A DNA stretch of 43,538 nucleotides. Source: Spirochaetales bacterium. GTDB lineage: Bacteria; Spirochaetota; Spirochaetia; JABEVK01. Numbering within the stretch: position 1 is the first letter of the stretch; every line of letters starts with the position of its first letter. The stretch covers positions 1 to 43,538 of the forward strand of contig JBAXAI010000031.1 of assembly GCA_037142615.1 (NCBI GenBank). The letters run 5' to 3'. Positions 1 through 43,538 of this stretch are shown here, in pieces. Below the pieces are notes generated by a model. The model saw nothing but the letters and a program-made list of their open reading frames with translations. It did no database searches and was not told where the DNA came from. Position numbers and translations under genes: made by a program.

Positions 1-131
1 GTGGACTTGCCCGCACCGTTGGGGCCGATGAACCCGAACACCTCGCCGGCTTCGACCGAAAAACTGACGTCGACGACGCCTCTGGCCTTGCCGTACAGCT
101 TGGTCAGATGCTGGATCTCGATAACACTCAT
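1..131 (-). CDS. ABC transporter ATP-binding protein, N-terminal part (runs off window edge)
   Basis: Manual translation MSVIEIQHLTKLYGKARGVVDVSFSVEAGEVFGFIGPNGAGKS with Walker A GPNGAGKS; ATG overlaps the tetR stop (ATGA). Not in the ORF track. Confidence 0.9.
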   Translation of the reverse strand, partial: MSVIEIQHLTKLYGKARGVVDVSFSVEAGEVFGFIGPNGAGKS

Positions 132-853
132 GCGTTTCCTCCTGGAAAGAGCGGGGCCAAGAGCCCCCTGACGTTGACCGATGTGTAAATGGGAAGGCTG
201 CCGGGCGCGGCTCCGAGCACCCGCTCGACGGCTTCCTCGAGGGTTTCGTAAATGGACATAAGCCGGTCCATGGCAGCTTCCGACTCGGCACGAACCTGGG
301 CCTCGAGCGCGGTGACAAAGCAGTCGGAGATGGCGTCTTGAAAGCTCATGATGGTGGTGAGCATAAGGCTGACGGCCCACTCGGGGTGCTTGACGTGGAA
401 CACCCCTTCGGCGATGCCTTGCAGTACCACAGGCGTGTACACGGGGCGGATGCGGTCGTGAAGTATCGTGTTCAGGCAGTCCTGCAGGGGGCGGTTGGCC
501 TGCGTGCGCATTTGACGGACGATCACCACCAACTCGGGTCCCATTTGGCCTGCTTTGATCGCCCCTGCAGACTTGCTGATGCTCAGGATCTTTTCGATCA
601 CGCCTAGGTTAGGGTCGGCGACAAGGGGCATGACGCCCGCCAGCACCTGCTCGGTCATCCCGTTCACCAGCGACACCAGCATCGCGTCTTTGCTGGCAAA
701 ATGGTGGTAGAACGTGCCCTTGGCGATGCCCACGGCGTCGATGATGGCCTGCACCGGTGTGTTGTCGTACCCCTTTTGGAGGAAGAGGGCAAACGAGGCC
801 CGGAGGATTTTGTCGCGGGTCTTTTGGTCGTCCAGAACACTGGGTTCACTCAT
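128..853 (-). CDS. TetR/AcrR family transcriptional regulator
   Basis: N-terminal HTH ILRASFALFLQKGYDNTPVQAIIDAVGIAKGTFYHHFASKD. Confidence 0.95.
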   Translation of the reverse strand: MSEPSVLDDQKTRDKILRASFALFLQKGYDNTPVQAIIDAVGIAKGTFYHHFASKDAMLVSLVNGMTEQVLAGVMPLVADPNLGVIEKILSISKSAGAIKAGQMGPELVVIVRQMRTQANRPLQDCLNTILHDRIRPVYTPVVLQGIAEGVFHVKHPEWAVSLMLTTIMSFQDAISDCFVTALEAQVRAESEAAMDRLMSIYETLEEAVERVLGAAPGSLPIYTSVNVRGLLAPLFPGGNA

Positions 854-860
854 GGCTTTC

Positions 861-887
861 GAAACCGACCGACCGTCGGTCGGTTTC
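861..887. promoter_or_regulatory. Perfect 13-bp inverted repeat, probable TetR operator
   Basis: GAAACCGACCGAC-C-GTCGGTCGGTTTC between the predicted tetR -10 box and the tetR ATG. Confidence 0.8.
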
Positions 888-891
888 TTTT

Positions 892-920
892 AGACTAGAC
901 CCGGCTTGCCGTAATGTCAA
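892..920 (-). promoter_or_regulatory. Sigma70-type promoter of the tetR-ABC operon
   Basis: Minus strand TTGACA (920-915) - 17 bp - TAGTCT (897-892). Confidence 0.75.
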
Positions 921-952
921 GAAGCGCATTACCTTGCCCGTACGGAGTCCCT

Positions 953-2716
953 ATGAACCACGCTTTGCGAAGCTTATTTTTCTCTGTGCTGCTCTTGGGC
1001 CTCGCGGGTCCGGGCTGGTCGGCCCCTGCCCCGTCCACCGAAGGCAAGCGCTTTGCGCTTCTGATCGGTAATTCCGACTACGGCACGCTGGGCCAGCTCA
1101 AGAATCCGGCCAACGACGCCGCCGACATGGGCAAGGCCCTTGCCGGGCTGGGGTTCCAGACCACGGTGCTGGTCAACGCCGAGCTTCCTGCCATGGAAGA
1201 TGCCGTTGTGAAGCTTTCGGCTCTCCTTTCGGCCGACAAGGCGAGCACGGGCTTCTTCTTCTATGCCGGGCATGGCGTGCAGTCGGCGGGGGTCAACTAC
1301 CTGCTGCCCGCGCGCGTCGAAATCCCTGCCGAGGCCTTCCTCAAGACGAAGGCCCTGTCGGCCCAGTCGGTCCTGGACCTGCTGCAGAGCTCGGGCAACG
1401 GGCTCAATGTGATCGTACTCGACGCGTGCCGCGACAATCCGTTCGGGTGGAGCCGCAGCACGACCCGGGGCCTGAGCGTCGTGGGCACCCAGCCGCCGGG
1501 TTCGCTCATCGCCTACGCGACAAGCGCGGGCAGCACCGCGCAAGACGGCACTGGCCGCAACGGCGTGTTCACCGGCGAACTGCTCAAGCATCTGGCCACT
1601 CCCGGCCTCGACGTCAAGAAGGTGTTCGACCTGACGGGGGGAGGGGTCATGACGGCCACCGCCAACAAACAGGTGCCCGCGATCTACTCGCAGTACTTTG
1701 GCGATTACTACCTGGCCGGAGCACCGGCCGCCACACCGGTGGCCGAAATACCCGTGGTTCCGGCAGCCGTTCGCGAAGCTCCCCCGACTTCCGAGGCCTC
1801 CGTGTTGCCCCCGGCGGTCACCAACCCCGCTTACGCGGTCTGGAGCTGGTTACGGACCCGGCCCGACAGCCGAGGCCTGACCTTCCTTCCTAAAGGAGCC
1901 GAAGACACCGGGGAATCCCGCACGGTGGACGGACGCGCGGCCTGGGTCGTGACAGGCACGCCTTTGCGAAAGGACGGGTTCGCGCTGTTGTACTTCGACA
2001 TCGACGACACGGCGTTCGTGAACGACGGCGCGCCGAGCGTCGAGGTGACGGTGGAGTACTACGACGACCGGGGAACAGCCAACGTGGGTGCGGCCTTCCA
2101 CCTCGAGTACTCGTCGGCGGGGAGGCACCTCAAGGGCGGCGAAAAGGCGGGCTTTGAACCCACAAAAGACCAGGTGGTCGGGAAGAGCAAGACGTGGCGC
2201 CAAGTGACATGGAAGCTCGACGACGCCCGCTTTAACCGGGCCACCAACAAGCACGACTTCCGGCTTTCGGTCAGCCCAGGGCTCCCGCTGGCGCTCGCCT
2301 CGGTCACCATCACCAGGCCCGATCCTCTGGCACGACTGGGCGGGGTTTGGTACTTCCAGGGCACGGGTGCCGGCGGAGGGAAAGGACCGGGAAACCAGCA
2401 GGATACCCGGCTGGTGGTAGACGCCACAGCGGGCACCTATAGTTTTTACCACTACGAAAGTCCCGCGACCTTCAAGAGTTGGCGCAAGGATGTGCAGGGT
2501 GGAACCGAGACCGTAGCGGACATCGACGACGTGGCCCTCGTCTCGACGCTGACCCGGACGCCCGACGTCCCCTGGGGAACGGCCCAGGTAGGTTCGCAGA
2601 CGCGGATGTTGTACCGCTTCGAAGGCGAGGAGCTGCAATTGTGGTGGGACTGGGGCGACCTGCCCGACCCCTACGACTGGACGGACTACGTCAGCTACAA
2701 GCGCACCCGCCCGTAG
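953..2716 (+). CDS. Exported caspase-family (peptidase C14) protein with C-terminal beta-rich, possibly carbohydrate-binding domains
   Basis: Signal peptide MNHALRSLFFSVLLLGLAGPGWSA; motifs ALLIGNSDY, LKNPANDA, FYAGHG (His) and LDACRDNP (Cys); GGAG before ATG 953. Confidence 0.85.
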   Translation: MNHALRSLFFSVLLLGLAGPGWSAPAPSTEGKRFALLIGNSDYGTLGQLKNPANDAADMGKALAGLGFQTTVLVNAELPAMEDAVVKLSALLSADKASTGFFFYAGHGVQSAGVNYLLPARVEIPAEAFLKTKALSAQSVLDLLQSSGNGLNVIVLDACRDNPFGWSRSTTRGLSVVGTQPPGSLIAYATSAGSTAQDGTGRNGVFTGELLKHLATPGLDVKKVFDLTGGGVMTATANKQVPAIYSQYFGDYYLAGAPAATPVAEIPVVPAAVREAPPTSEASVLPPAVTNPAYAVWSWLRTRPDSRGLTFLPKGAEDTGESRTVDGRAAWVVTGTPLRKDGFALLYFDIDDTAFVNDGAPSVEVTVEYYDDRGTANVGAAFHLEYSSAGRHLKGGEKAGFEPTKDQVVGKSKTWRQVTWKLDDARFNRATNKHDFRLSVSPGLPLALASVTITRPDPLARLGGVWYFQGTGAGGGKGPGNQQDTRLVVDATAGTYSFYHYESPATFKSWRKDVQGGTETVADIDDVALVSTLTRTPDVPWGTAQVGSQTRMLYRFEGEELQLWWDWGDLPDPYDWTDYVSYKRTRP

Positions 2717-2730
2717 CCTGGGCCTCCGGT

Positions 2731-3435
2731 TCAGCTCAGCGCGGCGGCAAACCCGACTTCGACCATTTTGCCAAAGCTGAGCTGGCGCTCCTCGCTGGTC
2801 GTCTCTTCGTGGGTTACCAGGTGGTCGCTGACGGTGAGCACGGTGAGGGCCCTGGCGCCGTACTGGGCCGCCAGCGTGTAGAGTTCGGCGGTTTCCATTT
2901 CGATGCCGATGCAGCCGTACTGGGCCCACAGCTTCCAACCCTCGGGGTCGGGGGTATAGAACGAGTCGCTGGTGACGATTTTGCCCACGTGCACGGGAAT
3001 CTTGCGTTCAACCGCCGTTTCGTAGGCCTTTTTGAGCAACAGGAAGTCGGGCGCGGCGGCGTAGTCCATGCCCCGGAACCGCTGCTTGTTCACCGCCGAA
3101 TCGGTGCTGGCCGAAAGGCCCAGAATGAGGTCGCGAACCTTGACCTTGTCGGTGATGCCGCCACAGGTACCCACCCGGACCAGCGTTTTGACGCAGTAGT
3201 CGCGGATCAGTTCGTTGACGTAGATGCTCAGCGAAGGCTGGCCCATGCCGGTGCCCATCACCGAAACCCGCTTTCCTTGGTAGGTGCCGGTGAACCCCAG
3301 CATGCCGCGAACTTGGTTGAAGCAGACGGCGTCCTTCAGGTAGGTCTCGGCGATGAACTTCGCGCGCAGCGGATCGCCGGGCAAAAGAATGGCGTCGGCG
3401 ATGTCACCGACGGAGGCAGAAATGTGAATGCTCAT
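2731..3435 (-). CDS. deoD: Purine nucleoside phosphorylase DeoD
   Basis: [47 protein letters not shown]; start moved to ATG 3435. Confidence 0.95.
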
Positions 3436-3449
3436 GGTATAAGTGTAGC

Positions 3450-5315
3450 ATGAAAGCACGCGAAGACATCCTGGAAACTCACCACGAACTCCTTCGGGAG
3501 GGCCTGCGAAGCACCTTCGGAACCCTCGATGCGGCGATGTTCCAACTTCTGCTTCCGCTGGTGCAGTGGGTGGAACTCAACGCAGGCGATGTGTTGTTCG
3601 AGCAGAACAGCACCGATGAAAGCATCTACTTCGTGGTGAGCGGACGCCTGCGGGCCGGCACGCGGGGCCTCGACGGCGTGGTCCGCTCGCTCGGCGACAT
3701 CGCGCGGGGCGAAACCATCGGCGAAATGGCCTTTTTCACCGGCGAGGCCCGCATGGCCACCGTCACGGCGGTCCGCGACAGCATTCTGGCCCACTTCAGC
3801 AAGCAGGCTTTCCAGACCTTGCTCGAGGCCTACCCCAGCATCAGCCTGAGCATGATGCGTCTGGTGATCGGGCGCCACAAGCGTTCGTCGCTGAGCCAGA
3901 AACCCGTGTCGAAGTCGGTTTCACTGGGGTTGGCGGCCATTACCGGAGGTCTGGATCTCGGTAGGCTTGTAGCACAACTGGAACGAAGCCTGGCCCCCTT
4001 CGGACCAACCAAGGTGGTGACCTCGGCCGATATCGAGGCCAAACTGGGTTCCGAGCCTTCGGTGGCCGGCGTGTCGCGCCTCCTCGATCGCTTCGAGGCC
4101 GAGTTCCCGGTGGTGCTGTTGGTCGCCGACTCCACGCCGAGCCTGTGGACGGCGCGCTGTCTGCGTCATTGCGACGACGTGTTGCTGTTTGCCGATGCCG
4201 ACGCAGCCCCTGCCCTTCACCCCATCGAGATCGAGGCGCTGGCCAATCAGGCCGGCCGCGAAAGCCAGATCACGCGGCATTTGGTGCTGTTGCACCCCGA
4301 CGACCGCCTGACGCCGCTGGGAACCCGCCTTTGGCTGAAAGACCGCCCGGTCGACCACCACGTGCACGTGCGCCGTGGGAACGTCAAAGACTGGAACCGA
4401 CTGGCCCGCGTGGTAAGTGGACGCGCCATCGGGCTCGTGCTCGCTGGCGGAGGCGCCCGCGGTCTGGCGCACCTGGGCGTGATGAAGGCCCTTCAAAACG
4501 AGGGAATCGAGTTCGACCTGGTGGGAGGCACCAGCATCGGTGCGGTGATGGCCGCGCTGGCCGCCATGGACCTGACGGCCGACCAGATGATTGCTCAGGG
4601 GGCGCGGGCTTTTGGAACCAACCCGACCGGCGATCTCAACTGGCTGCCGCTCTACAGCCTGATGAAGGGCAAGCGCCTCAAGCAAGCGATCGACAGCGCG
4701 ATTTTCGAGAGCCGAGGCCAGCAAATCGATGTCGAAGACCTGTGGAAGGGCTTCTTTTGCATCAGCAGCAACTACTCGGCCGCTTCGGAGTCGATCCTCG
4801 ATTCGGGACCGCTGGGGCGGATGGTGAGGGCCAGCGTGTCGATTCCCGGGGCCCTGCCACCGGTGGTGCTCGGCGGCGACCTGCACGTCGACGGCGGCGC
4901 GTTCAACAACTTCCCGGTCGATGTGATGTACCGGCGAGGCGCGGCCGTCGTGATTGGGGTCAGTCTTCCCCGCGAGGTGACGCCCAAAATTGAGCTCGAC
5001 GAGGTGCCCAGCCTGTGGCAGACGCTCGTGGGGGCGTTTCGCGGCCTCAAGAGCGAACTCCCCTCGCTCACCACCGTGCTGTTCAACGCGGCGATGATCA
5101 ACAGCCTCGCCCGTCAGTCGCAAGCCCGAGGCCAGATCGACCTGTGGTTTCAGCCGCCGGTGCTTGAGTTCGACATCCTCGACTGGAAGCGCTTCGACGA
5201 GCTCGTCGCCAACGGACTCGCGCACGGTCAGGAAGTGTTGGCCGGCTTGAGCGAGCCGCTGCGCCGCAAGCTACAGGGTCAGAGCATCGGCGATGCGAAG
5301 GCCGTCGACCGCTGA
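3450..5315 (+). CDS. Cyclic nucleotide-binding patatin-like phospholipase (NTE family)
   Basis: cNMP domain ([19 protein letters not shown]); patatin GGGARG, GTSIG and DGG motifs. Confidence 0.92.
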
Positions 5316-6842
5316 GCTGATAATGCCGCCAGCGTAGCCTGCCCCCTCGCCCGCCGGGTACAACCCGCGCAGTGAAGGCGACTGGAAGTCCTCGCCACGA
5401 AGAATGCGCACCGGTGACGAGGTGCGGGTTTCGACCCCGATCAGCGTGCCCTCGTCGATAAAACCGGGAATCTTGCGGTCAAAATCGGCCAACGCGAGGG
5501 CAAGTTCCGAAGCGACGAACGGAGGCAGAACCGCCCGGAAATCCGCCGCGACGACGCGAGGGGCGTAGCTCAGCGCCCGGCCCAAAAGCGACGGCTTGCC
5601 CGACAAGAACCCCCTGGCCGAGCAGCCCGGCGCTGTTTGACCGCCGCCGCCGGCCACAAAGGCCGCCCTTTCCAACGACCGCTGAAACTCCAGCCCGCCC
5701 AGCTGGCCCTCAGGCCCATCGGTGACGTTCACCTGCGTCACCACGGCCGAGTTCGACCAGGCCAGATCGCGGCGGCTGTAGCTCATGCCGTTGACGCAAA
5801 GCAAGTTATTCTCGGAGCTGGAATTGACAACCTCGCCACCCGGACACATGCAAAAGCTGTAGGTGCCCCGGTTGGTCGCAGGGTTTGTCCACGCCAGCCG
5901 GTAGTCGGCGGCCGGCAGCAGGTTGGCGCTGCGCCCGTACTGCGCTCGGCCGATGAACTCGGCGGGGTGCTCGATGCGCACGCCCACGGCAAAGCCCTTG
6001 CGTTCCAGCGCGACCAGCGGCGATCCGGTGCCCGCGCCAGCCAGCAACTCGTACAGCGCGCGCGACGAATGCCCGGTGGCCAGCACGACGGCTTCGGCGG
6101 CGAACTCGTCACCGCGCGCGGTACGCACACCGGCCACGCGCCGGTCGGGGCCTGAACCTTGAGTGACCAACTCCACGACCTTTTGGCCAAACAGCACGCG
6201 GGTTCCCTGCGACTCCAGCTTGAGTCGCATCGACGTCACCACCTTCGACAGCAAGTCTGTCCCCACGTGGGGCTTGGCCTCGTACAAAATGGCCTCGGGC
6301 GCGCCGTGCTCCACCAAACGGTCAAAAACCCAACTGATACCGGGCTTGTGGATGCGGGTGGTCAGCTTGCCGTCGGAGTACGTGCCGGCGCCACCCTCGC
6401 CGAACACGACATTGCTGTCGGGGTCAAGCACACCTTCGGCCTTGAGGCGCTCGATATCGCGGTGACGCTCCTCGACGGCCTTGCCCTGTTCAAGCACGGT
6501 GCAGTTGACCCCGGCCTCGGCCAGCCGAAGGGCACACAGCAGCCCCGCCGGCCCCGAACCGACAATGACGACACTCGGTTTGTGGCGCGCGGGAGGCGTT
6601 ACGTCAGCCGACTCGGGCTGCCACACCGTGCCGCCGAGACTCAACAGGCGGGCCCTGTCGCGCTCGGGCGCCTCGAACACGGCGCGGTACTTGATCACCA
6701 GCCGGTCCTTTTTGCGCGCGTCGATGCTCCGCTTGAGGATGCGCACCAGAGTCAGCTCGCTGTGGTACTTCCTGGTCGCCAGGGAGGCCAGCCGTCCCTC
6801 CTCCTGCCCGGGGACCAGGTCGATTTCCAGAAGCACGGTCAT
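5271..6842 (-). CDS. NAD(P)/FAD-dependent oxidoreductase (uncharacterised flavoprotein family)
   Basis: GSGPAG Rossmann motif, [38 protein letters not shown]. Confidence 0.88.
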   Translation of the reverse strand: MTVLLEIDLVPGQEEGRLASLATRKYHSELTLVRILKRSIDARKKDRLVIKYRAVFEAPERDRARLLSLGGTVWQPESADVTPPARHKPSVVIVGSGPAGLLCALRLAEAGVNCTVLEQGKAVEERHRDIERLKAEGVLDPDSNVVFGEGGAGTYSDGKLTTRIHKPGISWVFDRLVEHGAPEAILYEAKPHVGTDLLSKVVTSMRLKLESQGTRVLFGQKVVELVTQGSGPDRRVAGVRTARGDEFAAEAVVLATGHSSRALYELLAGAGTGSPLVALERKGFAVGVRIEHPAEFIGRAQYGRSANLLPAADYRLAWTNPATNRGTYSFCMCPGGEVVNSSSENNLLCVNGMSYSRRDLAWSNSAVVTQVNVTDGPEGQLGGLEFQRSLERAAFVAGGGGQTAPGCSARGFLSGKPSLLGRALSYAPRVVAADFRAVLPPFVASELALALADFDRKIPGFIDEGTLIGVETRTSSPVRILRGEDFQSPSLRGLYPAGEGAGYAGGIISSAVDGLRIADALTL

Positions 6843-9466
6843 GTTACTTTCCTCGGCAAATACACCGTAAACAACGCCCCCTGGCCAGGAGAGCTGCTGA
6901 GCTCAATTCGCCCGCCGTGCTGCTGCACGATGCCCTGAACAATGCTCAGGCCCAGGCCTGTGCCCTTGCCGATGGCCTTGGTCGTGAAGAACGGGTCAAA
7001 GACGCGCTCCTGCAACTCTGCCGGAATGCCGGGGCCATCGTCGGCAACGCAAAACCAAGCCTCCTGGCCGTGGGCTCCGACGGTCAGGGTAATGGTCCCG
7101 GGAGTCCCTGCGGTCACCAGAGCGTCGCGCGCGTTGCTCACCAGATTCACCACCACCTGTCCCAGTTGTCCGGGGTCCACCTCGACCTGAAGGCTCTGTT
7201 CGCCCAGGTCGCACACAAAACGAAGGGGGGGCTTCACCAGACTGGCCAACAAGGGTTCATCCTCGTGCAGGAGCTCCCCCAAGTTGACCACAGCCGTTGT
7301 AAGCCTCTGCTGGCGGCCTACCGCCAGCAGACTGCTGACAAGCTGAGCCGCACGTCGGCCCGAGATTTCGATCTTTTCGGCATAGACCCGGTTGCGGTCG
7401 CCGGGCTCCAGCTTCCGCAGGAGCATTTCATTGAACCCCAGCACCGAGGTGAGCAGGTTATTGAAGTCGTGGGCCACTCCCGCCGCAAGGGTGCCGATCG
7501 TCTCCATCTTCCCCGCCCTGGCCAGGAGCTCCTGCGCGGCCTTGCGCACGGTGATGTCCTCGTTGATCGAGATGAAATGGGAGATCTCTCCCGAAGGGTC
7601 AAGCACCGGTGAGATCGACACGAGCACCGTGTAAAGTTCCCCGTTCTTGCGGCGGTTGACGATTTCGCCTTGCCAATCGCGCCGGTTCCGAATCGCGGCC
7701 CCCAACTCGTGGTACACCGCTCTGCGGGTAAGCCCGGACTGGACAAAGCGGAGGTTCTTGCCGGGAACCTCGCTCGGAAGATACCCGCTGAGCACCGAGA
7801 ATCGGGGGTTGGCGTACTCGATGAGCCCCCGCGGGTCAGTGATCAACAACGCGACCGGTGAATGTTCCACGGCCTGAGAAAGGCGTACCAAAGTCTGCTG
7901 AGCGTCGCGCCGGCTCAGAATCATCCAAAACCCATCTGCCAGTGCCTGCAGTTCACTCGCGTCGTCCTCGGTATAGGGGGAGGCCTTTCCGACGACCGCA
8001 ATCAGGGACTCCACCCTCCCTTGTTCGAGGATGGGCACGACCAACAGCGAAGGCTCGATCAGCGGCCTGCGGGTCGCCACCACGGTGGCAAGTGCGGCCG
8101 TTTGCGTGGGCTTCAAGTCCACCAACGGGCTTTCCACGGGCCAAAGTTCGTTGCCGCCTTCGCAGGAGTGGAGCGCGAAGGTCTTCTGTTCGGCTGAGTG
8201 GAAGTACAGGTAACTGAGCTGACTGTCAGTGACCGAAAGGGCTCCCAGAAGAGCCTTTCGCAACAAGGCGCTCCGGTCGAGGAGGCCGTCCTGATTGGCT
8301 TCCAGCAGCAACTGTTGGCGCACCGTTGCCTGGTTGCGCCGGATCTCACCCCGCACGTGGTCGGTCACGTCAACGGTGACCACCATGAGCGAAACGATCC
8401 GGCCGTTCTCGTTCACGGGTCCCACGTGGTGTTCGTAATGCGAGCCAAGCGTCAGGTTCTTGCGATGCGACCGAAACAGGCTCGACTCGCCTTGTTCGAA
8501 CCCCTTTTGAAGGATCTGGTCCATCGCACCGTGCAACGAGGCTGGAAGGAACTCCTTCCAGGAGCGACCGACCGACCACGGGTTCGAGAACAGAGCGTGT
8601 TGCGCATTCACAAACTGGACCAGCCCGCTGCGGCCGAGCAAGGCAATGCCTACCGGAGCCCCGTCGACCAGACTGTTCCAGCGGGCCTCTGACTCGGTGA
8701 GGGTCTGGGCGATCAGCCTGCGCTGGGTGATGTCGAGATTGACGCCGGCCACACGACGAGGCAAGCCTCGAGTGTCACGTTCGGTGACCCTGCCTTTCCC
8801 GAGAATCCACCTCCAGCCGTTCTTCGCGGTCCGCATCCGGTATTCCAAGTGGAAATCGCTGTCTGGCGCCTGAAAAAAGGACCGGAAACCATCGGTGGTC
8901 GCCCGGATATCGTCGGGGTGGATCAGCGAAATCCAGGTTTCGTAGTCCATGGGAAAGGCCCCGGGCTCGTAGCCGAGCATTTCGTAATACCCGCGGGAAA
9001 AGAAGGTCTCGCCCGTGTCCCCGTCGTACGACCAGTAGGCAAAGTCCGACGTGTCGAGTGCCTCGGCGAACAGTTGGGCCTGCCGCTGTGCGGAGGCTTC
9101 CACGAGTCGCTCGACGGTGATGTTGGTCGCGGTCGCCAAAACAAGGCCCGGAACCGGCCCCAAGGGGGTCAGCGTGATCCGGTACACGTCGGCTTCCGGA
9201 GAGTGACCCCCGAGAGACCCCTCTTCGACCACAGTTTGCCCCCCCTGGACCTTGGCAAACAGCCGATGCGCCCTCGAGAGGTCGTCAGGCTGGCAAATAG
9301 ACTCGTCCAGAGTCATGCCAAGACACAAGTCGACGGCGTAAAGCCGGAGCAAAGCGGCGGCGTAAAGGTGATTGAAGGCAAGGTAGCGCAAGGAACTATC
9401 CAAAACAAAAGCCGGTGACAGTTCACGTTCCACCAGGGCCTGAAGAATCACCCCGAGGTCGTTCAC
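6839..9466 (-). CDS. Multi-PAS/GAF sensor histidine kinase
   Basis: PAS/PAC repeats, H-box [39 protein letters not shown]; GTG 9466 overlaps the fapA stop (GTGA). Confidence 0.9.
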
Positions 9467-10986
9467 AACGGAACGGCCCGCACCACGCCCCGGTGCTTGT
9501 CCAGGACGAACTTGACGTGGCTGACCGCTCGGCTCACCACATGGCTCACGTGGCAAATCTCGAGGTAGGTTCCCGCGTGAGCGGTGCCCCGTACGATGAT
9601 CTCGGCGTCTTCGTTGCGGTCGATGCGGGTGACCAGGCTGCGCGCCAGCTCATTCATCTTGAGGATCTGGCCCCGCACTTTGCTGCAGGCGGCGGCGATT
9701 TCGGCGGCCTGGTCCGGGTGGCGGGCCTTGGAGCTCTCGAGCGCCTTGAGCTTCTTGATCAAGGTGAGGCTTTGGTCGCGGGCCCACTCCACCTTGTCGA
9801 CCACCGAGAAGTCCATCCCGCACACCAGCTCGGCCTTGCCGCCGCGCTCACTTCCCACCTGGAACACGTCGATGCCCTGCTGGGCCTGGATCTTGCCGCC
9901 GATGATCAGGCCCTTTTCGCCCATCACCACGCGGTCGAGTGTTTGAATCCAGCTGTTGAGAGCGCTCGTTTGAATCGCAATTTCACCTCGGGCCAGCACA
10001 TAGACGTTCTCGAGGAACTTGGCCCGGATCCGCCCCTCGGCTTTGACCACCGAACCTTGGCGGCCGATGATACCGAAGGGCGTCACCACATCGGCTCCGC
10101 AGACAATCTCGGTGGCATCGATGACCCGGGTGGACATGACCGAACCACCGGCATGGATGTGGAACCCGGAGGCAATCTCGCCGGTGATGTGCACGTCGCC
10201 GGCAAAGTCGATATGGCCGGTGGTGTAGCCCACGCCCGAGTTCAATTCCAGCACCTTGTCGACCCAGAACTTGCCGGAAACAAACCGGAAACTGCCATCA
10301 CAGGCGGCCGACCAGCCTGCCTCACCGACATCGACATTTTCGCCGGGTATGAGCTGGTTGACGTTGGGGCGGGCAAAGTCGAGGTCTGTCCCCAGGACGG
10401 TACGGCCCAGCAGGCCTGCCTGAGCCGGAATACGCCGTGCCAGCAGGTCCTTGGCGTGTACCAGCACGAACGGGGACTGGGTCTTGAAGTCGAGGAAGAC
10501 CGCTTTTTCGTCGAGAGCCTGTTTGCGGACCAACAACTCGGGCAGGAGCTCACTGCGCTCGGGCAAAGCCGGCACGGGCCGGGTGCCTTGAGCCACCAGG
10601 ATGCCTTCCATCACCCGACGGCCTAGCGCGCAGTCGCGAACCGACGTTTCGATCACGTCAATCAGCCGGCCAGAAGTGATCTTCAGGCGGTCAAGCTGCG
10701 TCACAAAGGCTTCCATCGTCAGGGGCTTTCCTTCGCCGGCCGGCGGGTAAAAGTCAGCCCGGGCCTCCATGGCGTCGTCAGAAACAACGAGGTCGCAGGC
10801 ACCGTCGCGGGAATGCTCGGTCAGACTCTCCAGAGCTTGGGAGCCCGTTCGGCGAAGGTCCTCAGGGGCGGGACCGGTATCGACTTCGGCAAACAGGCGT
10901 TTGTCGGTCTCGGTTTCAATCGACGCGACAAGCTCTTCCACCTCTTGGAGAAAGCTGCCAATGCCAGACTCACGGAAACTCCGCAT
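9463..10986 (-). CDS. FapA/DUF342 family (flagellar assembly protein A-like) protein
   Basis: VSDDAMEA..PPAGEGKP, VAQG..P, GVGYTTGHIDFAGDVHITG, IIGGKIQA, AHAGTYLEI. Confidence 0.82.
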   Translation of the reverse strand: MRSFRESGIGSFLQEVEELVASIETETDKRLFAEVDTGPAPEDLRRTGSQALESLTEHSRDGACDLVVSDDAMEARADFYPPAGEGKPLTMEAFVTQLDRLKITSGRLIDVIETSVRDCALGRRVMEGILVAQGTRPVPALPERSELLPELLVRKQALDEKAVFLDFKTQSPFVLVHAKDLLARRIPAQAGLLGRTVLGTDLDFARPNVNQLIPGENVDVGEAGWSAACDGSFRFVSGKFWVDKVLELNSGVGYTTGHIDFAGDVHITGEIASGFHIHAGGSVMSTRVIDATEIVCGADVVTPFGIIGRQGSVVKAEGRIRAKFLENVYVLARGEIAIQTSALNSWIQTLDRVVMGEKGLIIGGKIQAQQGIDVFQVGSERGGKAELVCGMDFSVVDKVEWARDQSLTLIKKLKALESSKARHPDQAAEIAAACSKVRGQILKMNELARSLVTRIDRNEDAEIIVRGTAHAGTYLEICHVSHVVSRAVSHVKFVLDKHRGVVRAVPL

Positions 10987-10988
10987 AG

Positions 10989-11339
10989 TTATTCCTTGAG
11001 GAGATCGAGGATTTTCGCGATCTCGAAGGGCTTCTTCATGACGCCTTGGGCCCCTGCCTCGAGGGCCATCTGCACCAACGGGTCGCCGGGATAGGCCGTC
11101 AAAACATAGACCCGCGAACCAGGGCGTCCCACCAGAATATCGCGTACGACCTCGGCACCGTTATGCCCCGGCATGCGGATATCGACCAGGATGAGGTCGA
11201 AGGCAGAAGCCAGGGCGATGGGGGCGCTCTGCAGGCTGTCGCTGCAAGTCAAGACCTCATACCCGAGATCGGTGAAGATCATTTCGAAAGACTCGAGGAC
11301 CAGTTCGTCATCGTCCACCAAAAGAATGCGCTTGCTCAT
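10989..11339 (-). CDS. Single-domain response regulator (REC)
   Basis: ILLVDDD, DLILVDIRMPGHNG, LTAY, KKPF. Confidence 0.92.
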   Translation of the reverse strand: MSKRILLVDDDELVLESFEMIFTDLGYEVLTCSDSLQSAPIALASAFDLILVDIRMPGHNGAEVVRDILVGRPGSRVYVLTAYPGDPLVQMALEAGAQGVMKKPFEIAKILDLLKE

Positions 11340-11391
11340 ACCCCAAGTCTAGGCTGTGGAACCGCAGGGAACAAGGAGGTATATTGGATGG

Positions 11392-14108
<2,717 letters not shown>

Positions 14109-14112
<4 letters not shown>

Positions 14113-15152
14113 GCGATACACCGGTAGCGGCCAACCGCGTTTTGGTCGTCGACGATATTGACGAAAACCTGAAGGTCCTCAGCGAGACCCTCATCCAGGC
14201 GGGGTTTCACCCCCTGCAGGCCAAGAGCGGCGAACGGGCCCTGCAAATCGCAGCCAAAGCGTTGCCCGACCTCATTTTGCTCGACATCCAAATGCCGGGC
14301 ATGGACGGCTTCGAAACCATCGCCAAGCTCAAGGCCGACCCTGCTACGGCGCCGATTCCCGTGATCTTCATCTCGGCGCTCAACCAGATCGAAGACAAGG
14401 TGAAAGGTTTCCAGTCGGGGGCCGTCGACTACGTGTCCAAGCCGTTCCAAAAAGAGGAAGTTCTGGCCCGGGTGGGCACGCACCTGAGGTTGCGCCAGGC
14501 GCTGACGGCCGTCGAGGTCGAAAGGCAGAAGAGCGACCGCCTGCTGCACGCCATGTTGCCCGACGCCATCGCGCTCGAGCTCAAGGAAACCGGGGCCAGC
14601 GCCCCGCGGCACTTTGCCGAGGCCAGCATCCTGTTTTCCGACCTCGTCAACTTCACCGAGCAGGCCGCCAAGCTCACGCCTTCCCAGCTGATCGATGAAC
14701 TCAACCCGATGGTGAGCGCCTTCGACGCGATCATGGAACAGCACGGCTGCGAGCGCATCAAAACCATCGGCGACGCGTACCTGGCCGCGTGCGGCATGCC
14801 CGTGCCCAAGGCCGACCACGCGCGCGCTCTGGTGTCGGCAGCGCTGGGCATGCTCGCCTGGGTTGAGGAACGCAACCGTACCCGGACGCTCAAGTGGCAG
14901 GTTCGCATCGGCATCCATTCCGGCGAGGTCGTCGCGGGCATCGTCGGCACCAGCCGCTACCTGTACGACGTCTTCGGCGACACGGTGAACACCGCCAGCC
15001 GCATGGAGGCGGCCAGCGAACCCATGAAGGTGAACATCTCTGCCGAAACCCGGGCGCTGCTGGGAACCGGAGCCGTCGTCGAAGCCCGAGGTCCGCTGCC
15101 GGTGAAGGGCAAGAACAACCTCGAAATGTTCTTCGTCACGCGCTTGACTTAA
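14109..15152 (+). CDS. Response regulator-adenylate cyclase (REC + class III cyclase)
   Basis: REC (LLDIQMP); LFSDLVNFT, IKTIGDAY, YDVFGDTVNTASRME; Lys/Asp specificity residues indicate ATP; ATGA overlap with the kinase. Confidence 0.92.
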
Positions 15153-15179
15153 CTATTATTACCCGGGTATAATTAACCC
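15144..15179 (+). promoter_or_regulatory. Sigma70-type promoter with a palindrome, directly before the DUF2239 start
   Basis: TTGACT (15144-49) - 18 bp - TATAAT (15168-73) - 6 nt - ATG; palindrome TACCCGGGTA at 15160-15169. Confidence 0.75.
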
Positions 15180-15686
15180 ATGGAAGCCAACTACATCGCT
15201 TTTGTGGGGTCACTCTTGGTCGCCACCGGCTCACTCGACGCCGTCCGCGAGGCCACCCGCCCTTGGGCCGACAACGCCACGGGCCCCCTGCTGATCTTCA
15301 ACCTCACCGATGGCGAGCAGACCGATCTCGACTGGCGGCCCGTTTCTGCCACCACCGAAAAAAAACCCGGCCCGGGACGCCCCAAGCTGGGGGTGGTCAG
15401 CGCGGAAGTGACACTGCTCCCCCGTCACTGGGCCTGGCTGACCGCTCAGCCATCGGGTGCGTCGGGAACCCTGCGCCGCCTGGTCGACGACGCCCTGGCC
15501 CGCGCCGCCACCGATCCCGTGCAGCGGCTGCGGGTTCTGGCCAAGGTTCTGGCCCCGGTTGCGGGCAACGAGCCGGGCTTCGAAGAGGCGATTCGGGCCT
15601 TGTACGCCGGCGATCGCGCCCGTTTGGAACGCGAGGCTGCGCGCTGGTCAGGTGATTTGCCCGCCTTCGTGGGGTCGTGGTCGTGA
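15180..15686 (+). CDS. DUF2239 family protein
   Basis: GPGRPKLGVVSAEVTLLPRHWAWL..QPSGASGTLRRLVD, GFEEAIRALY. Confidence 0.88.
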   Translation: MEANYIAFVGSLLVATGSLDAVREATRPWADNATGPLLIFNLTDGEQTDLDWRPVSATTEKKPGPGRPKLGVVSAEVTLLPRHWAWLTAQPSGASGTLRRLVDDALARAATDPVQRLRVLAKVLAPVAGNEPGFEEAIRALYAGDRARLEREAARWSGDLPAFVGSWS

Positions 15687-15765
15687 AGACCTCGAAGCGC
15701 TGCTCGACCTCTGCGCCGAAGCCTACCCGGGCGCCGTCAGACTGTAGCCGCCCTGCGGCAGGACC

Positions 15766-17970
15766 CTAGCTCCGGACTTTGAACTGGCTTGCCTCGTGGG
15801 CCAACTCATCGACGCTGGCCTTGTTGCTGTTGCCCTGTTCGCTGATTGCGGCCAGAGCCTGGTTGATGTCGTTGGTGCCCAGGGAAATCTCGTCCATCCC
15901 GTGACGGATCTCCTGGGTCACACGGTGCAGGGTCTCCATCTTGAACAGCATCGCAATGGCCTCATCGTTCATCGCCCCCGAGTGGGTGCTCAGCTCCTGG
16001 CTGGCCTCGCGGATGTCGTTGATGCCTTCGAGAATCTGGCGGCTGCCCACCTGCTGTTCGCTCATGGCCGAGCGCACCTCCGACTCGAGCGCCTCGACCT
16101 GCCCAATCTCTTCGAGAATGCGGCCAAAGGCGCCTTCGGTGGCATCGGCATCGGCCACCAGAGCACGGATCGTCGACTGAATGGTCTTGAGCTCTTTGGC
16201 GGTGCTGGTGGACTGCTGGCTGGCCTGCTCGGCCAATTTGCGGATCTCATCGGCGACCACCGCGAAGCCCCGGCCGGCTTCGCCCGCGTGGGCTGCTTCG
16301 ATGGCGGCATTCATGGCCAGCAGGTTGGTCTGGCTGGCAATGCCCGAAATCACCTGATTGGTCTCTTGCAGGTTTTCAGACTGACCATCGACCGCCTTCA
16401 CCTTTTCGCGGAACGAGCTGAACTGGCTTCGCCCAGCCTCGGCGGCATCCACCAGGCGCTTAAGACTGTGGTCGAGGGTTTCGACATTGCGCGTCACCGA
16501 CTCGATGTTGCCCACCATCTGCTCGACGGCGCTGGCCGAACTCTCAACGGCCTGATCCTGACGCCCGACGAGGCCCTGTAGCGTGGCGACGTGCCCAGAA
16601 ATGGTGGTGACCGCCGCCGAGGTGTCGGCTGCCAATCCATCCTGCTGCACCACCAAACCCTTCGCCGAGCTCACGTTCGAGGTGATCTCGTGCAGCGATG
16701 ACGCGGTTTCGGTCAGCGAATTGGCCAAGTGGTTGCCCGACACCTGCAAGGTTCCAGTGGTGGCCTGCATAACGCGGATCATGCCCGAAAGCTTGTCGAC
16801 AAACGCATCGTAGTTGCGCGACAGTTCGCCGATCTCGTCGGTGCGCTTCAGGCCCAACCGCTGGGTCAGATCGCCCTCGCCGACCGCGATTGTCGCGAGG
16901 ATCGATGCGACCTGCCTCACGGGCTGGGTGACCCGGTAGATGACGAAGTACAGCATGAGTGCGATGGCCAGCAGGGTGATGGCCCCGAGGATGCCGGCAA
17001 TCGTGCCGATCGTGTTGCCCTGGCCGAGCAATTGACCCAGCGGCGCCACTGCGGCGAGGCTCCAAGGCTTGTCCCATTGGCCGACTCCCAAGGGAGCGTA
17101 GGTCTGCAGCGAAACCTCACCTGTGGAGGGGTTGGTCGTCGTCAGCGAGAATTCTTTTCCACCGGCGATGGCCTTGAGGAGTTCCTCCCGCTGAGCCGGC
17201 ACGTCCTCGCCGACCTGTTTGCCCACCAGTTCGGCCTTGGGGTGGATAACCCTGGCGCCGGAGTTCGTAGCGACCGTCACAAAGCCGGTTTCGAGCACTT
17301 TGATTCCCTTGGCGAACTCAGCCAAACCCACCAGGCTCATGTCGATGCCAACCACACCGACAAACTTGCCCTTCTCGTACATGGGTACCGAATAGCTGCA
17401 GATCAACAGGTTGTCCTTGCCGTCGCCAGTGTAGGAATACGTGTAGGGATCGACAAAGTATTCTTTGGCCGATTGGCGCGGAACCACGTAGTAGTCGCCG
17501 TCACCGGGTTTTTCGTAACTGAGGCAGGGCCCGACGACGATGGCGCCGGTGCCATCTCGGTACCAAGCGGGAATGTAGCGCCCGGTGTCATCTGAGCCGT
17601 CTTTGTTGACGTAGGCCTTGTCACGGCCGTCGAGCGCGTCGGGTTCCCATACCGTCCAGGTCGACAGAATGTCGGGATTGGCCTTGAGCTGAGCCTGCAA
17701 AATCTGGTCGAAGACGGCACGGTTGGTGACGCCCTGAGCCTTGAGCGTCTCGAAGGTTCGGGCGTTGGCGCGGGCCACTGCGATCATCGGCCCCAGGTGC
17801 GACCCGAGGTCCTGGGCGTAGCGGTTGGCGACTTCGCGGTTTTGCTCATAGGCCGACTTCTGCAGATCGGACTGCACCAGCAAGACAATCGTCGACACGA
17901 TGGCCGACTGCCCCACCAGCAACAGCAACAAGACAGGAATGAGTATCCGTGACCGAAGTGACAGGCGCAT
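15766..17970 (-). CDS. Methyl-accepting chemotaxis protein (dCache-HAMP-MA)
   Basis: TM - Cache (WYR, DYY, DPY, GVVGID) - TM - HAMP - [35 protein letters not shown]; start may be 17997. Confidence 0.93.
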
Positions 17971-18061
17971 GGCTGAGTTCCCCCACTGGCTTTGCATTCT
18001 AGGTTACCCGACGAAAGAAAACAAACTTTCCGAAATGCGGTATCAGGGTTAAGATGGGTTT

Positions 18062-20254
18062 ATGAAACTCCGAGCCAAGCTTTTTTTTGCCGGTGTGGTA
18101 CCCGCGCTTTTCACTTTGCTGCTCATCTTGGGCGTGGTTTATTCCCAGTCCCTGGCCTACGCCCGGAGCAACGCCGAGACCTTGGCGATCTCGCTCACCA
18201 AAGCCAACGGCCACATCGCGCAGAACATGATGGAACGGGCCGCCGAACTGGAGCGGTCACTGGCTCAGGTGGTGATCGACCGCAACTCGCTGATCCCCAA
18301 GGCCCAGCAGGCGGCGGCCATCGCCGCGCTGTACCGCAAGGCGCTGGAGCGCTCGGCGTGGATGTTCGGCGTGTGGCTCGTGCTCGAAAAGGGCAACGTG
18401 GCCCCCCAGGGCAGCGCGACCAAGAACCTGTTTGATCCCAAGGACCATTACTCGTTCTGGTGGCTGCGCCAGGGCAACGACATTTTGCTCGACAGCGGCA
18501 GCGACAACGGGACCGGCGATACCGGCGACTATTACAACCTCCCGCGCGACACGGGCAAAATGACGCTGATCAACCCCACCGAATATCCGCTGGCCAACGG
18601 GAACAAGGTGTTCAACGCTTCGTTATGCTACCCGATCTTCGACGGCAAAACCTTCCTCGGCGTCGTTGGCATTGACTTTGGAATGGATGGCCTTCAAAAG
18701 CTGACTTCGGGAGTTCATGAGTTTCGCAACGATTACTCCTTCATCATCGCCAACAACGGTACCCTTTCGGCGCATCCCCGGGCCGACGTCATCGGCAAAA
18801 AGTACGCCGACGTGCTGCCGGCACTCGAAGCCAAGTACAGCGTCACCGAGAAGATCCGTAAGGGTGAGCCCGTGCTGTACTACGACAAGTCGCTGAAGAC
18901 CGGGGTAGAATCGCTGGTCGTGATGCAGCCGTTCCGGGTCGAGGGCGTCGATCAGGCGTGGACCTTCGGCATGACCATTCCGCTGGTCGAAATCATGGAA
19001 CTTTCCAACCAGGTGCTGCTGACGCTGGTGGTATCCGTCCTCGCGGGACTGCTGCTGATCAGCATCACCACGTTCTTTTTGTCGAGCATGGTCACCCGTC
19101 CTGTGATCCGGTTGGCGCGTTCGCTTGCACAGATCGCGGATGGAAAGGGTGACCTCACGGTACGCCTCGCTACGACCTCGAAGGACGAGCTGGGCGACAT
19201 GGCGCGCAGTTTCAACGCGTTTGGCGACTCGCTGGGCCAACTTGTCCGCCGCATCAAGTTGCGCACAACAGACCTAAGGCACTCCGGCGACATTCTGATC
19301 GAGGCCATGGACACCACCACCGCCATCGTCGGCAGCCTCTTGGGGCGCGTGGGCGAAGTCAGCGGCTCGATCGACCAGCAGGAAGGCTCGTTTGGCCGCG
19401 TCGAAGAAACCACGCAGGCCCTTTTTCGCGCACTGGAGCAATTGAAAGACATCGTCGGCGAGCAGGTTTCGGCCGTCAACCAGTCGTCGGCGTCGATCGA
19501 GCAGATGGTGTCGAATATCCAGTCGGTCAACGCCAACACCGACCGCATCGGCGAAACGATGGCACACCTGGTGCAGGCCGCCGAAAAGGGCCACGCGGTG
19601 GTGACTGACCTCAACCAGCAAATCGACGGCATCGCGCAGGACTCCGAACTGCTGTTGCAGACCAACAAGGTGATCGCTACCATCGCCAGTCAAACCAACC
19701 TGCTGGCCATGAACGCCGCCATCGAAGCAGCCCACGCGGGCGAAGCCGGGCGAGGGTTTGCCGTGGTCGCCGACGAGATCCGCAAACTGGCCGAAAGCGC
19801 CAGCCGACAGTCGAAGGAAACCGCCAAGCAGCTCAAGGCCGTGCGCAACCGCATCACGCTGGTCGTGCAGGAGAACTCCGAGCTCGAAGGCTCGTTCGGC
19901 GAGATCGAGGGTTACATCCAGCGGGCCGACCAGCTGGTGCAAGAAGTGCGGCAGGCGATGAACGAACAGTCCATCGGGTCGGGCCAGATCCTCGAGGCCA
20001 TCCAGCACATCCACGAAATCAGCGGTCAGGTGAGCACCTCGACCGGGAGTCTGGAAGAATCGGGCAACACCATGAAACAGGAACTGGACGCCTTGGTGGC
20101 CGAAAGTCAGAACATCCGGGGTGCCATGCACTCGATGTCCGAACAGGGAGCCGAAATCAGCGCCAAGGTCGACCAGGTGTCGCAGCTCAGCCGCTCGAAC
20201 CAAACCAGCGCCGGCGAAGTCGCCACCGAAGTCGGCAGCTTCAAGACCGAGTAG
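18062..20254 (+). CDS. Methyl-accepting chemotaxis protein (dCache-HAMP-MA)
   Basis: Same architecture as the divergent MCP, with an identical signalling-tip motif. Confidence 0.93.
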   Translation: MKLRAKLFFAGVVPALFTLLLILGVVYSQSLAYARSNAETLAISLTKANGHIAQNMMERAAELERSLAQVVIDRNSLIPKAQQAAAIAALYRKALERSAWMFGVWLVLEKGNVAPQGSATKNLFDPKDHYSFWWLRQGNDILLDSGSDNGTGDTGDYYNLPRDTGKMTLINPTEYPLANGNKVFNASLCYPIFDGKTFLGVVGIDFGMDGLQKLTSGVHEFRNDYSFIIANNGTLSAHPRADVIGKKYADVLPALEAKYSVTEKIRKGEPVLYYDKSLKTGVESLVVMQPFRVEGVDQAWTFGMTIPLVEIMELSNQVLLTLVVSVLAGLLLISITTFFLSSMVTRPVIRLARSLAQIADGKGDLTVRLATTSKDELGDMARSFNAFGDSLGQLVRRIKLRTTDLRHSGDILIEAMDTTTAIVGSLLGRVGEVSGSIDQQEGSFGRVEETTQALFRALEQLKDIVGEQVSAVNQSSASIEQMVSNIQSVNANTDRIGETMAHLVQAAEKGHAVVTDLNQQIDGIAQDSELLLQTNKVIATIASQTNLLAMNAAIEAAHAGEAGRGFAVVADEIRKLAESASRQSKETAKQLKAVRNRITLVVQENSELEGSFGEIEGYIQRADQLVQEVRQAMNEQSIGSGQILEAIQHIHEISGQVSTSTGSLEESGNTMKQELDALVAESQNIRGAMHSMSEQGAEISAKVDQVSQLSRSNQTSAGEVATEVGSFKTE

Positions 20255-20257
20255 GCG

Positions 20258-20590
20258 CTACAGCAGAAGAAAGCCGTTGGCCCAGAGCATGTAAAGGCCG
20301 GTGCCGGCGGCGATGCTGAGCAGGGCGTTCTTCTTCCACAGGTGCAGGCCCATCACCACCGCCAGACTCACCAGCTCGGGCAGTCCCCAAGGTTTGACGG
20401 TGTAGGCGACATCCTTGAGGCTGTAAATGGTCAGCAGCAGCAGAATCACGGCCGGCAGACTGCGCTTGGCCAAGTGCACAAACCGGTTGTCGGTCCACTT
20501 GGCGGGCAGCCAAAACGGCAAGAACCGCGTCAGGATGGTCGCCACGGCCAATACAGCGACGAACAACAGCATTTCGGGGGTGGGCCTCAC
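20258..20590 (-). CDS. azlD: AzlD-family branched-chain amino acid exporter, small subunit
   Basis: TILTRFLPF, LPAVILLLLTIYSLK, LHLWKKNALLSIAAGTGLYM; GTG 20590 overlaps the azlC stop; the longer ORF-track N-terminus is spurious. Confidence 0.85.
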   Translation of the reverse strand: MRPTPEMLLFVAVLAVATILTRFLPFWLPAKWTDNRFVHLAKRSLPAVILLLLTIYSLKDVAYTVKPWGLPELVSLAVVMGLHLWKKNALLSIAAGTGLYMLWANGFLLL

Positions 20591-21273
20591 CGGGGAACCT
20601 CCGGGTGCGCAACTTCCGGGTCGGGGAGCGAGAGCAGCCCCACACAGCTGATCGAGATCGATGCCAGCAGAAACACCTTGCCGGGCAAGAACGCCAGGCA
20701 GACCATCGCGGCCCCCACGGCGATTGCCAGGGGCAAGGGCTCCCAGCGCCGGCGAAGTTGTTCCACCAAAAGCACCGCGAACAGCGCCGTGAGTGCGAAC
20801 TCCAGGCCCTTGGTCGGCAGCGCCCAGGTTTGTCCCAACACGGCGCCCAACGTGCAACCGAGCACCCACCACGCTTGGTTGAGCGCGGTCACACCCAGCA
20901 CAAAACGCCGGTCGTCCTGCGGGTGCGGGCCGATGCCCGCCAACAAACTGAATGTCTCGTCGGTGAGCGCAAACGTGGCGTAGCCTTGGCGGAGGCGTCC
21001 CAGCGCGCGGTAGCGGTCGAGCAACGTCAAACCGTAGAACACATGCCGCAAATTGAGCAGAAACGTCGCCAGAAACGCGTCCAGAAGCCCGGCCCCCGAG
21101 GCCAGCAGACCGACCGCCAGGAACTGCCCCGAACCGGCGTAAATCACCAGGCCCATGAGCGAAGCCCACCACCAGGCCCAGCCCTGCGCCTGCAACAGCA
21201 CGCCAAAGGCCATACCGAGCGGCAGGTAGCCAAAAGCTACTGGCAGCGTGGTCCGAAAAATGTGGGTCTTCAT
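20587..21273 (-). CDS. azlC: AzlC-family branched-chain amino acid exporter, large subunit
   Basis: TLPVAFGYLPLGMAFG, IYAGSGQF, LNLRHVFYG, LTDETFS. Confidence 0.9.
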   Translation of the reverse strand: MKTHIFRTTLPVAFGYLPLGMAFGVLLQAQGWAWWWASLMGLVIYAGSGQFLAVGLLASGAGLLDAFLATFLLNLRHVFYGLTLLDRYRALGRLRQGYATFALTDETFSLLAGIGPHPQDDRRFVLGVTALNQAWWVLGCTLGAVLGQTWALPTKGLEFALTALFAVLLVEQLRRRWEPLPLAIAVGAAMVCLAFLPGKVFLLASISISCVGLLSLPDPEVAHPEVPR

Positions 21274-21274
21274 C

Positions 21275-23113
21275 TCAGTACGGCAAGTAGGTCGTGGTGG
21301 CAAAAGGCGTTACCGGCTTGGTCACCATGTAGTAGCGGTTGCTCGAGTTCCACAAAAGGAACCCGCTGGCCTTGCTCTTGTCGACACCGGTCAGTTGGCG
21401 GTCCACATAGTTGCTGATGGTCTGGTCGTCGAACTTCAGCTCGCCCCCGATGAGGAAGGTCTGCACCCAGGGGCGCACGTGCACCTGCCGGTTGGTGTTC
21501 ATCCAGGTGCGGTCGCTGCCGTCCTGATAGATGATTTGGGCACGGTCGAGGTAGCTGTATTTGGGCAAGAAGGACCGGAAGAAGTGCGACGGGTAGAACA
21601 TCGGGCTGATGGCATCGACATACTTGGCCAGCATGGGCAAGTTCTGCCCCAAATGGTCGGTGATGAAGTAGCCGTTGTAGCCATAAATATCGACGCTCAA
21701 AGGAATACTGAGCGCCTCGCGGGCCCCTTTCAAAAAGCCCTCGAGGGCGTCGATGCGGTTCATGCCGGGCACCTTGGCACGGTTGACGATGCGGTTCACC
21801 GGCCCGTCCGAAGGGAAGCGGATGTAGTCGAACTGGATTTCGTCGACCCCGAGGGTTTGCAATTCCTTGGCCAGCGCGATGTTGTAGGCCCACACGTCCT
21901 GGTTGTAGGTATCGACCCAGAACTCCTTTTGCACCTGGCTGGTGGTCCCATCGGCGGCGGTCTCGGTGATCACGTCGCCCCACGGCTTCTTGGTCGCGCT
22001 GTCGTACAGGGCGTACTGGTAGTTGTTGTACTTGTACAGGCGGTTGTCTTTGAACACCACGACGCGGGCGATGAGGTAAAAGCCCCGCTCGTGCACCTTC
22101 TTGATCAGGTCGGGGGCGTTGAACACGGGCTTGGCCAGTTTGGCCGTGATGGCGAACGGAACCTTGCTGTCGTAGTTGATTTCGCCAAAGTCGTTCTTGA
22201 AGTCGATGACGATGGCGTTCAGCCCGTTCTTGGCCATGAAGTCGAGGTGGCCCTTGAGCAACTCGGGCCGCGCTGCCTGGTAGGCGCTGACGTAAAAGCC
22301 CAGCTTGTCCTTGGACTTTTCCATGCGCTCGCGTTTGCCGGCGTCCCACACGGGCACATCGGTGCGGTCCTCGAGCTTGGTCCACTTGTCGGGGACGACC
22401 TCGTAGCGCCACCACGCGGTTCGGGTGCGAACTTCGACGATTTCGGCGCCGTTCTCGACGTGGCTGGCGAGGGCTTCGGGCAGGTCGAGGTAGCTTCCGC
22501 CAGGGAAGGCCCACAGGGTTTTTTTGGCCGTGACGGTGTCGAGTTGCCACAGGTGGCCGCCTTCTTTGCCCGCAAAGGCCCACAGTTGGCCCGGCGTTTT
22601 GGCCGACCATGCGACGGTGTGGATCGGCTCGCGGGCACCGTCGTCGTACTTGTATGCCGTCTCGAAGTCGTCAAAGACCTTCCACGTTTTGGCGTTGTCG
22701 GTGCTGACAAACAGCCCGTGGAACGTCGTCCCGGCGGCCCAGGTGCCGGGCGTCAGCGGGTTACCGGCCAGGGCAGAAAGGTTGGCGCCGGGCTTGAAGG
22801 CCTCGCGGTCGAGCACCTTGGCCCACGAACGGCCCTTGTCGGTGCTGACAAACCCCTCGTAGGGCGTCGTGATCGTCCACAGGGTGTCGGACGGGGCGGC
22901 GAAACTCGTCAGCGGGCGCTGCACTGCGGTCGGATCGGCGCCAAGCACGCGAAGAGGAAAGCCCGCCGACAGCGCAACTTCGTAGCCGGGAACCTCCAGG
23001 GTGGAGTTTCGGTTGAGGTGCGCGCCTTGATCGAGCACGCGGGTTGGGGTGGCACTCAAGGCACCTGCAAGCAGAAGGCAGAGGACGGGGGCGGTCAGGA
23101 GGGGTCGTTTCAC
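21275..23113 (-). CDS. Exported putative glycoside hydrolase (DUF4015-type TIM barrel) with N-terminal Asp-box/BNR repeats
   Basis: Signal peptide; Asp-boxes STDKGRSW and STDNAKTW; NAIVIDFK, IARVVVFKD, GVDEIQFDYIRFP, ISPMFYPSH. Confidence 0.82.
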   Translation of the reverse strand: MKRPLLTAPVLCLLLAGALSATPTRVLDQGAHLNRNSTLEVPGYEVALSAGFPLRVLGADPTAVQRPLTSFAAPSDTLWTITTPYEGFVSTDKGRSWAKVLDREAFKPGANLSALAGNPLTPGTWAAGTTFHGLFVSTDNAKTWKVFDDFETAYKYDDGAREPIHTVAWSAKTPGQLWAFAGKEGGHLWQLDTVTAKKTLWAFPGGSYLDLPEALASHVENGAEIVEVRTRTAWWRYEVVPDKWTKLEDRTDVPVWDAGKRERMEKSKDKLGFYVSAYQAARPELLKGHLDFMAKNGLNAIVIDFKNDFGEINYDSKVPFAITAKLAKPVFNAPDLIKKVHERGFYLIARVVVFKDNRLYKYNNYQYALYDSATKKPWGDVITETAADGTTSQVQKEFWVDTYNQDVWAYNIALAKELQTLGVDEIQFDYIRFPSDGPVNRIVNRAKVPGMNRIDALEGFLKGAREALSIPLSVDIYGYNGYFITDHLGQNLPMLAKYVDAISPMFYPSHFFRSFLPKYSYLDRAQIIYQDGSDRTWMNTNRQVHVRPWVQTFLIGGELKFDDQTISNYVDRQLTGVDKSKASGFLLWNSSNRYYMVTKPVTPFATTTYLPY

Positions 23114-23173
23114 GCCCACGAGAATAGCGCGGAACCCGCTTCACTGGGAAGCGGATTGGGCACAAAGTCAGAC

Positions 23174-24108
23174 CTAGGTAGATGGCGCGGGTTCCAGCAG
23201 CACGGGGTCTACTTTGGCCATTCTCGCTGCCTCCTGGACTGAAAACCCTTCGGCAATCAGGTCGAGGGCCACTTCGACACGGCCCTCGACGCGACCCTCG
23301 ACACGGCCTTCTTCCCGACCTTCTTCCTTTCCTTCCGCCAAACCTTCTTGGCGCGCGTCGTAGCGGGCCTGATTCTGGTCGAGTTGCCACTTCCAGTGGG
23401 ACTCCCAGCGGGCCTTGGCATCGGCGTCCGAGGCAAAATAGTGGTAGCGGTCGTGGGCTTTCTGCAGGTCGTCGTCTTGGTGCAAGAGCACCTTCATGTC
23501 GAAACCCTCCTCGCCTTCGTGTTTCAGAAAGGCCATCCAGCGTTCGAGTTGCGGTCGGGAACCGATTCCGCCGCCAGTTTTGGCAGTTCCAGGTAGTGCA
23601 CCGTCAGGTGTTCGGACAGTCGCAGGTCAGGGTGCTGGTCGTGGGTCAAGTGAAACGTGTTGACCGGTCGAGGAATCTCGGGAAAAAGCACAAAGTTCAC
23701 GATGTTCACACCGACCACCGGTGTCAGCCTGGTGTACTGGTCTCCCGAGTCAATCTGGCCGGCGTAGACTCGTGCCCAATAGTAGAGCGTTCGTTCCTCG
23801 AAACCGGGATGGTTGCTCGCCTGCACCTCGACGTTGAGCTTAAGGCCCTTCTCGTCTTCGGCCAGCACATCCAGCACGGCGAGTTTGTCATCGTACGCGC
23901 GCTGAAGCAAGAAGGGGTTGCGCACCTTGACCGACCGCAACGGCTCGCGACCCTGGTAGTCCTGAAGAGCATTGAGAAACGACAGCAAATATTCGTTGTT
24001 CTCCTCGGCTCCGAAAAGCCACCGGATAAACAGGTCGGAATACCCCTTGATCCTCATGGGACGAGGGTAATTCCGGGACCGCTGGGGGTCAAGTGGGGAC
24101 TTAGGCAT
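23174..24108 (-). pseudogene. Rpn family recombination-promoting nuclease / PD-(D/E)XK putative transposase, split by a frameshift near 23545-23570
   Basis: SDLFIRWLFG, LDVLAED..NVEVQ, RTLYYWARVY, HYLELPK in one frame, then LERWMAFLK and the (R/K)EEG repeats in another; AGGAG RBS before ATG 24108. Could be a sequencing error. Confidence 0.8.
23275..23345 (-). repeat. 12-bp coding tandem repeats (EG-x-x) at the Rpn C-terminus
   Basis: EGLAEGKEEGREEGRVEGRVEGRVE; bounds approximate. Confidence 0.7.
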
Positions 24109-24183
24109 CAGGTGCTCCTGACGGTCAGACGGAGGTTGAGGCGAATCCGCTTGAGGAACGGCGGTCGCGTCACGGGAAAATTG

Positions 24184-24212
24184 TTGACAGATTAAGTAAG
24201 GCTTCGTAGGCT
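24184..24212 (+). promoter_or_regulatory. Sigma70-type promoter of lipoprotein cassette 1
   Basis: TTGACA (24184-89) - 17 bp - TAGGCT (24207-12); GGAG RBS 7 nt before GTG 24236. Confidence 0.72.
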
Positions 24213-24235
24213 GGAGGCCCCACTGGAGTAAAGTT

Positions 24236-24961
24236 GTGAAGATCCTATCGTTGAGTGCGTTGGCCGCGCTTGCTTTTCTGGCGGCGTGCACGTTGCCCCT
24301 CACCCCCCGAGCCGTCAGCGTTCAATTGGTTGTTGGCCAGGGAGCGCGGTACCTTTCGCCCGATCGAGATCGGCTCGAACTGGTTGGGGTTGGGCCTGAC
24401 GGTGCGGTGCTGGAACCGGTTCCGCTGGCCGAAGGCGAAAACAACGTCAGCGGCTTCGTCCTGGGCACCTGGACGCTCGAAGTGCGTGAGTACGATGCCG
24501 CCGACTCCTTGATCGGGCGAGGAATGGCCGTGACCGAGCTCGACTGGGGTACCAACGACGTTATCATCACCCTTGGCAGCCCGACCCAGCTGGAAATCAA
24601 GGGAGCCAACTTGTTATATCCGGAAGGCGGAGAGGTCATAGTCGCCGGGAATGTGTATGGCTCGACTGACTTAACTACTCCGCTCACTTCACCCGATTGC
24701 GTCCTTACAGATGGGCTACTACGGCCGTACCAAATACCCGGCTACGTGATTCAAGTCGAGGCAGCCACGGGGACCGACCTGAGCTACGCTTGGGTTCTCG
24801 ACGGCGAGCTCTTGACAGGCCAGACCGGGTCAATCTGTTCGCTAACCATGGGCTCTGGCTTCAGCGCTGGCGAACACCACCTCGTTTGCCTGCTCGCTGA
24901 CGGCAGTGGCTTGGTTTACTCGCAAGAAATCGTGATTCTCTCGATGGAGCAGCCCCAATGA
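24236..24961 (+). CDS. Lipoprotein A1 (short class: conserved N-terminal beta-sandwich + C-terminal Ig/PKD-like domain)
   Basis: Lipobox LAAC; GARYLSP; GPDG..GTWTLEV..YD; YAWVLDG..VYSQE, shared with A2 and A3. Confidence 0.8.
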   Translation: MKILSLSALAALAFLAACTLPLTPRAVSVQLVVGQGARYLSPDRDRLELVGVGPDGAVLEPVPLAEGENNVSGFVLGTWTLEVREYDAADSLIGRGMAVTELDWGTNDVIITLGSPTQLEIKGANLLYPEGGEVIVAGNVYGSTDLTTPLTSPDCVLTDGLLRPYQIPGYVIQVEAATGTDLSYAWVLDGELLTGQTGSICSLTMGSGFSAGEHHLVCLLADGSGLVYSQEIVILSMEQPQ

Positions 24962-27081
24962 CCTTCCTGAAATTCTGTACCGCCATGGTGGTTATCTCCA
25001 CGCTGGCCATCAGTTGTATCCTACCTCTCACATCGCCCTCGGCTGCCCAGGCAAAGGGGACGTTGGTCCTCCAGATCGAGGGCCTGAACTCAGCACGAAC
25101 CCTGGCGCCCAATCTGGGCAGCATCATCAACCACGTTACCGCCGAGTTCACCCCGACCGAAGGAAACACGGTCACGGCCAACTTCACCCGAGACCAGGGC
25201 AACGTTCCATTTTCGGTCACCTTGGCACCGGGAACCGATTGGATCGGAACTTTTGAGGCGTTCGACGACGCCGAGGCCCTGCTCGCGCGTGCTTCGCTCG
25301 AAGTGAAGGGAAGCGAGTTGGGCGAGACGGTTCTCGAGAAGCCTGTGATTCTCGTGCCTTCAACCAGTGGTACCGGTTCGTTCGATGTCGCCTTTCAGTT
25401 TGCGACGGGCGCCACTACCTTTGAGCTGACGTTTACCCGCTACCCCGACACCACCCCCACGTCGGCGAACGTCTACGCCGGTCTGCTGGCGGCGAGCTCT
25501 GCGACCACTCTTGTCGATCAGAAGGACCTCACTAGCGGTACCTACACCCTCGATCCGGCCACGGGCAAGGCTCGCGTCCAGGGTTCGCTCACCAGTGGAA
25601 ACTACGTGATCTCGCTGAAGGTCGATTCGGTGGTGTTTTCTAGTCTGTTGGCCGTTTACGACAATTTGTCTTCGACCGGCACGGTATCGAACCCGGTGCG
25701 GCATGTGTACTTCAACGGAGGCGTGGGTACCGGTTCCATTGCCGAGTTAGCGATACCGTACCTCGCCTCTGCAGTCCTTCCAGCCAACACGTTTTCTCGA
25801 CCGGGGTGGTCAGGAGAATGGACGGATTCCTCCACGCTGGTCGGTGGGAACACCTTTACTGGTGGTGACCAGTTTCAGATGACTTCGTCAACCGACGTGA
25901 CTCTTTATGCCGACTGGCAGGCAACGATCACCTTTGACCCTGGAAACGGTACGGGCCCCCAGTCGTCGCAGATCATCGGAGATGGGGACACCGTGCCGTT
26001 GACAACAATGAGCGGCCTGAGCCGCGTGGGATATAACTTTCTACGCTGGAACACCGCGTCTGATGGAACCGGCACTCCCTTTGAAGACGGAGCATCCTTC
26101 ACACCAGGTTCTGAGGGGAGCTTGACGCTCTATGCCCAATGGACTCTGGTCTACACGTTCACAAATGCCGGCGCGACGGGGCGTTATGGACCTACGCAAT
26201 CTCAAGTGACCAGTGCCTACTCGAGTACACCGCTCGCCGGAGAAGTGACGTCTACCACGAACAACGGGACCCCCGGAATCCAGAAATGGGTGGTTCCTAC
26301 GACGGGTACCTACCGCATCGAGGGTTACGGCGCACAGGGGGCGGTTTTCGACGCAACTTATGGGCGGGGAGCCCTCATGATGGGAGACTTTGCTCTGACT
26401 CAAGGTGACACACTGTGGATTCTCGTGGGACAGGAAGGCTCAGCGAATGGTCTAGAGTCGTATGGCCATGGCGGCGGTGGCGGCGGTACCTTTGTGGCTA
26501 TTGGCTCGGGCACGCTATCGACGACCACGCCACTTCTCGCTGCAGGTGGTGGGGGGGCTGCCGGCGACTATGGTGGCGATCAGTCAGCATCCAACGGCTC
26601 TGTAGCAACTGCCGGAAACAGCGGTCAAAACAATCCCCTAATGGTGCAGTCGGTCGGGCCGCCAATTGTCTACTACCCCTACAATGCGGCAAACAACGCT
26701 GGAGGAACCAGTGGTGGCGCTGGAGCAACCGGTGGACTCGGTTTCGACGACAACTCGGCGTCAGGACTCGATGCCGCTTCTGGCTGGTCGGGAAGTGGTT
26801 CATCATCACAGTCCTTCCTCAGTGGCGGCGCGGGTACCCTCTCTTACGGTTCTGGCGCAAATGGTGACGGTGGTTTTGGTGGTGGCGGTGGCTTAACAGT
26901 CTCGCCCTTCTACTCGTCAGCGGCGGGAGGGGGGGGGTATTCAGGCGGTGGTGGGTCTGACACCGTCAATGGCTCGACGCCGTACGGCGGCGGTGGTGGT
27001 TCGTACAATGCAGGTACCAACCAGTCCAACACGGCCGGGGCAAATGCGGGCATGGGCAAGGTGGTGATTTTCCTGAAGTAG
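24958..27081 (+). CDS. Lipoprotein B1: conserved N-terminal domains, 2 InlB-B (Listeria-Bacteroides) repeats, C-terminal ALK/LTK-like glycine-rich domain
   Basis: Lipobox AISC; SARTLAP; WNTASDGTG..LTLYAQW; FTNAGATGRYGPT, IQKWVVP..YRIEGYGAQG, LVGQEG, poly-Gly tracts; ATGA overlap with A1. Confidence 0.82.
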   Translation: MTFLKFCTAMVVISTLAISCILPLTSPSAAQAKGTLVLQIEGLNSARTLAPNLGSIINHVTAEFTPTEGNTVTANFTRDQGNVPFSVTLAPGTDWIGTFEAFDDAEALLARASLEVKGSELGETVLEKPVILVPSTSGTGSFDVAFQFATGATTFELTFTRYPDTTPTSANVYAGLLAASSATTLVDQKDLTSGTYTLDPATGKARVQGSLTSGNYVISLKVDSVVFSSLLAVYDNLSSTGTVSNPVRHVYFNGGVGTGSIAELAIPYLASAVLPANTFSRPGWSGEWTDSSTLVGGNTFTGGDQFQMTSSTDVTLYADWQATITFDPGNGTGPQSSQIIGDGDTVPLTTMSGLSRVGYNFLRWNTASDGTGTPFEDGASFTPGSEGSLTLYAQWTLVYTFTNAGATGRYGPTQSQVTSAYSSTPLAGEVTSTTNNGTPGIQKWVVPTTGTYRIEGYGAQGAVFDATYGRGALMMGDFALTQGDTLWILVGQEGSANGLESYGHGGGGGGTFVAIGSGTLSTTTPLLAAGGGGAAGDYGGDQSASNGSVATAGNSGQNNPLMVQSVGPPIVYYPYNAANNAGGTSGGAGATGGLGFDDNSASGLDAASGWSGSGSSSQSFLSGGAGTLSYGSGANGDGGFGGGGGLTVSPFYSSAAGGGGYSGGGGSDTVNGSTPYGGGGGSYNAGTNQSNTAGANAGMGKVVIFLK

Positions 27082-27212
27082 GTCGCCCACATTCTGGGTA
27101 CCAGCGACGCTGGACAGCCTCTGGGCTGGCCAATTGGTCGCTCTGTGAGTTGGTAGTCGCGAACCTTGCGCTCGCCTGACGCAGGGGGCTGAGGTTGGGC
27201 TATAACAGAAGG

Positions 27213-28961
27213 ATGAATGCACCGCTTTGGCTGGCTTTGGAACACAAACGGATTGCCCTGGGCGAGTCCGATCGCGTCTTTCTCCTTCGGACGGGGAAAA
27301 CCGTGGACCTGGATCCTACCGAGGCTGATGTGCTGGGCGCGCTGGCAACGGCCTGTACGCTTGAGCGACTGAGCGAGCGGCTCGTCGGTCAGGGCTGGGA
27401 GAAACCCGCCACCAGCGACCTTCAGGAAGTCCTCAACGCGTTGCAGGTCTTGGGCCTCGTGGTGCAGCCGGCGGAGGCCCTTGCGGTGCTGGTCCCGACA
27501 TCCGGCGGAAAGGACCGGTCGCCGGGTCTGGCAGCACTTTCGTGGCTGACCTGCGACCGACCGGCCCAACTCCAGGAAACGCTCGAGGCGTGGGCCGCCC
27601 AGGTGAAGGCTTCCGGAATGGAACCGCCGGAGTTCGTGATCAGCAACGACTCCCGCCAGGACGAGCGGGCAACACAACAAGTGGTCGAGAAGTTTGCGCT
27701 GTCTTATCCAGGACGCACACGGCATCTTGACCGCGAGTGGCGGAGACAACTGGTGGAACGCTTCCCGACGAGGCTTCAATCGTCTGTGAAGTTCGCCCTC
27801 GGTTTGTCTGACTTCGGGGTGGCCGAGCTTCCCTCGTATGGTGCGGCTTCAAACGCACTCCTCCTGGCGCTGGCGGGGCGCCAATTCACCTTGGGAGACG
27901 ATGACGTGCTGCCCCAGTTTCGTACCCGCAGGGATGCACACAGCGGACTCGCCTTCCAGTCACAGCTCGACAGCGCACGCATTCTACCGTTGGCAGGGCC
28001 GAGCGATGCGGTAGCCATAAGCCTCGCGAGCTCCCGGGCGCCGTTTGGTCCGCACGCAAGATACTTAGGTCGCGCGGTACCCAGCCTGTTGGCCGAAGAA
28101 GGTTTCGACGTCGAAGGCCTGTCTTCCCGCGACCTCGCCGGTGCATCCCTACCCCATGCGCGGGTGGCGGCCGTCATGTTCCACTATTGGGGTGACAGCG
28201 GGCTTAGCGATCACCGATTTCTCCTCCAACACCGCGAACTTGTGGATCCAACCACTTACCTTCCGCAGGAGTATCCCAAACTTCGCCAGACCCGTCAGGT
28301 CTTCCGTGCGCCGTTGGTCGACACGCTCGGCGGGCATACGGTATTGGGTGGACACTTGGCAATCGATGGAACGCAGTTGGTACCACCCTTTGCGCCGTAC
28401 GGCAGGAACCAGGACGGACTGTGGTCGGGGTTGCTGAGGTTCCTGCAGCCAGAGAGTTTCGTACTCAACCCGCGAGAAGCGATCCTGCATGCCCCACGGA
28501 GCGAGAGGAGCCTGACCGAACCTGGACACATAGAGGTCCTTCCCCGCATCAATGATGTCCTACTGGCCCTCCTGGCGCAACTTTCGGCCTCTGAGTCGAA
28601 CTTGGGGGTGAGCTACGCTCTGGCAGGGGCGTACCTAGAACACTGGGGCAACCGAAGCCCCGGGATAGTGCAAGCGTCCGTGGGTGAGTTGCACGCGCGC
28701 ACGACTTTGGCGCTGCACACAAGGCTCGAGGAACAGTTGGAGACTTACGGCGCCAAGCCCAAGCCTTGGGCAGAAGATGTGCATCGCGCCCTGGAACACC
28801 TGGAACGACAGCTGAGGTCAGCTCTGCCGTACTCCCCACAAGAGTTTCCCAGCTCGACCCAAGCCATCGGTACCTACGTCAGCAACTTCGGCAAGCTACT
28901 AGCGGTGTGGCCCGAGGTTTGGCAGGTAGCGGAAGCTAAAGGGGTTTGGTACCCTGCGTGA
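27213..28961 (+). CDS. Hypothetical protein: N-terminal PqqD/RRE-like winged helix fused to a GT-A-fold (DxD) glycosyltransferase-like domain
   Basis: N-terminal 3 strand + 3 helix pattern ending LNALQVLGLV; LTCDRPAQL..VISNDS..YGAASNALL..LGDDDV; GRNQDGLW; no signal peptide. Confidence 0.55.
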   Translation: MNAPLWLALEHKRIALGESDRVFLLRTGKTVDLDPTEADVLGALATACTLERLSERLVGQGWEKPATSDLQEVLNALQVLGLVVQPAEALAVLVPTSGGKDRSPGLAALSWLTCDRPAQLQETLEAWAAQVKASGMEPPEFVISNDSRQDERATQQVVEKFALSYPGRTRHLDREWRRQLVERFPTRLQSSVKFALGLSDFGVAELPSYGAASNALLLALAGRQFTLGDDDVLPQFRTRRDAHSGLAFQSQLDSARILPLAGPSDAVAISLASSRAPFGPHARYLGRAVPSLLAEEGFDVEGLSSRDLAGASLPHARVAAVMFHYWGDSGLSDHRFLLQHRELVDPTTYLPQEYPKLRQTRQVFRAPLVDTLGGHTVLGGHLAIDGTQLVPPFAPYGRNQDGLWSGLLRFLQPESFVLNPREAILHAPRSERSLTEPGHIEVLPRINDVLLALLAQLSASESNLGVSYALAGAYLEHWGNRSPGIVQASVGELHARTTLALHTRLEEQLETYGAKPKPWAEDVHRALEHLERQLRSALPYSPQEFPSSTQAIGTYVSNFGKLLAVWPEVWQVAEAKGVWYPA

Positions 28962-30048
28962 CGGTGATTGTGTAATTGCCACCGGCACCGTAGATGTTCT
29001 GGTCGTTGATCCAAAGGTAGTAGGTCCCGGCTTCCAAGTGCTGATTATAGATACCAAAGGAGCCAAAGTTCTGACCAGCACGATTATGCTCCGCAATCAC
29101 GACACCGTCGGCATCATAGACTAGGACTCCGGGGTAGTCGCCCATGAAGCTACCGCCGGATGAAATGCTGTAATCGTCACTTTGGGTAGCAGTGAACTTA
29201 TAGTAGCTGGACGCTCCCTTTGCAGGCAGGCTGGCCGCTACGGGTTGCGGCGAACCTTCTGGCGCGACCGCGATCTCCGTGGCTTGGTTGATGCCGTACA
29301 TCAAGCCTTGGTCCCGGATTTTCTTGGAGCTGACCAGCCCATCTGCGACCTGTACGATCTCGCTAGTGGTCTGCGGACTCGTCGAGATCCAGAACTCGTA
29401 GGTCCCGCTAGGCAATGTGACTCCTACGGTCGCCTGTTTGTGGGCGAAATCAGCGGAGTATTCCCAATGCTTAACCACCCAAGAACTCGTGGGATCGAAA
29501 GCACCGGTTGCGGGATCGGTGGTATAGAGAGGCAACACATCGTACTCATAGGCGGACGTTGCTCGCGCCAAAGACTTGGGTGGTGGAACGACAATTGGCC
29601 AAGGCAAAATAGTGATTTGCAGGGCCTCGCCATTGGCCGGATCTGCAACCCAGGCGATGTCGAGACTCACGGTGCCCGTGGCAACCTTGCCGGCCGAGAA
29701 GGCCACAGTGACAGAGTTGTCACCGGCAACCAGGGTGACGGACTGTTGCGCCTTGGCGACCTCTAGGTTCGCAGTATCAAAAGCAGTGGCATCCAAGTTC
29801 CAGGTTCCGGGCGACAGACCCAAAGTCTGATCTCCGGTCAAGCTATCGTAGGTAACGGCGGCACCTGACTCAGGAGTCAGAACGACCGAGTAGTGGTCGA
29901 TACTCAGCGACGGTAGCACCGTCCTTGCAGCGATTCCTGTGTGAATGTGCAGACTAGCCACGGTGGACGGCGCCTCCATTTGACAACTGGAAAGTGCCGA
30001 CAGCAGCAATAGGACTGCGAAAGGAACGATCATTTCTCGGACCTTCAT
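28936..30048 (-). CDS. Lipoprotein B3: conserved N-terminal domains + C-terminal PPC-like domain
   Basis: Lipobox LSSC; AARTVLP; GTWNLDATAFD; LPSGTY..EIVQVADG; YYKFTA..LEAGTYYL..GNYTITV; TGATG overlap with A3. Confidence 0.8.
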   Translation of the reverse strand: MKVREMIVPFAVLLLLSALSSCQMEAPSTVASLHIHTGIAARTVLPSLSIDHYSVVLTPESGAAVTYDSLTGDQTLGLSPGTWNLDATAFDTANLEVAKAQQSVTLVAGDNSVTVAFSAGKVATGTVSLDIAWVADPANGEALQITILPWPIVVPPPKSLARATSAYEYDVLPLYTTDPATGAFDPTSSWVVKHWEYSADFAHKQATVGVTLPSGTYEFWISTSPQTTSEIVQVADGLVSSKKIRDQGLMYGINQATEIAVAPEGSPQPVAASLPAKGASSYYKFTATQSDDYSISSGGSFMGDYPGVLVYDADGVVIAEHNRAGQNFGSFGIYNQHLEAGTYYLWINDQNIYGAGGNYTITVTQGTKPL

Positions 30049-30737
30049 CAGGAACCTCCCACTTCAATGAGAACTTCGTCGGAGTAGTAGTCTCCGTTCT
30101 TGCTGGCGACAATCTGGATCCGGTGGCGTCCGGATGAGTAGGCATTATAGGTGTACACATTAGGAGGCGCGGGTGTGGTCGGAGGGTACAAACCATCGAC
30201 AAACCACTGGTAGGTATCAAATCCGCTGGGGGCCGTCAGGACGACCGAACTGTTCATGAGCACAGAAAGGACATTATCAGGCGCTTCTGCCGGCGTCAGG
30301 GCCTGATCGGTTCCGGTCGCAACTGACACCGTTAAGTTCACATTGGTGAGCGTCGCGAGCGTGATGGTCACCGCATTCGCCTGCCCGGCTTCGAGCGTGG
30401 CATCCGCGCTGCCCGCCAGGATCTCGGTGCCAGCAGCATCGAAGCCGCTGACAACTATGGTCCAGTCGCCCGGCACCAGGTCGGTGACCGAGGCCTCCGC
30501 CGAATCGCTAGCGAGACTGGTTGGTCCAAAGGAGGCGCCATCGGGACCGTCGCCCTTGATGGACCAAGTGGACATCAGTGTCGGCAGCAACGTCTTGGCT
30601 GCAGTCGAACCCAGCCGAATCGAAAAGCCCGCCTTGTTGGAAAACGAACTAAGGGGCAACGTGCAAGCGGACAACAGAAGGACGGCAGCAGCGAACACCG
30701 AAGCTACCCCACCTCTCCATAACCGACGATTTTTCAC
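30048..30737 (-). CDS. Lipoprotein A3 (short class)
   Basis: GGAGGA RBS before GTG 30737; lipobox LSAC; AAKTLLP; GPDG..GDWTIVVSGFD; YQWFVDG..YYSDE. Confidence 0.8.
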   Translation of the reverse strand: MKNRRLWRGGVASVFAAAVLLLSACTLPLSSFSNKAGFSIRLGSTAAKTLLPTLMSTWSIKGDGPDGASFGPTSLASDSAEASVTDLVPGDWTIVVSGFDAAGTEILAGSADATLEAGQANAVTITLATLTNVNLTVSVATGTDQALTPAEAPDNVLSVLMNSSVVLTAPSGFDTYQWFVDGLYPPTTPAPPNVYTYNAYSSGRHRIQIVASKNGDYYSDEVLIEVGGS

Positions 30738-30760
30738 TGGGCAATCCTCCACTTTTCACT

Positions 30761-30789
30761 AATGTAGGATTGCCGAGTGGATTGGTCAA
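30761..30789 (-). promoter_or_regulatory. Sigma70-type promoter of lipoprotein cassette 3
   Basis: Minus strand TTGACC (30789-84) - 17 bp - TACATT (30766-61). Confidence 0.65.
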
Positions 30790-30800
30790 GGTTGAAGGTC

Positions 30801-33341
30801 TTACTGAGCAGTCAACACGATCGCTCCCGTCAGGTAAGAACTTGCCGAAAGAGCGTAGCCAAAGGTCGCGCCGGGGCTGAAGGTTGTAGCTTCGACGTAA
30901 TAGGTGTCCGTAGAGCTAACCAACGGGTTGGGAGCGGCCAGGGTCATCGTGATCATGGAGTCATATGTTCCTCCCGAATCGTCGTTGGCAGCAACTATAG
31001 TCCCCCCCCAACTGTCTTTGTACAAGAAGAGGTAGCTGTCAGATCCCGGTGCAACCATCGAGATCGTCACGGTTTGCGCGGCACTGATCGTGAACGAGTA
31101 CACATCTGCATACGAACCTGTGCGCCCCTTCGACATGTTGTCGGTAAGGGTGATTTGACCCGTGGCTGGGACACCAAAAGTGGCACGCAAGCTGACGGGT
31201 GATGAAGGCATAGTCAGAGTCGTCACGGCACTTCGAGTTCCCGCGACGTAGGCAGAGTCTCCTTGCCAATCGACAAAGGCATACGTGGACGCCGGCGTCG
31301 CCGTCAGGTGAATCACGGTTCCGGCAGGGAACTCTGTTCCCGCTTCCTGAACACTCACCGTTCCGTAGGACAAGTTGGTCGAAATGACGTTCAAGGCATA
31401 AACCGGCACCGCCACCCACTGAGCGTAGAGCGGGACATCAGCCGTTGCATTCGAGGCCATCGTGAAGCTTCCCGCGTTGCTGTAGGCGGTGCCGGAGCCA
31501 TCGGCTTGTGTGTTCCAGCCGGTAAAGACGGTGGCTCCCGAGGGTCCAGTCATATTGGAACCCAACGAAGGCAACGTGGTTGTCGAACCCTGGGCAAGTA
31601 CCAGCGGTGACAGGGAACCTGACCCCGTATTGGCATCGAATACGACTTGATACCGGTAGGTCCACCGTGCGTGCAAAGTGAAGTCGCCAGTTGAGTTAGC
31701 CGGCATGGTGAAGGTCGCCGCGTTGCTGTAGGTCGTGCCGCTCCCGTTGGCTTGGGTGTTCCAACTTGCAAAAAGTGAATAGGGCGCGGTCGAGGGGGGC
31801 GCGAGACCGCTGGACGACGGCAAGGTACCTGAGGTTCCAACTACCAGCGGAAGCGGAGTGAGATCGCCGCTCCCCCCGTTGGGGTCAAACAGGACGCGAT
31901 ACTGGTTGAGCCATTGGGCGTACAAGATCACGTCGCCCGTGGCATTCGAAGCCAAAGTATAATTGCCGGCATCGGCAATGGCCGTTCCCGAGCCATTGGC
32001 GGCGGTGTTCCACCCACCGAAAGCTGGGGCGCCCAACGGTCCCGACATATTGGAACCCAAGGAAGGAAGCGTCGTAGTCGCCCCGACGGCAACCGCTAGA
32101 GCAGTCAAGTTCCCCGTCCCCGTGTTGGCGCCAAAGTTCACTAAATAGCGGTAGGTCCACTTGGCGTACAAGACGACATCACCAGTCGCGTTGGACGGCA
32201 TGGTGAAGGTCGCGCCCTCGGCGTAGTTCGTCCCGTTGCCGTTTGCCAAGGTGTTCCACCCAGCGAAAAGCGACTGGGGTGCCGTCGAAGGCGGCAGCAG
32301 GCCGGTAGGAGGCGTCACGGTTCCGCTCGTCCCGACAGCAAGCGGCAGCGCGGCCACCGAACCGGTACCGAGGTTGGGGTTGAAGGTCACGTAGTACTGA
32401 TTGACCCACTGGGCATACAAGTTAACATCGCGGTCCGAAGTCATGCGGAACGTCGCCCCTACGCCGTAGGAAGTTCCTTTCCCATCCGCCTGGGTGTTCC
32501 ACCCGGCAAACGCCTGGCCGACCGGAGGGCTGAAACTCGCGTTGGGCAAGGCATCGGCGAAGTCAAACGGTAGTGGCAGGTCTGCCATCATACCTTCTCC
32601 GCCGTTGGCGTCGAAAAGCACGAGGAACGAAGGGCGCGAAAGGGCAATGCTGCTGGAGGCAAAATCGTAGACGTGGAGGATTTCGCTGTAGATTCCCAGC
32701 TGTGTATGGTCGTTGTTCGTCAAACGAAGCTGAACCAAGTAGGTACCGCTCTTGAGTTGACCTTCAAAGAGTGCGGTCTTGGCCTGACTGCTCAGTGAGT
32801 ACGTCATGGCCGTCATGCGTCCGGTCGCGTCAGCGAGCGGAGCAGTACCATCGAGTGCAACGTTGGCTATCGCGTCGGGCGAGGCTTGGGACAGGTCCTT
32901 GATCGGCCAGGGGGACAGGACGAAGTCGACCAGACTAGCGGCCTCGCTGAAGTTCAGGGCAATGGAAAACGCCCCTGAGGCCTCTTGGGTGGGAAGAACT
33001 CGGATCGTGACGTCATTGGCGCCCGACACAAGGGTCACTTTGGTGCTCCCCCGCCCGATCAGACGATCGACTGCGTCAAAAGCCGTCACTTCAACGGTCC
33101 ATTCGCCCTCGGCGACGGTGTAGGGCTGGCCTGCCATCACCGGACCCAGGTCAATGTTCTCGCTCCCGTTCACCAGCGTGGCCTGATAGTGTTCTGCGGC
33201 CGGAGCATTGGCCAGAATCGTGCGGGCCTGGGTGCGTGGAAGGTTGAGCGTGAGGGTGGTTCCCAAAAAGGACACAACGGGAGCGCACGACGTAAGAATC
33301 AGCAGGGCCGAAAACAAAGCGGCAAGACGGCGGGAGTTCAT
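30801..33341 (-). CDS. Lipoprotein B2: conserved N-terminal domains, 5 InlB-B repeats, one divergent InlB-B-type repeat, C-terminal PPC domain
   Basis: ATG 33341 overlaps the A2 stop (ATGA); lipobox LTSC; QARTILA; five F(D/N/G)xN..WNTxAxG.G..LxAxW repeats; DSYLFLY..ANDDSGG..YYVEAT. Confidence 0.85.
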   Translation of the reverse strand: MNSRRLAALFSALLILTSCAPVVSFLGTTLTLNLPRTQARTILANAPAAEHYQATLVNGSENIDLGPVMAGQPYTVAEGEWTVEVTAFDAVDRLIGRGSTKVTLVSGANDVTIRVLPTQEASGAFSIALNFSEAASLVDFVLSPWPIKDLSQASPDAIANVALDGTAPLADATGRMTAMTYSLSSQAKTALFEGQLKSGTYLVQLRLTNNDHTQLGIYSEILHVYDFASSSIALSRPSFLVLFDANGGEGMMADLPLPFDFADALPNASFSPPVGQAFAGWNTQADGKGTSYGVGATFRMTSDRDVNLYAQWVNQYYVTFNPNLGTGSVAALPLAVGTSGTVTPPTGLLPPSTAPQSLFAGWNTLANGNGTNYAEGATFTMPSNATGDVVLYAKWTYRYLVNFGANTGTGNLTALAVAVGATTTLPSLGSNMSGPLGAPAFGGWNTAANGSGTAIADAGNYTLASNATGDVILYAQWLNQYRVLFDPNGGSGDLTPLPLVVGTSGTLPSSSGLAPPSTAPYSLFASWNTQANGSGTTYSNAATFTMPANSTGDFTLHARWTYRYQVVFDANTGSGSLSPLVLAQGSTTTLPSLGSNMTGPSGATVFTGWNTQADGSGTAYSNAGSFTMASNATADVPLYAQWVAVPVYALNVISTNLSYGTVSVQEAGTEFPAGTVIHLTATPASTYAFVDWQGDSAYVAGTRSAVTTLTMPSSPVSLRATFGVPATGQITLTDNMSKGRTGSYADVYSFTISAAQTVTISMVAPGSDSYLFLYKDSWGGTIVAANDDSGGTYDSMITMTLAAPNPLVSSTDTYYVEATTFSPGATFGYALSASSYLTGAIVLTAQ

Positions 33342-34066
33342 TGTGGCCCCCTGAGGTCGGTCACCCACAAGTCTTGCGAATAGGTCAGGCCGTCCTTGGA
33401 AACGACAATCAGGATCTTCACGGTGGTCGAGGGGAGTGAGGAGGCGCCGGTACCCCACAGGACGCATTGGGCCTGCCCCGAAAGCTGGGCCTGCCAAACG
33501 CCGTCGAAGTACCACTCGTAGCTCTCGAGGCCCGAACTTGCATTGAGCGAGATCGTGGTATGGGCGCTTGGATCGAAGGTGACAATCTGGTTGAGCACCG
33601 GCAGGTCAGAACCGTCCGAGGAGTTTGTGACGCTGATCGCAGGGGCCGTCGGAAACCCGAAGTCAATGGTCACAGAAAGGGGGTTCGCAGGAGCAACCGT
33701 GATGCTGACGTCGTTGGTCGCGTCAGCCACGAGCGTTGCAACGGCCGTACCAGTCAAGACGATCCCGTTCTGGGAATCGAAGCCACTCACGGTGATCGTC
33801 CAGTCGCCTTCCGTCAAGCCCGGAATATGCGCTGTAGTTTGATCGCTGGCAAGGATTTGTTCGAACGAGGAAGACTCAGGGCCAAGGCCCGTAACGGTCC
33901 AACTGGCTAAGTCAGTCGCCACGAAGCGGGGACTGACGAAGGTGGAAGGCAGGGTCAAATGAACGGCAAGGCTACGGGTCACGACCGAACCTGGCATCAC
34001 GCACGAAAACGCCAGCAGCGAGATGGCGGTGACCAGCACCAGCAAAACCAGTTCAGTTCGTTTCAT
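33338..34066 (-). CDS. Lipoprotein A2 (short class)
   Basis: Lipobox AFSC; SPRFVA; GLGPE..GDWTITVSGFD; YEWYFDG..TYSQD. Confidence 0.8.
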   Translation of the reverse strand: MKRTELVLLVLVTAISLLAFSCVMPGSVVTRSLAVHLTLPSTFVSPRFVATDLASWTVTGLGPESSSFEQILASDQTTAHIPGLTEGDWTITVSGFDSQNGIVLTGTAVATLVADATNDVSITVAPANPLSVTIDFGFPTAPAISVTNSSDGSDLPVLNQIVTFDPSAHTTISLNASSGLESYEWYFDGVWQAQLSGQAQCVLWGTGASSLPSTTVKILIVVSKDGLTYSQDLWVTDLRGPQ

Positions 34067-34140
34067 CGGGAGCCCCCGAGGTTATTCACCTCTATAAACA
34101 TACGCCGAGCGGTGGCGTAAAGCCATAGGTGATTTGGCTT

Positions 34141-34455
34141 TCAGTGCGCCAGGAGCTCCCACCGCGCGTACAACACCGTATCGCCGCTGAGCAACATCTG
34201 GTCTTCGACATCGCGGCCGGTGCCGTCGGCACGGGTATTCCAGCCGGCAAAACGGTAGCCGTCACGAACCAAAAGGTTGTCTTGTTCCACGGGAGCAATG
34301 CGGTTGGGAAAGCCCTGAACCGCGCAAACCAACCCTGCACCCCCGTTGGGATCGTACGAGAGCGTGGGAGGAAGAGCAGTAGCCGGACCACACGAGGCCA
34401 GCAACAACGCGACGACAGCAGACGCAAGAGTCAATCCGACTCGAAGCACACGCAT
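34141..34455 (-). CDS. Small lipoprotein with a single InlB-B repeat
   Basis: GGAGG RBS; lipobox LASC; YDPNGG..RDGYRFAGWNTRADGTG..VLYARW; TATAAT on the minus strand at 34480-75. Confidence 0.78.
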   Translation of the reverse strand: MRVLRVGLTLASAVVALLLASCGPATALPPTLSYDPNGGAGLVCAVQGFPNRIAPVEQDNLLVRDGYRFAGWNTRADGTGRDVEDQMLLSGDTVLYARWELLAH

Positions 34456-34567
34456 GACGAACCTCCATATCATCATTATATCCATAATCTCTGTTTAATC
34501 TAGTTTCTCTACATCTTTTCTGTGGAAAATTCCAGCAATCGTTCCAGGGGCGAACTAGAATGACTCT

Positions 34568-35011
34568 ATGACCTTAGCGGCCAGAACCCTCAATTCGGTT
34601 CTCGACACCTTTCAGAAGAAGGAAGGCATTTGGAAGAGCACCGCGCGCGTTTCGTACTCCCAACTCTACAAGTCGCTTGAGAGCTCCACCGTGTGTTTCG
34701 CGGAATGGGATCCCGAACGAGGTCTGTACTATCTCGACTTTTCAGGCCTCGAAGATGATGCGGTCACCATCGACCTGTTGATGCTCGATTTTTCCGGCGT
34801 GCAGGGCAACGACCATTACCGGTTCGAACTGACCGCAGGGGGTCGTTTGGGCGGGGTTGAACTGCAAACTCACGTCGCGGGTCCTCTGCCCTTCCTTCCC
34901 GAGATCGGGGAATGGATCGAACCCGATTACGAGAACCGCTCACCGCCGCTGACGCTGGAGGCGTGGCAGAGCTACCTGGCCCAGTTGGTGCCCATGACAC
35001 CGCCGTTGTGA
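34568..35011 (+). CDS. Hypothetical protein
   Basis: 147-aa ORF with plausible composition; TAGAAT 6 nt before the ATG. Confidence 0.6.
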   Translation: MTLAARTLNSVLDTFQKKEGIWKSTARVSYSQLYKSLESSTVCFAEWDPERGLYYLDFSGLEDDAVTIDLLMLDFSGVQGNDHYRFELTAGGRLGGVELQTHVAGPLPFLPEIGEWIEPDYENRSPPLTLEAWQSYLAQLVPMTPPL

Positions 35012-35018
35012 GGATGCG

Positions 35019-35378
35019 ATGGACCTGAGCAAGGTGTTTCCCCCCGAGATTGTCGAATGGTTGTTGCACTACGGTCTGTTTCTGGCGGTCTGCCTGTTTG
35101 TCGGTTTGTTGCTTCTGGTGCTGTTCCGGCCGTTCTGGCTGTGGTTCAGCGGTCAGGGCGAGGCCCTCGAACGGCTGCGCCGCCTGGACGACGACCAGCG
35201 TAAAGTGTTGTTCGAGCTCGAAATGCTGAACAAGACCCTCACGATTCCACTCAAAAAGGGCGGCAAACCCAAGGAGGAGGCCCCCCCCGCCCCCCAATCC
35301 ACGCCGGTCGATGCAGGAGAGTTCCTCAAGGCCCTCGAAAAAAACCGCAAGCGGCTTCAGGACAACGACGATACCTGA
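35019..35378 (+). CDS. Small membrane protein (TM + coiled coil)
   Basis: Hydrophobic segment followed by LFRPFWLWFSG and a charged helical tail. Confidence 0.65.
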   Translation: MDLSKVFPPEIVEWLLHYGLFLAVCLFVGLLLLVLFRPFWLWFSGQGEALERLRRLDDDQRKVLFELEMLNKTLTIPLKKGGKPKEEAPPAPQSTPVDAGEFLKALEKNRKRLQDNDDT

Positions 35379-35420
35379 GGGGGTTGTCCGCCATTCCAGC
35401 GGTTTGCTATACTCCCGCGC

Positions 35421-36665
35421 ATGAACAGCGCCCTATCCACCCAAGACCCCGCTTTGTACGGCATGATCCGTGCCGAAGAAGCCTACCAAAAGTCCACCAT
35501 CCGGTTGATTGCCAGCGAAAACTACGTGTCGAAGGCCGTGCTCGAAGCTTCGGGTTCGGTGTTCGCCAACAAGTACTCCGAAGGCTACCCGGGAGCCCGC
35601 TACTACCAGGGCCAAATCAACTGCGACGCCGTGGAACGCCTGGCCATCGAGCGCGCCAAAAAGCTGTTCGGTGCCGAACACGTGAACGTGCAGCCCTATT
35701 CCGGCTCCCCGGCCAACTTGGCCGTGTACTTCGCGTTCTGCCAGCCCGGCGACACCATTTTGGGGCTCAACCTCAGCCACGGCGGGCACCTGACGCACGG
35801 CAGCAAGGTCAGCCTGACCGGCAAGTGGCTCAACGCGGTGCATTATTCCTTGGATGAAAAGACCGGCCTGATCAACTACGACGAAGTGCGCAAACTCGCC
35901 CTCGAGCACAAACCCAAGGTGCTCATCGCGGGCCATTCGGCCTACCCTCGCCAGCTCGATTTTGCCCGCTTCCGGGCCATCGCCGACGAGTGCGGTGCCA
36001 TCCTGTTTGTCGACATGGCGCACATCGCGGGCCTGGTGGCCGGTGGTGCCCATCCCAGCCCCATCCCTTACGCCGACGTGGTGACGACGACCACGCACAA
36101 GACGCTCCGCGGGCCCCGTGGCGCCATGATTCTGTGCAAAGAGGTTCACGCCAAGGCCATCGACAAAGCGGTGTTCCCGGGCCTGCAGGGAGGCCCGCAC
36201 AACGCCACCACGGCTGCCATCGCGACCGCGCTGCGCGAAGCCCTCGACCCGAGTTTCAAGACTTACGCCGCCAACGTGGTCGCCAACGCCAAGGTACTCG
36301 CCGCAGCGCTCACCAAACGCGGTTTCGACCTGATTTCGGGCGGCACCGACAACCACCTGATGCTCATCAACTTGACCAACAAAGGGGTGAGCGGCAAGTT
36401 GGCCGCCGTGGCCCTCGAAAAGGCCGGCATCGTGCTCAATTACAACACCGTGCCCGGCGAAACGCGCAAGGCCAGCGACCCCAGCGGCATCCGCCTGGGT
36501 ACCCCCAGCGTCACCAGCCGAGGCTTTGGCCCCGCCGAGATGGAAAAACTGGCCGTTTGGATGGACCGCGCCCTGCAAGCCGGCGATGACGAGGCCGAAT
36601 TGGCCAAGATCAACGCCGAAGTCGCGGCGCTTTGCGCTCAGTTTCCCGTCCCAGGATTGGACTAA
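35421..36665 (+). CDS. glyA: Serine hydroxymethyltransferase
   Basis: LIASENY, NKYSEGYPG, GGHLTHG, TTTTHKTLRGPRG, SGIRLGTP. Confidence 0.97.
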   Translation: MNSALSTQDPALYGMIRAEEAYQKSTIRLIASENYVSKAVLEASGSVFANKYSEGYPGARYYQGQINCDAVERLAIERAKKLFGAEHVNVQPYSGSPANLAVYFAFCQPGDTILGLNLSHGGHLTHGSKVSLTGKWLNAVHYSLDEKTGLINYDEVRKLALEHKPKVLIAGHSAYPRQLDFARFRAIADECGAILFVDMAHIAGLVAGGAHPSPIPYADVVTTTTHKTLRGPRGAMILCKEVHAKAIDKAVFPGLQGGPHNATTAAIATALREALDPSFKTYAANVVANAKVLAAALTKRGFDLISGGTDNHLMLINLTNKGVSGKLAAVALEKAGIVLNYNTVPGETRKASDPSGIRLGTPSVTSRGFGPAEMEKLAVWMDRALQAGDDEAELAKINAEVAALCAQFPVPGLD

Positions 36666-37600
36666 AGCTTGACGTCGAGGACGATCCGGCCTTTTTTGCC
36701 GTGGTAGGTTTCCAGGTCGTTGGAGTCATCGCCACCTGAGGCCAGGATAACCTTGTAGGTTTCGCCTTCGACGAGCACGGGGTCTTTGGCGTTGCCGTCA
36801 TTGAGCGGCATGCTGAAGGTGATGGTGGTGACGCCGTCGGCGAACGTGGCGTCGCGGGCGGTCAGCACGTCTTTGCCTCCCACCTTGTCTTGCGGGCCGT
36901 GGCGGTCCTTGGCGTAGCCGAAGTGGTCGACCACGGTGCCCTTTCCCTCGAGGGCGAAGCCCAAAATGATATGGCTGCCTTCCATGGTGCCGGTCTTACC
37001 GAAGCCCACGCCCACCCAACCGTTGGCCGCGTAGCTGACGGTCACATCGATGGCATTGTCGTGAATCTTCCACGACATCTTGTAGCCATCTTGAGAAACC
37101 GTCTTGATTCCATCGGTCAGCGGGGTGGCCGTCACGGGAGCTGTGGCGGCCGGGGCGGCGGTGGCCTGGTTGCCGCCAAACACGATTTCGCCGCCGTAAA
37201 AGCCCAGCGCGCTCACCATGAGGGTTCCCAGCAAGGTGAAAATCAGCGGCAACAGAGGTTTTTCCTGACCCTTCTTGAACAGCAGGATATTACCCAAAAG
37301 GACGAGGAACAGCAGACCGGCCAAAACCAGTTTGATGCTGATCTCGACCATTTTGGTGGAGCCGCCGTAAAAGTGCATCCAGTCGATGATTCCCACGGCC
37401 ACGGTGGGGAACCAGAAGATAAAGCCGATGACCGTCAGTTGGCGGCTGGTCTTGTAGAACTCAGGTTTTTTGAAGAAGAACGCCACGGCGGCAAACAGGA
37501 ACGACGCGATGACGGGCCCCACCACCATGGTGATGAGCACGGGGTGAAGGGGGTGTGCGAAGCCGACCAATCCCAATAAGTCGTAGAACAGTTGATCCAT
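36662..37600 (-). CDS. Membrane protein, DUF2231-like TM domain fused to a DOMON domain (probable heme protein)
   Basis: HPLHP + 4 TM helices ending LGFYGGEIVFG; DOMON GWVGVGFG..M..SHIILG..DH..YH. Confidence 0.7.
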   Translation of the reverse strand: MDQLFYDLLGLVGFAHPLHPVLITMVVGPVIASFLFAAVAFFFKKPEFYKTSRQLTVIGFIFWFPTVAVGIIDWMHFYGGSTKMVEISIKLVLAGLLFLVLLGNILLFKKGQEKPLLPLIFTLLGTLMVSALGFYGGEIVFGGNQATAAPAATAPVTATPLTDGIKTVSQDGYKMSWKIHDNAIDVTVSYAANGWVGVGFGKTGTMEGSHIILGFALEGKGTVVDHFGYAKDRHGPQDKVGGKDVLTARDATFADGVTTITFSMPLNDGNAKDPVLVEGETYKVILASGGDDSNDLETYHGKKGRIVLDVKL

Positions 37601-37618
37601 GAGGACCTCCCGCGAAAT

Positions 37619-37674
37619 TATTCCGACTAAAACAGTCGCTTATTGAAGTTAAGATAGGCTTGGGGTCTTGTCAA
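37619..37674 (-). promoter_or_regulatory. Promoter and Rrf2/IscR type-1-like operator upstream of the DUF2231-DOMON gene
   Basis: TTGACA (37674-69) - 17 bp - TAACTT (37651-46); downstream ATAAGCGACTGTTTTAGTCGGAAT containing CGACT-N5-AGTCG. Confidence 0.6.
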
Positions 37675-38531
37675 GGACGGAAATACAGGACGATGAAGAC
37701 CAACGGAAGGTAGATCACCGAAGCCCGCAGCAGGTGGCGCGCGTGTAAAACCTGGCGTGTCCACACCGCCCGGATGCCGAACACCAAGAACAGCCCGCCC
37801 AAACCGACGGCCAGCACAGTGGTGATCCACGTTCCCGTGCCAATCAGCACCGGAACAACCCCCAAGGCGATGAGCAGCACAATGGGGACGACGATTTGCC
37901 AGGCCACGTGAACGCCTGTGGTGTCGACCACCGGCAGAACCTTGATGTCGGCCTTGGCGTAGTCTTCGCGGTACATCATTTCGATCGAAAGGAAGTGGGG
38001 AAACTGCCACAAAAACAGCACGCCGAAAAGCACCCACGCGTACAAGTCGACAGTACCGGTGGCAATGGCCCAACCGGCCAGTGGGGGCGCGGCGCCAGGC
38101 AGCGCCCCGATGGCGGTGTGGTAGGCAGTTTTGTACTTAAGCGGCGTATACAGGGCCAGGTAACTGACCGCGACAAACAGGGCGATGCCGCCGGTCAGCC
38201 AGTTGCCCCACCATACCGAAAGGCCCAGGCCCAACGCGGTGAACAGGGTGCCGAACCAGAAGGCCCTCGCCTCCGAGATTTTGCCGGAAGGAATGGGGCG
38301 CTCGGCCGTGCGAGCCATGAGTTTGTCCTGGTTGCGCTCCATCCAGTGGTTGAGGGCAAAGATGCCGGCACCCAGCGAGCCGACGCTGGCGAAGACCACA
38401 AAAAAGCCCCACAGGGTAAAAAGGGGACCCGAAGCGATGGCGTAACTGGTCAAGGCGACGACCAGCAGCAGGGCCGTGATCCTGGGCTTTGCCAACTCGA
38501 GATAGCCGGCCAGTTCGGTGCGAAACTTCAT
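37671..38531 (-). CDS. ctaB: Protoheme IX farnesyltransferase (heme O synthase)
   Basis: YLELAKPRI, ERNQDKLMARTAERPIPSG, YTPLK, GALPGAAPP, WQFPHF, YREDY; GGAGG RBS before ATG 38531. Confidence 0.93.
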   Translation of the reverse strand: MKFRTELAGYLELAKPRITALLLVVALTSYAIASGPLFTLWGFFVVFASVGSLGAGIFALNHWMERNQDKLMARTAERPIPSGKISEARAFWFGTLFTALGLGLSVWWGNWLTGGIALFVAVSYLALYTPLKYKTAYHTAIGALPGAAPPLAGWAIATGTVDLYAWVLFGVLFLWQFPHFLSIEMMYREDYAKADIKVLPVVDTTGVHVAWQIVVPIVLLIALGVVPVLIGTGTWITTVLAVGLGGLFLVFGIRAVWTRQVLHARHLLRASVIYLPLVFIVLYFRP

Positions 38532-38628
38532 GCAGGTCCTCCAGCACGCCAAGATAGCAGAAATCCCGGTCGTTGCACACCGGGTTGGGGAGGTTGCCCC
38601 GGCACAAGAATTGGACTACGTTACGGGT

Positions 38629-39528
38629 ATGCCGTTCAAAGAACCCGTCCATACCATTGTCAAGGCGATTCTCGACTCGTACACCGAGGTGGGAGGAATC
38701 AACCATCTGGGGGGCAATACCCTGCCGTCGATGGAAGCGGTCGAAATCCTGCTCCGCGACCTGCAGAATCTGGTGTTTCCGGGCTATTACGAGACCTTGC
38801 CGGCAATCGACCGCAAGGAACTGCCCTACGCCACGGCCGAGCACGTATTCCGCGTGGCCAAGGGGCTGATCAGCGAGGTCGACAAGGCGCTCAGCTTTGG
38901 CCGGCAACCCGACGACTGCACCAACTCCGAGACCGCGGTGTTCGCGCTGCTGAAGTCCATCCCCGACATCCGCCTGGCGATGAAGGAAGACGTGTCGGCC
39001 ATGCTCGACGGTGACCCCGCCGCCACGTCGGGCGAAGAAATCATCCTCGCCTACCCAGGCATCGAGGCCATTTTGGTGCACCGGCTGGCCCATGTGCTGT
39101 ACTTGCAACGGGTTCCGCTCATTCCCCGCATGATGAGCGAGCTGATCCACCGGAAGACCGGCATCGACATTCACCCAGGGGCCACCATCGGCAAGCGGTT
39201 CTACATCGACCACGGCACGGGCATCGTCATCGGCGAAACCTGCGTGATCGGCGATGACGTCAAACTCTACCAGGGCGTCACGCTGGGAGCGCTTTCGGTG
39301 AAAAAGCGCACCGCCAGCAAAAAGCGCCACCCGACCATCGAAGACCACGTGACCATCTACGCCGGGGCAACCATTCTCGGCGGCGAAACGGTGATTGGGA
39401 GGCTCAGCACCCTCGGGGGCAACGTCTGGATCACCGAATCGGTGCCAGCGGCGTCGATCATTCTGAACAAGCCGCAAGAACACCTGGTGGCCCAGCGCGA
39501 CCTCGGAGCGTCCAACTACTCGATTTAG
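38629..39528 (+). CDS. cysE: Serine O-acetyltransferase (long form)
   Basis: DGDPAA..EIILAYPG, HRLAH, TGIDIHPGATIG, IDHGTGIVIGET, KRHPTI. Confidence 0.9.
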   Translation: MPFKEPVHTIVKAILDSYTEVGGINHLGGNTLPSMEAVEILLRDLQNLVFPGYYETLPAIDRKELPYATAEHVFRVAKGLISEVDKALSFGRQPDDCTNSETAVFALLKSIPDIRLAMKEDVSAMLDGDPAATSGEEIILAYPGIEAILVHRLAHVLYLQRVPLIPRMMSELIHRKTGIDIHPGATIGKRFYIDHGTGIVIGETCVIGDDVKLYQGVTLGALSVKKRTASKKRHPTIEDHVTIYAGATILGGETVIGRLSTLGGNVWITESVPAASIILNKPQEHLVAQRDLGASNYSI

Positions 39529-39541
39529 CGCCGGCTCGGTT

Positions 39542-40261
39542 TCAGCGCAACCGGGCGTCGACACCAAGCTGAACCAGCGTCGACACGACCTCGGCCAGCT
39601 CGGCCTCGGTGGGGGCACGGGTGTTCACCATCGACACCTCAAGAACCGCCCCGGGCCGGTAAGCCTGCACCCACAGGGGAAGGTTCGCCGCCAGCCCCTG
39701 CAGCGCCGAGGCATACTCGGGCAGATCTTGGGCGCGGTTAAGGCCGGGAACCCACGTGAGGCGCACTTCGCTGCGGCCGGGCCAGCGCTCGGCCAGCAAC
39801 TTCAGCGAATCGGTCAGCAAGTTCGCCGCCACGGGAAGGCCCGCCGAGGCCGCGTACCGAGTGGGGGCGTTTTTCAAGTCCATCGCGACGTAGTCCACCA
39901 AACCCGGATCCAGCCTCTCCAATCGCCGGGGGAGCGTGCCATTCGTGTCGAGCTTGATCTGGTAGCCCAAAGCCCGGACCTCAGCAAGCAGCGCCTCGGT
40001 ACCCGGATGAAACAGCGGCTCGCCACCGGTAATCACCACGCCCCCCAAAACGTTGCGGCGCTTGGCCAGAAAACTCAGCAGGTCGTCGCGGGGCAACAGG
40101 TCGTCTGCCCAGGGAGCGTGCACCAGCCCGGGGTTCTGGCACCAAGGGCAGCGCAGGTTGCAGCCGGGCACAAACACCACGGCGGCCACTTGGCCGGGAT
40201 AGTCGAGGAGCGTGGTTTTGACCAGACCGTAGGCGTTGGGGAGCGGTGAATGTTGCGACAC
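39542..40261 (-). CDS. Radical SAM protein, anaerobic ribonucleotide reductase activating (NrdG-like) family
   Basis: TTLLDYPG..FVPGCNLRCPWCQNP, GVVITGGEP, KLDTNG, DYVAMDLK; start GTG 40261 is a best guess. Confidence 0.82.
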   Translation of the reverse strand: MSQHSPLPNAYGLVKTTLLDYPGQVAAVVFVPGCNLRCPWCQNPGLVHAPWADDLLPRDDLLSFLAKRRNVLGGVVITGGEPLFHPGTEALLAEVRALGYQIKLDTNGTLPRRLERLDPGLVDYVAMDLKNAPTRYAASAGLPVAANLLTDSLKLLAERWPGRSEVRLTWVPGLNRAQDLPEYASALQGLAANLPLWVQAYRPGAVLEVSMVNTRAPTEAELAEVVSTLVQLGVDARLR

Positions 40262-40319
40262 CTGACCATCATGGCGTTTTGCTCTACGATGGTCGAGCGC
40301 CCCGACCAAGGAGTTCCCC

Positions 40320-40544
40320 CTGAGCCCAACTCTGCCCGAACTGCAAACCCGCATCGATACGCTCGAAACCCGTGACGCCTACCGCGAGGACACGCTGGCC
40401 CAACTGAGCGAACTGATTTACCGCCAGCAGAAACAAATCGACCGGCTGGAGCATCTGCTCGAAACGTTGGAACAGAAGGTGAAGGGGCTCGCCTCGGGCG
40501 AAAGCTCGCCCCTGCCCGACAACGAACGGCCGCCGCACTACTGA
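40320..40544 (+). CDS. slyX: SlyX family protein, apparent CTG start
   Basis: Manual translation ..RIDTLETRDAYREDTLAQLSELIYRQQKQIDRL..DNERPPHY*; AAGGAG 6 nt before CTG; absent from the ORF track. Confidence 0.85.
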   Translation: MSPTLPELQTRIDTLETRDAYREDTLAQLSELIYRQQKQIDRLEHLLETLEQKVKGLASGESSPLPDNERPPHY

Positions 40545-42034
40545 GGGCTGTCGTGGGGACGAGGCTCGAGAAGCGCCCACAGTTCGCGGCCCTCGACGCG
40601 GTGCAGGCCCGAGCGGACCACATCGACGTCGGGGTCGACCGCGTGGCCGGATTGAGCCGACAGCCACTCGGCGACGCGGGGACGGCAGAACCGGCCCTGG
40701 CACCAGCCCATGCCGGCGCGCGAGCGGCGTTTGAGGGCGTCGATGGTCGTCGAGGGCACACCGCGGGCGTAGGCCTCGGCCAGATCGCGCTCGCGCACCT
40801 GCTCGCAGCGGCACACGACGCGCTCGGGACTTCCGGGCGGCAAGCGGGTCAGCGCTTCGACCTGCGCGAAGGGCAAGGGGGCGTTCCTGCGGCTCAGGTG
40901 GACCGGTAACGCGCTGCGAAGCGGGTCGAAGTCGGGCCGGGGGCGCAGCGCCAAGCCTTCGTCGGCCATGCCTTCCAACAACAGGCGCACGAGAGCCGGC
41001 GAGGAGGTGAGCCCGGGGCTTTGAATGCCCACCGCGCGGTGCCAGCGCGGGTGCGCCCGGAAGTCGGCCGGCCCCACGAGAAAGTCGCCACCGGAAGCCA
41101 TGGCCCGCACGCCAGTGAAGCTGCGGATAGCCTTTTTGAGGTCAAGGCCGCCAACCACTTTGCCCGCCTGTTCGACCAAAGCGCGCAAACGGTCGGCGTG
41201 GGTGTGCCGGGCACCGTCTTCGTTGCGGGCATCGGGGCCGAGCAGCAGGTTGCCCTGGTAGGTGGGGCCCACCAGCACACCTTTGCCCAGCGGACCCGGC
41301 AATTGAAACAACACCGAATTGACGAGCGCTCCGGTGCCGGGAGCGAACACGAGGTACTCGCCCGAGCGGGGCGTGAGCGTCGAATCGGTGATTCCCGCCA
41401 AGGCGTCGAGCTTGCCCCCGGCGAGACCGGCGCAGTTGACCACAAAGCGCGTGTCGTACTGCGAGTCCGACGTCGTGAGCCGCCAGAGACCGTGGAGCAC
41501 CGGTGGCCCAACAGCCACCACCTGCTGGTTGAGGCGCACCTCGACGCCGTTGTGCATCGCGTTTTCCAGCGCCGCCAAAGCGAGGTCCCAGGGGCTGCAC
41601 ACGCCCGCTCCTGCGCACCACAACCCGCCCTGCACTTCGGGGTTCACGTTGGGCTCGTGGGCCAACACCTGCTCACGGGTCCACAATTCCAGGTCGGGCA
41701 CCCCGTTGGCGACTCCCTGCTCGTACAGGGCCTTCAGTCGGGCCGCGCTGTCGGCAAAACCAAGGACCAAGCTGCCAGTGACGCGAAAGCCAAAACCCAG
41801 CTCGGCCTCGAGTTGGGCGAACGACAGCCGACCCGGAAGGCACAGGCGGCCTTTGAGCGTGGCGGAACTTTCGGCAAAGCCACCGTGCACGATGGCCGAG
41901 TTGGCCTTGGTGGCGCCCATCGCGGCGTCGGGCTCACTTTCGAGGACCAGGACCTTCAGGTCGTAACGGGCCAGTTCGCGGGCCGTGAGCGCACCCACCA
42001 CCCCCGCCCCGACCACGATGACGTCATACGCCAC
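40538..42034 (-). CDS. FAD-dependent oxidoreductase (GlpA/LhgO-like) with a C-terminal BFD-like [2Fe-2S] domain
   Basis: YDVIVVGAGVVG, TKANSAIVHGG, GIQSPGLTSSP, VCRCEQV..KRRSRAGMGWCQGRFC. Confidence 0.88.
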   Translation of the reverse strand: MAYDVIVVGAGVVGALTARELARYDLKVLVLESEPDAAMGATKANSAIVHGGFAESSATLKGRLCLPGRLSFAQLEAELGFGFRVTGSLVLGFADSAARLKALYEQGVANGVPDLELWTREQVLAHEPNVNPEVQGGLWCAGAGVCSPWDLALAALENAMHNGVEVRLNQQVVAVGPPVLHGLWRLTTSDSQYDTRFVVNCAGLAGGKLDALAGITDSTLTPRSGEYLVFAPGTGALVNSVLFQLPGPLGKGVLVGPTYQGNLLLGPDARNEDGARHTHADRLRALVEQAGKVVGGLDLKKAIRSFTGVRAMASGGDFLVGPADFRAHPRWHRAVGIQSPGLTSSPALVRLLLEGMADEGLALRPRPDFDPLRSALPVHLSRRNAPLPFAQVEALTRLPPGSPERVVCRCEQVRERDLAEAYARGVPSTTIDALKRRSRAGMGWCQGRFCRPRVAEWLSAQSGHAVDPDVDVVRSGLHRVEGRELWALLEPRPHDSPQ

Positions 42035-42404
42035 GGAACCTCGCGACGGCGCGGGTGGCGACAAGATCGATCCCGCTGTTGGCGAGGTTGACCGCGATCA
42101 CGCGGCCCACCGCGACAGGAGCTTCGATGCGCAGTTCCTTGGCCACGGCGAGGGCCTCGGTCAACAAGCGACGGGGGATGGCCCCGGTGGTCCGCACGCT
42201 CACCAACTCGTCGTCACCGCGCAGCACCCGCACGCTGGTGGTGAGGGTCCGCACGGGGTCTTCGATCTCCTGGACGGCCCACGGGGGGCCTTTTTCGCAG
42301 GTATTTCCCGCCACGTCTACGACTTTTCCGTGGTCATCGAGGGCAATGGCCAGCCGGCAACCCACCGGGCATTGGATGCAGGTAAGGAACTTGGTGCTAG
42401 GCAT
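42024..42404 (-). CDS. DUF1667 family CxxC protein
   Basis: TCIQCPVGC, GNTCEKG, PVRTLTTSV, APVAVG. Confidence 0.85.
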   Translation of the reverse strand: MPSTKFLTCIQCPVGCRLAIALDDHGKVVDVAGNTCEKGPPWAVQEIEDPVRTLTTSVRVLRGDDELVSVRTTGAIPRRLLTEALAVAKELRIEAPVAVGRVIAVNLANSGIDLVATRAVARFRGV

Positions 42405-43538
42405 CGGTGACCACCTCCACGGTGAGCGGCAGAGCGGGATCGAGTTTGGCCGCCACGATTCTCAGGCGTTCCATTTCGCCGGGGGTCAGGGCCGCGCTCT
42501 TGGTCTCGCGCACCACACGGTCGTTTTGCCGCACCACCCAGCGGGCGCGCTCGAAGGGCCGCGAGCACCGCAGGAACAGCGTGAGGTCGCTGCCCGGGCA
42601 CCACAGCGACGGGTTGAGGATGCCCACGTTGGCCCCGCGTTCGATCGGCAAGCGCGGCGGCCGGGGTTGGCCCTTGGCAAAGCGTGCCGCAGATCGGCCC
42701 GCGACGACCCCCTCGTCGGTGACGTAGTCGACCAGATCGTAGATGACGGTGCAGTTGCCGGCGGCGAACACCCAGTCGAGGTCGGTGCCCATAATGGCAT
42801 CGACGACGACGCCCCGGCCACGCGGGTCGATGGCCACGAGGTTCATCACCGGGGTGGTCGACGGCACCAGCCCCACCGAAAGCACCAGCGTGTCGACTGC
42901 GAACGAGCGTTCGCTTCCCTTCACCGGGTTGGCGTTTTCATCGACCTGGGTGGTGACCACTTCTTGCAGGCGGCCGTTGCCGCGCACTTCGGCCACCGTG
43001 GTGCTCAAAAGCAGCGGGATGTTGTAGTCGTCGAGGCACTGCGCGACGTTACGTTCCAGCCCGCCCGGGAAAGGCTGGCGTTCGAGCACGGCTTGCACCT
43101 CGATGCCTTCGAGCGTCAGGCGGCGAGCCATGATCAGGCCGATGTCGCCGCTGCCCAAGATCAGGGCCTTGGTGCCCGGCAGTCGATTGTCGAGGTTGAC
43201 CAAGCGCTGCGCTACTCCAGCTGTAAAAATGCCCGACACCCGGTCGCCGGGGATCAGCAGGCTGCCAAAAGGCCGCTCTCGCGCGCCGGCAGCGTAGACC
43301 AGGGCCTTGCAGGTGACGGTTTCGAGTCCGGTTTCGCCCACGAGCACCAACTGGCGGTTCGCGGCGTTGATGTCGCGCACAAAGCGGCCGGTCAGCAGGG
43401 TGATTCCCGAGGGTACCGCTGGGCCCCCTCTTACGTTGGCGGAAGTCTCGTCCCACAGGCGCGAGGCGTACTCGGGGCCGGTGAGGGCCTCTTTGTAGCG
43501 GTGCAAACCGAACCCGTCGTGGATGCACTGGCCCAAAA
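42397..43538 (-). CDS. FAD-dependent pyridine nucleotide-disulfide oxidoreductase (5' end outside window)
   Basis: QCIHDGFGL, LTGPEYA, GARER, ILGSGDIGLIMARR, NVAQCLDD, DTLVLSVGL. Confidence 0.88.
   Translation of the reverse strand, partial: LGQCIHDGFGLHRYKEALTGPEYASRLWDETSANVRGGPAVPSGITLLTGRFVRDINAANRQLVLVGETGLETVTCKALVYAAGARERPFGSLLIPGDRVSGIFTAGVAQRLVNLDNRLPGTKALILGSGDIGLIMARRLTLEGIEVQAVLERQPFPGGLERNVAQCLDDYNIPLLLSTTVAEVRGNGRLQEVVTTQVDENANPVKGSERSFAVDTLVLSVGLVPSTTPVMNLVAIDPRGRGVVVDAIMGTDLDWVFAAGNCTVIYDLVDYVTDEGVVAGRSAARFAKGQPRPPRLPIERGANVGILNPSLWCPGSDLTLFLRCSRPFERARWVVRQNDRVVRETKSAALTPGEMERLRIVAAKLDPALPLTVEVVTDA

What the first reader, a model, noticed from the sequence alone, without database searches (positions are those of the whole stretch)
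24236..34066. Three repeats of a coupled two-lipoprotein cassette (short A + long modular B): candidate undescribed surface adhesin/fibre system
Seen: A1/B1 (24236-27081, +), A2/B2 (34066-30801, -) and A3/B3 (30737-28936, -). A always precedes B, with overlapping stop/start (ATGA, ATGA, TGATG) and B's RBS inside the end of A. All six share an N-terminal domain (G-x-W..(F/Y)D, mostly ending N-x-V-x-(I/V)). The A proteins (~230-240 aa) add GP(D/E) and a C-terminal Y-x-W-x-x-DG..YS(Q/D)(E/D) domain. The B proteins add a second shared domain (G-x-(F/V)..L-x-SG(T/N)Y..V-x-D..SS) followed by interchangeable tips: InlB-B repeats + Gly-rich, InlB-B repeats + PPC, or PPC alone. Inference: A is a dedicated anchor/adaptor and B the variable adhesin, made 1:1.
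Basis: partly seen in the sequence, partly recalled or inferred. Interest (0 to 1): 0.85.

Follow-up and report, generated by a model that had tools for sequence, protein, structure and literature searches.

The report
Variable island of paired modular lipoproteins
A spirochaete genome carries a fast-changing 10-kb island of related lipid-anchored proteins, arranged as short-plus-long gene pairs that share one unnamed N-terminal domain and carry swappable binding tips; it is an uncharacterised family, but not clearly a new kind of machine.

Summary
Three short-A/long-B lipoprotein gene pairs sit at the stated coordinates, each with a stop/start overlap (ATGA, ATGA, TGATG). All six share an N-terminal domain, the A proteins share a C-terminal domain, and the B proteins share a second domain.

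- **For it:** in a syntenic Spirochaetales MAG (L001) an A gene again overlaps a B gene by ATGA. An A3+B3 co-fold gave weak support: 0.53, best control 0.00.
- **Against it:** A is not a special anchor. A and B each have their own lipobox.
- The shared N-domain heads a large family: 863 cluster representatives matched the A profile, and 128 of the best 150 carry the N-domain. These carry propellers, CBMs, peptidases or a GH8.
- A's C-domain is a PKD/BiPBP_C-like Ig module. In L001 it is fused to the ends of two B proteins, and one A there precedes three Bs.
- The island lies between flanks that are 73-92% identical in protein, while A and B counterparts are 34-45% identical.

Best reading: a hypervariable island of co-expressed, modular ligand-binding lipoproteins. 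A fibre is not shown.

The parts
24236..24961 (+). A1: 241-aa lipoprotein made of the shared N-terminal beta-sandwich domain plus a PKD/BiPBP_C-like C-terminal Ig domain
   Evidence: ORF. Lipobox LAAC. Paralogue of A2 and A3. No Pfam or NCBIfam family at E 0.01. BiPBP_C only at E 0.09. An 80% identical relative, P0003, exists.
24958..27081 (+). B1: 707-aa lipoprotein with N-domain, B-specific second domain, Flg_new repeat (residues 323-394, about 25924-26139) and an ALK/LTK-like TNF-like/glycine-rich tip (residues 395-707, about 26140-27078). Its start overlaps the A1 stop (ATGA).
   Evidence: Residues 396-495 align with ALK chains at E about 1e-15. Domain-2 HMM scores 126.6 bits.
27195..28961 (+). 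ORF588: a non-lipoprotein gene lying inside the island, absent from the L001 island. It looks like a possible PqqD-like N-terminus plus a GT-A/DUF6271-like body. It is probably not part of the A/B system.
   Evidence: No Pfam family at E 0.01. PqqD only at E 0.41. No PDB sequence match. Atlas structure rows: DUF6271 TM 0.51/0.65, GT2 families TM 0.42-0.48. Three relatives found, one carrying Peptidase_C39.
28936..30048 (-). B3: 370-aa lipoprotein with N-domain, B-specific second domain and an unassigned beta-rich tip (PPC-like by eye only). Its start shares one base with the A3 stop (TGATG).
   Evidence: AF2 model confident for two beta-sandwich domains, residues 31-150 and 194-245; the tip 248-370 has pLDDT below 50. 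PPC E 8.3, CHU_C E 0.0036, both below cut-off.
30048..30752 (-). A3: 234-aa lipoprotein (start 30752 GTG or 30737), N-domain plus PKD/BiPBP_C-like domain
   Evidence: AF2 model mean pLDDT 71.6, two beta-sandwiches. Foldseek gives generic tandem Ig/Fn3 matches. A promoter-like site at 30789-30761 lies upstream.
30801..33341 (-). B2: 846-aa lipoprotein with N-domain, second domain, five Flg_new repeats (246-nt DNA period), Flg_new_2 and PPC. Its start overlaps the A2 stop (ATGA).
   Evidence: Its C-terminal part is 45% identical to L001 B''.
33338..34066 (-). A2: 242-aa lipoprotein, N-domain plus PKD/BiPBP_C-like domain. Counterpart of the L001 A gene (34% identity).
34141..34485 (-). C114: 114-aa lipoprotein consisting of a signal peptide, lipobox and one Flg_new repeat.
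   Evidence: (Flg_new 34.7 bits). This exact sequence is not in the protein collection.
24121..34596 (.). Extent of the variable island between conserved flanks: Rpn/DUF4015 on one side, p147/p119/glyA on the other
   Evidence: blastn of L001 against the window. Collinear blocks end at window 24120 and 34597. Inside the island only one 228-nt stretch aligns.

Best explanation
The region is a hypervariable island of paralogous, modular lipoproteins in an environmental Spirochaetales genome.

Each protein is made with a lipoprotein signal peptide and is anchored by its own acylated N-terminal Cys (inferred from the lipobox). Every protein starts with the same roughly 110-aa beta-sandwich domain. 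This domain has no Pfam or NCBIfam model and serves as a common N-terminal 'pedestal' for a large family of lipoproteins with many payloads.

A proteins are the shortest form: pedestal plus one PKD/BiPBP_C-like Ig domain. B proteins add a B-specific second beta-sandwich and non-enzymatic binding-type tips (InlB B-repeats, PPC, an ALK/LTK-like TNF-like/glycine-rich domain).

A and B are co-transcribed and translationally coupled, so they are made together. They may associate side by side, but each could also work alone.

The set is remodelled by duplication, domain swapping and gene conversion among tandem copies. This gives strains different repertoires of ligand-binding, probably surface-displayed, proteins.

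Shown: gene structure, homology, modularity, synteny and divergence. Inferred: lipidation, surface display, ligand binding and A-B association.
For: - **Lipobox and coupling:** lipobox in all seven ORFs; ATGA/TGATG overlaps with SD-like motifs.
- **Size of the family:** the A profile finds 863 cluster representatives at E<=1e-3. Of the best 150, 128 carry the N-domain and 124 have it at the N-terminus. The lipobox Cys aligns in 133 of 134 sequences.
- **Varied payloads:** Pfam was run on 100 of those 150. 50 had no family at E<=1e-4. The rest showed RCC1, Kelch and lactonase propellers, CBM6/11/35, Peptidase_M28, Peptidase_C11, GH8, Laminin_G_3, LTD, Lcl_C, LRR and Flg_new. No listed best stretch covered the N-domain.
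- **A's C-domain is a common module:** it matches repeats in proteins of 1200-6662 aa, and relatives carry BiPBP_C/PKD above cut-off.
- **Syntenic locus L001:** the order is A-B-B'-B''. B and B' end in the A-type C-domain.
- **Folds:** AF2 models show tandem beta-sandwiches.
- **Divergence:** flank proteins are 73.5-91.5% identical between the two genomes, against 34% (A2/L_A) and 45% (B2/L_B'').
- **Gene conversion:** a 300-nt tract at 93% identity joins L001 B and B', which are otherwise 59% identical in protein.
- **Mosaic divergence in a related strain:** cluster look-ups suggest one contig holds B3 and ORF588 at 100%, B1 in the same 90% cluster, an A1 relative at 80% and an A2 relative at 40%. 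Shared contig is inferred from equal contig length.
Against: - No experiment, expression data or localisation is available. Spirochaete lipoproteins can be periplasmic.
- Only one related locus could be read, so conservation of the arrangement rests on two genomes plus contig-length inference.
- Retention of the overlap at 4 of 4 A-B junctions, and the weak co-fold pass (0.53 against 0.00), fit a tighter functional pairing than this reading needs.
- The B-specific second domain was found strongly only in the six B proteins of the two genomes. The B subfamily is therefore narrow and could have a special role.
- The ligands are unknown.
Confidence: 0.55

Rival explanations
1. One reading: each cassette is an obligate two-lipoprotein adhesin. 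A acts as a dedicated anchor or adaptor that holds or presents the variable B adhesin 1:1, possibly as a fibre.
For: - A precedes B with a stop/start overlap in 4 of 4 junctions in two genomes, despite 23-36% identity among copies.
- A and B N-domains form separate groups, so the pair is older than its copies.
- The A3+B3 co-fold gave weak support: 0.53 median (0.30, 0.53, 0.63), best of 3 controls 0.00, at least 50% contact agreement, partner pLDDT at least 67. By the tool's own calibration, passes at or below 0.60 are more often wrong than right unless likely beforehand.
- In L001 the A-type C-domain is fused to B proteins, which can be read as a Rosetta-stone link.
Against: - B has its own lipobox, so it needs no anchor.
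- The L001 locus has one A and three Bs.
- Both A domains are generic modules of a large family.
- A and B share a homologous domain and overlapping alignments, which may inflate a co-fold score.
- There are no fibre features.
Confidence: 0.2
2. A Spirochaetota counterpart of lipoprotein-derived (type V-like) pili. The subunits would be exported as lipoproteins and clipped after the conserved Arg/Lys that follows the first beta-strand. They would then polymerise by strand exchange, with one partner staying lipidated as the anchor.
For: - Foldseek matches for the B3 model include BT_0210 (4ecn, 1.6e-7), BF2867 (4h40), BACOVA_02677 (5cag), Mfa4 (5dhm), PG_0181 (4rdb) and Mfa2 (5nfi).
- Lipoprotein precursors occur here in operons of several paralogues.
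- An Arg is invariant in the six B proteins at residues about 36-48, in the loop after strand 1. R/K is present in 105 of 132 family members within a motif [AS][RK]T[IL]xP.
- FimA and Mfa1 are cleaved at Arg46 and Arg49, and anchors stay lipidated (PMC8512630, passages).
Against: - TM-scores are only 0.18-0.24, and the same list holds JAML, RAGE, antibodies and Gram-positive pilins. The signal may be no more than 'two tandem beta-sandwiches'.
- Pfam pilin-type hits are not significant: MfA4_C E 0.092, DUF4493 E 0.32.
- A profile search of PDB sequences found nothing better than E 0.72.
- The same N-domain heads peptidases and a glycoside hydrolase, which is not pilin-like.
- A proteins mostly keep the R/K, unlike type V anchors.
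- Type V pilins are reported only in Bacteroidia (PMC8512630).
Confidence: 0.06
3. There is no functional pairing. These are independent envelope lipoproteins, possibly periplasmic. The A-B alternation is a by-product of segmental duplication of a two-gene block in a recombination hot spot.
For: - The island shows gain and loss, an inversion and gene conversion.
- B-B' and B'-B'' in L001 are packed almost as tightly as A-B, with 7-nt gaps.
- Architectures are shuffled.
Against: - The overlap is kept in all four A-B junctions at low sequence identity.
- There is a weak co-fold pass.
- A and B types have stayed distinct.
Confidence: 0.17

Closest known systems
Type V pilins and related Bacteroidales 'putative adhesin' lipoproteins (FimA/Mfa superfamily)
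   Same: Both are lipoprotein precursors with tandem beta-sandwich domains, encoded in operons of several paralogues that include a short member. They supply many of the top Foldseek matches to the B3 model, though other tandem-Ig proteins rank among them. A basic residue follows the first strand.
   Different: There is no significant sequence or profile match and TM is at most 0.24. The phylum is different. Extra C-terminal modules are present. The N-domain also heads enzymes. Neither cleavage nor polymerisation has been shown.
InlB B-repeat (Flg_new, PF09479/TIGR02543) surface proteins
   Same: B1, B2 and C114 carry Flg_new repeats above the curated cut-offs. Hundreds of 'InlB B-repeat-containing proteins' match this part.
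   Different: Here the repeats are only the middle of a lipoprotein whose N-terminal two domains have no model. Those hits share nothing with the A/B N-part.
ALK/LTK extracellular TNF-like/glycine-rich domain (PF12810)
   Same: The B1 tip (residues 396-495) aligns with ALK chains at E about 1e-15, with clear non-glycine identity, and glycine runs follow in the same order.
   Different: This is a bacterial lipoprotein tip, not a receptor kinase. The Pfam model scores below its cut-off (12.2 against 24.5 bits).
Paralogous, recombining surface-lipoprotein families of Borrelia (Erp, Rev and others)
   Same: Both are spirochaete lipoprotein gene families that diversify by recombination at variable loci (PMC10016077 and PMC11389397, search listing and abstract starts only).
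   Different: No sequence relationship was tested or seen. Those families are plasmid- or prophage-borne in a host-associated pathogen, whereas this is a chromosomal slot in an environmental MAG lineage.

Membership tests
Bacterial lipoproteins (Lgt/LspA substrates) | N-terminal signal peptide ending in a lipobox with an invariant Cys | tested here: met
   All six A/B proteins and C114 have a hydrophobic N-terminus followed by [L/A/S/T]-x-[A/S]-C. The Cys aligns in 133 of 134 family members. Lipidation itself was not tested.
Flg_new / List_Bact_rpt (PF09479, TIGR02543) | Score above the curated cut-off | tested here: met
   B1 43.8 bits, B2 89.5 bits (5 stretches) and C114 34.7 bits, against a cut-off of 27. 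TIGR02543 is also met. It is absent from A1-3 and B3.
PPC (PF04151) | Score above the curated cut-off | tested here: met
   Met for B2 only: 26.7 bits against a cut-off of 25.9.
PPC (PF04151), B3 tip | Score above the curated cut-off, or similarity to the B2 PPC | tested here: not met
   7.8 bits, E 8.3. B3 tip against B2 PPC gives E 2.0. AF2 pLDDT is below 50 for residues 248-370.
ALK/LTK glycine-rich domain (PF12810) | Homology to the TNF-like/glycine-rich supradomain | tested here: inconclusive
   The Pfam model is below cut-off (12.2 against 24.5 bits). phmmer against ALK and LTK chains gives E 1e-15 and 9e-12 over the non-glycine part. Homology is likely, but curated membership is not met.
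BiPBP_C / PKD-like Ig domains (C-domain of A) | Score above the curated cut-off | tested here: not met
   12.0-13.6 bits against a cut-off of 26.8 in 3 of 3 A proteins, all over the same region. Proteins found with the A profile do carry BiPBP_C above cut-off, for example P0016 at 67.1 and P0086 at 83.8 bits. This is a distant relative of that fold class.
Type V pilins (FimA/Mfa) | Lipoprotein precursor | tested here: met
   Lipobox present.
Type V pilins (FimA/Mfa) | Sequence membership of a pilin family | tested here: not met
   MfA4_C E 0.092 and DUF4493 E 0.32. No such family appears among the 22 members scanned. The PDB profile search gave no pilin.
Type V pilins (FimA/Mfa) | Two-domain pilin fold | tested here: inconclusive
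   Foldseek E 1e-7 to 5e-4 to Mfa4, Mfa2, PG_0181 and Bacteroides homologues, but TM 0.18-0.24 and many unrelated tandem-Ig hits. The model's mean pLDDT is 61.9.
Type V pilins (FimA/Mfa) | Protease cleavage at Arg/Lys after the first strand, and C-terminal donor strand | not testable with these tools
   A conserved R/K exists. Cleavage and strand exchange need experiments. The defining features are taken from PMC8512630 passages.

The most novel reading that the evidence does not exclude
The A/B cassettes are subunits of a lipoprotein-derived surface assembly in Spirochaetota. This would be either an obligate heteromeric adhesin held together through the homologous N-domains, or a type V-like filament. 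In either case the conserved [AS][RK]T[IL]xP motif after the first strand would be a processing or sorting site shared by the whole family that carries this N-domain.
Probability: 0.08. Interest if true: 0.85.

Novelty: new variant of a known kind. Interest (0 to 1): 0.42.

Why it matters
If the reading is right, the main value lies in the N-terminal domain rather than the pairing. It has no Pfam or NCBIfam model, yet the A profile matched 863 cluster representatives, and 128 of the best 150 carry this domain with very different payloads. It also carries a conserved motif just after the lipid anchor.

That makes it a candidate general display or sorting module for spirochaete lipoproteins, whose surface targeting rules are poorly understood. 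The island also gives a compact example of how such repertoires diversify through duplication, tip swapping and gene conversion in a fixed chromosomal slot.

The A-B coupling is a testable hypothesis of heteromer formation. For now there is no evidence of a new kind of machine.

Tried and rejected
- **Word-based search with A2:** returned only itself among 5459 candidates. Uninformative; the exhaustive profile search was needed.
- **The search for related loci with a 10-sequence A alignment:** answered that the alignment had no sufficiently conserved stretch. Repeated with 3 closer sequences. 36 stretches matched and 3 were confirmed. Only L001 is a full-length relative. L002 and L003 (Bacteroidota) match only the Ig-like C-domain.
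- **The search for homologous proteins with B2 residues 1-300:** my region included the first Flg_new repeat, so the 168 hits are InlB-repeat proteins covering about 20% of the query. It says nothing about the B N-part.
- **PDB sequence search with a B N-part profile:** best E 0.72.
- **Literature:** a search for 'TdpA' (from an Atlas row with PF27500) led nowhere. Searches for type V pili in spirochaetes (1 paper, not relevant) and for 'Listeria-Bacteroides repeat' with spirochetes (0 papers) gave nothing. A search on bacterial ALK-like domains gave nothing relevant.
- **Rfam:** 0 matches at gathering score in the whole window.
- **Repeat scan:** no long near-identical repeats and no inverted repeats suggesting an invertible promoter. 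It found only the 5 x 246-nt period of the B2 repeats.
- **Promoter/terminator scan:** 6 promoter-like sites against 2.9 expected, 14 terminator-like against 10.7. Weak.
- **Complex prediction:** weak support only. No contacts were released, and no non-cognate control was possible.
- **Pfam PPC for B3:** rejected.
- **Not checked:** The gene neighbourhoods of the other A-like proteins (P0003-P0006, P0017, P0020, P0024) are therefore unread.

Full report
**1. What is in the sequence**

Between 24.2 and 34.5 kb the window holds seven lipoprotein-type ORFs and one unrelated ORF:

| Gene | Coordinates | Strand | Length |
|---|---|---|---|
| A1 | 24236-24961 | + | 241 aa |
| B1 | 24958-27081 | + | 707 aa |
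| ORF588 | 27195-28961 | + | 588 aa |
| B3 | 28936-30048 | - | 370 aa |
| A3 | 30048-30752 | - | 234 aa |
| B2 | 30801-33341 | - | 846 aa from the MNSRR start |
| A2 | 33338-34066 | - | 242 aa |
| C114 | 34141-34485 | - | 114 aa |

The three A-to-B junctions read ATGA, ATGA and TGATG. GGAG, AGGGGG and GGGAGG lie 5-8 nt upstream of the B starts, inside the A coding ends. All seven begin with a hydrophobic signal peptide ending in a lipobox Cys. G+C is about 57-63% across the region, like the rest of the window.

**2. Is the similarity real?**

Yes. Pairwise BLAST used a 7-sequence database with composition correction off.
- A proteins are 23-31% identical to one another over their full length (E 2e-14 to 8e-29).
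- B proteins are about 25% identical over the first roughly 250-620 residues (E 7e-9 to 3e-41).
- The six A-B pairs that involve B2 or B3 match over the N-terminal ~120 residues (E 1e-8 to 3e-5). The three pairs with B1 do not (E 0.012-0.47).

Because signal peptides could inflate this, I rebuilt profiles from mature sequences only.
- A B-only profile scores all 4 A proteins (3 from the window, 1 from L001) at 24-30 bits. The best of 800 shuffles scored 7.5 bits.
- An A-only profile scores B2, B3, L001 B and L001 B' at 25-40 bits. It misses B1 (5.1 bits) and L001 B'' (1.2 bits).

No other ORF of the window (371 stop-to-stop ORFs of 60 aa or more) belongs to the family.

**3. Domains**

Pfam and NCBIfam give nothing for A1-A3, nor for the first ~290 residues of the B proteins.
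- **B1:** one Flg_new repeat (43.8 bits).
- **B2:** five Flg_new repeats, one Flg_new_2 and a PPC domain just above cut-off (26.7 against 25.9 bits).
- **C114:** one Flg_new repeat.
- **B1 'Gly-rich' tip:** this is homologous to the TNF-like/glycine-rich ligand-binding domain of ALK and LTK. Residues 396-495 align with ALK chains at E about 1e-15, with many non-glycine identities, and the glycine runs follow in the same order.
- **B3 tip:** it could not be assigned. PPC scores E 8.3, CHU_C E 0.0036 (below cut-off), and B3 against the B2 PPC gives E 2.0.
- **C-domain of A:** it gives the same sub-threshold BiPBP_C match in 3 of 3 A proteins (E 0.06-0.2).

AF2 models, built with my own shallow alignments of 22 and 11 rows, show two beta-sandwich domains in each protein.
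- B3: mean pLDDT 61.9, confident for residues 31-150 and 194-245, tip below 50.
- A3: mean pLDDT 71.6.

**4. Relatives elsewhere**

An exhaustive profile search with the three A proteins found 863 cluster representatives at E<=1e-3, 74 at 1e-10 and 7 at 1e-30.

Among the best 150:
- Only a handful are A-like over their full length: P0003-P0006, P0017, P0020 and P0024, besides the window's own.
- 128 carry the N-domain, and 124 of those have it within the first 40 residues. In an alignment of 134 such sequences the lipobox Cys aligns in 133.
- The 22 without the N-domain match A's C-domain. They are mostly giant repeat proteins with up to 23 matched stretches.

Pfam was run on 100 of the 150, namely those of 1150 aa or less that fitted the residue limit.
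- 50 had no family at E<=1e-4.
- The others joined the N-domain to RCC1, Kelch or lactonase propellers, CBM6/11/35, Peptidase_M28, Peptidase_C11, GH8, Laminin_G_3, LTD, Lcl_C, LRR, fn3, CHB_HEX_C_1 or Flg_new.
- No listed best stretch covered the N-domain itself.

The few named members are 'hypothetical protein' or domain-named proteins of Spirochaetes or Spirochaetales MAGs. The Atlas's nearest clusters are also mainly Spirochaetota.

The family shows G-x-W invariant and a motif [AS][RK]T[IL]xP in the loop after the first strand (R/K in 105 of 132, P in 118 of 131). The B-specific second domain was found strongly only in the six B proteins of the two genomes.

**5. A syntenic locus**

It has the same flanks in the same order: glyA, a 116-aa membrane protein, a 149-aa protein, then the island, then Rpn and DUF4015.

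Between the flanks it has A (10001-10753), B (10750-12279, again an ATGA overlap), B' (12287-13573) and B'' (13581-15623). The gaps between the B genes are 7 nt.
- B (identical to P0009) and B' (identical to P0031) end in the A-type C-domain.
- B'' ends like B2, with Flg_new_2 plus a PPC-like part, 45% identical.

Flank proteins are 73.5-91.5% identical between the two genomes: glyA 91.5, p147 86.4, Rpn 81-83, DUF4015 81.2 and p119 73.5. A2 against L001 A is 34%. At the DNA level collinearity stops at window 24120 and 34597, and only one 228-nt stretch aligns inside.

A 300-nt tract at 93% identity links L001 B and B', which are otherwise 59% identical in protein. That is a mark of gene conversion.

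Cluster look-ups point to a third, closely related strain. B3 and ORF588 (100%), a B1 cluster-mate (at least 90%), P0003 (80% to A1) and P0004 (40% to A2) all report a longest contig of the same length. That they share one contig is my inference.

**6. History**

I built a tree of N-domains with 57 rows: the 17 A/B-type sequences plus the first 40 other representatives by id. P0001, P0002, P0009, P0023 and P0031 were left out as duplicates or variants of window and L001 proteins.
- The six B proteins form a clade (100/97).
- The three L001 B proteins are sister to B2.
- A2, P0004, P0005 and L001 A form a clade (98/97), and A3 pairs with P0006.
- A1 and P0003 sit on a long branch elsewhere, so their placement is unsure.

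The A/B split therefore predates the cassette copies. The L001 lineage multiplied B without A.

**7. Fold comparison**

The A3 model matches generic tandem Ig/Fn3 pairs such as CbhA modules and SiiE.

The B3 model's matches include Bacteroidales lipoproteins of the type V pilin superfamily: BT_0210, BF2867, BACOVA_02677, Mfa4, PG_0181 and Mfa2, with E 1.6e-7 to 5e-4. TM-scores are only 0.18-0.24, and JAML, RAGE, antibodies and Gram-positive pilins are interleaved.

Sequence-level tests for pilin membership fail. The defining steps of type V pili are lipoprotein precursor, Arg-specific cleavage at Arg46 or Arg49, strand exchange and a lipidated anchor that lacks the cleavage site. They have been reported only in Bacteroidia. 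These points come from passages of PMC8512630. The conserved R/K after strand 1 is a suggestive parallel and no more.

**8. Do A and B bind?**

One co-fold was possible: mature A3 with mature B3, using my own alignments. The verdict was weak support.
- Scores were 0.30, 0.53 and 0.63, median 0.53, against a best of 3 controls of 0.00.
- The runs agree in at least 50% of their contacts, and the partner's pLDDT is at least 67.
- In the tool's calibration the mark was reached by 116 of 157 solved complexes and 2 of 215 mismatched pairs. Scores at or under 0.60 were reached by only 18 of those solved complexes and by both passing mismatches.
- The two chains share a homologous domain, and no non-cognate or homodimer control could be run.

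I treat this as a modest increase in the odds of association.

**9. Reading**

The simplest account is a recombining island of co-expressed, modular, non-enzymatic (binding-type) lipoproteins built on a family-wide N-terminal pedestal. A is the minimal member rather than a special adaptor.

The conserved A-to-B translational coupling keeps the pairing hypothesis alive at about 0.2. A type V-like assembly is a long shot at about 0.06. ORF588 is absent from L001's island and probably unrelated. It has a PqqD-like hint at E 0.41, a DUF6271/GT-A-like predicted fold, and a relative carrying Peptidase_C39.

**10. Novelty and limits**

No Pfam or NCBIfam model covers the N-domain or the B second domain. 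Every named relative is 'hypothetical' or named for another domain. My literature searches found no description. They cover open-access text only.

This is an undescribed variant of a familiar theme, the variable modular surface lipoprotein or adhesin, and not a demonstrably new system.

Limits:
- Only one related locus was read.
- The structural alignments are shallow.
- There are no expression or localisation data.

Noticed in passing
window 26140-27078 (B1 residues 395-707): A bacterial lipoprotein tip homologous to the TNF-like/glycine-rich ligand-binding domain of the ALK/LTK receptor kinases. PDB phmmer gives E about 1e-15, with many identities in the non-glycine part. The Pfam ALK_LTK_GRD model scores below its cut-off.
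   Followed up: partly
window 27195-28961 (+): ORF588 sits inside the island but is absent from the L001 island. Its 3' end overlaps the B3 3' end by 26 nt, convergently. It has a weak PqqD-like N-terminus (E 0.41) and an Atlas model resembling DUF6271 and GT-A glycosyltransferases. One relative carries Peptidase_C39. It may be a RiPP-type peptide glycosyltransferase; no precursor peptide was looked for.
   Followed up: partly
window 23174-24303 (-): The Rpn/PDDEXK_2 putative transposase next to the island is split into two ORFs (259 aa and 120 aa, overlapping at 23524-23536). In L001 it is one 333-aa ORF. This is either a frameshift or a sequencing error.
   Followed up: partly
window 34141-34485 (-): C114 is a 114-aa lipoprotein made only of a signal peptide, a lipobox and one Flg_new repeat. 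It sits at the island edge upstream of A2, with a terminator-like hairpin (34119-34101) between them. It may be a remnant or a minimal member.
   Followed up: partly
N-domain of all six A/B proteins, for example B3 residues 41-46 (window about 29911-29928): A conserved motif [AS][RK]T[IL]xP lies in the loop after the first beta-strand across 134 family members (R/K in 105 of 132, P in 118 of 131). The Arg is invariant in the six B proteins. Its role is unknown: structural, processing or sorting.
   Followed up: partly
L001 11393-11692 and 12927-13226: A 300-nt direct repeat at 93% identity joins the tandem paralogues B and B', which are otherwise 59% identical in protein. This indicates recent gene conversion across their Flg_new repeat.
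   Followed up: yes
window 15766-17997 (-) and 18062-20254 (+): Two divergently oriented methyl-accepting chemotaxis protein genes lie upstream of the DUF4015 gene.
   Followed up: no
window 2731-3455 and 1-131, against L001 19704-20576: Sequence that lies just beyond the DUF4015 side of the island in L001 matches the far left end of the window at 82-85% DNA identity. The two genomes therefore differ by a rearrangement of about 17 kb on that side.
   Followed up: no
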